NCBI GenBank assembly: GCA_902526005.1
Contig: CABZIW010000001.1
Coordinates: 3,013-67,012, forward strand
Direction: 5' to 3'
DNA: 64,000 nucleotides
DNA from: an uncultured Pelagibacteraceae bacterium
GTDB lineage: Bacteria > Pseudomonadota > Alphaproteobacteria > Pelagibacterales > AG-422-B15
Position 1 is the stretch's first letter; the number at the start of each line of letters is the position of its first letter. Under the pieces are notes generated by a model. The model saw only the letters and a program-made list of their open reading frames with translations, did no database searches and was not told the DNA's origin. The position numbers and the translations under genes were made by a program. Positions 1 to 64,000 of the stretch are shown one piece after another.

Positions 1-205
1 TATCTTCAGCGAGTTTTTTTGCTACATCAATATCGTAGCCTTCGTACTCATTCGTTTTAGGATTCATAAAGCTCCAGCCTGGAAAATCGCCGGTTGTTCC
101 GACTTTAAGTATACCAGTTTTCATAATTTCATCTAGTGTCGATGCATGTGATAGAGATGAGATAAATAATGCAATAGAAATTAATAGGGCTTGAATGAGC
201 TTCAT
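1..205 (-). CDS. Amino-acid ABC transporter substrate-binding protein (family 3), N-terminal part; runs off the window edge
   Basis: Hand translation MKLIQALLISIALFISSLSHASTLDEIMKTGILKVGTTGDFPGWSFMNPKTNEYEGYDIDVAKKLAED: signal peptide plus LKVG...GYDIDVA motif; GAGGA SD upstream. Confidence 0.85.
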   Translation of the reverse strand, partial: MKLIQALLISIALFISSLSHASTLDEIMKTGILKVGTTGDFPGWSFMNPKTNEYEGYDIDVAKKLAED

Positions 206-278
206 ATGATTTTCCTCTTTTTAATATTTTTTAAAAATTATACGATTATATTTAAATAATATAATTATATTTTTTATC

Positions 279-1037
279 ATGAATTTCAACATGACTGGAA
301 AAATCAATATCTTCCTATTGCTTTTGTCTTTATTTGTATTAGCAGGATGTTCATCAAATTATCAATGGGGTTGGTATGTAATTCTGCCAAATAATAAGAT
401 TGGAATATCGAATATAGAATTCTTAATTGGTGGTTTGGGTTACACCATAATCTTATCGGTAATTTCAATTATAATAGCAATATTTTTGGGCTTAATTGTA
501 TCTGTTGCAAGCATTTCAAGAAATAGAGCTCTTAACTACATAAATGTCGGCTATACAGAAATAATTCGAGCAATACCAGTTTTAGTCATGATTTTGTGGG
601 TTTACTATGGATTACCTGTTTTGCTAAACTTAAATTTTACTGCATTTACTGCAGGGATCATCGCATTAAGTATCTGTGAAAGCCCATTTATAGCAGAGAT
701 TTTCAGATCTGGAATCCAAGCCGTGCCAAAGGGTCAAAAAGAAGCCGGTTCATCTATGGGCATGAATTTTTTTCAAATTTTCTACCACATCACGTTACCT
801 CAAGCGGTTAGAATAATTTTACCTGCATTGGGCAATCAATTTGTGTACATGCTTAAGATGTCATCACTTGTATCGATCATCGGTCTAAATGAGCTTACAA
901 GAAAAGCTAATGAGCTCGTAGTTAGTCAGTATCGACCTTTGGAAATTTATACATTTTTGGTATTAGAATATTTAGTCCTAATTTTAATAGTTTCTTTTTT
1001 AGTAAGACGCCTTGAAAAGAGACTGAAGGTTTATTAA
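279..1037 (+). CDS. Polar amino-acid ABC transporter permease (His/Glu/Gln/Arg/opine family)
   Basis: Hydrophobic helices, EIIRAIP, EAA-like loop AEIFRSGIQAVPKGQKEAGSSMGM, ILPALGNQFV..LKMSSL. Confidence 0.92.
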   Translation: MNFNMTGKINIFLLLLSLFVLAGCSSNYQWGWYVILPNNKIGISNIEFLIGGLGYTIILSVISIIIAIFLGLIVSVASISRNRALNYINVGYTEIIRAIPVLVMILWVYYGLPVLLNLNFTAFTAGIIALSICESPFIAEIFRSGIQAVPKGQKEAGSSMGMNFFQIFYHITLPQAVRIILPALGNQFVYMLKMSSLVSIIGLNELTRKANELVVSQYRPLEIYTFLVLEYLVLILIVSFLVRRLEKRLKVY

Positions 1038-2494
1038 GTCCCACAAAAAGTTTTATAGGGAATATTTGTTTTGCTTGGTGTTTCCAAATATTTGATATTT
1101 ACTTTTTTTAACTGGTAAGGTGAAGAAATGATTTCATTAAGCTCATTAAATTTATCAAACTTTCCGTCTGTTTCTGCTTCACTAAGTGCTTCTTCAACTA
1201 AATAATTTCTTGGAATTAAGGTTGGATTACAGCTAATCATCACATCTAAATATTCCTTACTTTCAACTCTTCTTTTCCATTCTCTTTTCCAATTATTAAA
1301 CTCATCATCCTCAAATTCTTCATCGTCTGCATGATCATAATTCATTAAATTACAAAAAGTATTTGTAAAATCCGGTTTTTTTTGTTGCATCCATTTGATT
1401 AAGTTGTTGATGAGTTCTTCATCATCTTCACTCTGATCTTTAATACCTAGTTTTTTTTTCATCATTTGAAGCCATTTGTCCTTAAACAATGAACTAAAAG
1501 TGTTGATTAAGTTTTGAGCTATTTCAATTGATCTTTTCTCATCTTTATCAATGAGTGGCAATAAGCACTCTGCTAACCTCACTAAGTTCCATTGAATTAT
1601 TGAAGGTTGATTGGCAAAAGAATATCTTCCTTGCGTATCAATTGAACTAAAAACTGTATTTGCATCATAATGATCCATGAAAGCACATGGCCCATAATCA
1701 ATTGTCTCTCCTGATATTGTAGAATTATCTGTATTCATTACCCCATGAATGAATCCAACACGCATCCATTCTACAATCAAATTAATCTGTTTTTGCATGA
1801 CAGCTTTTATGAATTCAATTGCTAAATTTTCTGAAAATTTTAAATTACTGAAATGTCTTTTTATTGAGAAATCCAAAAGAGATTTCATGCCTTCATAATC
1901 TTTATGTGCCGCTAAAAATTGAAAAGTACCAATTCTTATATGGCTACTTGCTACTCGTGTTAAAATAGATCCTTTTAATGGAACTTCTCGGTAGACTTTT
2001 TCGCCAGTCTCAACAACTGCTAAACTTCTTGTTGTTGGAATACCTAAATAATACATTGCTTCACTTATCAAATATTCACGTAACATTGGTCCCAATGCAG
2101 CTTTACCATCTCCGCCTCTTGAATAAGGTGTTCGCCCTGAGCCTTTATACTGGATATCAAATATTTCACCGTCAGGAGTTACTTGCTCACCAACGATGTG
2201 GGCCCTACCGTCTCCAAGAATTGTAAATTGTCCAAATTGGTGTCCTGCATAAGCCTGTGCAAATGGCCTTGAACCATAAGGCAGTGAATTTCCTGAAAAT
2301 AAATTGGATAAGTCTTCTTCTGAGATACCTTTTAAATTTAGGCCAAGCTTTTCGGCCAGTTCATTATTAACAATGACAGTACTTGGATTAGTAACTGCAT
2401 CTGGTTTTAATTCTGAGAAGAGCTTGTCAGATATTTGGGTATAACTGCTTTGTAAATTCCACCCTGAATCAGAAAGGGATACATTATTTTTCAT
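1034..2494 (-). CDS. selO: Protein adenylyltransferase SelO/YdiU family
   Basis: AYAGHQFG, LGDGRA, KGSGRTPYSRGGDG, HGVMNTDN, DYGP motifs; C-terminal TFCGT. Confidence 0.95.
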   Translation of the reverse strand: MKNNVSLSDSGWNLQSSYTQISDKLFSELKPDAVTNPSTVIVNNELAEKLGLNLKGISEEDLSNLFSGNSLPYGSRPFAQAYAGHQFGQFTILGDGRAHIVGEQVTPDGEIFDIQYKGSGRTPYSRGGDGKAALGPMLREYLISEAMYYLGIPTTRSLAVVETGEKVYREVPLKGSILTRVASSHIRIGTFQFLAAHKDYEGMKSLLDFSIKRHFSNLKFSENLAIEFIKAVMQKQINLIVEWMRVGFIHGVMNTDNSTISGETIDYGPCAFMDHYDANTVFSSIDTQGRYSFANQPSIIQWNLVRLAECLLPLIDKDEKRSIEIAQNLINTFSSLFKDKWLQMMKKKLGIKDQSEDDEELINNLIKWMQQKKPDFTNTFCNLMNYDHADDEEFEDDEFNNWKREWKRRVESKEYLDVMISCNPTLIPRNYLVEEALSEAETDGKFDKFNELNEIISSPYQLKKVNIKYLETPSKTNIPYKTFCGT

Positions 2495-2538
2495 TGTTGC
2501 TGTAAACTTAATTTAATTTTACATATATTTATATCAAA

Positions 2539-2961
2539 ATGTTAATTCAAAAAGAACTTGAAATAGTAGTTGAAGGAAAAGGGCTCTATAATATTACAGA
2601 TATTATAAATCAAGCTATTAGCAAACATAGAATATCAAAAGGTATCTGCACTATTTTTATCAAACACACATCCGCATCTCTAATTATTCAGGAAAACGCT
2701 GACCCTAACGTCCTTAAAGATTTAGAAAATTACTTCGACAAAATAGTACCCGAAAACGATAATTATTTACATAGTGAGGAAGGTCCGGATGATATGCCTG
2801 CACATATTAAATCTTCTCTGACAAACACAACGCTAAGTATTCCAATTAAAGAAAAAAAACTTGATCTTGGAATATGGCAGGGAGTATATTTATTTGAGCA
2901 CCGATATAAGAATAATGATCTTGGAATAAAAAGAATTATTTCAATGACAGTGATTGCTTAA
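2539..2961 (+). CDS. YjbQ/UPF0047 family protein (secondary thiamine-phosphate synthase-like)
   Basis: HTSASLIIQENADP, HSEEGPDDMPAHIKS, LGIWQGVYLFEHR. Confidence 0.92.
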   Translation: MLIQKELEIVVEGKGLYNITDIINQAISKHRISKGICTIFIKHTSASLIIQENADPNVLKDLENYFDKIVPENDNYLHSEEGPDDMPAHIKSSLTNTTLSIPIKEKKLDLGIWQGVYLFEHRYKNNDLGIKRIISMTVIA

Positions 2962-3410
2962 TGAGGCATTCTAAATTTATCGTGGCAAGCTTTGCAACTC
3001 GACCAAATTAAATTCTTCTGAGCCTCTTTTAATTCATCTCCTGTAAGGCTAGCAGCAATTTGGGTAAATTTTTTAACTTTATCTGAAGTTTCAATCATCA
3101 AAGCATTAAATTCATCTTTTTGAAGCCAAATAGTGGGCAAAGCTTCTGTATCATAACCCGTTTTTGAATTTTCAGGAAAAAGATCAATGAGTTTATCGTA
3201 ATTTGCGCTCATTTTTTCAGAAAGCTCTATGACTTTATCATTATTGCCTTTTGCTATTTCTGCAGACATTTTTTTTGCATGGCTATAATTTTGCTTAAAT
3301 AATGATTTTCTTTCTTTTATAATTTTTCCATGGTCGTCAGCAAAACCAATAAAGACAAAAAATAAAGATGCTAAGATTGACGAAAGCAGTATTTGAAAAT
3401 TTATTCTCAT
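2958..3410 (-). CDS. Cytochrome c' (class II c-type cytochrome)
   Basis: Signal peptide, ALPTIW motif, single C-terminal CKACH heme motif. Confidence 0.9.
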   Translation of the reverse strand: MRINFQILLSSILASLFFVFIGFADDHGKIIKERKSLFKQNYSHAKKMSAEIAKGNNDKVIELSEKMSANYDKLIDLFPENSKTGYDTEALPTIWLQKDEFNALMIETSDKVKKFTQIAASLTGDELKEAQKNLIWSSCKACHDKFRMPH

Positions 3411-3426
3411 ATTTTAAATATATATT

Positions 3427-3954
3427 ATGAAAATTAAAAATGACAATAGTACTTATGGGGTTCTTGCTCGACTCTTTCATTGGCTCACTTTTTTTATCCT
3501 ATTAATTCAATTACCTCTAGGACTTTATTTGGACAATTTGGAGTTTTCTGAATTTAAATTAACTGTTGAAAATACACACATCATAATTGGTATGAGTATT
3601 TTTTACATAACATTATTAAGAATGATTTGGAAATTTTGGAATCCAAAGCCAATAACTTCAACTGTGAACAAATTACAATTAATAGCATCAAAGGCAGTAC
3701 ATGGACTTTTTTATATTACTCTTCTTTTAATTACAATCAGCGGAGTATTAAAACTTTTACTTTCCGGCGAGGAAGTTAATTTGATTATTTCCACGATATA
3801 CATTGACTATTTTAACTACGAGCTTGCAGACCGATTCCAAACTGTTCATGTTATTTCAGCATATTTTTTGATACTTCTTTTCACTATTCATTTAGGAGCT
3901 GTTGTGTATCATCATCTCATACAAAAAGACCCAATTTTAAAAAAAATGCTGTGA
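3427..3954 (+). CDS. Cytochrome b561 (CybB-like)
   Basis: RLFHW, H..IG, HGLFY, HVISAY, IHLGAVVYHH heme-ligand histidines in four TM helices. Confidence 0.9.
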   Translation: MKIKNDNSTYGVLARLFHWLTFFILLIQLPLGLYLDNLEFSEFKLTVENTHIIIGMSIFYITLLRMIWKFWNPKPITSTVNKLQLIASKAVHGLFYITLLLITISGVLKLLLSGEEVNLIISTIYIDYFNYELADRFQTVHVISAYFLILLFTIHLGAVVYHHLIQKDPILKKML

Positions 3955-3960
3955 TCAAAT

Positions 3961-5478
3961 ATGACCGATAATCCTAATTTGTCTCAATTTCTCGATAGGC
4001 TGGAAAAATTAAGTGACGAAACTCGAACTGAAGCAAAAAACAAAAGGCATAAACTTGGATTAAGAACAGCAAGAGAAAATCTCGATCACTTAGTTGATGA
4101 TCAAAGTTTTTTAGAATACGGCGCCTTTGCGGTAGCAGCACAAAGAAACAGAAGAAAATACGAAGATCTTCAAATTGATACTGCGGCAGATGGTATTATT
4201 ACTGGATTTTGTAAAATCAATTCTGATCTTATTGGTGAGGAAAAGTCTGATGCGGTCTGTATTGTTTACGACTATTCAGTATTGGCAGGTACTCAAGGTT
4301 TTTTTCACCACATGAAACTTGATCGCATCTTTGAAAAAGCAAAAGAGTTTAAACTTCCAATAGTCATTTATACTGAAGGTGGAGGTGGAAGACCTGGTGA
4401 TACAGATGTAACAACATCTGTTGCTGGTTTGCATGTCCCATCTTTCGCACTCTGGGCAAGTTTGTACGGTAGATGTTTAAGAATTGCTGTAAATAATGGA
4501 TTTTGTTTTGCAGGTAATGCAGCTCTTTTTGGAAGCGCAGACATCAGGATTGCTACAAAAAATTCCTGGATAGGAATGGCAGGTCCTGCAATGATTGAAG
4601 GTGGCGGACTTGGAAAGTTTGATCCAAAAGAAATAGGACCGTCAGACATTCAAAAAAATAACGGAGTAATTGACTATGTTGCTGAAGACGAAAAAGAGGC
4701 AACTATTATTGCTAAAAAAATACTCTCATACTTTCAAGGAGATATTAAAAATTGGAAAACTGATGATCAGACTCAACTGTGTGATATTATGCCCAAAGAC
4801 AGAAGATGGTCTTATCCAGTAAGAGACATTATAAAAATTATTTCTGATATTGAAGAATACACCGAAATAAAACCTGAATATGGAAAAGGAATTGTTACGT
4901 GCTTTATTAGAATAGAGGGAAAGCCTTTTGGGTTATTGGCAAATGATAGTCAACATTTAGGGGGGGCAATTGACTCCGAAGGAGCTGACAAAGCATCTTC
5001 TTTTATTGAAATGTGCAGTGAATATGGTTTACCACTTATTTCACTAGTTGATACGCCTGGATTTATGGTGGGGCCAGATAGTGAGAAAGAAGGAGCTGTT
5101 AGAAGAATGTCAAATCTCTTTAAGATAGGTTCGAAAGTAAAAGTACCTTTAACAGCAATTTTTTTAAGAAAAGGTTATGGGCTTGGAGCTCAGGCAATGG
5201 TTGGTGGTAGTCTTCATGAGCCAGTATATACAGCAGCTTGGCCAACAGGTGAGTTTGGAGCAATGGGGTTAGAAGGAGCAGTAAAACTTGGGTTTAAAAA
5301 AGAGTTAGAAAAGATTGAAGATAATTCAAAAAGAGAGGAATTATTCAATAGTCTAGTTGAAAAACTCTATGATAAAGGAAAAGCCATTGAAGCTGCTGCT
5401 CACCTTGAAATCGACGCAGTAATTAATCCATCTGAAACACGAAGTGTTATCTTAAAATCACAAAAGGCCTTTGTATGA
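3961..5478 (+). CDS. Acyl-CoA carboxylase carboxyltransferase subunit
   Basis: DYSVLAGTQG, EGGGGRPGD, GMAGP, LVDTPGFMVGP, WPTGEFGAMGLEGA. Confidence 0.9.
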   Translation: MTDNPNLSQFLDRLEKLSDETRTEAKNKRHKLGLRTARENLDHLVDDQSFLEYGAFAVAAQRNRRKYEDLQIDTAADGIITGFCKINSDLIGEEKSDAVCIVYDYSVLAGTQGFFHHMKLDRIFEKAKEFKLPIVIYTEGGGGRPGDTDVTTSVAGLHVPSFALWASLYGRCLRIAVNNGFCFAGNAALFGSADIRIATKNSWIGMAGPAMIEGGGLGKFDPKEIGPSDIQKNNGVIDYVAEDEKEATIIAKKILSYFQGDIKNWKTDDQTQLCDIMPKDRRWSYPVRDIIKIISDIEEYTEIKPEYGKGIVTCFIRIEGKPFGLLANDSQHLGGAIDSEGADKASSFIEMCSEYGLPLISLVDTPGFMVGPDSEKEGAVRRMSNLFKIGSKVKVPLTAIFLRKGYGLGAQAMVGGSLHEPVYTAAWPTGEFGAMGLEGAVKLGFKKELEKIEDNSKREELFNSLVEKLYDKGKAIEAAAHLEIDAVINPSETRSVILKSQKAFV

Positions 5479-6206
5479 GAAATTATGAATTGGATGACAA
5501 TAGATATTATAAAGCAAGATTAGGGTTGATCGTTCTTCAGAGCGATGAAACTATCGAGCAAGAATTTAGAACTATTCTTGATCAAAGTATATCAATCAAT
5601 CACTCACGCATTTACTGTGACAATATTGTAAGTAATGAAAATCTTGAACTTATGGAAAAAGAATTGCCAGCAGCATCTGCGTTATTACCTGATATTCATT
5701 ATGATAGTATTGGATATGCTTGTACATCAGGCGCAACAGTAATTGGTTCAGACAAAATTGAGAGTCTTATAAATAAAAAACATAAATCGGCATTTGTAAC
5801 TGATCCAATAAGAGCTGTAAAAAAAGCTATGAGTACGTTAGGCTGTAGAAAAATAAATTTTGTATCACCTTATCAAGAGTCGGTAACAAAATCTTTACGT
5901 GATCATTTACATGCTAATAATTTTATAATTCAAAACCAAATTTCTTTTAATGAATCCGATGATAGGAATGTTGCAAGGATTTCAGATAAAGACAGCCTAA
6001 AAGCTATAATAGAAGTTGGTAAACAGGATTGTGAAGCTGTATTTATTTCATGTACAAACCTTAAAACATTTAAGATTATCAATGAAGCAGAGAAAGTATT
6101 GGATAAACCAGTAATCTCATCAAATCAGGCGATTTGCTGGCAAATGTTAAGAGAGGCTGGAATTAATAGTGCGGCTGGTCCAGGAATTCTTTTTTCAAAA
6201 CATTAG
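5475..6206 (+). CDS. Asp/Glu racemase superfamily protein (maleate cis-trans isomerase/EutA-like)
   Basis: LGLIVLQSDETIE, two catalytic cysteine motifs YACTSG and ISCTNL, SSNQA. Confidence 0.85.
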   Translation: MRNYELDDNRYYKARLGLIVLQSDETIEQEFRTILDQSISINHSRIYCDNIVSNENLELMEKELPAASALLPDIHYDSIGYACTSGATVIGSDKIESLINKKHKSAFVTDPIRAVKKAMSTLGCRKINFVSPYQESVTKSLRDHLHANNFIIQNQISFNESDDRNVARISDKDSLKAIIEVGKQDCEAVFISCTNLKTFKIINEAEKVLDKPVISSNQAICWQMLREAGINSAAGPGILFSKH

Positions 6207-6829
6207 CTAAGAGCTAACCAAACACCAACACCCACCATTAAGAAACCTGCTAACCCATTAATAAGTCTGATATTATTTTGTTTTTTTAACATAATGCCTA
6301 AAGCTTGACCTCCTGTTGCGTAAATCATAAGTGAAATAAACTCAATTATAAGAATAATTATCACAAGCGCTGACATTTGCGGTATTAAGTTTACTTCGTA
6401 ATTAATAAATGCAGGTACCATTGCAATAAAAAATGCCCAACCTTTTGGATTCGCAACAGCGGTTATAAAGCCCTGCATTGCTAATTTAAAAAAATTTATT
6501 TCAAATGAATGTGAACCATCCAAATTTAATGCCAATGATCCTCTTGAATTGATCATTTGATACCCAACGAACATTAAATAAAGGCCTCCTCCATATTTGA
6601 AAACTGCAAATGCAATTGGAAAAGATGTAATGATTGCTCCACCTCCTACCACTGCTGTACCTGCCACAATTAAAACTCCGGTTAATTCTCCAACCATCAT
6701 TTTCATTGTGTTTTTTACACCTATTGTAATTCCCATTGTCAAAGCAAGTGTCATGCATAAACCTGGTGTAATGGATATTATAAAAAAAACTGGTATGAAA
6801 AAGTAAAGTAATGAGAAATCAAAAATCAT
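6203..6829 (-). CDS. LysE/RhtB family amino-acid exporter
   Basis: SITPGLCM, NPKGWAFF, hydrophobic, 208 aa. Confidence 0.9.
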   Translation of the reverse strand: MIFDFSLLYFFIPVFFIISITPGLCMTLALTMGITIGVKNTMKMMVGELTGVLIVAGTAVVGGGAIITSFPIAFAVFKYGGGLYLMFVGYQMINSRGSLALNLDGSHSFEINFFKLAMQGFITAVANPKGWAFFIAMVPAFINYEVNLIPQMSALVIIILIIEFISLMIYATGGQALGIMLKKQNNIRLINGLAGFLMVGVGVWLALS

Positions 6830-6857
6830 AAGAACGAGCGGTAGTATTTAAGGGGGC

Positions 6858-6907
6858 AAAAAAAACGGGGCGCAACACAAACCCCTAAAGGTCTCCATTC
6901 CGCCCCG
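6858..6907 (-). terminator. Intrinsic terminator-like hairpin
   Basis: 7-bp GC stem (6866-6872 with 6901-6907) immediately followed by eight T on the minus strand. Confidence 0.6.
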
Positions 6908-6966
6908 AAACTCGGCCTCCCGCCGACAAACTCCCCGAAGGGCTTTCGTTCTTTGTTCGTCCGATG
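6858..6966 (-). ncRNA. Candidate structured RNA (cis-regulatory element or sRNA) upstream of the LysE/RhtB exporter
   Basis: GC-rich patch in AT-rich DNA; stems GACGAAC/GTTTGTC, CCC-TTCG-GGG, CGGC-GGGAG-GCCG, and CGGGGCG/CGCCCCG followed by T8; TATTAT -10-like box just upstream. Confidence 0.65.
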
Positions 6967-7030
6967 CGAAAATAATAGCAAATAGAAAAAATATTTTAAA
7001 TAAGTTTTATAATAAAGACTCCTTATACGA

Positions 7031-7047
7031 TGTGGATAAGTGGATAA
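7031..7047. promoter_or_regulatory. Two overlapping DnaA-box-like motifs
   Basis: TGTGGATAA (7031-7039; perfect reverse complement of TTATCCACA) and AGTGGATAA (7039-7047; one mismatch). Confidence 0.45.
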
Positions 7048-7091
7048 ATAGTTTTTACCATAAGATTCAATATATAATTGAAAATACTTAA

Positions 7092-7316
7092 TTAAGATTC
7101 CATACCCCAAGATAAAGAATTCCATATTCTTTCATGAAAATAATAAATAGTTACCTTTGTCATTACTTCCAATGCAGCAATTAAACCAGCAGTTTCAAGA
7201 ACTGAAAAATCTGATTTTAATATTACTAAGTAACTGATTAAGAATGTATCTGCTGTGGCAGTTACCCTCCAGGTAAGAGCCTTAACTAATGATCTTTTTT
7301 TTGAACTCTGAGGCAC
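7092..7316 (-). CDS. DUF2061 small membrane protein
   Basis: RSLVKALTWR and YYFHERIW signature segments. Confidence 0.85.
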   Translation of the reverse strand: MPQSSKKRSLVKALTWRVTATADTFLISYLVILKSDFSVLETAGLIAALEVMTKVTIYYFHERIWNSLSWGMES

Positions 7317-7406
7317 ACAGAAATAATTAGTTATATTATTTTATATTTCAAACAGTTTTAGATTTAATAAACCAATAAAGTATTGATTTTTCGCTAAAAA
7401 AAAATT

Positions 7407-8183
7407 TTATTTCGAGAGCTCTCTTTTGTTATAAAACTCTTTGGCTACAAAAACTAAATCACAATGTAACCAATTAACTAATTTATAACCATTTTTTAGC
7501 ATAAGTTTATAAATGTCAGATTTAAGTATTTTGTGAATATTTTGAAAATGAAATTCAATTTCTTTTAATTCAAGATCATTAAATTCTATTACAACTATAC
7601 TTGGCGAATACTTTGTAAAATTAAACGAGCTTAATGCATTTAATTCATTACCTTCAATATCTATTGAGAGAAAATCAATTTTTTTTCCTTTGTATGGAGA
7701 TGACTCAATTATGTCGTTTAAGGTTTCACATTGCATCATAAATTTGCGGGTATCTTTTTTATTCATTCTTTTAGCTGATTTTTTATTAACAGTTTGTACA
7801 GCTGACCGTTCATGTGGTGAGTAAACTTTTATTTTTCCCTTTTTATTGGAGACAACTGTTTGCTTATTGAAATCTCTTTTTCTATGGAATTCAAATAATT
7901 CAATTGAAGTTTGATCTAGATCAATATTTATTCCAGACCAACCTCGCTTATATAGTAACAAAGTATTAGATCCCTCATAAGGATGATAACAACCAATATC
8001 TATATAAATACCTCTATCTTTATTTCTAAAAAAATAATTTACCAGTAAATCTATTCCGCCACCTGAATAAGATTTTTTGGGTTTATCTTTAAGTATTTTT
8101 TGTGAATACATATAAATAAATTTAAAAAAGCTTTTTTCTTTTTTAAAAATGAATTTTTCCTTTAGATATTTATCAATTTTCAT
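7407..8183 (-). CDS. FkbM family methyltransferase
   Basis: YIDIGCYHP..GSNT..LY..GWSGINID, IDFLSIDIEGNEL. Confidence 0.9.
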   Translation of the reverse strand: MKIDKYLKEKFIFKKEKSFFKFIYMYSQKILKDKPKKSYSGGGIDLLVNYFFRNKDRGIYIDIGCYHPYEGSNTLLLYKRGWSGINIDLDQTSIELFEFHRKRDFNKQTVVSNKKGKIKVYSPHERSAVQTVNKKSAKRMNKKDTRKFMMQCETLNDIIESSPYKGKKIDFLSIDIEGNELNALSSFNFTKYSPSIVVIEFNDLELKEIEFHFQNIHKILKSDIYKLMLKNGYKLVNWLHCDLVFVAKEFYNKRELSK

Positions 8184-8212
8184 AATTTATATTTTAAATT
8201 TAAAAACCTATG

Positions 8213-9409
8213 TCACACAGCCTGTATTTTTTTTTCATTAATTGGATAATGAACGACTGCTGAAGCAAACCCTAAAACAACGCAAGCCCACCACATAATA
8301 TCATAAGAACCATAATAATCATAAAACCTACCTCCAAACCATGACCCAACAAAAGAGCCGACCTGATGAGATAAGAAAGTAAAACCATATAGCATAGACA
8401 TATACTTTGATCCAAAAATAACCGAAATAATTCCACTAGTAAGAGGCACTGTAGATAGCCACAGAATTCCTAGAAGTGAAGCAAAAATTAATACTGTAAT
8501 TTCAGTTTTTGGCAAAAAGATAAATATCAAAAACAGTAAGGCACGCAAAGTATATAAGATTACTAGAAGGTTTTTTTTAGACCTCAAATCTCCCAAGTGA
8601 CCGAAAACAAGTGTGCCTATTACATTAAATAATCCGATTAATGCTAAGGACCATGATCCAATCCACATTGGTAAAGATAAATCGTCAAGGTATGCTGGTA
8701 GATGAGTTGCTATAAAAGAAATATGAAAACCGCAAACAAAGAATCCAATTGTCAGTAAGACATAGCTCTTATTTGCAAAGGCTTCATTTAAAACAGATGC
8801 TAAAGATCTATTAACTTCATCATCTTTTCTACTTATGGATGAATGTTTTGTTAATACCAGCGAGAATAAAATCATGATGAGTGAAATAAAACAAAGGTAT
8901 AAAATTGATCTTTGCCAATCACTCATTTCAATTAAGAAGCCTGTAAGAGGAACGATCAAAAATTGACCTAGCGAACCTGCAGCCATTACGACGCCAAGAG
9001 ATAATGTTTGATATTTGCCTGTTACAGCCTTACCAACAGCCCCTAATATTACAGCGGTACCACATCCAGCACATCCAAATCCAAAAATTATTTGTGAAAC
9101 GATCAGAAGTATTGAACCTTCGACAAGCGACATTAAGTAAAGTCCAATTAAAAAGAAAATTACTCCTAATAGGCCAGCTATCGATGAACTATATTTATCT
9201 GCTATGGCGCCAAAAATTGGTGATCCGATGCCAATCATAAGAAATTGTATTGCAATGGCAAACCCAAATACTTCTCTACCAGTTTGTATATGTTCAGAAA
9301 TTGGGATCAAATAAAGTCCAGAAGAATGCCTTATACCGAATGAAACAAGCAAGAGTATGCAGCCTCCAATAATCACTAATGTTGAATAAGAATGTCTAAA
9401 TAACTGCAT
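8213..9409 (-). CDS. MFS transporter
   Basis: About 12 TM helices, GAIADKY and GHLGDLRSKK loop motifs, GFFVCGFH. Confidence 0.92.
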   Translation of the reverse strand: MQLFRHSYSTLVIIGGCILLLVSFGIRHSSGLYLIPISEHIQTGREVFGFAIAIQFLMIGIGSPIFGAIADKYSSSIAGLLGVIFFLIGLYLMSLVEGSILLIVSQIIFGFGCAGCGTAVILGAVGKAVTGKYQTLSLGVVMAAGSLGQFLIVPLTGFLIEMSDWQRSILYLCFISLIMILFSLVLTKHSSISRKDDEVNRSLASVLNEAFANKSYVLLTIGFFVCGFHISFIATHLPAYLDDLSLPMWIGSWSLALIGLFNVIGTLVFGHLGDLRSKKNLLVILYTLRALLFLIFIFLPKTEITVLIFASLLGILWLSTVPLTSGIISVIFGSKYMSMLYGFTFLSHQVGSFVGSWFGGRFYDYYGSYDIMWWACVVLGFASAVVHYPINEKKIQAV

Positions 9410-9455
9410 GTTTTAATTTATATACTTCCAACGTCGAATTGATACTATAAATCAC

Positions 9456-9620
9456 ATGATATTTACAATTATATACCTTCTGGTCTTGGTAATGCTTTTA
9501 TCTATGGTGATTTACAAGCAGGCAAAGAAAATTGAGAGTACAAGAGCATTTAATGAAAGAACAATGTTAATCTTATGGCTTGTACTTGGAATGGTTGGTC
9601 TCATCACTGGAGGGTTGTAA
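9456..9620 (+). CDS. Small two-TM hypothetical membrane protein (54 aa), absent from ORF track
   Basis: MIFTIIYLLVLVMLLSMVIYKQAKKIESTRAFNERTMLILWLVLGMVGLITGGL*; fills the gap between MFS and ggt. Confidence 0.6.
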   Translation: MIFTIIYLLVLVMLLSMVIYKQAKKIESTRAFNERTMLILWLVLGMVGLITGGL

Positions 9621-9661
9621 TACCTAAACATTTATTGCACTGGTATGACGATCTGGTTTTT

Positions 9662-11452
9662 ATGCAAAAAATTTTACTTGTATTTTTAATATTATTTTTC
9701 TCACTAAAAAATTCATATTCTGACAATAACATTAAGGATAATTCTCCAGAAGTATTTGAAGGAATCTCAGTAGAGCTTGATAGATTAGAAATTCAAAGGT
9801 CACTCAATCTCAAAGAAAATGGAAAATCTGTTTCAAGTAAAAACTGGATGATTGTTACGGCAAACGCCTATGCTTCAGCTGCTGGGGCAAAAATATTACA
9901 ACTTGGAGGTACAGCAGCAGATGCAATGGTTGCAGCTCAATCTGTGTTAGGCTTAGTCGAGCCTGAGTCATCAGGAATTGGTGGGGGTAGTTTCTTATTA
10001 TGGTATGACGGTGTAACGGGTAAAATAGTTACTTTAGATGGTCGTGAGACTGCACCACAAAACTCAACTTCAAATCAATTTCTAAAAAGTGATGGAACTA
10101 AAATGAAGTTTTTTGATGCTGTCATAGGTGGTCTATCAGTCGGTACACCTGGAACTCTTGCATTAATGTTTGATGCTCAAAAGAAATGGGGTAATCAAAA
10201 CTGGGAAAACCTCTTTGATGAAGCAATTTTCTTGAGTAAACATGGTTTTAAAGTTTCAAAAAAATTATCCTCATCAATTGAAAGAGATAGAGATAGACTT
10301 AGCAAAATAGATAAAACGAAAGAATATTTTTTACCAAATGGGAATAGTTTAAAGCACAAGCAGGTATTGAAGAATTATGCTTATGCAAGCACAATGCAAA
10401 ACATTGCTAACAATAACATTGAAGATTTCTATAAAGGATCAATTGCGCAGGACATTGTTAGCACAGTAAAAAATCACACCAAAAATCCTGGCTTTCTAGA
10501 AGCTGAAGATTTGAGCAACTATAATGTAATAGAAAGAGATCCAGTTTGTGTAAACTATAAGGTATACAAAATATGTGGCATGGGCCCACCATCATCTGGA
10601 GGTGTAGCAGTCGCACAAATATTAAAAATTCTAGAGCCTTATGATATTAAATCTCTAGGCTTATCAAATCCCCTAGCATGGCAAATAATTGGAGATGCGA
10701 CTCGTCTTGCATTTGCTGATCGCGATAGATATTTGGCAGATAGTGATTATATCAGTATTCCTTTGTCTGGTCTCTTAAGTGATGACTATTTGATTGAAAG
10801 ATCAAATCAAATCAAAGCAGGAATTAAAACTGAAAATATAGTCTCAGGTAAACCATATGGCAATGTTGCGCACAATTACGGGATAGATAATTCATTAGAA
10901 TTACAGTCTACAACACATATATCAATTTATGATCAGTATGGAAATGCACTCTCAATGACATCATCAATCGAAAATGCATTTGGATCAAGATTAATGACTG
11001 AAAGTGGATTTTTGCTCAATAATCAACTAACTGATTTTTCATTTAAAGAAAAAGTTGATGGAAAGTTGATTGCAAACAGGTTAGAGCCTGGAAAGAGACC
11101 GAGATCATCAATGGCGCCAACAATAGTGCTAGAAGATGGAAAACCTATAATAATTATTGGCTCACCAGGAGGTAGTAATATTATCAACTTTGTAGTTAAT
11201 TCAATTATCTCATTACTAGAGTGGGATATGGATATTCAAGAAGCAGTCTCTCACCCTCATGCAATTAATAAATGGGGAACATTTGAAATTGAAGAATCTA
11301 ACTTTTCTTCAAATCTTGATACCTCTCTAAAGGCTATGGGTTACGATACCAAAATAAGAAAATACTATTCCGGCTTAAATGGAATATTTATTGATACGAA
11401 GATCTATGGAGGTTCAGATCCAAGACGTGAGGGGATTGCAATAGGAAATTAA
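9662..11452 (+). CDS. ggt: Gamma-glutamyltransferase; start reassigned to MQKILLVF (signal peptide)
   Basis: EPESSGIGGG, DGRETAP, catalytic TTH, LNNQLTDF, RPRSSMAP, GSPGG, DPRREG; the track's start at 9575 overlaps the small ORF. Confidence 0.95.
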   Translation: MQKILLVFLILFFSLKNSYSDNNIKDNSPEVFEGISVELDRLEIQRSLNLKENGKSVSSKNWMIVTANAYASAAGAKILQLGGTAADAMVAAQSVLGLVEPESSGIGGGSFLLWYDGVTGKIVTLDGRETAPQNSTSNQFLKSDGTKMKFFDAVIGGLSVGTPGTLALMFDAQKKWGNQNWENLFDEAIFLSKHGFKVSKKLSSSIERDRDRLSKIDKTKEYFLPNGNSLKHKQVLKNYAYASTMQNIANNNIEDFYKGSIAQDIVSTVKNHTKNPGFLEAEDLSNYNVIERDPVCVNYKVYKICGMGPPSSGGVAVAQILKILEPYDIKSLGLSNPLAWQIIGDATRLAFADRDRYLADSDYISIPLSGLLSDDYLIERSNQIKAGIKTENIVSGKPYGNVAHNYGIDNSLELQSTTHISIYDQYGNALSMTSSIENAFGSRLMTESGFLLNNQLTDFSFKEKVDGKLIANRLEPGKRPRSSMAPTIVLEDGKPIIIIGSPGGSNIINFVVNSIISLLEWDMDIQEAVSHPHAINKWGTFEIEESNFSSNLDTSLKAMGYDTKIRKYYSGLNGIFIDTKIYGGSDPRREGIAIGN

Positions 11453-11483
11453 ATAATAAATAGTTTTCATGCCTACAGCACTT

Positions 11484-12050
11484 TTATTTGACTAATTCAT
11501 CTAATAATTTTGATTGAAACAACTTTGCGCCGAAAGATAGGTTCGCTTTCCATTCAATATTCGCATTCTTATTAGCGTTATCGGAAACAAATTTAAAACA
11601 AATAAATTCAATATTTTCTTTTATACAAACTTTAGCTATTGCATAAGCCTCCATATCTACTAAGTCCGAGTCAATATCTGGATCTTGATTAACAAAATTA
11701 TCTCCAGTACTACAAGAAATTCCATTTCTTCCATTAGAAATAATATTAATATCATCAAATGGAGTTTCACCAATTTCAAATCCAAGCGGAACGGCATTCA
11801 TATCTCTCTGATAAAATTTTGTGACTTCTTGTAACCCTGAGATATTAGGCTTTAATGATCCGGCTGAGCCAAAATTTATAATATACTTGGGTTTAAAGTC
11901 TTTGATCGCTTGCATGGTTTTGTAGGTAGCATTTATTTTGCCAACACCCGTGCATTGAATATTCCATCCAGGTAGTAAAATAGAAGGTAGTTCGTCTTTA
12001 ATAGCAATTAATATAATTGTGTTACTTGTATTAATCATTAAAACATTCAA
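11484..12050 (-). CDS. mtnN: 5'-methylthioadenosine/S-adenosylhomocysteine nucleosidase family
   Basis: GVGKINA, GSAGSL, STGDNFV, DMEAYAIAKVC, KFVSDNA. Confidence 0.75.
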   Translation of the reverse strand: MNVLMINTSNTIILIAIKDELPSILLPGWNIQCTGVGKINATYKTMQAIKDFKPKYIINFGSAGSLKPNISGLQEVTKFYQRDMNAVPLGFEIGETPFDDINIISNGRNGISCSTGDNFVNQDPDIDSDLVDMEAYAIAKVCIKENIEFICFKFVSDNANKNANIEWKANLSFGAKLFQSKLLDELVK

Positions 12051-12054
12051 ATAA

Positions 12055-13044
12055 TTATCTTTTTAATTTAGCATCCAAGAAATTAGATAAATTTTTTGCA
12101 ACTAATTGATTGCCTAAACTATTGAGATGACTATCTATCGTGAAATGAACTCTTTTGTGTTCTTTGAATTTTGGCCAGTCAGGAGCCAAACAGTCAATTT
12201 TTAATCTTAAGCAAATTTTTTTAATATTTTTTTCAAAATATAAATGTGACTTTTCATTATCTTTTTTTGATAGAATAGTTTGAATTTGCTGGGGAATAAT
12301 TACCACTATCAATTTTTGTTTTATTTCAGCGGGTAAGTTATTGATCATAAGTTCAAATTTACTATATGCCATTTTCCATTCATTGCTTAGATCCTCTTTT
12401 AAATAGTCTTTAACCTTACCTCTTCTTAGATATGCTAAAATATATTGGTCATCATTCTTTAAGATAAGATTAATTGTAAATTTTAAAATGGAGGACTTAT
12501 AAACCAGATTTTTTATTGATAACTTTTCAAAATTTTTTTTATCATGATCAAGTAAAGGATATAAATCATTTGCTGTTAAACCATACAAGATGTATTTATA
12601 TTCATTGTGATCAACATTTTCTATTTTTGAAATTATTTGCTCAGCATCCTGAGCAGCAACTCCATAATTATGTAATGAGACCAATTCATTATTTAAATAC
12701 TTAATTGCAAGATAGTTATAATTTTCTTGAATATCAGACATTGCTCCAAATGTAAAACTATCACCAAAAGATGCTATCATGATTTCATTTGCTTGCGCAT
12801 ATTGTGCATAATCTCTTCTTCCATGCTCATTGATAAAATATTTAACTGGCTCTTTTTTTTCCCTACTCTTATAGATTAATTGACAATTTGGTCTTAAAAC
12901 AAAATAAATTTCATTAGCATCTTTTTCTCTACAGTTTTCACCTTCACTCCATTCCTTAAAATAAAAAAATTTAAGCGATAACTCTAAAAAAATAATTAAA
13001 GCTATAAATATCAATAGATTACTCAGTAATATTTTCTTCATCAT
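12055..13044 (-). CDS. SGNH/GDSL hydrolase-like membrane-anchored protein
   Basis: N-terminal TM, INEHGRR, FGDSFTFG, NYGV, DSHLN.LGN. Confidence 0.8.
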   Translation of the reverse strand: MMKKILLSNLLIFIALIIFLELSLKFFYFKEWSEGENCREKDANEIYFVLRPNCQLIYKSREKKEPVKYFINEHGRRDYAQYAQANEIMIASFGDSFTFGAMSDIQENYNYLAIKYLNNELVSLHNYGVAAQDAEQIISKIENVDHNEYKYILYGLTANDLYPLLDHDKKNFEKLSIKNLVYKSSILKFTINLILKNDDQYILAYLRRGKVKDYLKEDLSNEWKMAYSKFELMINNLPAEIKQKLIVVIIPQQIQTILSKKDNEKSHLYFEKNIKKICLRLKIDCLAPDWPKFKEHKRVHFTIDSHLNSLGNQLVAKNLSNFLDAKLKR

Positions 13045-13057
13045 AAATCATTTTTAT

Positions 13058-13147
13058 TGGCGGAAAGGATGGGATTCGAACCCACGATACGGTCACCCGC
13101 ATACACGCTTTCCAAGCGTGCGCCTTCAACCACTCGGCCACCTTTCC
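13058..13147 (-). tRNA. tRNA-Ser (GGA)
   Basis: 90-nt cloverleaf GGAAAGGTGGCCGAGTGG...CACGC-TTGGAAA-GCGTG...GGTTCGAATCC...CCA; long variable arm; CCA encoded. Confidence 0.97.
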
Positions 13148-14947
13148 TTATTCAACTTTTAAAGCAGCGATAAAAGCTTCTTGTGGAATATCGACCTTAC
13201 CATAAGTTCTAAGCCTCTGTTTTCCTTTTTTCTGCTTATCAAGTAATTTTCTTTTTCTATCAGTAGCTCCGCCACCATGTATTCTTTCAATAACATTTTT
13301 TCGATATCCTCTGACAGTTTCGCGGGCAATAATTTTTCCACCAATTGCTGCTTGAATTGGAATATGGAATTGATGACGAGGAATTAATTCTTTTAGTTTT
13401 TCACAAACAGCGCGACCTTTTTTTTCAGAAAAATTTCTGTGAACAATAATTGACAGAGCATCAACTGACTCATCATTTACTAATATACTAAGTCTTACCA
13501 AATCACTTTCAATATACTCATCAATTTCATAATCAAAACTTGCATATCCACTAGAAATTGACTTCAAGCGATCATAAAAATCAAAAACAATTTCATTTAG
13601 AGGTAACTTATAATTTAAAATTACTCTTGATCCAGAATAAGATAATTCTGTCTGCATTCCTCTCTTATCTTCACAGAGAGATATGATACTACCTAAATAT
13701 TCATCAGGACAAATAATTGTTGCTTTAATCCAAGGCTCAGAAATACTTTTAATTTTCATAACTTCAGGCATATCTGCTGGATTATGTAATTCAAGTGAAC
13801 TTCCGTCATTTAAAACTAAATTATAAATAACACTTGGAGCTGTGGTTATTAGATCTAAATTAAATTCTCTATCAAGTCTTTCAACAATAATTTCTAAGTG
13901 TAATAATCCAAGGAAACCACATCTAAAACCCATTCCAAGAGCCGCTGAGGTTTCTTGTTCGAAATGAAAACTAGAGTCGTTAAGCTTTAACTTGGCTAAC
14001 GCATCTTTTAGGAATTTAAAATCAGCAGCATTTGTCGGAAATAATCCACAAAATACTACCGGCTGACTTGGCTTGAAGCCAGGTAATGGCTCTGTTTGTT
14101 TATCATTAGCTAGTAGTATTGTATCTCCAACCTTAGTTTGGGCTACTTCTTTAATTGCAGCAGTTATAAAACCTAATTCACCAGTATTAATATACTCGTT
14201 ATCAATCATTTTTGGAGTAAAACAGCCAATTCTCTCTATTAAATGTTTTGTATTAGTTTGATGAAAACGAACCTCCATACCCTTTTTTAGAACTCCATCT
14301 ATCACACGAACCAATATCACAACACCCAGGTAGGCATCATACCAACTATCTACTAACATTGCTTTTAATTGTTTACTTTCATCACCTACAGGAGATGGTA
14401 ATTCCTTTACAATATTTTCTAAGACTTCTTCAATGCCGAGACCTGATTTAGCAGAAATTTCAATTACATTACTGGTATCAATACCTAAAATATCTTCTAT
14501 CTGTTTTTTTACTCTCTCGGGATCCGCTGCTGGTAAATCTATTTTATTTAAAACGGGTATAATTACATGATCATTTTCTACAGCTTGATATAAATTAGCT
14601 AATGTTTGAGCTTCAACGCCCTGACTTGCATCAACAACCAATAGCGATCCCTCGCAAGCAGATAATGATCTGTTAACTTCATAGCTGAAGTCAACATGGC
14701 CAGGTGTATCAATAATATTTAGTGTGTACGTTTCGCCATTTTTTGCTTTGTATTTTAATTGTACAGTTTGAGCCTTGATTGTTATTCCACGTTCTCTCTC
14801 AATATCCATAGAATCAAGCACCTGTGCTTTCATTTCTCTTTCAGAAAGCCCTCCACAAAATTGAATCAATCTGTCAGCTAAAGTAGATTTTCCATGATCA
14901 ATATGAGCTATAATAGAAAAATTTCTTATGTTTTTAGTGCCAGTCAT
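13148..14947 (-). CDS. lepA: Elongation factor 4 (LepA)
   Basis: [54 protein letters not shown]. Confidence 0.99.
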
Positions 14948-14959
14948 AATATTTTTAAT

Positions 14960-17347
14960 TTAGGATCTAACAGTTCCGGAAGTAGACTTTTCCACAGATT
15001 CAATTATTTTTGAACTTATTTCAGAAATGTCGTTATCAGCAAGAGTTTTTTCGTTAGATTGTAATGTAACCTTAATAGCAATAGACTTTTTGTCTTTTCC
15101 AAGACTATCATCTTCAAATAAATCAAAGATTTCAACATTTCTAATTAATTCCTTATCTACCTTAAAGGCTGAAGTAACAACTTCCTCGCTTTTTACTTTT
15201 TTATCAATAACAAAGGCAAAGTCTCTTGTGACAATCTGAAAATCACTTAAGTTAAGTACAGGCTTGTTGGTAGTTTTCTTTTCTATGTTTGGCAGTTCAT
15301 CAAGGTATAACTCAAATATATTTATTTTATTCTTAATCTTAAATTGATTTGCAACTCTTGGATGTAACTCTCCAAAATATCCAGCAATTACCGAATTATT
15401 AATTTTTATCGAACCAGATCTTCCTGGATGATACCAGGAAGGACAGTCATTAGAGACAGATATTTTTTTGTTACCTGGCATTAAATAGTCAATTAAGGAA
15501 GTTAAATCTTGTTTTACGTCATATATATCAAATTCCGTCTGCATATTCTTCCAAGACTTTTCTGTCTTAATTCCAGATTTAATTCCACATGCAACGTTCA
15601 ACTGATCCTCAGGAGAGGTTGATCTGTACTGACTACCTATCTCAAAGATCGAGAATGAGTCAAAGTTTCTATTCTTATTTTTTTTAATTGCTTGAAGAAG
15701 ATTGGGCAGAAGATTAGGTCTTAATATATCCAGCTCCTCTGAGATGGGATTTACAATTTTTAAGTTATTTATATCGCCAAATACTTCACAATTTTTTGAG
15801 TCTGTGAATGAAAATGTTACTAATTCATCATATTCAATTGAAGCAATAAAGTGTCTAGCTTTCATCAGCTTCTTTTGTGCGTAATTTAAGATATTTTTAT
15901 TAATTTTACTTTTTAATCTAATATTACTTGTCGGAATATTTTCATATCCTTTAATACGAATAACTTCTTCACTTATGTCAGCTTCGCCGTGAATATCTTG
16001 TCTCCAAGAAGGTATTGAACATTTGATAACATCACCTGTTTGGCTCGTTTCAATTCCTAAAGAACTAAGTATTGATATCAATTCTTTGTCAGATACTTCA
16101 AAACCAAGTCTTCTCGAAATATAACTACTAGAAGTTGATACCTCATTTTTATTTTCTTTTATATTTCCAGCCAACTCAACCTCACTGCACTCACCACCAC
16201 ATATTTCAAGAATTAATTGTGTTGCAAGGTCTATCCCTTTTAAAGTTGAATTTGGATCAATGCCTCTTTCAAAACGATATCTTGCATCACTTAGAATTGA
16301 CAAGTTTCTTCCCGTCTTGGCTGTATTAATCTCATCAAATAATGCTGATTCAAGTAAAACGTTCTTTGTCTCAGTGCTGCAACCTGTACTTTCGCCCCCC
16401 ATGATCCCCCCTAAGCCTAGTACTTTTTTTTCATCCGCTATTACGCACATACCATTTTTTAGGTGATAATCTTTTTCATCTAGCGCTTGGAAACTTTCTC
16501 CATCATTTGCTGCGCGTACTATAATTTTGCCATTTATTTTGTCTGCATCGTAAACGTGAAGTGGCCGGTTCTCGTCATACATTACAAAATTAGTTATATC
16601 TACCAGCGCAGATATTGGCCTTAAACCTATTGACTTAAGTTTGTTTTTAAGCCACTCGGGGCTTTCAGTATTTTTTACATTTCTAAAATATCTTCCAGCA
16701 AAAGCCGAGCATATTTTATTATCTTGTATTTCAATTTTAATTGGTGATTTAAAGGAGCCTTTTTCTTTAGATATTTTTCTCTCTAACAATTCCCCCATAC
16801 CAGCTGAAGCAAGATCTCGGGCAATTCCTTTTACACCTAGACAATCCTGTCGATTAGGAGTGATACCAATTTCTATTACAATATCATTAAGGCCATAGAT
16901 CTCTGAAAAAGGTCTTCCAATAGTCTCTTTTTCCTCAAGTCGAATTATTCCGTCATGCTCATTTGAGATACCAAGCTCGTATTCAGAACACATCATTCCA
17001 TAGGACTCAACTCCCCTAATCTTGGCAGCTTTAATTTTCATTTGATTAACCGGAATAGTTGAACCAACCGGCGCATAAACTACCTTCATGCCTTTCTCTA
17101 CATTTGGCGCACCACAAACTACATCAACCTTTTCCTTGCCAATATCAACTTTGCATAGTTTTAATTTATCCGCATTTGGGTGTTTTTTTTCTTCAAGTAC
17201 CTGTCCAACAATAAAATCTTGGTATGCTTTTCCTGTGTCTTGAATATCTTCAACTTCAAGGCCAATAGAAGTGAGCTTCTTTTCAATCTCTTCGAAATGA
17301 ACATTTGTCTTAAGATGCTCAGTTAACCACGAATAACTAAATTTCAT
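14960..17347 (-). CDS. pheT: Phenylalanine-tRNA ligase beta subunit
   Basis: HPNADKL, CGAPN, ITPNRQDCL, RFERG, GELHP, RDFAF. Confidence 0.98.
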   Translation of the reverse strand: MKFSYSWLTEHLKTNVHFEEIEKKLTSIGLEVEDIQDTGKAYQDFIVGQVLEEKKHPNADKLKLCKVDIGKEKVDVVCGAPNVEKGMKVVYAPVGSTIPVNQMKIKAAKIRGVESYGMMCSEYELGISNEHDGIIRLEEKETIGRPFSEIYGLNDIVIEIGITPNRQDCLGVKGIARDLASAGMGELLERKISKEKGSFKSPIKIEIQDNKICSAFAGRYFRNVKNTESPEWLKNKLKSIGLRPISALVDITNFVMYDENRPLHVYDADKINGKIIVRAANDGESFQALDEKDYHLKNGMCVIADEKKVLGLGGIMGGESTGCSTETKNVLLESALFDEINTAKTGRNLSILSDARYRFERGIDPNSTLKGIDLATQLILEICGGECSEVELAGNIKENKNEVSTSSSYISRRLGFEVSDKELISILSSLGIETSQTGDVIKCSIPSWRQDIHGEADISEEVIRIKGYENIPTSNIRLKSKINKNILNYAQKKLMKARHFIASIEYDELVTFSFTDSKNCEVFGDINNLKIVNPISEELDILRPNLLPNLLQAIKKNKNRNFDSFSIFEIGSQYRSTSPEDQLNVACGIKSGIKTEKSWKNMQTEFDIYDVKQDLTSLIDYLMPGNKKISVSNDCPSWYHPGRSGSIKINNSVIAGYFGELHPRVANQFKIKNKINIFELYLDELPNIEKKTTNKPVLNLSDFQIVTRDFAFVIDKKVKSEEVVTSAFKVDKELIRNVEIFDLFEDDSLGKDKKSIAIKVTLQSNEKTLADNDISEISSKIIESVEKSTSGTVRS

Positions 17348-18367
17348 CTAGCTTAAGTCTCCTATGATCGAAGGTATGTTCAAAGGTGAGAAGCCATAGT
17401 GCTTATTCCATCTAAGATCACTATCAAAGAAAGTTCTTAAATCACTAATTCCATATTTGAGCATTGCAAGCCTCTCTATGCCCATACCAAATGCATAACC
17501 TTGATATTCATTTGAATTGATATTCACATTTTCAAGCACGTTTGGATGAACCATTCCGCATCCTAAAATTTCCAACCAATCCTCACCCTCTCCGATAATT
17601 AATTGGTTTCCTTTCTTTGTATATCCAATATCAACTTCTGCAGATGGTTCAGTAAAAGGAAAATGACTAGGTCGAAATCTCATATTTAATTTATCAGTCT
17701 CAAAAAAAGTCTTGAGGAATATTTCTAAACATCCTTTGAGATGGCTCATATTGCTTTCTTGATCTATTACCAAACCCTCAACTTGATGGAACATAGGAGA
17801 GTGCGTTTGATCATTATCACATCTAAACGTTTTTCCAGGAGCTATTAATCGAATTGGTGGTTTCTGCTTTAACATACTTCTTATTTGAACTGGCGAGGTA
17901 TGAGTTCGCAAAACATTTGGCATTCCATCAGTCTCAGTTTCAACATAAAAAGTATCATGCATTTGTCGTGCAGGGTGATGTTCAGAAGTATTTAAAGCAG
18001 TAAAATTATTGTAATCAGTTTCAACTTCAGGTCCTTCAGCTACAAAAAAATCTAAGTCGCCAAATATAGTTATAACTTCCTCTATAACCTGACTGATTGG
18101 GTGAATAGTTCCGTATGACTTTGAAGTAGATAGAGTGATATCTAAAGTTTCAGAGTTAAGTTTTTTTTCTAATTCCTCGCTATTTAACTCTTCAGTCTTT
18201 GAAGCTATTATTTCATCACCAGAAAGGCTGGCAAGCTCTTTCATTTCGAGAGAAATAATACCTTTCTTACCTAGAAATTTTATCCTAAATTCATTTATGC
18301 TTTCGATATTTGTAAATTTATCTGAAGCTTTTTTAATTTCAGTTTCTAACTCTCTAAAATCTTTCAT
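17348..18367 (-). CDS. pheS: Phenylalanine-tRNA ligase alpha subunit (N-terminal coiled coil appears about 17 aa short)
   Basis: HHPARQMHDTFY, LRTHTSPVQIR, FHQVEGL, FPFTEPSAE, GMGIERLAM. Confidence 0.97.
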   Translation of the reverse strand: MKDFRELETEIKKASDKFTNIESINEFRIKFLGKKGIISLEMKELASLSGDEIIASKTEELNSEELEKKLNSETLDITLSTSKSYGTIHPISQVIEEVITIFGDLDFFVAEGPEVETDYNNFTALNTSEHHPARQMHDTFYVETETDGMPNVLRTHTSPVQIRSMLKQKPPIRLIAPGKTFRCDNDQTHSPMFHQVEGLVIDQESNMSHLKGCLEIFLKTFFETDKLNMRFRPSHFPFTEPSAEVDIGYTKKGNQLIIGEGEDWLEILGCGMVHPNVLENVNINSNEYQGYAFGMGIERLAMLKYGISDLRTFFDSDLRWNKHYGFSPLNIPSIIGDLS

Positions 18368-18438
18368 CGTAGAACAACAATATCAGATTTAGTTTTTTCT
18401 GTAATAATAATATGCTTGAGAATATGATACTAACTGAA

Positions 18439-18795
18439 TTATTTGGCTGAGGACTGAACCTGTTTTGCTAAATGCTCAAAAGAAGTAGGTTCATTCATAG
18501 CAAGATCAGCTAAAATTTTACGATCTAATTCGATGTTTAATTTTTTAAGACCATTCATGAAAACTGAATAAGAAATTCCATGTAATCTAGCTCCAGCATT
18601 TATTCTTTGGGTCCAAAGTGATCTGAACTCTCTTTTTTTCACTCTTCGATCACGATAGGCATACTGCATTGATTTTTCTACAGCTTGCTTTGCGACTTTA
18701 AAAGTATTCTTTCTTCTGCCTCTATATCCTTTGGCTTGCTTAATTACTTTTTTGTGTCTCGCGTGTGCAGTAACTCCTCTTTTAACTCTTGCCAT
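18439..18795 (-). CDS. rplT: 50S ribosomal protein L20
   Basis: MARVKRG...AKGYRGRR...[15 protein letters not shown]. Confidence 0.99.
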
Positions 18796-18811
18796 TATAT
18801 CTTCCTATTTA

Positions 18812-19009
18812 TTAAGCGTAGGGTAAAAACTTTTTAACTATTCGGGCATCTTGATCAGATAAAATTGTAGAACCTCTTTGATTTCTTATCTGATTATTTG
18901 TTCTTTTAATCATACCGTGTCTTTTTCCACTTTGATATGATTTAACTTTACCAGAAGCTGTAAGCCTAAATCTTTTATTAGCGCCTTTTTTTGTTTTTAA
19001 TTTACTCAT
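18812..19009 (-). CDS. rpmI: 50S ribosomal protein L35 (start at MSKLKTKK)
   Basis: [26 protein letters not shown]. Confidence 0.97.
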
Positions 19010-19087
19010 ATTGGATGAACGGTTTATAGACCCTAGGTAAGAAAAAATCAAAAGTTTTTTATTAATGATAAGAATTAACTACTGCTG

Positions 19088-19636
19088 CTAATTTGCAGCG
19101 AAAATCATGGTAAATTGGCGACCTTCAAGTTTTGGCTCTTGCTCGATTTTACTTGTCGTGCCCATTGTTTCTCGAATTCTTTCCATCAAATTTTCAGCAA
19201 TATCATGATGTTCAAACTCTCTACCTTTAAATCGGATAGTAAATTTTACTTTATCGCCTGCAGCGATAAATTTTTGAGCAGCCTTTACCTTGAAGTCGTA
19301 ATCGTGAACATCAATTCCCGGCCTCATCTTAATTTCTTTTATTGTAATTTCTTTTTGTTTTTTCTTGGACGTACTAGCTTTTTTTTGGGCCTCATATTTA
19401 AATTTACCAAAATCAAGAATTTTGCACACAGGGGGGTCAACTTGTGGAGATACCTCAACTAAATCAAGACCTGCGTCTGAAGCTTTTTGCATTGCCTCAT
19501 CAGTGTTAACAACTCCTAAGTTGTTACCTTTTTCATCAATTAATCTTACAGTGGAAGAAGTTATAAATTCGTTTATGCGAAACTTTGGACCTTTAGTAGA
19601 TAGCTGGGCTCTATTGTTTTTTCTTTGAAGTGCTAT
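19088..19636 (-). CDS. infC: Translation initiation factor IF-3 with non-canonical ATA start
   Basis: Open frame extends 48 codons above the track's ATG through RINEFIT..VRLID; GGAG SD 6 nt before ATA; DLVEVSP..DPPVCKILDFGK, KEIKMRPGID. Confidence 0.95.
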   Translation of the reverse strand: MALQRKNNRAQLSTKGPKFRINEFITSSTVRLIDEKGNNLGVVNTDEAMQKASDAGLDLVEVSPQVDPPVCKILDFGKFKYEAQKKASTSKKKQKEITIKEIKMRPGIDVHDYDFKVKAAQKFIAAGDKVKFTIRFKGREFEHHDIAENLMERIRETMGTTSKIEQEPKLEGRQFTMIFAAN

Positions 19637-19651
19637 TTTAATCTCCTTTGT

Positions 19652-21391
19652 CTATTGATGAGACGGCATCATACATTTTTTTTGAAAAAAATCATTTAAT
19701 TTTTCAAATTTAATTTTTTCTTGTTTATCATTACCAAACTCCCTCAATGTTATAGTATTGTCTTCCATTTCGTTCTTACCTAGGATCAATTGATAAGGTA
19801 TTTTTTTTAGAGAGTTTTCTCTTATTTTGTAGCTTATCTTCTCATTTCTTAAGTCCTTTTCAACTCTAATACCTTTGTTTTTAAGAGATAAAAATACTCT
19901 CTCTGCGTATTCGTTTATGTCAGATGTAATTGGTGCAACCACAGCTTGTATTGGCGCTAACCAAAGTGGTAAATTGCCAGCATAATGTTCTATCAGAATT
20001 CCTGTAAACCTCTCTAAAGATCCAAACAATGCTCGATGTAACATTACCGGGTTATGCTTTTGACCATCTTCTGCAACATAATGACCGCCAAGTCTCTCAG
20101 GCAAGTTAAGATCAACTTGCAATGTTCCACATTGCCACTCTCTACCAATGGCGTCCTTTAGAATAAATTCTAATTTTGGTCCATAAAATGCTCCTTCACC
20201 TGGATTTAAAGTATATTCTAATCCTGTAGCTTCCATTGCCTCACGAAGAGCAGCCTCAGATTTATCCCATACATCATCATTGCCGACTCTTTTTTCAGGA
20301 CGGTCGGAAAATTTAATTGATACATTTTCAAATCCAAAATCTTTATAAATACTTAAAACTAAATCGCATACCTTTTTGCTTTCTTCAGTAATTTGGTCTT
20401 CAGTACAAAATATATGTGCATCATCTTGTGTAAATGCCCTGACTCTCATTAAACCATGAAGGGCACCCGATGGCTCATATCTGTGAACTTTTCCAAACTC
20501 AGCAACCCTTAACGGTAAATCTCTATAGCTCTTAAGTCCTTGCTTGTATACTTGTACGCATCCAGGACAATTCATTGGTTTTAGAGCATAAACACGTTCT
20601 TCCCTTGCTTCTGTGGTAAACATATTGTCACCGAATTTTTCAAGGTGTCCTGATCTTTCCCATAATGACTTATCCATAATATCGGGAGTGTTAATTTCTT
20701 CATACCCAGCCTCTTCTTGTCGGTGACGCATATAATCAATAAGTGTTCTAAATAATGTCCAACCTTTTGCGTGCCAGAAAACTGAACCTGGAGCCTCTTC
20801 TTGAAAATGAAATAAATCGAGCTCTTTACCAAGTTTTCTATGATCTCTTTTTTCAGCTTCCTTCAACAAATTCAGATAATTTTCAAGATCTTCTTGTGTT
20901 TCCCAAGCTGTGCCATAAATTCTTTGAAGCATTGGGTTATTTGAATCACCTCGCCAGTAAGCTCCTGCTACTTTGGTTAATTTAAATGCTTTTCCAATTT
21001 TACCTGTTGACTCTAAATGTGGTCCCTTGCAAAGATCAAACCATTCACCGTGATAATATACTTTAAGTTCTTCACTTTCAGGCAAGTCTCTAATGATCTC
21101 TACTTTATAGTTTTCACCTTTATCAGAAAATAGCTTAATCGCATCTTCCCTGCTCATGACTTTAAATGAAGTCTTTTCGTCCCGATTTACAATTTCTTTC
21201 ATTTTCTTTTCGATCGTTCCGAGGTCTTTTTCAGTAAACGGCTCTTTTCGGTCAAAATCATAATAAAAACCATTTTCAATTACAGGACCAATGGTAACCT
21301 GTGCATCAGGAAATAACTCCTGAACAGCCATAGCCAAAACATGGGCTGTATCATGCCTTAAAATATCAATAAATGGTTCATTGTTACTCAT
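19652..21391 (-). CDS. thrS: Threonine-tRNA ligase (no N-terminal TGS domain)
   Basis: [41 protein letters not shown]. Confidence 0.98.
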
Positions 21392-21416
21392 AGAATTTAA
21401 GTATTATATCATGTAT

Positions 21417-22340
21417 CTATAAATGAGAATCTATTTTATCGAAGACTTCTTCTATACTTATATTACTTATATTCTTGGAAGAAATTGATAAAAAACTGCC
21501 TGTTTCAATGCTTACCTTCTCTGGTGTAGTATGGCCGCCAAATATTGCTAAACCTCTGCAACCTAAGTGGGCAGCTAAGTGGGCAGGTCCTGTATCATTT
21601 GAAATTACATATTTTGCACCTATAAGCAATTTTGCTAATTGAAAAAAATTTGTTGGCTGTTTGTTATGTAAACACAACTTTACATTATATTTTCTTGCTG
21701 CCTTTATTTCTCCTGGTCCTGGAGCAATAACAATATCCATATCAGAAAACTTTAATTTAAACTTTGAAATGAGCTTTTCATAGTAAGGCCAGATTTTTTG
21801 ATGGTGTTTAGGAGAGCAAAAAGGAAACAAGACTATGTAGTTTTTTTTGATTTCAGAAGAAATTTGAAAGTCATTATCAACCATCCAAGAGACTTGTGGT
21901 TTTTCTGAAAACTTAGTATCTATTTTTGCTCTTGATAGCTGTATTTTAAATCGCTCTAAGATACTTTTTTTATCAAAATCTTCTTTTGTCTCGTTCAATC
22001 TTAAAATTGTTCTCGAAGAAATCCACTCAGATGATGACAGATACTTTCGATAAAATTCAGTTCGATAAGAATTTTGTAAATCAAAAACTCTTTCAAATTT
22101 ATATTTAGTGAATAATTGCTTTAACCGATATAAATAGATGAAATTCCACCGAGACTTTCTCTTATCTAATATTACTTCATCAACAAAAGGGCACTTACTA
22201 AAATAATTATTAAATGCCGGTGTCGTTAAAATATATATTTTATATTTTGAGTAATGCTCTCGGATATCTCTTAAACATCCATTTATTTGAATAATATCTC
22301 CAAAAGAACCGTGTTTAATAACCAAAATATTTTTTACCAT
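21417..22340 (-). CDS. Glycosyltransferase family 9 (LPS heptosyltransferase-like)
   Basis: ILVIKHGSFGDII, FDLQ, SNDTGPAHLAA. Confidence 0.9.
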   Translation of the reverse strand: MVKNILVIKHGSFGDIIQINGCLRDIREHYSKYKIYILTTPAFNNYFSKCPFVDEVILDKRKSRWNFIYLYRLKQLFTKYKFERVFDLQNSYRTEFYRKYLSSSEWISSRTILRLNETKEDFDKKSILERFKIQLSRAKIDTKFSEKPQVSWMVDNDFQISSEIKKNYIVLFPFCSPKHHQKIWPYYEKLISKFKLKFSDMDIVIAPGPGEIKAARKYNVKLCLHNKQPTNFFQLAKLLIGAKYVISNDTGPAHLAAHLGCRGLAIFGGHTTPEKVSIETGSFLSISSKNISNISIEEVFDKIDSHL

Positions 22341-23480
22341 TTAATTTATAACTTCTTCGTAAAAATTTATTGTCTCCTCGCACATTTTAATTTTTGAATA
22401 TTTTTCTCTAACATGTGAAATGCATGCTTCTGAAGTCTTATCTGATTTATGTTTTTCATAAGAAATTGCATCAATTATTTTTTCACATAGATCCTCAGAG
22501 TTATTGTTTTCAAATAAGTAGCCTGTTTCGCCATCTTTCACAGTCTCGACTGACCCTCCATGATTTGACGCTATTACAAATTTACCCATTGCTTGGGCCT
22601 CGACAGAAATTCTGCCAAAAGCTTCTGGATCTGTTGACGCAGATATTACTAAATCAGCCAGACTATAAAAATTATTTAAATCATTCCTGGGGCCCACAAA
22701 ATGAAGAGATTTTGCAAGGTTATGTTCGTTTGCAAAATTTTTTAATGAAGTCTTAAGTTTATGGTTTTCATCGGGACCAACAAAAATTATCTCGAATTTA
22801 TGATTTGTTTTTTTAAGAATACTAGAAATCGCTTGAAGAAGAAGTTTATGTCCCTTCCATCCCGTTATTCTTCCAGCAAGAAGAATCTTTATTGCATCAT
22901 TATCAATATTGAATTCTTTTATAATTAATTCTACTTGCTGAGTTTTACAGTTATTTGGATCAAAAAAATCCAGATCTACTCCTCTAGCAATAGTTCTAAT
23001 ATTATTATTTTTAGTTTGGTAACAATTATTTATATGATCATTAATAAATTCTGAAATTGCAATTGTTCCATTTGTTTTTAGCATAATAGAGTTATAGTAT
23101 TTTTTTAGTGGGTTACTAAAATTGTATGTGCCATGAAATGTTGTAATAAATTTTGCGCCAGTTAAAGCACATGCAAAGTATGAGCTCCATGCGGGTGCTC
23201 TACTTCTAGCGTGAACAATTGTTATATTTAGTTTTTTAATAAGTTGTATAATTTTAATTGCATTCAAAAAAATTTTAAGTGGGTTTTTAGAGTTAACGGG
23301 GGCATAAAAAACTTTTTCATTAGAGTCTTTTACTTCTATTGATTTAGGCCCTGAATGAGTAAGAATATATGAATTATAGTTCTTCTCTGACAAAAAATTT
23401 GCAACATCAACACATCCTTGAGAAGCACCACTTACATCAAGATTAGGTATTACTTGTAATACGCAAATTTTTGATTGCAT
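22341..23480 (-). CDS. Glycosyltransferase family 4
   Basis: HARSRAPAW, GRITGWKGH, EAFGRISVEAQAMG. Confidence 0.92.
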   Translation of the reverse strand: MQSKICVLQVIPNLDVSGASQGCVDVANFLSEKNYNSYILTHSGPKSIEVKDSNEKVFYAPVNSKNPLKIFLNAIKIIQLIKKLNITIVHARSRAPAWSSYFACALTGAKFITTFHGTYNFSNPLKKYYNSIMLKTNGTIAISEFINDHINNCYQTKNNNIRTIARGVDLDFFDPNNCKTQQVELIIKEFNIDNDAIKILLAGRITGWKGHKLLLQAISSILKKTNHKFEIIFVGPDENHKLKTSLKNFANEHNLAKSLHFVGPRNDLNNFYSLADLVISASTDPEAFGRISVEAQAMGKFVIASNHGGSVETVKDGETGYLFENNNSEDLCEKIIDAISYEKHKSDKTSEACISHVREKYSKIKMCEETINFYEEVIN

Positions 23481-23520
23481 ATAGTATTTCTAATAGTTAA
23501 ATGATTAATAGTAAATCATT

Positions 23521-24267
23521 ATGCAAAATAAAATTAATTACATCAATTCTTCTTTTGATGAACAAATCGCTTATTCAAAAGATGATCTAAAATCTCAAAC
23601 AACAATTTTCTTTTTTGGAGGGTACAGCTCAAGCATGGATGGAACAAAGGCAACCGCTTTGAGTAAATGGTGCATTGAAAATAAATTAAATTTTTTGAGA
23701 TTTGACTATTCTGGTCATGGCGTGTCAAAGGGTAGATTTGAAGATGGTGGAATTAGTAAATGGTCAATTGAAGCGAGTGAAATATTTGAAAAATTTAAAT
23801 CAAATAAAAATATTATTATCGGTTCGAGTATGGGTGGATGGATTTCTTTGATCGTATCTAAGCAAAAATCAAATTATGTGCATGGTCTAGTAGGCATAGC
23901 ATCTGCACCAGATTTTGTTGTAGGTGAATGGAATAGACTAAGTGTTGAACAAAAAGAACAAATTAAGTCTGAAGGTAAAATTATAATCAATTGGGATAAG
24001 TACGCTGAGGATTACACCATAACTTATAAATTTCTAGAAGATGGAAAAAAAAATATGCTCTTAACAAAGCCAATAAATATCTCTTGTCCTGTAAGGCTTC
24101 TTCATGGAAGGAAAGATCAGGTAGTAAGTTTTACAATCTCTGAGAAAATTATTGAATTATTGAAAAGTAAAAATAAAAAACTGACAATTATTGAAGATGG
24201 AGATCATAGTCTTTCAAGAGAAACTGATCTAAATACTTTATACAAAAATATCGAAGAATTATTGTAA
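23521..24267 (+). CDS. Alpha/beta hydrolase
   Basis: GTKA, RFDYSGHG, GSSMGG nucleophile elbow, GDH. Confidence 0.9.
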   Translation: MQNKINYINSSFDEQIAYSKDDLKSQTTIFFFGGYSSSMDGTKATALSKWCIENKLNFLRFDYSGHGVSKGRFEDGGISKWSIEASEIFEKFKSNKNIIIGSSMGGWISLIVSKQKSNYVHGLVGIASAPDFVVGEWNRLSVEQKEQIKSEGKIIINWDKYAEDYTITYKFLEDGKKNMLLTKPINISCPVRLLHGRKDQVVSFTISEKIIELLKSKNKKLTIIEDGDHSLSRETDLNTLYKNIEELL

Positions 24268-25157
24268 TGAATTCAACTCTTAATAATTATTCACTTTTGG
24301 TATTTCTTGGTGCTGTTTGGGGAGCCTCTTTTGTAGCAATAAAGTTTTGCAACTTTATGTTTAATCCAATTGAAATAGGGTTTTTTAGAACATTTATTGG
24401 GGCGATTTTTCTTCTTTTAGCAGTTCTATATAGAGCAGGAAACCTTCAGCTTTTTAAAGAAAATACTTTTACTTACGCAATCATTGGATTATTTAACGCC
24501 GCTATCCCTTTTACTTTGATCCCTTACGGATTATTAAATCTACCTAGCAACATAGGTGTTATTATAATGTCAGCTAACCCTTTTCTTGCATTGATATTGG
24601 CACATTATTTTACAGATGATGAAAAATTAAACCTTAGAAAAATGATAGGAACTGTAATTGGTTTTTCTGGAGTTGTGTTCGCGGTTGGCGTGCAAGTTTT
24701 TGTAACTGATATGTCAAGTTTTATCGGCGCTCTAGCGATCTATTTAGCGGGTTGTTCATATGTGGTATCAAATTTAATTATTCGAAAAGTTTCAAACTTG
24801 CCTTCTGATATGGTTACGATGAATACGCTCGCATGGGGAAGTATATGGCTTATTCCATTGATGCTATTATTTGCTGAACCAATAAATTATGAAATGAATC
24901 TTACGGCGATTTCTGCATTGTTTTATTTAGGCATAATTCCAACTGGCTTAGCATTTAGTCTGAGACAAATATTGATTAGAACTGCGGGAACAACTTTCAT
25001 GATGCAGGTGGCATATTTAATTCCTGTATTTGGAATATTTTATGGCTGGGCATTATTGAATGAACCACTGAAATTCTCATTATTAATCGGTGTTATACTT
25101 GTAGTAATTGGGATCGCAATTAGTAGATTACAAGTTGAGTCAAATACAGGAATTTAA
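24267..25157 (+). CDS. EamA/DMT family transporter
   Basis: Ten TM helices in two repeats, WGASF, YLIPVFG. Confidence 0.9.
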   Translation: MNSTLNNYSLLVFLGAVWGASFVAIKFCNFMFNPIEIGFFRTFIGAIFLLLAVLYRAGNLQLFKENTFTYAIIGLFNAAIPFTLIPYGLLNLPSNIGVIIMSANPFLALILAHYFTDDEKLNLRKMIGTVIGFSGVVFAVGVQVFVTDMSSFIGALAIYLAGCSYVVSNLIIRKVSNLPSDMVTMNTLAWGSIWLIPLMLLFAEPINYEMNLTAISALFYLGIIPTGLAFSLRQILIRTAGTTFMMQVAYLIPVFGIFYGWALLNEPLKFSLLIGVILVVIGIAISRLQVESNTGI

Positions 25158-26002
25158 TTATTTAAATTAATGATTTGATTATAACCTTCTTTATATGAGG
25201 GATATTCTAAAATAATACCAAATTCTTCTTTGATAAGCCTGTTGTTCACTTTTTTATTTTCAGAAAAAAAACTTTCTATTTGTTCTTTTTTACTTAACTT
25301 TTCATAAAGAACTTCATTGGGCATGGTAATTGAAATCTTTTTTGAAATATAGTCAATCACATCATCAAGAGACGAAGGACAGTCGTCAGCAATATTGTAT
25401 ATAGAAATAGGATTCGGTTTGTTCATTGAAGCTAAAATAATATTTGTTAAATCATTGATGTATATTCTTGAAAAAAAATGTCCCTTTTTTATTATTCTTG
25501 TGAAATTTCGAGATTGAATTCTCCCAAGAATATTTCTTTCTGGTCCATATATGCCCGCAATTCTAAAAATATGTAAGGGTAGATTATATTGTTTAGATAA
25601 CTGACTCCACTGATCCTCTGCAAGTTGGCGGCTAATTCCTCTTTTAGACTTAGTAAGTAATCTAGAGGTTTCACTCACAAATTGACCGTCATGATCGCCA
25701 TAAACACTGGTAGCAGATAAGTAGCCAATCCATTTAAGATTAATTAATTCATGTAAATTAAAATTTATATTTTTTAAAAAAATATCACCACTTTGATCTG
25801 GTGGCACAGATATAACTAAATGTGTTATTTCATTTTTATATTTTTCGAGAATATTTGGGGTCTTCGAAGGGTCAATAATTCTAATGTTTTTTTGATTAAT
25901 TTCTAAACTATTTAGCTTTCGAGAAGTGGCAAAAATTTCTTTATCACTTACCTTGCTTGCAAGATGTTTGGCTGTATATCCATAACCAAATATAAAAATC
26001 AT
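25154..26002 (-). CDS. NAD-dependent epimerase/dehydratase (atypical SDR)
   Basis: FGYGYTA, YLSATSVYGD, FRIAGIYGP, FSRIYINDL. Confidence 0.85.
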   Translation of the reverse strand: MIFIFGYGYTAKHLASKVSDKEIFATSRKLNSLEINQKNIRIIDPSKTPNILEKYKNEITHLVISVPPDQSGDIFLKNINFNLHELINLKWIGYLSATSVYGDHDGQFVSETSRLLTKSKRGISRQLAEDQWSQLSKQYNLPLHIFRIAGIYGPERNILGRIQSRNFTRIIKKGHFFSRIYINDLTNIILASMNKPNPISIYNIADDCPSSLDDVIDYISKKISITMPNEVLYEKLSKKEQIESFFSENKKVNNRLIKEEFGIILEYPSYKEGYNQIINLNN

Positions 26003-26006
26003 AATT

Positions 26007-27182
26007 TTAATTTAACCACTCTTCTTTGACATTTTCATTTTTTTCAAGCGCAAAATATTTTTTCTTATAAATTTCAATATGATTTCGATCAATCAATTGC
26101 TTTAATGACCAAACAGCCATTGCTCTTACAGTAGAAGATTTATCTTCTAAAAGTGCCTCAATATCTTTCTTGTATTTTTTTTCTTTACTATTTCCAACTG
26201 CGATCAATACATTTCTTAAAAATCTATCTCTACCAATCCTTTTAATGCTCGATTTAGCAAACTTTTTTCTGAAATCTTCGTCTGTTAAACTTAAAAAATC
26301 ACCTAAATCAGGTTTGATAAGATCATCCCTTGGATAAAAACTAATTTCATTAGATTTTTTTGCAAATTTATTCCATGGACAAACTGCTAAACAATCATCA
26401 CAACCATAAATTCTATTTCCAATTAGTTTTCTCAAATTTTTATCTATAATACCTTTATGTTCTATTGTGAGATATGAAATACATTTAGTAGCATCTAATT
26501 TATAAGGCTCAACTATTGCATTAGTTGGGCATATATCAATACAGCTTGAACATGAACCACAATGATCAATCTCTGGGCGAGTATTATTAATTTTTTTATC
26601 AACAAAAATTGAAGCAAGGAATATCCATGACCCAAAGTCTTTTGAAACAAGATTTGTATGTTTGCCTTGCCAACCAATGCCACCTTTCATAGAAATAGGC
26701 TTTTCCATAACAGGTGCTGTATCCACAAAGTATTTAAAACTACAATTAAGCAACTTTGAAATTTCAAATGAAAGACTTTTCAATTTTTTTTTAATTATTT
26801 TATGATAATCAGAATTTCTTGAATAAACAGAAATTATACCCTTATTTTTTTCAGACAATAACTCAAGCGAATTACATTCAAAGTGATAGTTGATTCCAAG
26901 AACAATTATTGACTGAGCTTCATCCCACAAAATATTTGGATTTGATCTACAATTAGATCTTTTCTCCATCCATGCCATTTCACCATGATGATTTTTTTCC
27001 AAGAACTCATCTAGTTCTTTTTTAAAATCCAAGTTCGGGTTTATATCTACAACACCAAAAGTATCAAAACCATGCTGTTCTATTAATTTTTTTAGTTCAT
27101 TACTTTTATCTAGTTGACCTTCTTCAACTGATCTTTGAAGCCTAATGGCTGAGGAAGAATGTTTACTATCTCTTTTGGACAT
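26007..27182 (-). CDS. queG: tRNA epoxyqueuosine(34) reductase QueG (start uncertain)
   Basis: DYH, FVDTAPVMEK, GWQGKHT, CGSCSSCIDICPT, CISYLTIEH, GCDDCLAVCPWN. Confidence 0.95.
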   Translation of the reverse strand: MSKRDSKHSSSAIRLQRSVEEGQLDKSNELKKLIEQHGFDTFGVVDINPNLDFKKELDEFLEKNHHGEMAWMEKRSNCRSNPNILWDEAQSIIVLGINYHFECNSLELLSEKNKGIISVYSRNSDYHKIIKKKLKSLSFEISKLLNCSFKYFVDTAPVMEKPISMKGGIGWQGKHTNLVSKDFGSWIFLASIFVDKKINNTRPEIDHCGSCSSCIDICPTNAIVEPYKLDATKCISYLTIEHKGIIDKNLRKLIGNRIYGCDDCLAVCPWNKFAKKSNEISFYPRDDLIKPDLGDFLSLTDEDFRKKFAKSSIKRIGRDRFLRNVLIAVGNSKEKKYKKDIEALLEDKSSTVRAMAVWSLKQLIDRNHIEIYKKKYFALEKNENVKEEWLN

Positions 27183-30100
27183 ACGTGTATAAATTTTTGT
27201 ATTTCAGTTTCCCAATTGTCTAATATGCTCTTCGCGTGAAGACTTCCCGTATTTTGATAATGTGAAAGAATAATTTGGTTAAGTTCATTTGTCCAATATT
27301 CAGATGCTATAGTATCGAAAATTAGAGTTTCAGCGTTAACTCTCTGATTAAATTTTTTATCCTCATCATAAATAAAAGCCATACCTCCTGTCATTCCCGC
27401 TCCGAAATTATCTCCAGTTTTTCCAAGCACAACAACAGTGCCGCCAGTCATGTACTCGCAGCCGTTAGAGCCACATCCTTCTACAACTGTAATCGCCCCT
27501 GAATTCCTTACAGCAAACCGCTCACCTGCTTGCCCAGCAGCATATAACTCTCCTGAAGTAGCACCGTAAAGAACTGTATTTCCGATTATTGTATTTTCAT
27601 TTGTTACTAAATTACTATTCTTATGAGGTCGAATTGAAATAGTTGCACCAGATAAACCTTTACCAACATAATCATTTGAATCTCCATAAAGATTTATTTT
27701 TAGTCCTTTAATAGCAAAAGCTCCTAGCGACTGACCCGCTGACCCAGTCAGATTAATAGTCAGATGTTCTTTATTAACTTTCTTATCTTTGAAAGTTCTG
27801 TATATAGTTGACGATAATCTTGTACCAACAGCTCTATCGGTATTTTTAATGGGATAGTTTAGTTCAGTTTTTTGACCTGTTTGTAAAAATTTAGATGCAT
27901 CCTCAATAATTTTTTGGTCAAGTGTTGACCCAACGTCATTGATAATGGAGTGGCTAAAGTATTCTACGTTTGGATCCTTTTCCGCTTGAATGAGCAATGA
28001 ATTAAGGTCTAAGTCATCTAAATGAGTTGATCCCCTTGATATTTGATATAAAAGGTCAGTTCTTCCAATGATTTCGTTTAGGCTTTTGAATCCTAGTTTT
28101 GCTAAGATTTCTCTTACCTCTTCAGCTATATAACTAAAAAGGTTAACCACTTTTTCAGGACTACCTGAAAATCTCGCTCTTAAGTCCTCATCTTGAGTAC
28201 AAACTCCAACTGGACATGTGTTTGAGTGACATTGCCTTACCATTATACAGCCCATCGCAACCAGTGAAGTAGTGCCAACACCAAACTCCTCGGCACCCAT
28301 AATTGCAGCAATTACAACGTCACGACCTGTTTTGATACCTCCATCAGTTCTAAGCACAACGTTTTGCCTTAAGCCGTTAAGTGTCAAAACTTGATTCACT
28401 TCTGTTAAGCCCATTTCCCATGGGATACCCGCGTATTTAATACTTGTTTGAGGACTTGCTCCAGTTCCGCCATTATGTCCTGAAATTAAAATGACGTCAG
28501 CTTTAGCCTTCGCAACACCTGCCGCTATTGTTCCAATTCCAGATGACGCTACAAGCTTTACACAAACTCTGGCATCTGGGTTTGCCTGTTTAAGATCATA
28601 AATAAGTTGAGCAAGATCTTCTATTGAATAAATATCGTGATGTGGTGGAGGGCTTATTAGTGTAACACCTTCTGTTGAGTGGCGAAGCTTGGCTATTTCA
28701 GCGGTTACTTTAAATCCGGGAAGCTGACCACCCTCACCAGGCTTAGCTCCTTGTGCTATCTTAATTTCTATTTCCTCACAATTATTCAAATATTCAGTTG
28801 TTACACCAAACCTAGCTGAAGCTACTTGTTTCACTCTTGAGTTGGCACTGTCTCCATTATTAAGAGGTTTTGATCTTTCTATTGACTCACCACCTTCGCC
28901 TGAACAAGAAGCGCCTCCAATCCGGTTCATTGCTATTGCTAGTGTTTCATGGGCCTCCTTTGAAAGTGCTCCATGTGACATACTTCCTGTACCAAAGCGC
29001 TTTCTGATAGAAGTTATTGACTCGACTTCACTTAATTCAATTGAACTTTCACTTTCTTTAAACTCGAGCAAATCTCTAATATTGATTGGAGCAAAGTTGC
29101 TCATGGAGTTTGAATATTTTTTAAACATCTCATAAGAGTCATCTGCCACTGCTGTTTGTAGAAGGTGTATCAACTTACCTTCATAAGCATGAGTTTCACC
29201 ACCGTTTCTGTACCGATATATACCACCAATTGGCAATGTTTGTACGCTATTCGAATACGCATAATTATGTAGATCGGTTAGTTTTTTTTCAATTCCGGAT
29301 AAACCAATGCCAGACATACGACTTTGTACACCTAGGAAATATTCATTAACCATTGAACGGCTTAAGCCAACAGCTTCAAAATTAAATCCGCCCCTGTAAG
29401 CACTGATAACTGAAATTCCAAGCTTAGACATAACCTTGAGTAAGCCTTGGTCTACTGCTTTTTTATATCGCTCAACACATTCCTCGTAAGATAGATTTCC
29501 AAAGAGTCCTTTTTGTTGTCTTTCATAAATACAGTCCAATGCTAAGTAAGGGTTTACGGTCGTGGCACCAACACCAATAAGTACAGCAAAGTAATGAGTA
29601 TCCAGACACTCTGCAGACCTTACGTGCAATGATACAAAAGATCTTATACCTTTACGTGTCAAATCTGTGTGAACTGCAGCGGTGATCAATATCATTGGTA
29701 AAGATAATTTGTCGTGATCCGCACTAATGTCAGACAGTACGATATGAGACTTCCCGCTTAAAACTGCAGTCTCAGACTCGAATTGAATACGCTTTATTTC
29801 CTCTTTTAAATTAAAATTATCCTTATGAACTGTACAATCAATTACAGTTGTAGACTCTTGTCCCCGAGCAGAAATCTTTTTGAACAACCCATTTGTTATA
29901 AATGGACTATCAATTACAAAAACATTTTCTTCATAAGGATTAGGAGATAGAATATCTTGTAAATTTCCAAATCGAGTTTTTAAACTCATTCTGCTTTGCT
30001 CTCTTAGACTATCAATTGGAGGGTTTGTTACCTGACTAAACTTTTGTCTAAAAAAATGAGATAATGGCCGATACTTGTCCGATAATACTGCAACAGGAGT

Positions 30101-31630
30101 ATCATCACCCATGCTTCCAGTAGATTCCTTGGCATCACTCACCATTGGATGAAGAATAAGTTCTAGTTCTTCCATTGTGAAACCAGCCGCGATCATTCTT
30201 TTTCTTAATTTTTCAGTTTCTATAACTGTCGACTCTCTTGAAACTGTTACTCTTTTATCTAATCGAATTATTTTTTTGACATACTCTTCATAAGGAGCTT
30301 CTTTCGCAAGATAGTCTTTTAAATCAGAGTTACGATAAATTTTTCCTTCCTTCAAATTTATTCCAATTATATCTCCAGGGCCCAGTCTGCCTTTTTCAAC
30401 TATCTTTGACTCATCAACCCTGACCATTCCTGTTTCAGAACCAACGTATATTATGTTGTCATTTGATACAGAGTACCGCATTGGCCTTAAGCCATTTCGA
30501 TCCATACCACCAATAATCCAATTTCCGTCAACTGCAGCTATTGCTGCGGGTCCATCCCATGGTTCTACAATAGCATTAGAAAACTCATACATATTTCTAT
30601 GCTCAATTGGCATTAGTTCACTTCTTTTTGACCACGCCTCTGGTATTAGAAGAGTTTTAACGAGGGGAACTGATCTTCCAGCTCTAACATATAATTCAAA
30701 TGCGGCATCTAAGGCAGCAGAGTCAGAAACATTTTTTTCTATAATTGGTTTAACTTGTTCACTATCATCACCAAAAATTTCTGATGTAATTCTTGTTTGA
30801 TGATTTCTCATCCAGTTTGTATTTCCGGAAATTGTATTTATCTCCCCATTGTGAGCCAACATTCTAAATGGTTGCGCCAAACCCCAGGATGGAAAGGTAT
30901 TTGTAGAATATCTCTGATGAAACACTGCATAAGAAGAAACAAAATTATTATTAGCTAAATCAGGATAGAATATGGAAAGTTGTTCAGCTAAAAATAGTCC
31001 CTTATAAATGATTGACTCAAAACTTAGAGAGCATACATAAAATCCATTAATTTGCTGTTTTGCTATTCTCTTTTCAAGTCGACGTCTTACTAGATATAAT
31101 TCTTTTGAATAATCAAAATTACTTTCTCTTTCAATGTTATTAACAAACATAACCTGCTCAATCTCAGGTCTAGTTGAATTAGCTTTTTCACCAATAACAC
31201 TGTTATTAATAGGCACTTGTCTCCAGCCATATATATAGTATCCATGATCAAGAAGTTCAGACTCAATTATTGTTCGACATTTTTCTAATGCTGCATAGTC
31301 GTTTCTTGGCAAAAACATCATACCAATGCCTAGAGGTTCGTCTCTTTTTTCATGGCCTGTTTTAGCAATTTCGTCATCAAAGAAGTTTATAGGTATTTGA
31401 GTAAGTATGCCGGCACCATCCCCTGTCTTACCATCAGCATCAACAGCACCTCTGTGCCACACAGCTTTTAGCGCATCGATACCACCTTCTACAACTTCTC
31501 TTCTTTGCTTACCATCAACTGATGCTACAAAGCCAACACCGCATGCATCGTGCTCTTGTTTAGGACTATAAAGGTGCCCTTCTTCCAAGACTTGCTTATT
31601 TTTTCTGTATCTATTTAAATCTGAACTCAT
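27110..31630 (-). CDS. gltB: Glutamate synthase large subunit
   Basis: HDACGVGF, HQRYSTNTFP, AHNGEINT, IKIAQGAKPGEGGQLPG, NDYVGKGLSG. Confidence 0.99.
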   Translation of the reverse strand: MSSDLNRYRKNKQVLEEGHLYSPKQEHDACGVGFVASVDGKQRREVVEGGIDALKAVWHRGAVDADGKTGDGAGILTQIPINFFDDEIAKTGHEKRDEPLGIGMMFLPRNDYAALEKCRTIIESELLDHGYYIYGWRQVPINNSVIGEKANSTRPEIEQVMFVNNIERESNFDYSKELYLVRRRLEKRIAKQQINGFYVCSLSFESIIYKGLFLAEQLSIFYPDLANNNFVSSYAVFHQRYSTNTFPSWGLAQPFRMLAHNGEINTISGNTNWMRNHQTRITSEIFGDDSEQVKPIIEKNVSDSAALDAAFELYVRAGRSVPLVKTLLIPEAWSKRSELMPIEHRNMYEFSNAIVEPWDGPAAIAAVDGNWIIGGMDRNGLRPMRYSVSNDNIIYVGSETGMVRVDESKIVEKGRLGPGDIIGINLKEGKIYRNSDLKDYLAKEAPYEEYVKKIIRLDKRVTVSRESTVIETEKLRKRMIAAGFTMEELELILHPMVSDAKESTGSMGDDTPVAVLSDKYRPLSHFFRQKFSQVTNPPIDSLREQSRMSLKTRFGNLQDILSPNPYEENVFVIDSPFITNGLFKKISARGQESTTVIDCTVHKDNFNLKEEIKRIQFESETAVLSGKSHIVLSDISADHDKLSLPMILITAAVHTDLTRKGIRSFVSLHVRSAECLDTHYFAVLIGVGATTVNPYLALDCIYERQQKGLFGNLSYEECVERYKKAVDQGLLKVMSKLGISVISAYRGGFNFEAVGLSRSMVNEYFLGVQSRMSGIGLSGIEKKLTDLHNYAYSNSVQTLPIGGIYRYRNGGETHAYEGKLIHLLQTAVADDSYEMFKKYSNSMSNFAPINIRDLLEFKESESSIELSEVESITSIRKRFGTGSMSHGALSKEAHETLAIAMNRIGGASCSGEGGESIERSKPLNNGDSANSRVKQVASARFGVTTEYLNNCEEIEIKIAQGAKPGEGGQLPGFKVTAEIAKLRHSTEGVTLISPPPHHDIYSIEDLAQLIYDLKQANPDARVCVKLVASSGIGTIAAGVAKAKADVILISGHNGGTGASPQTSIKYAGIPWEMGLTEVNQVLTLNGLRQNVVLRTDGGIKTGRDVVIAAIMGAEEFGVGTTSLVAMGCIMVRQCHSNTCPVGVCTQDEDLRARFSGSPEKVVNLFSYIAEEVREILAKLGFKSLNEIIGRTDLLYQISRGSTHLDDLDLNSLLIQAEKDPNVEYFSHSIINDVGSTLDQKIIEDASKFLQTGQKTELNYPIKNTDRAVGTRLSSTIYRTFKDKKVNKEHLTINLTGSAGQSLGAFAIKGLKINLYGDSNDYVGKGLSGATISIRPHKNSNLVTNENTIIGNTVLYGATSGELYAAGQAGERFAVRNSGAITVVEGCGSNGCEYMTGGTVVVLGKTGDNFGAGMTGGMAFIYDEDKKFNQRVNAETLIFDTIASEYWTNELNQIILSHYQNTGSLHAKSILDNWETEIQKFIHVCPKEIVNILPQPLGFKDQLKKVN

Positions 31631-33066
31631 GATGCTCTAACCTTACTAACCTCTGCCAGTTTTTTAGCTTCAATATAACTGTGAATTGAATTAGCCACAT
31701 CTCGACCATCCCTTATTCCCCAAACTACTAATGAAGCCCCTCTAACAATATCTCCTGCAGCAAAGACTCCATCAATATCAGTCATCATAGTATTGAAACC
31801 AACTCTTACTGTGCCCCACTTTGTCACTGGTAAGTCTTTAACATTAAAAAGTGTGGGTAAATTTTCAGGAGAAAAACCTAGAGCAGCTATGACCATATCA
31901 GCCTTCAAATTAAAATCAGATCCTTCTATTTGTTGCGGTGTTCTTCTTCCATCGACATCAGGCTCACTCAATCTCATTTTGACACATTCAATTTGGTAAC
32001 CATTTTTTAAAACATTCATATTAATTGGGAGAGATTGCCACATGAATTCGACACCTTCCTCTTCAGCATTATTTACCTCTCTTGCAGAACCGGGCATATT
32101 TTCTTTATCTCTACGGTATAAACATTTTACAGATTTAGCTTTTTGTCTTACAGCAGTTCGTACACAGTCCATTGCCGTGTCACCACCACCAATGACCACA
32201 ATGTCTTTACCTTTTGCATCCAACTCACCTTCATCAAATTTCTTAACTTCGTCTCCAAGTCCTTTTCGATTAGATGCGGTTAAGTATTCTAATGCTGGAA
32301 TTATGTTACTTGTACTTTCACCCAGGTTAATTTCTTTAGCTTTATAGACACCTGTAGCTATTAAAACTGCATCATGTTTTTTTTGAAGGTCTTCAAATTT
32401 TATATCTTTTCCAATTTCAACATTAAGATGAATATTAATTCCAGAATCTTTTAAGTATTGCATTCTCCTTTGAACGATATCTTTTTCTAATTTAAAATTT
32501 GGAATACCGTAAATTAATAATCCACCGGCTCTGTCGTAACGATCGTAAACATGAACCTTGTAACCTTTTTTTCTAAGTTCTTCTGCCGCTGCTAGTCCTG
32601 CTGGTCCTGCACCAATTACACCTATGCTATTTTCTTTTTCTATGCTCTTTTCAACCTTGAGAGGAGTAATCCATCCATTCTCAAATGCATTATCTGTTAA
32701 ATATTTCTCTACTGAGCCAATTGTTACGGATCCATGTCCTGATTGCTCGATTACGCAATTACCTTCACATAATCTATCTTGTGGACATATCCTGCCACAT
32801 ATCTCAGGCATATTATTTGTACTTGATGAAATTTCATAAGCCTCTTCCAGCCTGTCCTCTGCAGCAAGCTTTAGCCAATCAGGTATATGGTTATGAAGTG
32901 GACAGTGAACTGTGCAATATGGAACGCCACATTGGGAGCATCTGCTAGACTGCTCTTTTGCACTATTTTTAATGAAATTATCATAGATTTCTCGAAAGTC
33001 TTTTTTTCTATCTTTTGATAATCTCTTATCAGGATACTCTTGATTTAGATCAGTAAATTTAAGCAT
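31627..33066 (-). CDS. gltD: Glutamate synthase small subunit
   Basis: RCSQCGVPYC, CGRICPQDRLCEGNC, GAGPAG, GGGDTAMDC, GASLVVW. Confidence 0.98.
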   Translation of the reverse strand: MLKFTDLNQEYPDKRLSKDRKKDFREIYDNFIKNSAKEQSSRCSQCGVPYCTVHCPLHNHIPDWLKLAAEDRLEEAYEISSSTNNMPEICGRICPQDRLCEGNCVIEQSGHGSVTIGSVEKYLTDNAFENGWITPLKVEKSIEKENSIGVIGAGPAGLAAAEELRKKGYKVHVYDRYDRAGGLLIYGIPNFKLEKDIVQRRMQYLKDSGINIHLNVEIGKDIKFEDLQKKHDAVLIATGVYKAKEINLGESTSNIIPALEYLTASNRKGLGDEVKKFDEGELDAKGKDIVVIGGGDTAMDCVRTAVRQKAKSVKCLYRRDKENMPGSAREVNNAEEEGVEFMWQSLPINMNVLKNGYQIECVKMRLSEPDVDGRRTPQQIEGSDFNLKADMVIAALGFSPENLPTLFNVKDLPVTKWGTVRVGFNTMMTDIDGVFAAGDIVRGASLVVWGIRDGRDVANSIHSYIEAKKLAEVSKVRAS

Positions 33067-33073
33067 AATTTTT

Positions 33074-33172
33074 AATTATGTCATAATTATTGACATATAT
33101 AGAATCTCATTAATAATTTAAGTAGTTTTATATCAGTCTAATAATATATTAATAGTCATACATTATGACATA
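33074..33172. promoter_or_regulatory. Two TGTCA-N7-TGACA-like palindromes plus a sigma70 -35 box in the gltD/uppP divergent promoter region
   Basis: TATGTCA-N7-TGACATA (33077-33097), ATAGTCA-N7-TGACATA (33152-33172); TTGACA at 33090-33095. Confidence 0.5.
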
Positions 33173-33226
33173 AATAGAACTTTTGCTTGCCTATTTGGCG
33201 TAAAACTCTATTTTTTCATATCTGTT

Positions 33227-34024
33227 ATGCATTTTTTTCCTGTAATTATTTTAGCAATTATTCAAGGAATTACTGAATTCCTACCAATTTCAAGTTCAGC
33301 TCACTTGCTTATTACTGCAGAAATGATGAATATAAGAGAAAATTTATCTCTCGATATAAGCCTACATTTAGGCACTTTGATAGCTGTATTGATCTATTTT
33401 AGAACTGAGGCACTTAACTTCTTTAAATTCATAATGCCTTTCTTTTCGTCGAACAAAATATCTAAAACAAAGATAAATCAAAATTTGATCGTTGCATCAT
33501 TACCTATAATTTTTATTGGTGGCTTAGCTTATATGTCTGGTTTTGCTGAAATCTTCAGAGATCTACATTTTATAGGTCTATCAACAATAGTCTTTGGTTT
33601 AGCGCTTTATTTTGCGGATATCAGATCTAATGAGGACAGTCTTAAAGTGGATAATCTATCTTATAAGAAATCTCTTGTAGTTGGTTTTTTTCAAATTTTC
33701 GCGATTATTCCAGGTGCTTCAAGAGCAGGTGTTGTTTATACAGGTTCAAGAATAGTTGGTTTAAATAGAGTCGAGGCTGCAAAATTTTCAATGCTCTTAT
33801 CAATACCTGTAATACTAATATCAACCTCAATTCCAGCTATTGAAATAGCGAATGACTCAATTGCAATAAATTTTTTGTATTTATTTTCTGGTTTTATTAT
33901 TTCTTTTATTACCGCATACTTATCAATAAGTATATTGCTAAATTGGGTAAAAAATAATTCGATGATACCATTTGTAATTTACCGAATAGTACTTGGGTCG
34001 ATAATTTTGATTTATTTCACTTAA
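33227..34024 (+). CDS. uppP: Undecaprenyl-diphosphate phosphatase
   Basis: QGITEFLPISSSAHL, HLGT, PGASRAG, FSMLLSIP. Confidence 0.96.
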   Translation: MHFFPVIILAIIQGITEFLPISSSAHLLITAEMMNIRENLSLDISLHLGTLIAVLIYFRTEALNFFKFIMPFFSSNKISKTKINQNLIVASLPIIFIGGLAYMSGFAEIFRDLHFIGLSTIVFGLALYFADIRSNEDSLKVDNLSYKKSLVVGFFQIFAIIPGASRAGVVYTGSRIVGLNRVEAAKFSMLLSIPVILISTSIPAIEIANDSIAINFLYLFSGFIISFITAYLSISILLNWVKNNSMIPFVIYRIVLGSIILIYFT

Positions 34025-34028
34025 ACAA

Positions 34029-34931
34029 TCAAATATATGTACTTATAATACTTCTTGGCGAACTTGGTTCAATTCCTAATTTTTCTAAATTAAATTCAGT
34101 TTTAGAGATGATGTTATCTTTTCTTAGAAGTTTTACTTGATCAAAAGTTATTAGTGGAGAGGGTAAGGGCAGCATAATAAACGCAATAAAGTTCGCAAAA
34201 GACAATGGAACTGGAACTATTAGTCTTTTAATTTTTAAAGTGTCTAAGATCAACTGGTATATTTCTTTTAGACTCATTTTTTCTGGTCCACCAAATTCAA
34301 ATATCTTACCATTATATTTATCATCCAAAATAAGTCTGTTTATAGCTGTGGCGATATCTTTAACATAAACACATTGGTATTTGTTATTAGCGAATAACGG
34401 TACAACTGGTAAACTTTTTAATAATTTGGCTTGAACTGAAAAGAAACCGTCACCAGGTCCAAAAACTATCGATGGTCTAATTATAATTGTGTTGGGATAA
34501 CTTTTTTGAATATTTTGCTCTCCTAAGCCTTTTGATTGTTGATATTTTGAGTCGCTTTCGATATCAGCTCCAATGGATGAAAAATGAATAAATTTCTCAA
34601 CCTTATATTTTGCACATAAATCTGCGATATTTTTGGGCCCTAAAGAATGACAATTTTCGAAAGATTGACCACCAGAACTATCATTTAAGACACCTACAAA
34701 ATTAATAACAACATCAGAGTTTTTTATATATGGCTCAATTGTGTGCTTAAGCATAATGTTGCCTTTTACAATATCTAATTGTTCTATTGGCGCCATCATT
34801 CTCAAGTGACCAGCCAAATGAGGATTTCTGCATACAATTTTCAAATTGTGGCCCTCTTTAAGAAGTTCGGAAATACAATATTTAGCCAAAAACCCAGATC
34901 CGCCAATTAATGTGATCGTTTTTTTCTTCAT
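34029..34931 (-). CDS. Complex I NDUFA9-like NAD-dependent SDR (start likely MKKKTITLIGGSG)
   Basis: GGSGFL, VINFVG, FIHFSSIGA, SKYQQSKG, RPSIVFGPGD. Confidence 0.88.
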   Translation of the reverse strand: MKKKTITLIGGSGFLAKYCISELLKEGHNLKIVCRNPHLAGHLRMMAPIEQLDIVKGNIMLKHTIEPYIKNSDVVINFVGVLNDSSGGQSFENCHSLGPKNIADLCAKYKVEKFIHFSSIGADIESDSKYQQSKGLGEQNIQKSYPNTIIIRPSIVFGPGDGFFSVQAKLLKSLPVVPLFANNKYQCVYVKDIATAINRLILDDKYNGKIFEFGGPEKMSLKEIYQLILDTLKIKRLIVPVPLSFANFIAFIMLPLPSPLITFDQVKLLRKDNIISKTEFNLEKLGIEPSSPRSIISTYI

Positions 34932-34984
34932 ATTTTTTAAATATACCTTTATGTACAGTTTTGAAATAGAGTAAATCTTACACA

Positions 34985-35596
34985 ATGCAAACTATTTTAC
35001 ACAAAAATGATTTGAGTAACGGCATTAATTTTTCAGGCATTGTTGCAGCTGATTGCGAAATGATGGGACTGCAACCTAATAGGGACCCGCTTTGCTTAAT
35101 ACAACTTTATGATGGAAAAGGTGACTGTCATTTAGTTCAATTTATAGATCAAAATTTTGATGCTCCAAATCTTAAAAAATTATTAAGTAGTGATAAAACA
35201 TTTATATTTCACTATGCCCGACATGATTTAGCGGCAATTAAACATGATTTAAACATCATGATAAAAAACGTTTATTGCACAAAAATTAGTTCAAAGATAG
35301 CAAGAACTTATTCGCAAGGGCATGGCTATAAAGATTTATGCAAAGAACTTTTGAATATTGATATTTCAAAAAAACAGCAATCAAGTGATTGGTCAAATCC
35401 AAATTTGTCAAAAGAACAAATTAATTACGCTGCAACAGATGTAATTCACTTACACGAGATTAGAGAAAAATTAGACGAAATTTTAGAGAGACAAAATAGA
35501 AGAAAGCTTGTTCAGGCTTGTATAGAATTTTTACCTACACGAGTTGAATTAGATTTGAGGGGCTGGAATAATGATATATTCTCACATTCTAGTTAG
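34985..35596 (+). CDS. rnd: Ribonuclease D (short 3'-5' exonuclease)
   Basis: DCEMMGL..RDPLCLIQL, FHYARHD, CTKISSK, QQSSDW, YAATDV. Confidence 0.9.
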   Translation: MQTILHKNDLSNGINFSGIVAADCEMMGLQPNRDPLCLIQLYDGKGDCHLVQFIDQNFDAPNLKKLLSSDKTFIFHYARHDLAAIKHDLNIMIKNVYCTKISSKIARTYSQGHGYKDLCKELLNIDISKKQQSSDWSNPNLSKEQINYAATDVIHLHEIREKLDEILERQNRRKLVQACIEFLPTRVELDLRGWNNDIFSHSS

Positions 35597-35599
35597 AAA

Positions 35600-36565
35600 A
35601 TGAAAATAAATAAAATAATCAACGACGGTAAAGAAGTTATTAATACTGAGTTACAAGGTATAAAAAAACTTAATAAGATTATAGATAAGAATTTTGATAA
35701 AGCTGTTAGGGTCCTCGCAAAAGTAAAAGGAAGAGTTATTATCACTGGAGTAGGAAAATCAGGTCATATTGCTAGCAAAATATCTAGCACAATGAGCTCA
35801 ACCGGAACCCCATCGCAATATTGTTCTCCAACCGACATGAGTCACGGAGACTTAGGCATTATTTCAAAAAAAGATGCACTTATTATAATTTCTAATTCAG
35901 GAAACAGTAATGAATTGGTAAATCTTTTAAATTTTGCCAAAAAATACTCAATCTCAATTATAGGAATTTCCTCAAATTCTGAAAGTGAGCTTATTAAAGC
36001 TTCAAATATTAGCTTAATTATACCAAATGCAGCTGAGGCATGTTCAATAGGAATGGCGCCAACAACCTCAACAACTATGGCACTGATTGTAGGAGATGCT
36101 TTATGTGTTTCTCTAATGAAATTGAAAAAGTTCAAAATTTCAGACTATAAGAAGTTACATCCTGGTGGATCGCTGGGAATACAGATGCTTCAAGTTAAAG
36201 ACATCATGCATACTAAAAAGAAAATGCCAATTGTAACAGAGAATGCAAATATGAAATCTGTAATTATTGAAATGACAAAAAAATCATTTGGTCATGTAGG
36301 TGTAAAAAATAAAAAAAGTGAGTTAATTGGAATAATTACCGACGGTGATTTGAGAAGAAATATAAATAATCATTTAATTGAAAGTAAAGCCAAAATGATA
36401 ATGACACAGAGACCTAAATTAGTTAATCAAAACATACTTGTTATTGATGCGTTGAATATAATGAATAAAAATAAAATTACTTGTTTATTTGTAGTAGAAA
36501 AAGAAAAAAATAAGTCTCCTATAGGTATTGTACACATTCACGATTGCATAAGATATGTTAATTAA
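35600..36565 (+). CDS. kdsD: KpsF/GutQ family arabinose-5-phosphate isomerase
   Basis: GVGKSGHI, HGDLG, SNSGNS, APTTST, HPGGSLG, paired CBS domains. Confidence 0.93.
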   Translation: MKINKIINDGKEVINTELQGIKKLNKIIDKNFDKAVRVLAKVKGRVIITGVGKSGHIASKISSTMSSTGTPSQYCSPTDMSHGDLGIISKKDALIIISNSGNSNELVNLLNFAKKYSISIIGISSNSESELIKASNISLIIPNAAEACSIGMAPTTSTTMALIVGDALCVSLMKLKKFKISDYKKLHPGGSLGIQMLQVKDIMHTKKKMPIVTENANMKSVIIEMTKKSFGHVGVKNKKSELIGIITDGDLRRNINNHLIESKAKMIMTQRPKLVNQNILVIDALNIMNKNKITCLFVVEKEKNKSPIGIVHIHDCIRYVN

Positions 36566-37067
36566 GTTATTGAATCTAGATAATCTATTATCGTCTCTTA
36601 TTATTTTATTAATATTAACTTCCCTTACATATAGTGAGGAAGTGTTTATTGAAATTGATAATCCAAGATTTTCCGAAAAAGGTTTAAGCGATAAAACCTA
36701 TGAGATAAAAGCGGAGAAGGGTTTAAAATCTGATAATGAACTGAAACTATTTGCTATTGAGGGTAAATTTAAAACTGTTAAAGATGGCAAATGGATTTAC
36801 TTAGAGGCTGACAAGGGAAATTATTCTCAAGATAATAATTTTATAGAATTACGAGAAAATATTATTTTTTATACTGATGATGGAGAAAAACTTAGTTCAA
36901 ATTATGCAACATTTGATATACAAAATGATATTATTGAATTAGCAGAAAATGTTAGTCACGAGAGTATGAGGGGATTAATTTTGTCTGACAGTTCTATTAT
37001 TACAAATAACTTTAATAAAATTACTTATTTTGGAAATGTTGAATCATTAATTAACACTTCAGAGTGA
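36555..37067 (+). CDS. lptC: LPS export protein LptC
   Basis: N-terminal TM and beta-jellyroll-like repeats; position between kdsD and lptA. Confidence 0.75.
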   Translation: MLIKLLNLDNLLSSLIILLILTSLTYSEEVFIEIDNPRFSEKGLSDKTYEIKAEKGLKSDNELKLFAIEGKFKTVKDGKWIYLEADKGNYSQDNNFIELRENIIFYTDDGEKLSSNYATFDIQNDIIELAENVSHESMRGLILSDSSIITNNFNKITYFGNVESLINTSE

Positions 37068-37516
37068 TGTTTAAAAAATCTTTTAATATTGTTATTATAA
37101 ATTTATTTCTAATAATAAATAGTTATTCAAATGAACTAAAAATTACTTCGGAGAATCTTGAAGTTGATCGTGAGAATAAGATTACAGTTTTTTTAGGCGA
37201 TGTGTATGCATATAACAAAGATATAAAGATTTGGTCTGAGAAACTAATTGTTAAGTTTGATAATAAAGAGAATGAGATAGAGCAATTGAACGCTGAGAAT
37301 TCTGTTAAAATAATAAGGGAGGAAATTACTGCAACAGGTGATATAGGCTTATATTACCCAAAATCAGAAATACTTAACTTATTGGGTAATGTAGAAGTTA
37401 TTGAAAACAATAATTATGTTAAATGCGACGAATTATATCTAGATATAAAAAACTCTACCAGTATAATGAAAAGTAATTCATCAAATAGGGTTGAAGCATA
37501 CATAACTAATAATTAA
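37064..37516 (+). CDS. lptA: LPS transport periplasmic protein LptA (OstA family)
   Basis: Signal peptide, ITSENLEVD, FLGDV, A.G.V-type repeats; upstream of lptB. Confidence 0.8.
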   Translation: MMFKKSFNIVIINLFLIINSYSNELKITSENLEVDRENKITVFLGDVYAYNKDIKIWSEKLIVKFDNKENEIEQLNAENSVKIIREEITATGDIGLYYPKSEILNLLGNVEVIENNNYVKCDELYLDIKNSTSIMKSNSSNRVEAYITNN

Positions 37517-37525
37517 TATTTAAAG

Positions 37526-38278
37526 ATGACAATAAAACCTAAACTAGTTTCATCCAATAATGGTCTTGTAGTTAATAAACTTAGAAAAACTCTCTCACAA
37601 AAACAAATAGTGAGAGATGTGAGTCTAAAGCTTGAACGAGGGAAGACGATCGGATTACTCGGTCCAAACGGTGCTGGAAAAACGACAACATTCTATATGA
37701 TCATGGGCTTAATTGATTGTGATGGAGGTGAAATATTACTAGACGATATTCATCTTACATCTCTTCCGATGTATAAGAGGGCTAAATTAGGCATAGGGTT
37801 TTTACCGCAACAGCCCTCAATTTTCAGAGGCATGTCAGTTGAAGACAACCTGCTATCGATACTAGAAACTCAAGACCTTCCAAAAGATCAAAAGCAAAAC
37901 ATGTTAGAAGAATTACTTACTGAGTTTTCACTCACACATTTAAGAAGAGCAATGCCTCACATGCTTAGTGGTGGAGAAAGAAGAAGAACAGAAATTGCAA
38001 GATGTCTTTGTTCTAATCCAAGCATAATACTTATGGATGAACCTACCGCTGGCGTTGACCCAATAGGCATAGATGATATCAAATTTCTCATAAAGCAATT
38101 AATGAATAAAAATATTGGAGTTTTAATTACCGACCACAATGTCAGGGAAGTTTTAGATATTTGCGACTATTCCTATGTAATGCATTCAGGAGAAATAATT
38201 GCTGAAGGTGAAAGTGATATAATACTTGGTAATAAGGAAGCTCGTAAATTTTACTTAGGAGATTCATTTAAATATTAG
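37526..38278 (+). CDS. lptB: LPS export ABC transporter ATP-binding protein
   Basis: GLLGPNGAGKTTTFYM, LSGGERRRTEIAR, MDEPTAGVDP, ITDHNVRE. Confidence 0.97.
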   Translation: MTIKPKLVSSNNGLVVNKLRKTLSQKQIVRDVSLKLERGKTIGLLGPNGAGKTTTFYMIMGLIDCDGGEILLDDIHLTSLPMYKRAKLGIGFLPQQPSIFRGMSVEDNLLSILETQDLPKDQKQNMLEELLTEFSLTHLRRAMPHMLSGGERRRTEIARCLCSNPSIILMDEPTAGVDPIGIDDIKFLIKQLMNKNIGVLITDHNVREVLDICDYSYVMHSGEIIAEGESDIILGNKEARKFYLGDSFKY

Positions 38279-38354
38279 TGGTGGAGCTAGTCGGACTTGA
38301 ACCGACCACCTCGTCACTGCCAGCGACGCGCTCTCCCAGATGAGCTATAGCCCC
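38279..38354 (-). tRNA. tRNA-Ala (GGC)
   Basis: 76-nt GGGGCTATAGCTCA...CGTCG-CTGGCAG-TGACG...GGTTCAAGTCC...CCACCA. Confidence 0.97.
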
Positions 38355-38356
38355 AA

Positions 38357-38725
38357 TTATTGTTCTTCAATATTTTCGTGATCACCGTCACTGATATCTA
38401 AGTCATCAACCTCATCTGAAATGACTTGAACATCACTCTCTGAATCTTCAAGACTAATTGTATCGTCATCAATAGCATCATCTATCTCTAACTCTTCAAC
38501 CCCTGCGATGGACTCCGATGCATCACTTCCTACTAAATTTGTGTCAGTAACTGTATCAACTTCATCTGTAAATACTTGTTTAGCATTTGAGGGGGTTGAT
38601 TCTAAAGCTGGTTCGATATATTCAGTACCGCAATTAGGACAAACAGCAGGTTTTCTATTCAAGTCATAAAACTTAGTTTCACAATTAGTACAAACTACTT
38701 TTTTCCCCCACTCAACTTTTGACAT
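38357..38725 (-). CDS. TIGR02300/FYDLN-acid family protein
   Basis: WGKKVVCTNCETKFYDLNRKPAVCPNCG plus acidic tail. Confidence 0.93.
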   Translation of the reverse strand: MSKVEWGKKVVCTNCETKFYDLNRKPAVCPNCGTEYIEPALESTPSNAKQVFTDEVDTVTDTNLVGSDASESIAGVEELEIDDAIDDDTISLEDSESDVQVISDEVDDLDISDGDHENIEEQ

Positions 38726-38822
38726 GATTATTCCTCGAATATTTATGGTGTAAAATTTTGATACAACTCAAAAATAAATAATATATAACTTTAGACTAAG
38801 AAGATAAATTGACAATATAAAA

Positions 38823-40103
38823 GTGCTAAAATTAAAAGGTTCATTAAAGATCTCAGGAGATAAATCTATTTCACACAGGGCTCTGATATTATCAGCCATG
38901 AGTACAGGTAAATCTAGGATAACCAATTTGTTAGAGTCAGAAGATGTTATGAATACATTGAATATTTTAAAAGAATTAGGGATTATAATAATTAAAAATG
39001 ACAATAGCTGGATTGTTTACGGTAATGGTACCGGGGGATTTATTGAACCTAAAAGACCTTTAGATTGTGGCAACAGCGGAACGACCGCTCGATTAATGAT
39101 AGGAGCGGTATCTTCAAATCCAATCAACTGTACTTTTGTTGGAGATAATTCGCTGAGTAAAAGATCGATGTCAAGAGTAACTAAGCATTTAGAAGAAATT
39201 GGAGCAATTGTTCACCTTACAAAAAAGGATTATTTACCTCTAATTATATCTGGTAGTGAAACATTATTACCTATAAAGCATAATATTCGGAAAGCTTCAG
39301 CCCAAATCAAATCAGCATTAATTATTGCAGCTTTAAATATACATGGAAAAACAAAAATTGTTGAAAATATAGCAACCAGAGATCATACTGAAAGACTTTT
39401 GAAATTTTTAAATGTCAAATTTAAAATTAAAAAGACAAAGAAAAAAACATCACAAATTGAATTAAACGGGCCATACGAATTCAAAGCGAAAAATATTGAT
39501 GTTGCAGGAGATCCGTCAAGTGCATCTTTTTTTATTGTAGGAGCATTAATTTTGCCTAAGTCAAAGATTACACTAAAAGATGTTATGCTTAATCCATCAA
39601 GAACTGCTTTTATAAAGGTACTAAAAAGTATGGGTGGAAAAATTAAACTAAAAAAGACAAAACAAATTTGTGGTGAGGATGTTGGTAATATAACAGCTGA
39701 GTATAGTAAATTAAAAGGAATTAATATTCCAGCTAATCAGTCAGCATATTTAATTGATGAATATCCAATTTTATCAATAGCTGCTTCTCAAGCAAAAGGT
39801 AAGACGATAATGAAAGGTTTAGATGAATTGAGACATAAAGAGAGCGATAGAATACATAGTATTCTTTTTAATTTAAAAAAAGTTGGTTTTGAGGTTTACG
39901 AAGAAAACAGCAATTTACATATTTTTGGTAAAAAAATAAAACTTAATAAAAATATAAAAATTAAATCTTTTGGGGACCACAGAATAGCTTTGTCATTTTC
40001 TATTCTTAATATGCTCTACGACAATAAACTTAAAATCGATAATAAGAAATGTATCAATATAAGTTATCCTGATTTCACGAAACACCTAAATTATCTGCTA
40101 TAA
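38823..40103 (+). CDS. aroA: 3-phosphoshikimate 1-carboxyvinyltransferase
   Basis: GDKSISHR, DCGNSGTT, SAQIKSA, RDHTE, DEYP, KESDR, DHRIA. Confidence 0.97.
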   Translation: MLKLKGSLKISGDKSISHRALILSAMSTGKSRITNLLESEDVMNTLNILKELGIIIIKNDNSWIVYGNGTGGFIEPKRPLDCGNSGTTARLMIGAVSSNPINCTFVGDNSLSKRSMSRVTKHLEEIGAIVHLTKKDYLPLIISGSETLLPIKHNIRKASAQIKSALIIAALNIHGKTKIVENIATRDHTERLLKFLNVKFKIKKTKKKTSQIELNGPYEFKAKNIDVAGDPSSASFFIVGALILPKSKITLKDVMLNPSRTAFIKVLKSMGGKIKLKKTKQICGEDVGNITAEYSKLKGINIPANQSAYLIDEYPILSIAASQAKGKTIMKGLDELRHKESDRIHSILFNLKKVGFEVYEENSNLHIFGKKIKLNKNIKIKSFGDHRIALSFSILNMLYDNKLKIDNKKCINISYPDFTKHLNYLL

Positions 40104-40111
40104 TACTAATC

Positions 40112-40741
40112 ATGGTCGAGATAATAGCAATTGATGGCCCCGCTTCAGTTGGAAAATCAACTCTTGCAAAAAAAATATCACGTTATTATGAAGTGCCATT
40201 GTTGAATAGTGGAAGACTTTATCGTGCAGTAGCATTAAAAATAATTAATAAAAAAATTAATATTAATAATAAATATAAAATACTTCAGTGTGCCAAATCT
40301 TTGACAGATGAAAACATAAAATCAGAGAGTTTATTTTCAAGCAAAGTAGATAAAATTGCTTCTCAAATTTCGAAAAAAAAATATCTAAGAAAGCAATTAA
40401 TGGCCTACCAAAGAGAGTTTCCAAGAAAATATGCTAAGGGCAAGAAATTCGCAGTTATTGAAGGAAGAGATATTGGAACTGAAATATTTCCACGAGCAAA
40501 TATTAAAATTTTCATGTGGGCAGATGCAAAAGTTCGAGCTAAAAGAAGACACCTGCAAATTAAAAAAAAGGGCCAAAAAACTAGTTTAAAGCGCATTTAT
40601 GATGAAATAGTAGCTCGTGATATGAATGATTTAAATAGAAAAATAGCACCGCTGAGACCCGCTGTAAATTCGGTATTGCTAGATACAAGTTATCTTGATA
40701 TAGAACAGGCTTTTAATGCAATTAAAAGATTATTTAGTTAA
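40112..40741 (+). CDS. cmk: Cytidylate kinase
   Basis: IAIDGPASVGKST, SGRLYRA, EGRDIGT. Confidence 0.95.
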   Translation: MVEIIAIDGPASVGKSTLAKKISRYYEVPLLNSGRLYRAVALKIINKKININNKYKILQCAKSLTDENIKSESLFSSKVDKIASQISKKKYLRKQLMAYQREFPRKYAKGKKFAVIEGRDIGTEIFPRANIKIFMWADAKVRAKRRHLQIKKKGQKTSLKRIYDEIVARDMNDLNRKIAPLRPAVNSVLLDTSYLDIEQAFNAIKRLFS

Positions 40742-40749
40742 TTAAACAT

Positions 40750-42447
40750 ATGAATGAAGTGCCCCTAAATGAAAGCAACTCAACTGAGTTCGACTCATTA
40801 TTAGCTGAATCCATAAATAACAATAATATTAAAGAAGGAACTATTATCAAAGGTACAATTGCTGAAATCGAAGACGACGCAATTATAGTTGATATTGGTG
40901 CCAAAGTAGAAGGAAGAATATCTAAAAGAGAATTTGCATTTCAAAAAGATCAAAAAGAATTATCAATTGGCGATACTATAGATGTATATCTGGATAAAAT
41001 AGAGAATCACAATGGAGAATGTATTCTCTCAAGATCAAAAGCTAAATCAAAAGAAATTTGGAGTGAAATTGAGAAATCTTTTGAAGCAGGAGAGCTAGTT
41101 GAAGGTGTAATCACTGGAAAGGTTAAAGGCGGCCTATCTTGCGAAATTGGAGTGACTGCTTTTTTACCTGGAAGTCAAATCGACACAAGGCCCGTTAGAG
41201 ACGTCAGTCATCTTATAGGCGTGCCACAGAAATTTAAGCTTCTTAAGCTCGATCAAAAAAGGAATAATATTGTTGTCAGTAGACGAGCTGTTCTTGAAGA
41301 AATGAACAAAGAAGTAAGGGAAGAAAGATTCTTGCAATTAAAGCTCGGGGACGTAGTTGATGGTAAAATTAAAGCAATTACAGACTATGGAGCTTTCGTG
41401 GATTTAGGAAGTTACGACTCTTTACTTCATAGTAGTGACATTACTTATAAAAGAATTGGACATCCTTCAGAAGTTCTTAAAATTGATCAGCAAGTAAAAG
41501 TAAAAATTATTAAAGTTGATCCTGAAAAAAATAGAGTCTCTGTTGGAATGAAACAACTTGAAGATGATCCATGGAACAATGTAAAAGATAAGTTTAATGT
41601 AAACGATAGAGTAACAGGCGTCGTAACAAATGTTGCTGATTATGGAATATTTATTGAAATCGAAAATGGCGTTGAAGGGTTATGCCATAAAGATATGCTA
41701 ACTTGGAGTGCAAAACAAAATTCTAAACCTGGTAATTTATATGCGAGGTCTCAATCAGTTGATTGTCAAATACTTGAAGTTGATCATGAAAAAAGAAGGT
41801 TAAGTTTAGGTATTAAACAATTAACGCCTAATCCTTGGCAAAAGTTTAACGATGAAAATCCAATCGGAAAGATATTAGATACATCAATCACAAGCATTAA
41901 AGATAATATATTATTTTGTAATCTTGATGGAGAAATAGATGGCGCTGTCTTTAGTAAAGATCTTTCGTGGGAAGCAGACCCAAAAGAAGAAATGAAAAAA
42001 TATAAGGTTGGTGATCAAATTAAAGTAAAGATAATTTCTAATGATAATGAAAAGATAGCCCTTTCTGTAAGAGAGGTCGATGGAAATCCATACGATGAAA
42101 TAAAAGAAAAAGTCAAAGGAGATATTGTCACTTGTAGTGTTATTGAAACAGGTGATTATGGGGTTAAAGTTAGAGTTGGCGATAAGGGGCCAATTACTTT
42201 GATAAAGAAATCAGAACTAGCTTTGAGAAAATCTGACGCAAGACCTGATAGATTTGGAAAGAATGATAAGCTAGATGCATCAATAACAAATATAGACGTT
42301 GCTAATTATAAAATAAATTTATCAATACGGGTTATGGAAGAAGAAATTGAAAAAGATGCCATGGCTAAATACGGATCTAAAGACTCTGGTGCTTCCTTAG
42401 GCGCTATTCTAGGAAAAGCTCTTGGCAGAGACAAAAAAGAAGATTAA
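40750..42447 (+). CDS. rpsA: 30S ribosomal protein S1
   Basis: Multiple S1 repeats, AFLPGSQID, NNIVVSRR, RVSVGMKQL. Confidence 0.98.
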   Translation: MNEVPLNESNSTEFDSLLAESINNNNIKEGTIIKGTIAEIEDDAIIVDIGAKVEGRISKREFAFQKDQKELSIGDTIDVYLDKIENHNGECILSRSKAKSKEIWSEIEKSFEAGELVEGVITGKVKGGLSCEIGVTAFLPGSQIDTRPVRDVSHLIGVPQKFKLLKLDQKRNNIVVSRRAVLEEMNKEVREERFLQLKLGDVVDGKIKAITDYGAFVDLGSYDSLLHSSDITYKRIGHPSEVLKIDQQVKVKIIKVDPEKNRVSVGMKQLEDDPWNNVKDKFNVNDRVTGVVTNVADYGIFIEIENGVEGLCHKDMLTWSAKQNSKPGNLYARSQSVDCQILEVDHEKRRLSLGIKQLTPNPWQKFNDENPIGKILDTSITSIKDNILFCNLDGEIDGAVFSKDLSWEADPKEEMKKYKVGDQIKVKIISNDNEKIALSVREVDGNPYDEIKEKVKGDIVTCSVIETGDYGVKVRVGDKGPITLIKKSELALRKSDARPDRFGKNDKLDASITNIDVANYKINLSIRVMEEEIEKDAMAKYGSKDSGASLGAILGKALGRDKKED

Positions 42448-42467
42448 ATATTCTTTACAATCAATCG

Positions 42468-42495
42468 TTTACAATAAAATTTAATGTCATATAAT
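42468..42495 (+). promoter_or_regulatory. Sigma70-like promoter of ihfB
   Basis: TTTACA (42468-42473), 16 bp, TATAAT (42490-42495). Confidence 0.55.
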
Positions 42496-42502
42496 TATTT
42501 AT

Positions 42503-42811
42503 ATGAGTTTAATAAAATCAAAACTTATTCAAAATATTACTGAAGCGAACCCTCATCTTTTTGTAAGAGATGTTGAGAGAATTGTTAATACAATTTTCAA
42601 TGAAATAACTCAATCTTTAGCTGACGGTAAAAGAGTTGAATTAAGAGGCTTTGGAGCATTTTCAGTTCAACACAGAAAACAACGTACTGGTAGAAACCCA
42701 AGAACTGGGGAGGCTGTAAATGTTGAGGAGAAATATATCCCGCGTTTTAAGACCGGAAAAGAACTTAGATTAAAACTAAATAAACAAGAAAACTCTTCTA
42801 ACGAGAGTTAG
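42503..42811 (+). CDS. ihfB: Integration host factor subunit beta
   Basis: [27 protein letters not shown]; conserved position after rpsA. Confidence 0.95.
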
Positions 42812-42834
42812 AAAGATTTCATAAAACAAAAATT

Positions 42835-43527
42835 TTGACTAAAAACCCAATTTACTGCGCTATTGATACAAGTTGTATTGATGATGCAGATAGAATTATT
42901 AATGAAATTTCACCTCATATTGGCGGGATCAAATTAGGTCTCGAATTCTTTACATCTTGTGGGGTCAAGGGCATTGAAAAAATTTCAAAATATGAACTTC
43001 CATTATTTCTCGATTTTAAACTATACGACATACCAAATACAGTAAAAAAATCACTTCAAAATATTCTCTCTTACAACCCTACATATACAACACTTCACGT
43101 TTCGGGGGGTTCCCGCATGTTAAAAGAATGTGTCGATTTAAAAAAAGAATTAAATAGTAATACAAATTTAATTGGTGTTACAATGCTAACAAGTTTTGAT
43201 GATGACTCAATAAATGAAATTGGCATGAGCGGCACAGTTGATAGGAATGTAGATAATCTATCTTCACTGGCATTTGACTGTGGAATGGATGGTATTGTTT
43301 GTAGCCCAATGGAGATAAGAAAAGTTAGAGAAAAATTCGGATCTAAATTAAAAGTTATTGTGCCTGGTATAAGAGAAAATACAAATAACTCAGATGATCA
43401 AAAAAGAACACTTTCTGCAAAAGAGGCTATTATTGCTGGCGCAGATATTATCGTTGTAGGAAGACCAATTGTTGAATCTGACTCACCAGCTGATGCAGCT
43501 GCATCTATTTTAAAAAGCTTACAGTGA
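42835..43527 (+). CDS. pyrF: Orotidine-5'-phosphate decarboxylase
   Basis: KLGLEFF, DFKLYDIPNT, VTMLTS, VPGIR, VGRPI. Confidence 0.97.
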   Translation: MTKNPIYCAIDTSCIDDADRIINEISPHIGGIKLGLEFFTSCGVKGIEKISKYELPLFLDFKLYDIPNTVKKSLQNILSYNPTYTTLHVSGGSRMLKECVDLKKELNSNTNLIGVTMLTSFDDDSINEIGMSGTVDRNVDNLSSLAFDCGMDGIVCSPMEIRKVREKFGSKLKVIVPGIRENTNNSDDQKRTLSAKEAIIAGADIIVVGRPIVESDSPADAAASILKSLQ

Positions 43528-44144
43528 ACCAATATAAAATCAAAATCTGTGGGGTGATGACTGAAAAAATCGCAAAACATTGTATCAAGTCGAACGTTGA
43601 CTATCTTGGCTTCATATTTAATGTTACAGAATCTCCTCGAAATATTGATTTTTATTTAGCAAGTAAAATACTTAACTCAGTAAGTAAAGAAATTCAGACA
43701 GTAGCTGTAACAAAAAATCCAAGTAAAGAGACAATTCTATCAATTAAAGAACTCCCATTTTCATATATTCAAGTTCATGGAGATCTTACTCCTGATGAAA
43801 TTAAACAAATAAAAAAACTATCTAATAAAAAAATAATAAAAGCATTTAATCTACAAAATGACATAAATAGGGATCACATAGAAAAATATTCTAAATTTTC
43901 AGATTACTATTTATTTGATTCAATATCCTCTGGTTCTGGAAAATCTTTTAATTGGTCATTATTAAAAAATATTACGTTTAGCAGAGATTTTTTTCTATCT
44001 GGAGGGCTTAATATAGAAAACATAAAAGAGGCTATTTCATCAGTTAAAACAAATTATTTTGATTTAAGTAGTGGCGTAGAAGATAAAAACCATGTAAAAA
44101 ACGAATCTAAAATTACAGATTTGTTGGATAAAATTAAAAATTAA
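43524..44144 (+). CDS. trpF: Phosphoribosylanthranilate isomerase
   Basis: KICG, QVHG, LFDS, GSGKSFNW, LSGGL, DLSSGVE. Confidence 0.93.
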   Translation: MNQYKIKICGVMTEKIAKHCIKSNVDYLGFIFNVTESPRNIDFYLASKILNSVSKEIQTVAVTKNPSKETILSIKELPFSYIQVHGDLTPDEIKQIKKLSNKKIIKAFNLQNDINRDHIEKYSKFSDYYLFDSISSGSGKSFNWSLLKNITFSRDFFLSGGLNIENIKEAISSVKTNYFDLSSGVEDKNHVKNESKITDLLDKIKN

Positions 44145-44145
44145 G

Positions 44146-45369
44146 ATGTCGATAAAAAAAGGAGTACCTTTATACGATCAAGCTGATGAGAATGGTTTTT
44201 GGGGCAAGTTTGGAGGGAATTATTTACCTGAACCACTTCTTAAGCCAGCTGATGACTTGCATGCTGCTTTTCAAGAATTAAGACATGATAAAGATTTTCT
44301 CAAAGATCTAGAAAAATTGAGATCAGAATATATTGGTCGACCTACACCTTTTTTTAAACTGGAAAACTTAACAAAAGAACTTGGCGGTGCAGAAATTTGG
44401 ATTAAGCATGAAGCCCAATGTCATGGTGATAGCCATAAATTAAACGGAGCAATAATTAGTTGCCTTATTGCTAAGTATCGTGGTCAGACAGAGATTATAG
44501 GAGATACTGGAGCTGGAATGGCCGGTACGGGTTTGGCTATGGCGGCCAGTAGACTAGGTCTTAAGTCGCGTGTTTTTATGGGTAAAGTAGACTATGAACG
44601 TCAAAAGTTAAATGTAATGAGAATGAAAACTCTTGGCTGTGAAGTAGTGCCAGTAACGTCAGGTTCACAAACACTTGTTGAGGCAGTTTCTGAAACAATG
44701 CGGTATTGGCTTGCAAACTGTGATACGACAGCAATTTGTGTTGGCTCTATTGTTGGAGCTTCTGTTTTTGTTAAACTCTGTGCATTTGGACAGCACGTAA
44801 TCTCTAGGGAAATGTCATCGCAAATGATCAATATATTTGGTGAAATACCAAAAGCTACTTTAGTAGCCGCTGTAGGGGGAGGATCAAGTTCATTTGGTTT
44901 TTTCTGTGATTTTATAGATCATGATCAAATATCTATGCGAGGTGTTGAAGCGGGTGGTCCTGAAAACGATGATAAACTGCATGCGGCACCCCTAACTAAT
45001 GACAGTCCAATTGGAATCCTACACGGAGCTAAACAATATGTTATCCAATCCCCTGACGGTCAAATTCAAGAAACTTCTTCTATAGCAGCTGGGTTGGACT
45101 ATCCCGGGGTTTCTCCGATGCATTGTTATTTGAAAGATGAAGGCCGTGTAACATACACTTCAGCTTCAGATGAAGAGGCTGTTAAAGGTTTTGAAATTCT
45201 TGCGAAAACTGAAGGAATTCAATGCTCAATTGAACCAGCACACGCCATTGCTGACATATGTCGTATTGCTCCTAAAATGGGAAAAGATGAAAAAATTATT
45301 GGTTTAGTATGTGGAACATTAAGTAAAGATGCCCCATTGCTTGCTCAACGTTTGAATATTGAATTATAA
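44146..45369 (+). CDS. trpB: Tryptophan synthase beta chain (divergent active site)
   Basis: IGRPTP, PLP lysine in HKLN, VGGGSS, AGLDYPGVSP, EPAHA; lies between trpF and trpA. Confidence 0.9.
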   Translation: MSIKKGVPLYDQADENGFWGKFGGNYLPEPLLKPADDLHAAFQELRHDKDFLKDLEKLRSEYIGRPTPFFKLENLTKELGGAEIWIKHEAQCHGDSHKLNGAIISCLIAKYRGQTEIIGDTGAGMAGTGLAMAASRLGLKSRVFMGKVDYERQKLNVMRMKTLGCEVVPVTSGSQTLVEAVSETMRYWLANCDTTAICVGSIVGASVFVKLCAFGQHVISREMSSQMINIFGEIPKATLVAAVGGGSSSFGFFCDFIDHDQISMRGVEAGGPENDDKLHAAPLTNDSPIGILHGAKQYVIQSPDGQIQETSSIAAGLDYPGVSPMHCYLKDEGRVTYTSASDEEAVKGFEILAKTEGIQCSIEPAHAIADICRIAPKMGKDEKIIGLVCGTLSKDAPLLAQRLNIEL

Positions 45370-45371
45370 AA

Positions 45372-46172
45372 ATGAGTTTAATAAAAAATGCATTTGAGAC
45401 GAAATCTGAGCAAAACGAAGCTGCTCTTTTAAGTTATACTGTTGCATGCGATCCAAATTTTGAGACAAGCTTAAAAATAATGCATGAGATAGCTAAAAAT
45501 GGAGCAACAGCGCTAGAGATAGGAATTCCTCATAATTGTTGCATCGGAGAAGGAGACAAAATTCAAAATGCTGTTGATCGAGTGCTCAGAAATGATACGA
45601 AAATTGAAGATATTTTCAAATTGATAATAGAGTTTAGAAAGTCAAATAAAGTAACTCCTCTTATATTCATGTTATATTATAATTCAGCACTTCAATACGG
45701 TGAGGATAATTTTATAAGAAAATGCAATGAGATAGGTATCAATGGTCTTATTATTGTTGACTTCCCCTACCCTCAAAATTTTGATTTTGCAAAAAAATGT
45801 AAAGCATCGAATATTACTTTTATACAACTTCTATCACCTACGACAAATGAAGATAGAATGAAAAAGGTAATCAATGACTCTGATATGATTTATTATATTT
45901 CTATGTTAAGTACAACTGGCGGAAAACTTAAAGTTGTACCTGAAGAAATTTTAGAAAAATATAAATTAATAAAGTCCATCAAAAAAGATGTTAATGTGAT
46001 AATCGGTTTTGGAATAACTCCTGAAAATATTAATCAATTTAAACAATCTGATTCAGTGGTAGTTGGAAGTTTCCTTTGTAATAAAATTGAGGAATCAATT
46101 CGTGATGGTAAAGATCCATCAATTGAAATAGGGAAAATTATTTCAGAACTCAACACTGGGCTTTTAAGATGA
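45372..46172 (+). CDS. trpA: Tryptophan synthase alpha chain (divergent)
   Basis: LEIGIP, IQNA, MLYYN, PTT, TTGG, GFGI, VVVGS. Confidence 0.9.
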   Translation: MSLIKNAFETKSEQNEAALLSYTVACDPNFETSLKIMHEIAKNGATALEIGIPHNCCIGEGDKIQNAVDRVLRNDTKIEDIFKLIIEFRKSNKVTPLIFMLYYNSALQYGEDNFIRKCNEIGINGLIIVDFPYPQNFDFAKKCKASNITFIQLLSPTTNEDRMKKVINDSDMIYYISMLSTTGGKLKVVPEEILEKYKLIKSIKKDVNVIIGFGITPENINQFKQSDSVVVGSFLCNKIEESIRDGKDPSIEIGKIISELNTGLLR

Positions 46173-47029
46173 ATTGGATTACACGTCAGCTAAAAAAGAT
46201 TTTACCACAAAAAAAGAAGTCATTAGACATACCTGTAGATAGTTGGCAAACTTGTAAACGCTGTAAGTCAGCAAATTATATAGATGATTTACGTAAAAAT
46301 TTTTACTTATGCAGCTGTGGAAGTCCATTCTCTTGCCCGCCAAGAGAGCGATTTAAATATTTGTTTGACAATTCTAAGTGGGAAGAAGTTCCGTACGATA
46401 CTTCTTTCAAAGATTTCTTAAATTGGAAAGACCGTATCTCCTATAAAGAAAGGGTTCAAAAAAGTATTGAGGCAACTGGTCAGGATGAGGTGGGAATAAT
46501 TGCAAAAGGAGAAATTAATGGAACTAAAGTTTGTTGTATATCAATGAATTTTTTGTGGGCTGGCGGGTCTGTCGGGCATAATTTTGGTGAGTGTGTTATT
46601 AAAGCGGCTGAAACAAGCAGAGAAGAAAACTTACCACTTGTTATTTTTACTGAGTCTGGTGGAGCTCGAATGATGGAGGGAGCGATATCACTAATGCAAC
46701 TCCCACGAATGACAGTTGCTATACAAATATTTAAAGACATGGAACAAAGACAACCATCAATTCTTTTTTCGTGCTCACCAACCACTGGAGGTCTATCAGC
46801 ATCATTAGCAAATATTTGTGATTTCACACTTGCTGAACATGAAACAGATTTGATTGCGTTCGCTGGAAAAAGAGTGCTTGACGGATTTAACGATGAAACA
46901 ATTCCTGAGGATTTTCAAACTGCTATTAGCCTAAAACGAAATGGATTTCTGGACGACATTATTGAAAGACCAAACCAAAAAGAGAAAATATCAACTTTAA
47001 TATCTCTATTACAAAAAAAAGTAGCCTAA
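46169..47029 (+). CDS. accD: Acetyl-CoA carboxylase carboxyltransferase beta subunit
   Basis: C4 zinc finger, GGSVG, ESGGARMMEG, PTTGG, AFAGKRV. Confidence 0.93.
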   Translation: MNWITRQLKKILPQKKKSLDIPVDSWQTCKRCKSANYIDDLRKNFYLCSCGSPFSCPPRERFKYLFDNSKWEEVPYDTSFKDFLNWKDRISYKERVQKSIEATGQDEVGIIAKGEINGTKVCCISMNFLWAGGSVGHNFGECVIKAAETSREENLPLVIFTESGGARMMEGAISLMQLPRMTVAIQIFKDMEQRQPSILFSCSPTTGGLSASLANICDFTLAEHETDLIAFAGKRVLDGFNDETIPEDFQTAISLKRNGFLDDIIERPNQKEKISTLISLLQKKVA

Positions 47030-48322
47030 TTGTCAATCTCTGATCAACAAATCAAAAAAATTTTGGATGAATTTATGAGTCTTCATCCTAAAAAAATTGA
47101 TATGTCGCTTGACCGAATTAGGTCGATATTAGATAAATTGGGAAGCCCTCATAGATCTATTAACAACTGTATTGCTTTTGTTGCTACAAATTCCAAATTT
47201 AGTGTATTAAGATTCCTCCAAGAGATACTTCGTTATAACAATAAATCTACTTCAGCACATATAAGTCCTCATTTAATAAAATATAATGAGCGATTTGAGC
47301 TCCAGGACAATCAAGTATCAAATGAAAAGTTTTATGAATCACTAAAAAAAATTCGCAGATTGATTGGATCTGATAATATTACATTTTTTGAGGCACTTTC
47401 AGCATGTTTTTTTGATATGTTGTCTAGTGTTGAGAGTGATTATACGCTTATAGAGGCTGGCCTTGGAGCCAGACTCGATTGTTCAGTGGGAGACATAGAC
47501 CCGCTCATTTCAGTTATTGGACCAATTTCTTATGACCATATGGATTTCCTATCAGATAAAATTGAGCTCATTGCCTACGAAAAAAGTGCAATTATCAAAA
47601 GGAATAAATTCGCAATCATTGGTTATCAACCATATCCTGAAGCACTTCAAATCCTTTTGGATCAAGCTGAATTTAGGGAGGCAAAAACCTTCACGTATGG
47701 TATCGATTGGATTATTCAAGAAAGAAATAATTATTACATTTATACTGATGAAACAAAATCATTTGAGTTCCCACGTTTTAAAAAACATGGAGGGTTTCAG
47801 ATGTATAATCTTGGCCTGGCTATAGCTTCAGCATCAAAACTCAAAGATATTAAAATTGATGATTTTCTAAAAAAAGAAAAATACCAAGATGTAATCATTC
47901 CAGGTAGATTTCAAAAACTGGAAAATACAAAACTAAACGAAATATCAAATAATAAATTAGAGATTATATTAGATGGTGGGCATAACCCGGGAGCTTCTGT
48001 AGCCCTCAATGAAACTATAAAAAAAATGCCAAAAAAAGATTTATGTATTGTATTGGGTATGCAGCGACAAAAAGATCCTATAGCATTTATAAACAATATA
48101 GAAAATATAAGTTGTATAAAGACGGTAAATATTCCTGAAGAAGAAAATAGCTATGATGCAAACGTTTTAAAGAAAAAACTCTTAGGTTTTAATTATAACG
48201 TTAAAAATTCAACTTCAGTCGAGTCAGCAATCTCAGATATTAACGACGAATATCCTGAGGCAAGGGTTTTGATAGTTGGAAGTTTATATTTAGCGGGAAA
48301 AGTAATAGAATTATTCAGCTAA
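47030..48322 (+). CDS. folC: Folylpolyglutamate synthase/dihydrofolate synthase
   Basis: SPHL..YNERF, TFFEA, EAGLGARLD, YDH, IAYEK..IIK, PGRFQ, DGGHN, GSLYLAG. Confidence 0.92.
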   Translation: MSISDQQIKKILDEFMSLHPKKIDMSLDRIRSILDKLGSPHRSINNCIAFVATNSKFSVLRFLQEILRYNNKSTSAHISPHLIKYNERFELQDNQVSNEKFYESLKKIRRLIGSDNITFFEALSACFFDMLSSVESDYTLIEAGLGARLDCSVGDIDPLISVIGPISYDHMDFLSDKIELIAYEKSAIIKRNKFAIIGYQPYPEALQILLDQAEFREAKTFTYGIDWIIQERNNYYIYTDETKSFEFPRFKKHGGFQMYNLGLAIASASKLKDIKIDDFLKKEKYQDVIIPGRFQKLENTKLNEISNNKLEIILDGGHNPGASVALNETIKKMPKKDLCIVLGMQRQKDPIAFINNIENISCIKTVNIPEEENSYDANVLKKKLLGFNYNVKNSTSVESAISDINDEYPEARVLIVGSLYLAGKVIELFS

Positions 48323-48643
48323 ATTATCTTCAATCCATTGGCGAAGTTTATCTTCCGAGACAGCGCCTACCTGCTGACTAATCACTTCTCCATCTTTAAA
48401 TATAAGTAACAGAGGTATCCCCCTTACGCCATAAAAAGTTGGTTTCTGAGGATTATCATCAATATTACATTTAACAATTGATACTTTGTCTGAGAGACTC
48501 TCACTCAATCTTTCGAGTGGCTCTGAAATCATTTTACATGGTCCACACCACGGAGCCCACCAATCTACGACCACCGGTTTCACCTTAGATGCTTCCAATA
48601 CGTCTCTATCAAAATCTTGATCGTTTGTTTCAATTGTAGCCAT
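48311..48643 (-). CDS. trxA: Thioredoxin
   Basis: WAPWCGPCK, YGVRGIP. Confidence 0.98.
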   Translation of the reverse strand: MATIETNDQDFDRDVLEASKVKPVVVDWWAPWCGPCKMISEPLERLSESLSDKVSIVKCNIDDNPQKPTFYGVRGIPLLLIFKDGEVISQQVGAVSEDKLRQWIEDNLAE

Positions 48644-48760
48644 AGTTTGAACCTTCCTATATATTAAATTAATTCAAAAAATAGTGTTTATTAACGATAA
48701 GTCAACGACTAAGACCGTTCATTTTTATTGAAAATTGTGGATTTTCTAAATTTTTAGACT

Positions 48761-49648
48761 TTATAAAAGACCGCGCTTTTGATATTGCTGCACAGATGTT
48801 TTACCTACTTTAAAACCTTTTTCCTGAAGTTCCCGAGCAATTGCTCTTTGAGACAATCCTTTAGCACGGAGTGCTTTAGCTGTAGGTAACCATTCTTTTG
48901 CTTTTTCCAAGGCTAGTTCTTGTGCTTTTTCTGTCCCAGTTTTTTCTTCATAAGAATATAATGTTTTCATAACTCTACCATCAGCATACTTTATATATCC
49001 TTTTTTGATAGCTTCATTAACGTTATTGGCGATTGTCAGATTTGAGTCGATAAATGTTTTATTATTTTCATACGTAATTCCTCTAAGCCTATCATTTAAG
49101 TTTTTCACTCTTTCATTTATTAAATTTATATCTTTTTTATCATTTGCATCTAAGCTTCCTTCTTCCTCAATAAAAATCTTACTTATTTCTAAAAATGATT
49201 TTTTATTACAATTTTCAATAAAAAATAAAATTTGATCATTTGTAAATGTTGTTCTGCTTCCTGTTGGTCTTTCAGTTGGATTAAAACTTTGATCTTTGTT
49301 TTTATAATCCTCTTTTAGGTAATCCTGTGATGCAGTATCGGATGGTTTTTTTCCGGCAAGTATGTCTTTAATTATGCTGTCTTCTCTTTCAAGAAACCTG
49401 AGCACATGTCTCACAGTTTGCTCACCAACTATTTTCATCTTTCTTGAAATATCAAGTGCTGAGAGTCCCTCATTTTCTCGAATTTGCCAAATTCTTATAA
49501 GTTGATTTTGGTCTAATTTAGTAGATCCGTATCCTCCTAAACTTAAATATTCTTTATATTTAATTTTAAGTTGTGAATCGCTATATCTAATTTTGTTAAA
49601 TTCATTTGCTCTGCTCCTTGTAGCACTTCCTGCTTTCAAATATTTCAT
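48761..49648 (-). CDS. Hypothetical protein with three putative HTH segments
   Basis: GLSALDISRKMKIVGEQTVRHVL; FTNDQILFFIENCNKKSFLEISKIF; KGLSQRAIARELQEKGFKVGKTSVQQY. Confidence 0.6.
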   Translation of the reverse strand: MKYLKAGSATRSRANEFNKIRYSDSQLKIKYKEYLSLGGYGSTKLDQNQLIRIWQIRENEGLSALDISRKMKIVGEQTVRHVLRFLEREDSIIKDILAGKKPSDTASQDYLKEDYKNKDQSFNPTERPTGSRTTFTNDQILFFIENCNKKSFLEISKIFIEEEGSLDANDKKDINLINERVKNLNDRLRGITYENNKTFIDSNLTIANNVNEAIKKGYIKYADGRVMKTLYSYEEKTGTEKAQELALEKAKEWLPTAKALRAKGLSQRAIARELQEKGFKVGKTSVQQYQKRGLL

Positions 49649-50700
49649 AATTTTTTTATATTATTATCTTCGATTTTAATTTCATTGTCACCTGTAACAG
49701 ATGGGAAAACTTCTATTCGTTTGAGCTTATCCTCAATTTTTTCAGATTTATCGGTCATTTGAATATCTTCAAGTTGAGATACTTTTGGTATTAGCTTTGA
49801 AGTCCAACTACTAACAGCTTTATTATAAGCTCCTGTAGCTGTACTTAATCCACTTCCAACTCTGTTTAAATGTTTAGTAAAGGTATTCAATCTATTATGT
49901 ATTTCATATCCAATTTTGCTAATTTTCTTAGCATTTTGTTCCATATCTTTTTGAACATTAAATAATTTGATCGTTTTAAGCACAGCATAAAGGATTGGTG
50001 GTGTACAAATAATAACACCCATATTTCTAGCTTTTGTATCCAAATCAGGCATCTGAGACAGAGCAAGTAAATATAAATTTATATTATACATATACATTAG
50101 TGTAAACTCTGGACTGCCCTCGAAGTATTGATGATATTTTTTTTTATGCAGGGCTTCGGCATGCTTTAATACATCCTCTGCATGTTGTTTTAAAAAACGA
50201 TGTTTGTCATCTTCACTTTCTACATTTTGTGATTGCGCAAATGAGGCAATACTCACTTTTGAGTCAATTACAATTGTACCCCCACGTGTTGAGTCAAGAT
50301 AGACGTCTGGTTTAACTTTTTGATCAAAACTACCAACAGTATCTTCCCATTTATAATTAACACCTTCAAGCAAGCCCACATCATCTAGCATTTCTCTAAG
50401 ACTTTCTTCACCCAAATCACCTTGTAAACTTTTATTTGTTAGGGCTTCAGTCCATTTATGATAATTTTTTGATAAGTAATCTAGTGAGTTGCTTGTTTTT
50501 TCCTGACCTGATTTCACCGTACTACTTAGACCATCAACCGCACTTTTAACACCTGCGATTTGATTAAGTAAATTATCAAGATCATTATGCTCTGCAGATG
50601 ATTGATGTTTTTTTTCCGAGTGAATATTATTAAATAAATAAGCTACTACTGCGATCGCAAGGAAAGATATTATTAGTGATATTATAGTTATGACTTCCAT
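49645..50700 (-). CDS. rmuC: RmuC family DNA recombination protein (PD-(D/E)XK nuclease)
   Basis: N-terminal TM and coiled coil, QGDLGEESL, KPDV....IVIDSKVS, HAEALHKKKY, ICTPPILYAVL, YNKAVSS. Confidence 0.88.
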   Translation of the reverse strand: MEVITIISLIISFLAIAVVAYLFNNIHSEKKHQSSAEHNDLDNLLNQIAGVKSAVDGLSSTVKSGQEKTSNSLDYLSKNYHKWTEALTNKSLQGDLGEESLREMLDDVGLLEGVNYKWEDTVGSFDQKVKPDVYLDSTRGGTIVIDSKVSIASFAQSQNVESEDDKHRFLKQHAEDVLKHAEALHKKKYHQYFEGSPEFTLMYMYNINLYLLALSQMPDLDTKARNMGVIICTPPILYAVLKTIKLFNVQKDMEQNAKKISKIGYEIHNRLNTFTKHLNRVGSGLSTATGAYNKAVSSWTSKLIPKVSQLEDIQMTDKSEKIEDKLKRIEVFPSVTGDNEIKIEDNNIKKL

Positions 50701-50703
50701 TGA

Positions 50704-52392
50704 TTATATAATTCTATATTTTTCCCAATCATTTTTAAATAATTTTAATTTTTCTGGATGATCTATCATTATTTTAAGCAAAATTGTTAGACCGTCTGAA
50801 AAAGCTCTTTGACCGTCTGCAAGTCCAAAAGCATGCTGTAACTCATGCGTAAGCGTTGACAGGATTGATCCAAAGCTATGAGAAAAAAGTTTTTCATTGA
50901 GTAATACAGTTTTTTCATCAAATTGACTTTGTGAGTCTTTTAATTCGCCTAAAACTTTATCAGACTTTAAAACCTTAAATTGGATATTATACAGTGCTCC
51001 ATATTCGGACTCTACTTGCACAAGATCAACAGCTTCTAAACAATAAAAAACACCGGCAAAACCAGGTGCAACTTCGCGCAGACATTGTAAAAGGAAATTT
51101 ATAGCCTTTGTTTCTTTGGAATTGAGCAATCTAATTGCCTCTTTTTTGGCTTTTTCCTCTGCCTTTTTCTTTTTTTCCTGCAAAATCTCAACGCTTGATT
51201 TAATGCCCAATCTGCTGAAGTAACTTGGTAACTTTTTATACCCCTTCTTCTCAAAGTGTCTGTCTTGACTATATATCTTTGGTTCAAGTTCCCAGTACAA
51301 CCTTCCATAAATGCTGCTGTAACGAGGTGAGCTTTCGGAATAGTAACCTTTGATACGTCCAATAGGTGAAAATAACTTTTCAAGATAATCTTTTGACTCT
51401 TCCGATTTTAAATTCCAGACATTATTACATATACTGCTTAATAGTGGGTGCCCTTGTCCTTTTAACCACAATGGCTTCAATTCTTCCAAAATAAATTTTA
51501 TTGCAGGATTTAATGCACTATCTCTATAGTGCAGTCCAGACTGAGCGACAATATTAAAAAGCTGAGATCTTAAGTCTTGCGTAAACGAATTTCTATCGCG
51601 ATCACTTGCAACTTTGTTTTCAATCTTTTTATATTTTTTTTCAATTACAAGAATGAGAGGTAAGTCAATTTCACCTCTATTTAGTCCATTGTAAAAAATT
51701 ATTCCGTTTTCTTTATTAGATTTATAAAAAGATATATGATTATATGAATGTAGTAATTCACCTAAATGTGGATTTTCTGGCCAGAAAAAATGATCTTCTA
51801 GACCACACTTAAATGCATCGCGTATATTTTCTTTAAATGTGTTAATAACAAACTTTGAACCAGTTTCAGAATTAGAAATTTTAAAAAAATTATAAATTAA
51901 TGGTCTTAATCCAACCTCATTTTCTTCAGGTGAAACAGAGACAGCTACAGCTTCATTCCCTGATATAAATATTGGATATTCAATTCCTAATTTAATTAGA
52001 CTAACTACTGAGATCAGGCTGCCTTCCCCAAATTTTCCAAGTTGGGTTTCATCATTTGCTTTTGTTCCTCCTATATAAAACAGTAACTTCAAGTTGTAAT
52101 CAGAAGGGCCTTGTACAATAATTTGTCCAGATTTAATTGATGTTTTAATATCAGAAATACTAAACCCTTGTGAGATAGCACCATCCCTTGCATTTTGAAG
52201 AACTTCTCTACAAATAAAAGATGGGGAATAATCAACACCCCAATCCAATGAAACGCTGCTCTCAAATGAGTAATCATATTGAACTTTTTTTAAACCTGGG
52301 ACTTTTTTAAGCAATTTAGAAATTTCATTAATTTCATTTTTAGCAATTAGTGCTGTATCTTTTTTTATTGAATTTTTTATTTGTTTTCTCAT
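50704..52392 (-). CDS. GHKL-type ATPase fused to a C-terminal zinc-metallopeptidase motif
   Basis: REVLQNARDG (N-box), QLGKFGEG (G2 box), and HELQHAFGLAD (HExxHxxGxxD) near the C terminus. Confidence 0.75.
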   Translation of the reverse strand: MRKQIKNSIKKDTALIAKNEINEISKLLKKVPGLKKVQYDYSFESSVSLDWGVDYSPSFICREVLQNARDGAISQGFSISDIKTSIKSGQIIVQGPSDYNLKLLFYIGGTKANDETQLGKFGEGSLISVVSLIKLGIEYPIFISGNEAVAVSVSPEENEVGLRPLIYNFFKISNSETGSKFVINTFKENIRDAFKCGLEDHFFWPENPHLGELLHSYNHISFYKSNKENGIIFYNGLNRGEIDLPLILVIEKKYKKIENKVASDRDRNSFTQDLRSQLFNIVAQSGLHYRDSALNPAIKFILEELKPLWLKGQGHPLLSSICNNVWNLKSEESKDYLEKLFSPIGRIKGYYSESSPRYSSIYGRLYWELEPKIYSQDRHFEKKGYKKLPSYFSRLGIKSSVEILQEKKKKAEEKAKKEAIRLLNSKETKAINFLLQCLREVAPGFAGVFYCLEAVDLVQVESEYGALYNIQFKVLKSDKVLGELKDSQSQFDEKTVLLNEKLFSHSFGSILSTLTHELQHAFGLADGQRAFSDGLTILLKIMIDHPEKLKLFKNDWEKYRII

Positions 52393-52419
52393 TATTTTTT
52401 CCTTATTCGATTAAATTTA

Positions 52420-52617
52420 TTAATATGGCGAAATGGAGACCCAAAAGCACTCAGATTCATCGTCCGGCCCTTTAGCTAAGCCTTTGATATCAAATACTCT
52501 CTCATCCTCATAATGAGTAATCTTCAATTCATTCGCATAAACAGCTAATTCTGAATAATCTCTAAACTTATAATCCTCAAGAGGAGCGCAGAGTAATACT
52601 ATAATAGTTTCGATCAT
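52420..52617 (-). CDS. Small hypothetical protein (65 aa)
   Basis: Fills the operon gap, 10 nt after the previous stop; no motif recognised. Confidence 0.55.
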   Translation of the reverse strand: MIETIIVLLCAPLEDYKFRDYSELAVYANELKITHYEDERVFDIKGLAKGPDDESECFWVSISPY

Positions 52618-52627
52618 CTAAATTTTT

Positions 52628-52852
52628 CTAATTAATAAGGTTCTTATTTTCATGAAACCATTTCCAAACCTTATTTTTGGTTTTAAAATATTTGATAGCT
52701 CTATCTAGGCTTTCATTAAGAAAATCTCTAAAATCTTGTTTCTGACCTTCAAGAGCAAGCAACTCACTTAACTCATTAATTTTTTCAATTGTATCCTCAT
52801 TAAGAAGTAATACTTTTTTGATATTAGGATCATTTTCTTTTTTTAATTTCAT
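52628..52852 (-). CDS. Small protein, possible ribbon-helix-helix DNA-binding fold (74 aa)
   Basis: KKVLLLNEDTIEKINELSE...FRDFLNESLDRAI strand-helix-helix pattern; 4-nt overlap with upstream gene. Confidence 0.55.
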   Translation of the reverse strand: MKLKKENDPNIKKVLLLNEDTIEKINELSELLALEGQKQDFRDFLNESLDRAIKYFKTKNKVWKWFHENKNLIN

Positions 52853-54372
52853 CTCATTGCCTCTAACTCTTTTTCTTTATTTTCAATATATGTCCGCGCT
52901 GAAACCAAGAGTTGAAATTTTTCATTTGGAAGATCTGGGTTACTATTCTTATTATTATTTAGATCGTCATTATCAATTTCGTTGGCTTTGCAAATCTTTT
53001 CTAATTCATCTTTGGCAGTTTCAATTGTTAAATAGTTTCTGTATTCATAATTTTCACTTAGCAATCTGTTGGCTATTTGATGTTCTATATCTCTAATATC
53101 TGATTGGGACATGACAGATGGTTCATTATCATAAATTATTTTTTTTGCTATATGTACCATACGCATATCTGTGAAAGCTTTTATTTTTTTATACTTATCT
53201 TTGTACTCATCTAATTGGTGAAATTCACGCGCAAGTGCCTTATCTGAATTAGTAAAAAAACTTTCATAAATCATATCTTCGTAATACTCAGATTTTTTTT
53301 TAGCAAACATTTCATCGTTATCGACAGTGAATGCCGAAACAACCTTATTTTTGTATTGATTATTATTCTCTAAATTCTCATGCATTTTTTGTATTTCTTC
53401 TAAATTACCAAGACTGCCTATTTGTTCTTTGGATAGGTTTGCAACCTTAGGATCGATCAAAATTGGATTTTTGTTTAAATAAATTTTTCTAAATATTCTA
53501 TTTTTTCGATCATCTTTTCTTTTAGATATTTCTGCAGGGGATAATAAAAAATCATCCTCTGTAAAATTTTTCAGATCAACAAATATAGCAGAACCGTCAT
53601 TACCCATCCCGCAGTAGGAATATGTATACAAATATTCATTTCCTCTCATGAAAAAAGTCGACAAAAAATAATTTTTTGAATTACTCAGTAAATCAGAAAC
53701 TCTCTCTTTATGTGCAGTCTGTTGCATTTGTTTCCATATTTCTGGATCTTGTTTTGAGTATTTTTTGACAAAATTCATCATTAGTTTTGTATCAACAATT
53801 GCTGTATGCAATTCACCTTCAGCTTTAATAGAATTTTCATCACAAATAAGGCCAAGTTGAAAACTAGGTTTGCCAGTATTTGGATGTAAAGGAACTTTTA
53901 AATCACTTTTACCAAAACTTTGTAAGGCATGCGCAAAGCTTAGTGCATCGATTTCGTAATTAAAGTTACCGGACGGAGATTTGGTATTCATGAAGTATAA
54001 ATCATCGAGCTGAAGGTTCATATAGGCATTGGCAACTCTAAATATGCCTCTGTCAAAGTTGTTGTTCCATGCTATCCAGTAAATATTGTATTTTTGCCGC
54101 CACTCACTAAATTTTTTATTAATCACTCTACTTAACTCATAGCTTGACATATTTTGTCGTAAATTTTCTTCTGTTAAATTATTTGTGAAACTTGCTCCTG
54201 GGCTTAAAAAATTTGTCTTATTTAAACGACATTTTTCATCGAGGACGTCTTCAATTTCAAAGTTTTCTGGATCAACGAGGATTGCAGTTATTTCCAACAG
54301 CTGTGTAAAGCCTGTATTTGGAATATTGTGTGAACTTTCCGTATCAAAAAAACAATATCTAATATTTGTCAT
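52849..54372 (-). CDS. sbcB: Exodeoxyribonuclease I-like DEDDh 3'-5' exonuclease
   Basis: ExoI FFDTES, ExoII WNNNFDR, GKPSFQLGLIC..N, ExoIII HTAIVD; long ExoI-like C-terminal extension. Confidence 0.75.
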   Translation of the reverse strand: MTNIRYCFFDTESSHNIPNTGFTQLLEITAILVDPENFEIEDVLDEKCRLNKTNFLSPGASFTNNLTEENLRQNMSSYELSRVINKKFSEWRQKYNIYWIAWNNNFDRGIFRVANAYMNLQLDDLYFMNTKSPSGNFNYEIDALSFAHALQSFGKSDLKVPLHPNTGKPSFQLGLICDENSIKAEGELHTAIVDTKLMMNFVKKYSKQDPEIWKQMQQTAHKERVSDLLSNSKNYFLSTFFMRGNEYLYTYSYCGMGNDGSAIFVDLKNFTEDDFLLSPAEISKRKDDRKNRIFRKIYLNKNPILIDPKVANLSKEQIGSLGNLEEIQKMHENLENNNQYKNKVVSAFTVDNDEMFAKKKSEYYEDMIYESFFTNSDKALAREFHQLDEYKDKYKKIKAFTDMRMVHIAKKIIYDNEPSVMSQSDIRDIEHQIANRLLSENYEYRNYLTIETAKDELEKICKANEIDNDDLNNNKNSNPDLPNEKFQLLVSARTYIENKEKELEAMR

Positions 54373-54375
54373 AAT

Positions 54376-54762
54376 TTAATATAAAAATTTCTTTGTTTTT
54401 TTATTTAATTCATTTTTTTTAGTAAAGGGCCTTAAGTATCTTTGCTTAAGGAAACGATCTAATCTTTCATTTCTTATTTTTGATAATTCGTTTGAGTAAT
54501 TTTTCCAATGAAATGTAAAGGCATTTTCATATAATATTTCATGAGCAGTTTTTAATTTGTAAGACAATAATTCAACTCGTTCTCTGGTTTCTTTATAGAT
54601 TTTTAATTTTTTATTAAAAATTTTTTTTTGTCTCCAATACATAAATAATTTATTTCTTATGTCACTATCTAGAGCCAGGCAAGAAAGGAAAGAAAAAAAT
54701 GTAAGAACAAACCTAGCTCTAGAAGCAATCGACGCCGAAACTTTTTTTACAATATGTATCAT
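54376..54762 (-). CDS. Basic hypothetical protein (128 aa)
   Basis: 4-nt overlap with XRE gene and 3-nt gap to the exonuclease; no motif recognised. Confidence 0.6.
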   Translation of the reverse strand: MIHIVKKVSASIASRARFVLTFFSFLSCLALDSDIRNKLFMYWRQKKIFNKKLKIYKETRERVELLSYKLKTAHEILYENAFTFHWKNYSNELSKIRNERLDRFLKQRYLRPFTKKNELNKKTKKFLY

Positions 54763-55406
54763 ATATCCTCATCTCTTAACCATGTATTTTGATATTCAAT
54801 TTCATCACTAATTTTAACAACATTATTGGATGAGATTATTTCAGTATTTTTAATGAAACGATTTCTACTTTGCAAAATGACAATAACCTGGTTGATATGA
54901 TTTCCCTTTTTTAAAAAGTAGTTGATGTTTTCATAATTTAACTGTCTAACAATTTCCTTAAGATTTACTTCGTACTCTGTTTTTTTATTCTCAAGTATTT
55001 GATATTCGTTATGGTCAAAATCATAAATAGATTTTTTTTCCCACATTTTTTCAATCTCTATTAAAGCCTGACTTAGTTTAAAAAGATTTTCTTTAAAACT
55101 AACCGTAACCACAGTTTTTAGATATTCACTAGCTTCATGCCAAGTATCATCATATTCGATGTAAGGAATTTTTGATTTCAGGACAGCACAAAGACTTCTT
55201 ATGTCTTGGTAGGCCTGATTTGTATCTCGTAACGACTCCATTCTTGACTCGAGAATAATTCGTTTATCATTTGGTATTGGATGCTCCCCTCTTTCATAAG
55301 CCTCATATGTTCTAAGTGGCAAATCTAATTTTAGAGACATGTCGCGTTGCGTTATTTTTAATTCCCTTGTTCTTAAAATCTTTAACTTTTCAGAAAAATC
55401 ATTCAT
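54759..55406 (-). CDS. XRE-family HTH transcriptional regulator (start reassigned to MNDFSEKLK)
   Basis: KLKILRTRELKITQRDMSLKLDLPLRTYEAYERGE; the track's TTG at 55415 overlaps the -10 box. Confidence 0.85.
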   Translation of the reverse strand: MNDFSEKLKILRTRELKITQRDMSLKLDLPLRTYEAYERGEHPIPNDKRIILESRMESLRDTNQAYQDIRSLCAVLKSKIPYIEYDDTWHEASEYLKTVVTVSFKENLFKLSQALIEIEKMWEKKSIYDFDHNEYQILENKKTEYEVNLKEIVRQLNYENINYFLKKGNHINQVIVILQSRNRFIKNTEIISSNNVVKISDEIEYQNTWLRDEDI

Positions 55407-55413
55407 GCTAGGC

Positions 55414-55442
55414 AATTTATCGAAATTCTAGCGACATGTCAA
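55414..55442 (-). promoter_or_regulatory. Sigma70 promoter of the XRE-led operon, with palindromic operator candidate
   Basis: TTGACA (55442-55437), 17 bp, TAAATT (55419-55414); GACATGTC palindrome overlaps the -35 box. Confidence 0.65.
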
Positions 55443-55447
55443 CATAT

Positions 55448-55469
55448 AATCCGCAATAAATCCGCAATA
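55448..55469. repeat. Tandem 11-bp direct repeat AATCCGCAATA x2
   Basis: 55448-55458 and 55459-55469 are identical. Confidence 0.8.
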
Positions 55470-55506
55470 ATATTTTATCAAATATATCAATGCTTTACAT
55501 GGATAA

Positions 55507-55674
55507 TTAGCTTTGGATAATTGATTTATATTTTAAAATCTGAGGTTCTTTTTTAGATTCTAAAATATTTATTAATCGTTCTTCTTCATTAATAATCACC
55601 CGAAAAAATTTTTTTTGACCCACATGATCTTCTACCTGCTCAATCCGTATGGATATGAGATTATTATTTTTCAA
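55507..55674 (-). CDS. Small hypothetical protein (55 aa), absent from ORF track
   Basis: AAGGAGGT SD 5 nt before TTG; MKNNNLISIRIEQVEDHVGQKKFFRVIINEEERLINILESKKEPQILKYKSIIQS*. Confidence 0.6.
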   Translation of the reverse strand: MKNNNLISIRIEQVEDHVGQKKFFRVIINEEERLINILESKKEPQILKYKSIIQS

Positions 55675-55736
55675 TTTTTACCTCCTTTTTTTAAATTCAA
55701 CATTAAATAAAACGAGTCTCTTAAGCTTTTCAATCA

Positions 55737-56405
55737 TCATATTTCACTGAGATCAAAAAGATTGTGCCTGCATTTTCTTTGAGCTTCATTAAAATATTTC
55801 CTAAATTCTTTTATATTCCAATTGTTATGCATTATATCAAAGTATATAGAAGGATCCTTGCCGTATTGTGTTTTTTGTAACTCAATTTCAAAGCTATCCT
55901 TGTCTCCTAAAAATGCGATGACTTCTTCAGCAGTAAGTAAGTTTTCAAACATGAACTGTGTAAAATAATATCCGTCTTGAATTCGAGTTCCTATAATACC
56001 AACTTTAGATAAGTACTCATCACCTGGAACATATTTTACTAAAACTTCAAATATATCATCACTCTGTGGAATTGACTCCATAATACTTGTAATTTGAAAT
56101 GTGAGACCCACCTCATCGCAATTATCACTATCCAGCATGAAGGTAAGGTAATCTTCTTTTTGAATTTGTCCTTTTGTAGCAATAAATATTATTGGTGCAG
56201 TTTCTGATTTATGAATATACCAAATACTGTTGACAGATTCATTATTTGAGGAATTCTCAATGCTATAATCTTCGGCCAATAATTGTTTTTGAAACACTAT
56301 GACTAAATTTAATAATATTAAAAAAATAAGTAATTTTTTAATTTTTAAAAAATTTATCGTATTTTTTTTATACTTACTTTGTATAAATTTTTTTAGTTGA
56401 ATCAT
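55737..56405 (-). CDS. Exported or membrane-anchored hypothetical protein (222 aa)
   Basis: AAGGAG SD; basic N-region then hydrophobic stretch LLIFLILLNLVIVF. Confidence 0.7.
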   Translation of the reverse strand: MIQLKKFIQSKYKKNTINFLKIKKLLIFLILLNLVIVFQKQLLAEDYSIENSSNNESVNSIWYIHKSETAPIIFIATKGQIQKEDYLTFMLDSDNCDEVGLTFQITSIMESIPQSDDIFEVLVKYVPGDEYLSKVGIIGTRIQDGYYFTQFMFENLLTAEEVIAFLGDKDSFEIELQKTQYGKDPSIYFDIMHNNWNIKEFRKYFNEAQRKCRHNLFDLSEI

Positions 56406-56480
56406 GCATTCTCCTTGTTTTTATTTAGAATACAATGATCATATGTTTTAAATTTGATATTCTTTTGTCAGAATTATGTT

Positions 56481-57425
56481 CTAGAACAAATCATCAAGCG
56501 TGATTGTGCTTGGTCGAGCGTGACTCATATCTACTGAGTATTCTATATTGTGAATACCTTCTTTTGCTTCAGTAATTCTTGGAACGTCTACATTTTCATA
56601 TATTAGAAGGCTTTTTTGAGCTGTTTGATAATCAAACTTCGTTTTAGTTATGTCAGTTTTTTCAGTTATCATATCTACTATTGTATCCAACTTAAAAATT
56701 AGATAGTTATCATCAACCTTTTCTCTAATTTTATTAATTAACTCCTCTAAGGAACATCCATCACTTACTTTTTTTGCAATGATTGAAACAATAAATATTT
56801 TATCGGACTTACTGTGAAGTTGTTGATACTTAAATCTATGGATCCTACTATTATTTTTTGATGATTTGATTTCAACAGCCTTATCTAATGAGTAAAAGTC
56901 CCAAATATCTCTTGCTTTTTCTGATTGATAAGAAGTAAGCGCTTCCAACGTATTTGAAGTATTATCTATAACGAACAGTTCACTCCATAATCCTTGTAAT
57001 CCCTTAGTGTTATTTTTCTTTTCAATAAAGATACTTTTTAGTGTAAATAGATATTTAGAAAGTGTCTTATTTGAAGTTATACTTTCTAAATCATCAATAA
57101 TTTGATTGACTATTTTTAAAAATGCACTTTGCTCATTAACGTTGTCACTAAAAAATTCTAAGACAGTATACTGATCTTTGGTTATTTGATTATTTTTTTC
57201 TATTGTTTCGTAGGTATTAGTATCATTGACTCGCCATAACTCTAGTAAATTTATTCTTTCACTAATTACATTATTATCATTAACCTTGAATAGGATTACC
57301 GGCTTGTTTGTCAACGATTTTGCAATATAATGTTCTTTTTTTATTTGAATTTTTTCTACTATATACTTACCGTCTTTCTCACTTTTTGATGGTTCAATAT
57401 TGTAAAACAAATCAATTAAATTCAT
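56481..57425 (-). CDS. PD-(D/E)XK motif protein, DUF4420 family
   Basis: GLQGLWSELF, WDFYSLDKAVEIKSS; directly after the Z1 gene with a 4-nt overlap. Confidence 0.85.
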   Translation of the reverse strand: MNLIDLFYNIEPSKSEKDGKYIVEKIQIKKEHYIAKSLTNKPVILFKVNDNNVISERINLLELWRVNDTNTYETIEKNNQITKDQYTVLEFFSDNVNEQSAFLKIVNQIIDDLESITSNKTLSKYLFTLKSIFIEKKNNTKGLQGLWSELFVIDNTSNTLEALTSYQSEKARDIWDFYSLDKAVEIKSSKNNSRIHRFKYQQLHSKSDKIFIVSIIAKKVSDGCSLEELINKIREKVDDNYLIFKLDTIVDMITEKTDITKTKFDYQTAQKSLLIYENVDVPRITEAKEGIHNIEYSVDMSHARPSTITLDDLF

Positions 57426-60004
57426 CTTTCGATTTGCCAGCTATCTGAAATTTTTTCTGATGGTAAGAATCTAAAAACTGGATAATTTTCATGTAATAAT
57501 TTTTTATTCTTTTCCCCATAATCATCTACGGTTTCTAAATTTACTCTTTTTAGTTTCATGCACTGCAATACTGGATGAACTTTTAATATATTTGATCTTG
57601 GTAAATTTTTAAGTCTATCATCTTTTAGATATTCATAATGAAATTTACTATAACTTGGTCGGCTATCTGTCACACCACTTCCTCCTCCTCCAGAGTCAAA
57701 ACTGATACTCCCAAATGCTCCCTTAATTGTTCTTTCTTTAGTAGTTTCAGGATCTATCATAACAATAGGGCAATTAATATCTTCATTTTCTTCAAGATAT
57801 TCCTCAATTGTTTTAAAAAGTGGAAATACTTCAAGATCATCAAAAAGTTCTTTTATGTATTCTTCAAATACAAAACTCAACTTTAAATCAACTTTGATTT
57901 TGGATAAATTATTATGAATCCACTTTTCATTTCTTCCTGGCTCTAGATCTCTAAACAAATAACTACTTTGATTAAATTTATCTAAGATATCATTATATAT
58001 TTCATTATTTTTTTGCTCTTGAACTATATCTTTTTGCCACTGATTATTCTGTCTTGCAGCTGAACCTTTTGGTATCATGATTAGGCTTCTTCTTGATTTA
58101 GAGCTTGATGTTAATCTTGAACGCGAACGAAAAGCCCTTGGCCAGTCTCTAATTAATTTTCCATCATTAAGATGATTTGAAATATCTTTTCTAAACTGCT
58201 TTTCAAGTTTTGCATTCTTTTCAAAATCATCTATGAGGGACTCATGTAAATATATTTTAGTAAAAGGCAGTGTATCTTTTCTATATCCAAAAAATCTTGC
58301 TCTTTGTTGTTGCGTATCTACTTGGTTTGCTGCTTTTCTAGGCATATATGAGACACTCAAACCCTCAATTGTATAACCTCTATCTAAGCCGTCTCCACCA
58401 ATTAGAATTCTTGACATCGTTCCCTCTTTTTCCCATGGAATATCGGGTATTCTTCCCTGAGATGCATTAAATAAAATTATATTTCTTTTGATTTCGTTTA
58501 AAGCCCTAGTTATATACGTTCGAAATTCTTTATTGAATTCAGGGATATTTTCAATATCTTTTTGTTCAACCAACTCATCATACGTAACCTTAAAGTCATC
58601 TATATCATTATTTAAATGGGGAACTGGTCTGTTGGTGTTTTCAGAATTGAATGAGTGGTGCCAATTATTTATTTGGTTTGTAATATCTCTTCTATAATTT
58701 TCATGCTGATCTCTTTCTCTATGAGTATGTATCATCATTGAAAGTTTGTAATTTTCTAAGTGCTTTTTTTGATGATAGCAAATAGCATTAGTAAGCACAA
58801 AGTATCTTAATGCATGATTTAGTGAGTAATCTTCTAATTCATCTTTATTATCAATTTCATCATTTTCAATTGTATCGTTTTGTTCTTCGGTATCATTAAT
58901 AATTTTTTGATTTATTAATTTATCTATGTTTGTTATGTAGCGAGCTTTATTTTTATCATTAAGAAAAAAAAATCCTGAACCAGTGTAATCTTGTCCTGGT
59001 TTGAGTATCTCACCAAACTCAGGATTTAAATTTTCAATTGCTTGTTGCAATAAATTTGCATAAGGAGTAGCTGTATATCCAATATAAGAATGAAATGGAA
59101 TTGCTTCTCGCAAACTTTCAATGCATCTGTTTGTTGTAGATCTAACCTCCTCCAGTAAAATGATTTCGCCATGCTCGGGTGACCACTTGACTAATGGAGA
59201 TTTTGCGTTCCATAAATATAGTTGATCTATATCAATTTCATTGTTTAAAGCAATTTCATCGAGATTGTCTCCCTCTTGAAATTGATAATAATGGATCCTA
59301 AAAGATCGTGGTGCTCTTCCCTGCTCTATATTTCGTTTAATATTAGATTTTTGATTTCGTATCGCGTCTGAAGAATTAAGTGAGTAATGATCTGACTCAT
59401 CATCTATGATTAATACTGGACATTCATTAAGATTATGACTATTAGCTAATTCTCTAAACAAATCAGTGATCATCTCAATTCTATTGTGTAGTTTGAATGA
59501 AGTTATAACTATGGTCTTTCTTTCTTCTTCGTCATAACTTTTTGTCCATGTCTCAAGCGCTGATTGACAATTATTAATTGTAGTTTCATCAATGGACTCC
59601 TTGTCATCATTTCTTATTTTTTCCCAACCCCATGATAATTCTAAATCATCAAACCTAAATGCTGTTTGTCGAGCTAAACTTCCAACATTTCCTGACAAAA
59701 TTACTATAATTTTGAAATTATTATCATGTGCTAAATGAGTTAGCGCTGTCATGGAGGTAGTTTTTCCCGATTGAACATCTCCTATGACTAATCCAGTTGA
59801 CCTATTATTTGATTGTTCTTCATAATTTTTAAAAGGGTCGATGCATTGCGATAAAATGCTAGATGTAGATTTTATGGTATTATTTGTGTCCTCTTCATAT
59901 TTCTTAGGATCTTCAGAAAATTTTTTTTTCAATTTATTGAAGTAAACTCCATCAGTAAAAGGTTTCCATAAATTTCTGTTAAGAGGTCTTATAATTGTGC
60001 TCAT
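57422..60004 (-). CDS. Z1-domain protein with SF2-helicase-like ATPase and a LysM-like insertion
   Basis: GDVQSGKT, LIIDDESD, GYTATP, MMIHT, GG..LDRGYTIEGL.VSY, DTQQQRARFFGYR; LysM-like segment at aa 238-285. Confidence 0.9.
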   Translation of the reverse strand: MSTIIRPLNRNLWKPFTDGVYFNKLKKKFSEDPKKYEEDTNNTIKSTSSILSQCIDPFKNYEEQSNNRSTGLVIGDVQSGKTTSMTALTHLAHDNNFKIIVILSGNVGSLARQTAFRFDDLELSWGWEKIRNDDKESIDETTINNCQSALETWTKSYDEEERKTIVITSFKLHNRIEMITDLFRELANSHNLNECPVLIIDDESDHYSLNSSDAIRNQKSNIKRNIEQGRAPRSFRIHYYQFQEGDNLDEIALNNEIDIDQLYLWNAKSPLVKWSPEHGEIILLEEVRSTTNRCIESLREAIPFHSYIGYTATPYANLLQQAIENLNPEFGEILKPGQDYTGSGFFFLNDKNKARYITNIDKLINQKIINDTEEQNDTIENDEIDNKDELEDYSLNHALRYFVLTNAICYHQKKHLENYKLSMMIHTHRERDQHENYRRDITNQINNWHHSFNSENTNRPVPHLNNDIDDFKVTYDELVEQKDIENIPEFNKEFRTYITRALNEIKRNIILFNASQGRIPDIPWEKEGTMSRILIGGDGLDRGYTIEGLSVSYMPRKAANQVDTQQQRARFFGYRKDTLPFTKIYLHESLIDDFEKNAKLEKQFRKDISNHLNDGKLIRDWPRAFRSRSRLTSSSKSRRSLIMIPKGSAARQNNQWQKDIVQEQKNNEIYNDILDKFNQSSYLFRDLEPGRNEKWIHNNLSKIKVDLKLSFVFEEYIKELFDDLEVFPLFKTIEEYLEENEDINCPIVMIDPETTKERTIKGAFGSISFDSGGGGSGVTDSRPSYSKFHYEYLKDDRLKNLPRSNILKVHPVLQCMKLKRVNLETVDDYGEKNKKLLHENYPVFRFLPSEKISDSWQIER

Positions 60005-60098
60005 GATTTCTAGTTAAATATTAAATGGTATTATTCAAGTTTTTTGTTGTTCATTATACAACGTAGAACTAACTATATGAAAAGTATAATTTTTATTT

Positions 60099-61724
60099 TT
60101 ATTTAAAGTTAAGTTCTGGAGGTAATATTCTGAGAATATCATTAAGTTTTTCTCTCACACGAGCAGGTTTTTCACTTCTTGAACCGGTGCGCATTGTTTG
60201 TACTTCTGCAATAGATAGCCATGTACATAATTGGCTTAAAAGTTCTTGCCCTGTATCTCCTGAGGGCAATATATATGCCCTAGTAAATTTGTGATTCAAA
60301 CTAATATCAATAATGATATCATATGATTTTAAATATCTATCATTTGGATATGATACAGAGTACCAGAAGTCATTAACTGGCTCTGTATTTATAAAGTTAA
60401 CAGTAATCTTAAATTGTACTTTATCTTTTCCAGCGCCTTGAACAAATGATCTTGAGAATTTTTTTTCTATATTTTCATGGATTTTTTTCTCTACTAACTT
60501 TGGATAACTCGATTTTAGCATTTCTTTACTTGCTGCTTCAACCGCAGCCTTAAGAGTGTTTTTTGATTTTTCTAGAGGCGCATCATCTGTAGAATCATCA
60601 TCCTCAAGTTCAATATGAGGTTTTAAATTTCTTGTACTTTCTTGCCAACTTTTACATTGTTTAAAAAGATTAAATTCATCTTTGCTTATTTCTTCTTTTA
60701 TTAAACTTTCAAATTTTTCTTTTGTTCCATCCCACTGTAAGTCATCTTTTGTATGTGTTGCTTCTATATTAGAGATAAATAATTCTCCCACCATTGTTTG
60801 CTCTACTCTACCTCCTTCTTCACCCGTAAATTTTGAGCGATATCTGAACTCTTTTTCAGGTGATCCACCCAGAATTAGCCTATCTCTTCTAAATATTGCT
60901 ATACCGTCATTCTTTTTTCTCCCAGTCAAACCAGTTTCTTCATCTAGTCGACCAATCCAACCATAAACTGACATTTCATTTTTTTTATTGAACTCAAGAT
61001 CAATTTTTTTCTTCCATACAACACTTTTAGGTTTTTTTAAAATTTCACCCTCAAGATACTTATCCCATTGATCAACTGGTGGTGCCATAGATAATTTTGG
61101 ATTTTCATATTTTAAAATTTCTCCATTATATTTAAGCTGTAATTCATTTCTTCTTATAAAAACTCTATACATAGATGCTAAAAACTTTTTAAGTGTATTA
61201 ATGTCAGCTGGTGTTATATTCCTACATTTTGTTAAATTAACTATTGTGAATCCCCTATTTTTTGGAGATGAAGATAATTTGTCTATATTGATATCATCGA
61301 TACTTTTTTCAATTTTATTTGCATCAAAGACCATTTTTCTTACTGCGGTCTCACCTAAAGCAGTTGTGGTTACATCCCAGTAATCTGAGAGCCATATACC
61401 TGCTGTTTTCATTCCCATTCCAAACTGTGAAAGACCTGTTCCCTTCTTGGGTTTTTGACCTGCTGTTAAAGCCCTTTCAAGATCTGATGAGTGAATACCT
61501 GCAGCATTATCTCTTATATTAATATTTTTCCCTTGTATATTAATCTCAATTTTAAGCTTATAACTACTATAACTTGAATTTAATTTTTTTTTATTATCTA
61601 TATAACTTTGAACTGCATTATCAACAAACTCTGCTATTGCATAAGGGACCTTGTAAGGTAAGTTTTTAAAAGTCAGTAAAACATTTGAATAAGGCCTAAT
61701 GTTTATTTTTTCTAATTCTCGCAT
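60099..61724 (-). CDS. MORC/MutL-like GHKL ATPase
   Basis: AIAEFVDNAVQS, IRDNAAGI, SQFGMGMKTA, GFTIVNL. Confidence 0.9.
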   Translation of the reverse strand: MRELEKINIRPYSNVLLTFKNLPYKVPYAIAEFVDNAVQSYIDNKKKLNSSYSSYKLKIEINIQGKNINIRDNAAGIHSSDLERALTAGQKPKKGTGLSQFGMGMKTAGIWLSDYWDVTTTALGETAVRKMVFDANKIEKSIDDINIDKLSSSPKNRGFTIVNLTKCRNITPADINTLKKFLASMYRVFIRRNELQLKYNGEILKYENPKLSMAPPVDQWDKYLEGEILKKPKSVVWKKKIDLEFNKKNEMSVYGWIGRLDEETGLTGRKKNDGIAIFRRDRLILGGSPEKEFRYRSKFTGEEGGRVEQTMVGELFISNIEATHTKDDLQWDGTKEKFESLIKEEISKDEFNLFKQCKSWQESTRNLKPHIELEDDDSTDDAPLEKSKNTLKAAVEAASKEMLKSSYPKLVEKKIHENIEKKFSRSFVQGAGKDKVQFKITVNFINTEPVNDFWYSVSYPNDRYLKSYDIIIDISLNHKFTRAYILPSGDTGQELLSQLCTWLSIAEVQTMRTGSRSEKPARVREKLNDILRILPPELNFK

Positions 61725-61729
61725 AGATT

Positions 61730-63085
61730 TTATATTAAATTTTTTGCAATTAAATGCACAACTTTAACATTTACGGCATTTCCAACTGCTGGTAAAAAGT
61801 AAGACTTATATTTTTCTTTAAAACGCAGATCAGACAAGGCAAATCCTTGAAGTCTCAAAGCTTCTTCGAATGTTATAAATCTATATTTTTTCTCTAACTT
61901 TGAACTTCCGTTGCCTATAATCGGCGTTTGTGTAGTAGTCATTGAAATTAATGTTGGCGCGACGTTTGATCTTTTTACTCTTATACCAGATGGTCTAAAA
62001 GATATTAGCTTATTTTTAAGATTTAAGTTTTCTCCATGAGCATTCCATTCAAATTTTTGGTAACTCGGCATCATCGCGTCAACTTTGTAATCTTTTATCC
62101 AATTCTTAAAATCTCTTCTGTATTTCTTTAAATATTCTCTATTTCTATTTATGAAATTTATTTTCCAGCTGGGAAATTTTTTCTTTGTTTTGGCATATGC
62201 TGGAAGGTTAATAAGTTCTCCGTTTTTCATTTTAATTCTTTTGCCAAAACTGCCTTTATAGCCAATAAAATTTTTTAAATTTTTATTAAATGTATTTGTT
62301 CCATTTATTGGATAATTTGCATCAAATTCCATCAACCATAATGGCGACATAAATTCGTTACTAATAATTTTTCTTCCATATTTTTTTTCTAAACGATTTA
62401 AAAGATCCTGAAACATTTCTATCTTTTCAGCTTTTGCTTTAAAAACATATTCAACATTTTTAGGATTCTTGCTTAAAAACTTTCCTATATTTTTATGATT
62501 ATAATCTTTTTTTAAGTTTATCTTTCTGAGTGGAAATTCAAAAGAGTCATGCTTTTTATTTTTTTTCTTATTAATCCCTACAATATATAACCGCTGTCTT
62601 GTTTGAGGATAGCAAAAATCAATAGGGGCAAGTTGTTTTTCTTTTATGGTATATCCAATTTGCTCAAGGTTCATTTTCATTTTTCTATATGTTTTTTTTG
62701 AATTATGAAAAAATAAATTTGGGACATTCTCAAGAAAAATATACTCAGGTCTCACATATTTGATAATTGAAAATAAGTATTGAAACATATCTCCAGCTAT
62801 TTTGTGATCAAATCCATTTTGAGAACCGGCTTTGGAGAATGGCTGGCATGGAAAACCTGCGCAAATCAAATCTGCATTTTTTTTCATAAAATCTAAATGT
62901 ATTTTAGGGATTGTTCTAATGTCATTCCATATGTATTCTTTTTTGAGCTTAAAATTTTTCTTATAGAGATCTCTCAGTCGTTCATCAATTTCACAAGCAT
63001 AAATACAATCATGCCCCTCTTTTCTCAATGCTATATGAAATCCTCCAAGACCAGCAAATAGATCTATGAATTTAAGTTTTTTCAT
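61730..63085 (-). CDS. DNA (cytosine-5)-methyltransferase
   Basis: DLFAGLGG, AGFPCQPFS, ENV, Q.RQR, RLQGF, GNAV. Confidence 0.96.
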   Translation of the reverse strand: MKKLKFIDLFAGLGGFHIALRKEGHDCIYACEIDERLRDLYKKNFKLKKEYIWNDIRTIPKIHLDFMKKNADLICAGFPCQPFSKAGSQNGFDHKIAGDMFQYLFSIIKYVRPEYIFLENVPNLFFHNSKKTYRKMKMNLEQIGYTIKEKQLAPIDFCYPQTRQRLYIVGINKKKNKKHDSFEFPLRKINLKKDYNHKNIGKFLSKNPKNVEYVFKAKAEKIEMFQDLLNRLEKKYGRKIISNEFMSPLWLMEFDANYPINGTNTFNKNLKNFIGYKGSFGKRIKMKNGELINLPAYAKTKKKFPSWKINFINRNREYLKKYRRDFKNWIKDYKVDAMMPSYQKFEWNAHGENLNLKNKLISFRPSGIRVKRSNVAPTLISMTTTQTPIIGNGSSKLEKKYRFITFEEALRLQGFALSDLRFKEKYKSYFLPAVGNAVNVKVVHLIAKNLI

Positions 63086-63145
63086 TTTTGTAATTTTCTC
63101 AGATTCCTAACGAGAATCAAGTTTAGTTGCTACTAATATTTAATT

Positions 63146-63427
63146 TCAATCGTTAATTTTTTTTTCTAAGCATCTAAAGTCTTTTTCCAATCTGTTTCCA
63201 TCAAAATTGATGTGGCAAATATTCAACTGATGCCTTTGGCACCAAATTTGAAGACCTCTATCGGTGAAGCCTACATCAATTCTTGAATAATCCTGTAGAG
63301 ATTTTGCATCTGTCTGACCGCTGATAAATTCATCAGAACATTTAACACAAACAATTGGCTCTTTGATTTGATTTAACAAATAACTAAGTTTTTCTATATC
63401 TTTCTCTAGATAATTGTCTTCACTCAT
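63146..63427 (-). CDS. Hypothetical protein with CxxC...CxxH (93 aa)
   Basis: CVKC and WCQRH motifs; 4-nt overlap with the nuclease gene. Confidence 0.75.
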   Translation of the reverse strand: MSEDNYLEKDIEKLSYLLNQIKEPIVCVKCSDEFISGQTDAKSLQDYSRIDVGFTDRGLQIWCQRHQLNICHINFDGNRLEKDFRCLEKKIND

Positions 63428-63825
63428 TCACACCAGTCTTTCTTATTATTTTTATCATACACAACTCCTAAACCGTTTAAGACCATTATTTTTGAAACGT
63501 TTTCACCATCTACAATGATATAAGCTAAGATTCTATCAAAAAAATCTCTATTGTATTCAGTTTCAAATTCAATTTTTTTCCCGTCAGAAATATATTTATT
63601 AATATAGTTACGTGCTTCAATGCCAAGCGTATATTCTTTTTCACATTTAGGATGTGAAATTTCAGGTGTATCAAGATCGAGTAGTCTAACTTTATCATTA
63701 TTTTCTTGATATGTTACATAGCATGTATCGCCATCATAACAAAACAAGTCATTTTGTTTTCTTATTTGTATGTCTGCAAATGAATTAGAGATTAATAAAA
63801 TTAGAACAGAGAAAATTCTTATCAT
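63424..63825 (-). CDS. Thermonuclease (SNase-like) with signal peptide
   Basis: YDGDT, VRLLDLDTPE, RDFFDRILAY. Confidence 0.9.
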   Translation of the reverse strand: MIRIFSVLILLISNSFADIQIRKQNDLFCYDGDTCYVTYQENNDKVRLLDLDTPEISHPKCEKEYTLGIEARNYINKYISDGKKIEFETEYNRDFFDRILAYIIVDGENVSKIMVLNGLGVVYDKNNKKDWCE

Positions 63826-63834
63826 TAATAAATA

Positions 63835-64000
63835 TTAATTGATAATTTCGTGAGGGTATACTCCTAGTAAATTATTTTTTTCGATCCAGACTTTAATTTC
63901 TTTCTCATTATCTGTAATTGTAATCCTACACCAACTTGAGTCACACTTATTAATTTTTGCATGAACAAAAGGGTCTATTTTAGCAAGTATCTTATTTTTG
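63835..64000 (-). CDS. C-terminal end of a bacterial SH3-domain protein (partial)
   Basis: Hand translation KNKILAKIDPFVHAKINKCDSSWCRITITDNEKEIKVWIEKNNLLGVYPHEIIN*; C..WC...W..K..L.GVYP pattern. Confidence 0.7.
   Translation of the reverse strand, partial: KNKILAKIDPFVHAKINKCDSSWCRITITDNEKEIKVWIEKNNLLGVYPHEIIN

What the first reader, a model, noticed from the sequence alone, without database searches (positions are those of the whole stretch)
59150..59293. LysM-like glycan-binding domain inserted into the Z1 helicase-like ATPase
Seen: between Walker B (IIDDESD) and motif III (GYTATP), where Z1 proteins normally have a short variable loop, residues 238-285 read HYYQFQEGDNLDEIALNNEIDIDQLYLWN...EHGEIILLE. 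This fits the LysM pattern Y.V..GD.L..IA......L...N......G..I.L. Known: LysM binds GlcNAc-containing glycans such as peptidoglycan and chitin and is normally extracytoplasmic; this protein has no signal peptide. Inference: a defence enzyme that senses sugar-modified phage DNA or cell-wall fragments released during infection, or a LysM fold repurposed for nucleic-acid/protein binding. I know no described restriction component with this architecture.
Basis: partly seen in the sequence, partly recalled or inferred. Interest (0 to 1): 0.85.

Follow-up and report, generated by a model that had tools for sequence, protein, structure and literature searches.

The report
LysM domain inside a restriction motor
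A real LysM domain, normally a cell-wall sugar binder found outside the cell, is spliced into the DNA-coupling loop of a cytoplasmic restriction-enzyme motor, and every sequenced genome found to carry this variant belongs to the marine SAR11 bacteria or a related uncultured marine alphaproteobacterium; what the domain does there is not known.

Summary
Residues 238-285 (window 59150-59293, minus strand) of an 860-aa DEAD-Z1 ATPase form a genuine LysM domain.

- **Window protein alone:** it is below the Pfam threshold (12-17 bits against a cut-off of 20.9).
- **Relatives:** 11 of 14 clade members hit PF01476. A profile of the insert finds solved LysM structures (E 2e-14).
- **Fold:** AlphaFold2 gives a beta-alpha-alpha-beta fold, and its best structural matches are all LysM.
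- **Insertion:** Walker B to motif III spans 102-116 aa here, against 43-69 aa in 106 other Z1 proteins.
- **Evolution:** the 50 LysM-bearing proteins are monophyletic. Every one with a genome assignment is from Pelagibacteraceae or a related uncultured marine alphaproteobacterium. The insert is under purifying selection.
- **Operon:** the gene sits in a known type of operon: Dcm, MORC-like GHKL ATPase, Z1 motor, DUF4420 nuclease.
- **Position:** the insert lies in the post-Walker-B loop. In the CglI H-subunit paper this loop plays a role in coupling ATP hydrolysis to DNA cleavage.
- **Charge:** the insert is always strongly acidic (net -5 to -15).

I favour a regulatory or docking role on that loop. 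Glycan sensing is not excluded. I found no paper describing this architecture, so I class it as a new variant of a known system.

The parts
59150..59293 (-). LysM domain (residues 238-285) inserted in the N-core RecA domain of the Z1 motor. Fold is beta1 239-241, alpha1 248-254, alpha2 259-265, beta2 281-283. Invariant Asn266.
   Evidence: Pfam on relatives; profile against PDB sequences; AlphaFold2; Foldseek; N266 in 50 of 50 members; net charge -8.
59294..59374 (-). Residues 211-237. This is the rest of the post-Walker-B loop (motif IIa / switch region). In this protein it is a basic segment predicted helical (H211-227), followed by a flexible linker into the LysM domain.
   Evidence: Secondary structure, and pLDDT below 50 at residues 233-235. 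It is the least conserved segment, with pairwise identity 0.20. Loop role in H.CglI is taken from PMC5861437.
59387..59410 (-). Walker B / motif II, IIDDESDH (residues 199-206).
   Evidence: Invariant I200 D201 D202 E203 D205 H206 in alignment A1.
59063..59080 (-). Motif III, GYTATP (residues 309-314).
   Evidence: Invariant G309 Y310 A312 T313 P314; read directly in the DNA.
59759..59782 (-). Walker A variant GDVQSGKT (residues 75-82), the Gln-containing variant typical of DEAD-Z1 motors.
   Evidence: Invariant G75 Q78 S79 G80 K81 T82; variant described for H.CglI.
58154..58825 (-). Z1 domain (residues 394-617), the second RecA-like core. It carries the H/H pair H426/H434 and motif VI QRARFFG (starting at residue 567).
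   Evidence: PF10593, E 6e-37; invariant H426, H434, Q567, R568, R570.
57422..60004 (-). Whole gene: 860-aa DEAD-Z1 helicase-like translocase subunit with the LysM insert.
   Evidence: The whole-protein model matches SF2 motors (XPD, Hef, EcoR124I HsdR, Snf2, RecQ).
60099..61724 (-). GHKL (MORC/paraMORC-like) ATPase, 541 aa, immediately upstream in the same operon.
   Evidence: PF13589 HATPase_c_3, E 2.4e-14. It is adjacent to the LysM-Z1 gene wherever the upstream flank is held.
61730..63085 (-). DNA cytosine-5 methyltransferase (Dcm), 451 aa.
   Evidence: PF00145, E 3.5e-59; TIGR00675, E 4e-58.
56481..57425 (-). DUF4420 predicted PD-(D/E)XK nuclease, 314 aa. Its start overlaps the Z1 stop by 4 bases.
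   Evidence: PF14390, E 4.9e-23. Present downstream of the LysM-Z1 gene in 11 of 21 genome loci and in P0010 contigs.

Best explanation
**What it is.** The gene encodes the helicase-like DEAD-Z1 translocase subunit of a four-gene, Dcm-linked restriction system. The four genes are a Dcm methylase, a MORC-like GHKL ATPase, the Z1 motor and a DUF4420 PD-(D/E)XK nuclease. In one lineage of this motor a classical LysM domain was inserted once into the divergent second half of the loop that follows Walker B (motif IIa, the 'switch' loop). It has been kept ever since.

**How it likely works (inferred).** The motor itself looks catalytically intact. The LysM is a small, rigidly attached, strongly acidic knob on the loop that, in the studied relative H.CglI, plays a role in coupling ATP hydrolysis to DNA cleavage and is predicted to lie beside the translocated DNA. 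I think it acts as a regulatory or adaptor module. It would dock against a basic surface, either on the same protein, on the GHKL or nuclease partner, or in the DNA channel as a DNA-mimicking gate. In that way it would control when ATP-driven translocation is coupled to cleavage. It would not bind DNA directly.

**Shown:** domain identity, the insertion site, the operon, monophyly, purifying selection and the acidity.
**Inferred:** the regulatory or docking role.
For: **Identity of the domain:**

**Insertion:** span of 102-116 aa against 43-69 aa. The profile matches in one stretch in all 21 Pelagibacteraceae or uncultured-alphaproteobacterial loci. It matches in two stretches that skip the LysM part in every other locus that matched, 58 in all.

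**Single origin and retention:** the 50 LysM-bearing proteins are monophyletic on 648 core columns that exclude the insert, with no LysM-less member nested among them.

**Selection:**
- dN/dS in the insert is 0.11-0.24, against 0.08-0.22 elsewhere in the gene.
- Pairwise identity is 0.28 in the insert, against 0.20 in the adjacent loop and 0.25 in the C-terminal domain.
- N266 is present in 50 of 50 members, L262 in 44 and G279 in 39.

**Operon:** conserved with the LysM insert, and also without it in Phycisphaerales and Dehalococcoidia. So the LysM is an accessory, not part of the core machine.

**Loop function:** in H.CglI the loop after Walker B is implicated in coupling ATPase activity to cleavage. 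Its divergent half is modelled next to the DNA (PMC5861437).

**Acidity:** net charge -5 to -15 (pI 4.1-4.5) in 45 of 45 members, while the whole proteins range from -25 to +17. The equivalent loop in other Z1 proteins averages -0.3 and is often basic.

**Attachment:** the C-terminal junction into the RecA helix is confidently modelled (residues 281-290, pLDDT 83). The N-terminal linker is flexible.

**Precedents for intracellular, non-glycan LysM:** in Kbp the LysM is supposed to interact with the BON domain when K+ is present, and mutating all of its acidic residues lowered K+ sensitivity (PMC5681659). The mitoribosomal uS10m also carries a LysM.
Against: - No binding partner or ligand was identified, and no coordinates were available to inspect what the LysM touches in the model.
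- The domain is still close enough to peptidoglycan- and chitin-binding LysM domains to hit them at E 1e-8 to 1e-14.
- It keeps the G-D/E-T-L motif of the beta1-alpha1 loop (T247 in 35 of 50 members), which lines the sugar groove in canonical LysM domains (PMC4083421). A glycan ligand therefore remains plausible.
- In H.CglI, loop mutants showed little change in DNA binding by EMSA, so the DNA proximity of the loop is itself only modelled.
- dS is near saturation in most of the pairs used for dN/dS.
Confidence: 0.4

Rival explanations
1. Cytoplasmic glycan sensor or anchor. The LysM still binds GlcNAc-containing molecules that are available inside the cell. Candidates are recycled anhydro-muropeptides released when a phage breaches the wall, UDP-GlcNAc or UDP-MurNAc precursors, and inner-leaflet lipid II. 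Binding would switch the motor allosterically or localise it at the envelope.
For: - The insert is a classical LysM by sequence, and its best PDB hits are peptidoglycan and chitin binders.
- The G-D/E-T-L motif and the buried Asn are conserved.
- LysM recognition relies largely on backbone amides and pocket shape (PMC4083421), so side-chain divergence does not rule it out.
- The insert sits on a loop that could transmit binding to the ATPase-cleavage coupling step.
Against: - The alpha2-beta2 loop, which forms the N-acetyl pocket in AtlA LysM (G36-I39), is 2-3 residues longer in most members and poorly conserved.
- In the window protein Pfam aligns only positions 1-27 of 43.
- LysM primarily recognises GlcNAc-X-GlcNAc. 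That is longer than the mono- or disaccharide units I would expect in the cytoplasm (my own knowledge, not tested here).
- The intracellular LysM precedents do not act through glycans.
Confidence: 0.22
2. Reader of sugar-modified phage DNA. The LysM sits beside the translocated duplex, recognises glycosylated bases, and so redirects or licenses cleavage.
For: - The loop is modelled next to the DNA path in H.CglI.
- LysM is a sugar-binding fold.
- The system is a DNA-targeting defence system.
Against: - Net charge of -5 to -15 in every member is unfavourable next to a DNA backbone.
- The operon carries a Dcm methylase. This points to classical protection by methylation and attack on unmodified DNA.
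- LysM-less relatives use the same four genes.
- No evidence on DNA glycosylation in the phages of these hosts was sought or found.
Confidence: 0.07
3. Tolerated passenger. The LysM was inserted by chance into a permissive surface loop and persists only as a stable, inert decoration.
For: - The host loop is the most length-variable part of the N-core (43-69 aa in other Z1 proteins).
- The core system works without the insert in other phyla.
- The insert is less conserved than the RecA cores (0.28 against 0.43-0.51).
Against: - It has never been lost in 50 members that have diverged to about 27-34% identity.
- dN/dS is about 0.1-0.2, similar to the rest of the gene.
- The LysM hallmark residues and a strong acidic character are maintained in every member.
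- In my view streamlined genomes such as SAR11 would be unlikely to keep useless sequence (my inference).
Confidence: 0.12

Closest known systems
H-subunit of the restriction enzyme CglI (DEAD-Z1 helicase-like motor; Toliusis et al. 2018, PMC5861437)
   Same: - Z1 domain as the second RecA-like core.
- Gln-containing Walker A (QSGKT).
- Short-register motif VI (QxxR).
- H/H pair eight residues apart (H426/H434 here, H282/H290 in CglI).
- A family-specific loop directly after Walker B.

   Different: - The loop is 10 residues in H.CglI. Here it is about 80 residues and contains a complete LysM domain.
- The partners differ. CglI works with an R-subunit. Here the partners are a GHKL ATPase and a DUF4420 nuclease.
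- No PDB sequence match was found for the whole protein.
MORC/paraMORC + distinct SFII helicase + novel RE-fold nuclease + DCM operons (Iyer, Abhiman, Aravind 2008, PMC2292703)
   Same: - The same four-component gene neighbourhood.
- The helicase carries the DThhQXuRhFG motif (DTQQQRARFFG here).
- A Candidatus Pelagibacter abbreviation appears in that paper's figure legend.

   Different: That description contains no mention of LysM (0 occurrences). The LysM-bearing motor is a sub-clade found here only in Pelagibacteraceae and related SAGs/MAGs.
MZA anti-phage system (MzaB GHKL ATPase, MzaC Z1 protein, MzaD PD-(D/E)XK; NCBIfam NF041932-4, PADLOC)
   Same: The same three protein types are recognised at low scores: MzaC E 8.8e-36, MzaB E 6.8e-7, MzaD E 1.5e-3, and PADLOC MzaC E 1.7e-27.
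   Different: - Scores are far below the equivalog cut-offs (123 against 1500, 28 against 850, 18 against 420).
- MzaC matches only residues 292-681, not the LysM region.
- A Dcm methylase is part of this operon.
Classical LysM (PF01476 / CBM50) of peptidoglycan hydrolases and chitin receptors
   Same: - Beta-alpha-alpha-beta fold.
- Y-x-V-K-x-G-D-T-L ... I-A ... L ... N sequence signature.
- Buried Asn at the end of alpha2.

   Different: - Cytoplasmic.
- A single copy inserted inside an enzyme domain, rather than a terminal repeat.
- Longer and divergent alpha2-beta2 loop.
- Uniformly very acidic.
Kbp/YgaU (BON-LysM K+-binding protein) and the LysM of kinetoplastid mitoribosomal uS10m
   Same: Intracellular LysM domains that work through intramolecular or protein/RNP contacts. 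The acidic residues of the Kbp LysM matter for its switch. uS10m is hit by the insert profile and by fold.
   Different: No specific sequence affinity to either. A Kbp-derived sensor appears only at Foldseek rank 42. The contexts are unrelated.

Membership tests
LysM domain (Pfam PF01476, clan CL0187) | Sequence match to the family model at or above the curated threshold | tested here: inconclusive
   The window protein scores 12.3 bits (whole) and 17.5 bits (isolated), below the gathering score of 20.9. However, 11 of 14 orthologous inserts hit the model at E up to 1, best E 1.4e-7. Five relatives carry precomputed PF01476. The insert profile hits solved LysM domains at E 2e-14.
LysM domain (Pfam PF01476, clan CL0187) | [quoted passage not shown] | tested here: met
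   AlphaFold2 elements E239-241, H248-254, H259-265, E281-283. The isolated domain has pLDDT 86. The Foldseek top-35 PDB matches are all LysM, TM 0.61-0.78.
LysM domain (Pfam PF01476, clan CL0187) | Conserved buried Asn at the C-terminal end of helix 2, and the G-D-T-L / I-A signature in the first 16 residues | tested here: met
   N266 in 50 of 50 members. G245 in 25, D/E246 in 41, T247 in 35, I251 in 36 and L262 in 44 of 50. The structural role of the Asn is taken from PMC4083421.
LysM domain (Pfam PF01476, clan CL0187) | Binding of GlcNAc-containing glycans | not testable with these tools
   Needs ITC or NMR with chito-oligomers or muropeptides. The alpha2-beta2 loop that forms the pocket is divergent.
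DEAD-Z1 helicase-like motor (H.CglI type) | Z1 domain (PF10593) following a P-loop N-core | tested here: met
   PF10593, E 6.2e-37, residues 394-617. SF2 fold matches.
DEAD-Z1 helicase-like motor (H.CglI type) | Gln-containing Walker A, QxxR motif VI, H/H motif | tested here: met
   QSGKT at residue 78 and QRARFFG at residue 567. H426 and H434 are invariant and 8 residues apart, like H282/H290 of CglI. No direct alignment to H.CglI was made.
DEAD-Z1 helicase-like motor (H.CglI type) | ATP-dependent dsDNA translocation coupled to cleavage | not testable with these tools
   A biochemical property. Only motif integrity was checked.
MORC/paraMORC-SFII-NRE-DCM restriction-modification operon (Iyer 2008) | GHKL ATPase, helicase with the DThhQXuRhFG motif, RE-fold nuclease and cytosine methylase in one neighbourhood | tested here: met
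   The neighbourhood is conserved in the loci held. The motif reads DTQQQRARFFG.
MZA anti-phage system (MzaB/C/D equivalogs) | Scores at or above the NCBIfam equivalog cut-offs for MzaB, MzaC and MzaD | tested here: not met
   28 against 850, 123 against 1500 and 18 against 420 bits. The system is related to MZA but is not a member.

The most novel reading that the evidence does not exclude
The LysM is a working cytoplasmic glycan receptor. It would bind cell-wall fragments or precursors (anhydro-muropeptides, lipid II, UDP-sugars), or sugar-decorated phage DNA. It would use the motif IIa coupling loop to switch a restriction motor on or off. That would be a direct link between sensing envelope breach or a glycan signal and DNA restriction, seen so far in SAR11-type marine bacteria.
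Probability: 0.2. Interest if true: 0.85.

Novelty: new variant of a known kind. Interest (0 to 1): 0.55.

Why it matters
The operon type has been known from comparative genomics since 2008, and DEAD-Z1 motors since 2014-2018. How these multi-ATPase restriction systems are regulated remains unclear.

Here the loop implicated in coupling ATP hydrolysis to cleavage has acquired a complete, independently folding domain from an unrelated functional world, cell-wall glycan binding. The domain has been kept under selection across a whole clade. Every member with a genome assignment lies in Pelagibacteraceae (SAR11, very abundant marine bacteria) or a related uncultured alphaproteobacterium.

This gives a natural handle on the coupling loop, through with/without comparisons against LysM-less relatives that have the same operon. 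It adds a bacterial case of an intracellular LysM. If the domain proves to bind a ligand, it would show a new input into restriction.

It also shows that a sub-threshold Pfam hit in one protein can be secured by clade-level profiling.

Tried and rejected
- **Whole protein against PDB sequences:** no hit at E up to 1. The CglI entry covers only the C-terminal domain, according to the paper.
- **Window protein on public contigs:** an exact look-up found it not on record.
- **Organism of the window:** not established.
  - LepA has 98-99% identical relatives, but none carries an organism name.
  - The closest named record is a single-cell assembly, GCA_902571535.1, with the same pheT-lepA-ggt order.
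  - Rfam finds only two tRNAs.
  - Local BLAST of window ORFs against the Pelagibacteraceae loci shows no informative shared housekeeping genes.
- **Literature search for MzaB/MzaC:** returned only journal-DOI noise.
- **Viral contigs:** four distant Z1 genes and no member of the LysM clade, so there is no sign that phages carry it.
- **Rejected: the insert is a chance match to a loose pattern.** Refuted.
- **Rejected: the insert is a Kbp-type LysM.** No Kbp sequence hit. The only Kbp-derived entry is a weak fold match at rank 42.
- **Rejected: the protein is secreted.**
- **Not possible:** the position of the LysM relative to the ATP site or the DNA path could not be inspected, because model coordinates are not exposed.
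Full report
**1. The observation**

The finding lies inside a minus-strand ORF, 57422..60004, encoding 860 aa. Residue 238 begins at 59293 and residue 285 ends at 59150, so the coordinates are exact. The peptide is HYYQFQEGDNLDEIALNNEIDIDQLYLWNAKSPLVKWSPEHGEIILLE.

Pfam identifies a Z1 domain (PF10593, E 6e-37, residues 394-617) and gives weak P-loop, ResIII and SNF2 hits in the N-terminal half. Walker A (QSGKT from residue 78), Walker B (DDESD from 201), motif III (TATP from 311) and motif VI (QRARFFG from 567) are all present. They are invariant among relatives.

**2. Is it LysM?**

The window protein alone is below threshold. PF01476 scores 12.3 bits (E 0.17) on the whole protein and 17.5 bits on the isolated 48 aa, against a gathering score of 20.9. 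Only model positions 1-27 of 43 align. Four further lines of evidence settle the question.

- **Relatives.** The database search found 13 full-length relatives at 27-52% identity. Five carry a precomputed PF01476 hit, and JGI names one cluster 'LysM repeat protein'. Scanning all 14 gave LysM in 11, best E 1.4e-7.
- **Profile against solved structures.** A 14-sequence profile of the insert alone hit LytE (2e-14), the Thermus P60 LysM pair (3e-10), Ecp6 (1e-8), YaaH, SafA, MltD and YkuD. It also hit the LysM of kinetoplastid mitoribosomal uS10m. In the 1.84-billion-protein library, the same region hit multi-LysM repeat proteins in 5-14 stretches each.
- **Predicted structure in context.** AlphaFold2 on the whole protein (mean pLDDT 72) gives strand 239-241, helix 248-254, helix 259-265 and strand 281-283, with block pLDDT of 76-88.
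- **Predicted structure of the isolated domain.** The model has pLDDT 86. Its best 35 PDB matches are all LysM domains, with TM 0.61-0.78 normalised to the query.

The domain is therefore a true LysM. The window copy is one of the more divergent members, especially in the alpha2-beta2 loop.

**3. Is it an insertion?**

- In a 120-sequence alignment, Walker B to motif III spans 102-116 aa in the 14 clade members and 43-69 aa in the other 106 Z1 proteins.
- The variable loop averages about 14 aa in those others.
- A profile covering Walker B, LysM and motif III matched 21 genome loci in a single stretch. It matched the other 58 loci that it hit in two stretches that skip the LysM part.
- In the representative library about 19 full-length clusters and about 5 fragment clusters have the one-stretch architecture. 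The variant is real but rare.

**4. Distribution and evolution**

- All 21 LysM-bearing genome loci are from Pelagibacteraceae or 'uncultured Alphaproteobacteria' single-cell or metagenome genomes. They include the complete genome of Candidatus Pelagibacter sp. Uisw_106. The other members come from marine metagenomes, including Tara.
- On a neighbour-joining tree built from 648 core columns that exclude the loop and LysM, the 50 LysM-bearing proteins are monophyletic, with no LysM-less sequence nested. This indicates one acquisition and no observed loss.
- Within the clade, pairwise identity is 0.28 in the LysM. It is 0.20 in the preceding loop, 0.25 in the C-terminal domain, 0.43-0.51 in the N-core and 0.34 overall.
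- N266 is invariant (50 of 50). L262 (44), G279 (39), I251 (36) and T247 (35) are strongly conserved.
- Nei-Gojobori dN/dS for the insert is 0.11-0.24, against 0.08-0.22 for the rest of the gene. dS is close to saturation except in the L015/L022 pair, where the values are 0.11 and 0.08. The insert is under purifying selection.
- No LysM-clade member was found in viral contigs.

**5. Genomic context**

The window operon, all on the minus strand, reads as follows:
- Dcm methylase, 61730-63085
- GHKL ATPase of the HATPase_c_3 type, 60099-61724
- Z1 motor, 57422-60004
- DUF4420 PD-(D/E)XK protein, 56481-57425

GHKL-Z1(LysM) with Dcm, and usually DUF4420, recurs in the related loci. The same operon occurs without the LysM in a Phycisphaerales MAG and a Dehalococcoidia MAG.

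This is the third MORC-associated operon type of Iyer et al. [quoted passage not shown] That paper never mentions LysM.

NCBIfam and PADLOC see only distant similarity to MzaB, MzaC and MzaD, far below the cut-offs.

**6. Where the LysM sits in the motor**

Toliusis et al. 2018 (PMC5861437) showed the following for the CglI H-subunit:
- DEAD and Z1 together form an SF2-like motor with a Gln-containing Walker A, a QxxR motif VI and an H/H motif.
- Walker B is followed by a family-specific loop (residues 163-172).
- The conserved first half of that loop is followed by a divergent second half, modelled next to the translocated DNA. It is equivalent to the 'switch region' (motif IIa) of SsoRad54.
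- The loop plays a role in coupling ATP hydrolysis to DNA cleavage.

The window protein shares all these hallmarks, including two invariant histidines eight residues apart (H426 and H434, against H282 and H290 in CglI). Its LysM is inserted in the divergent second half of exactly that loop, after the conserved SLN. The whole-protein model matches SF2 translocases such as XPD, Hef, EcoR124I HsdR, Snf2 and RecQ.

**7. Clues to function**

- The protein has no signal peptide or membrane segment, so the LysM is cytoplasmic.
- The insert is strongly acidic in every member examined: net charge -5 to -15, mean -8.6, pI 4.1-4.5. The whole proteins vary from -25 to +17. The equivalent loop of other Z1 proteins is near neutral on average and often basic. 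Direct binding to the DNA backbone is therefore unlikely.
- The canonical sugar groove is formed by the beta1-alpha1 loop and the alpha2-beta2 loop, largely through backbone contacts (PMC4083421). The first element (G-D/E-T-L) is largely kept. The second is 2-3 residues longer in most members and poorly conserved. Glycan binding can be neither affirmed nor excluded.
- The intracellular LysM precedents met here act without glycans. In Kbp the LysM is supposed to interact with the BON domain when K+ is present, and mutating all of its acidic residues lowered K+ sensitivity (PMC5681659). The mitoribosomal uS10m LysM is part of a ribonucleoprotein.

**8. Conclusion on mechanism**

I commit to a regulatory or adaptor role. 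The LysM would be an acidic, rigidly attached knob on the coupling loop. It would dock on a basic surface (intramolecular, on the GHKL or nuclease partner, or in the DNA channel as a mimic) and so gate the coupling of translocation to cleavage.

| Reading | Confidence |
|---|---|
| Regulatory or adaptor module (favoured) | about 0.4 |
| Cytoplasmic glycan sensor or anchor | about 0.22 |
| Tolerated passenger | about 0.12 |
| Reader of glycosylated DNA | about 0.07 |
| Other | remainder |

The identity of the domain, its insertion site, the operon, the clade and the selection are shown. The mechanism is inferred.

**9. Novelty**

No paper in the searchable library combines 'Z1 domain' and LysM. 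Searches for LysM in defence or restriction contexts gave nothing relevant. Automated pipelines have already flagged the domain, through Pfam precomputed hits and the JGI name 'LysM repeat protein'.

This is a new variant (a new domain architecture) of a known kind of restriction system, not a new kind of system.

The organism of the window could not be named. Its LepA is 98-99% identical to uncultured marine sequences, including a single-cell assembly with the same gene order. GC is about 0.29-0.38, and lowest (0.293-0.295) across 52-64 kb, where the operon lies. This fits the low-GC defence islands described for Pelagibacter (bioRxiv 10.64898/2026.04.03.716430).

Noticed in passing
window 52849-54372 (-): A 507-aa protein with no Pfam hit at E 1e-3 matches the PADLOC model RTasSbcB, an SbcB-like exonuclease associated with defence reverse transcriptases (E 1.7e-40). 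Homologues lie a few kb from the LysM-Z1 operon in two Pelagibacteraceae loci (L016 and L021, 12743-14200).
   Followed up: partly
window 54376-55415 (-): Two overlapping small genes lie between the exonuclease and the operon. One is a 218-aa protein with an N-terminal HTH_3 domain (E 4e-4, below the Pfam cut-off). The other is a 128-aa protein with no family hit. They could be a regulator or a toxin-antitoxin-like pair.
   Followed up: no
window 55737-56405 (-): A 222-aa protein with a hydrophobic N-terminal segment and no family hit sits directly downstream of the DUF4420 gene. Weak homologues occur near the system in L007 (E 1.9e-7) and L008 (E 3.4e-5).
   Followed up: partly
window 63146-63825 (-): Upstream of Dcm lies a 133-aa staphylococcal-nuclease homologue (PF00565, E 1.2e-11; PADLOC candidate C3a212 SNc+LTD, E 1.9e-13) with a signal-peptide-like N-terminus. 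Next to it is a Cys-rich 93-aa ORF with no family hit. No Vsr gene was recognised.
   Followed up: no
window 58829-58897 (-), residues 370-392 of the Z1 protein: An acidic low-complexity stretch (NDTEEQNDTIENDEIDNKDELED) is largely absent from the other 13 clade members and partly present in P0002. It is modelled with pLDDT below 50 (residues 375-387). It is a second, unstructured acidic insertion specific to this protein.
   Followed up: no
window 52001-64000: GC falls to 0.293-0.295 across the operon and its neighbours, against 0.31-0.38 in the housekeeping part of the window (gltB, pheT, lepA, thrS, rpsA, aroA). This is consistent with a horizontally acquired defence island. RmuC lies at 49645-50700.
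   Followed up: partly
L001 570-2246 and 3660-5102; L003 5914-7593: In one branch of the LysM clade the DUF4420 gene is missing. In L001 and L002 an MTaX1-like gene sits between Dcm and the GHKL gene. A NERD-plus-UvrD-like helicase gene flanks the system in L001-L003. This suggests exchangeable effector modules.
   Followed up: no
L008-L012, L014, L015, L017, L018, L024 (about 1-6 kb downstream of Z1): Many Pelagibacteraceae loci carry two Dcm-like genes (E 1e-10 to 1e-16 to the window Dcm), about 70 bp to 1.5 kb apart, instead of one close homologue. The window-type Dcm (E about 1e-100) occurs in other loci.
   Followed up: no
PDB hits (7aor_e, 6hiv_CJ, 9hny_CJ, 7pub_CJ): The insert profile and the fold both match the LysM domain embedded in the 817-aa kinetoplastid mitoribosomal protein uS10m. 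This is an intracellular LysM in a ribonucleoprotein.
   Followed up: no
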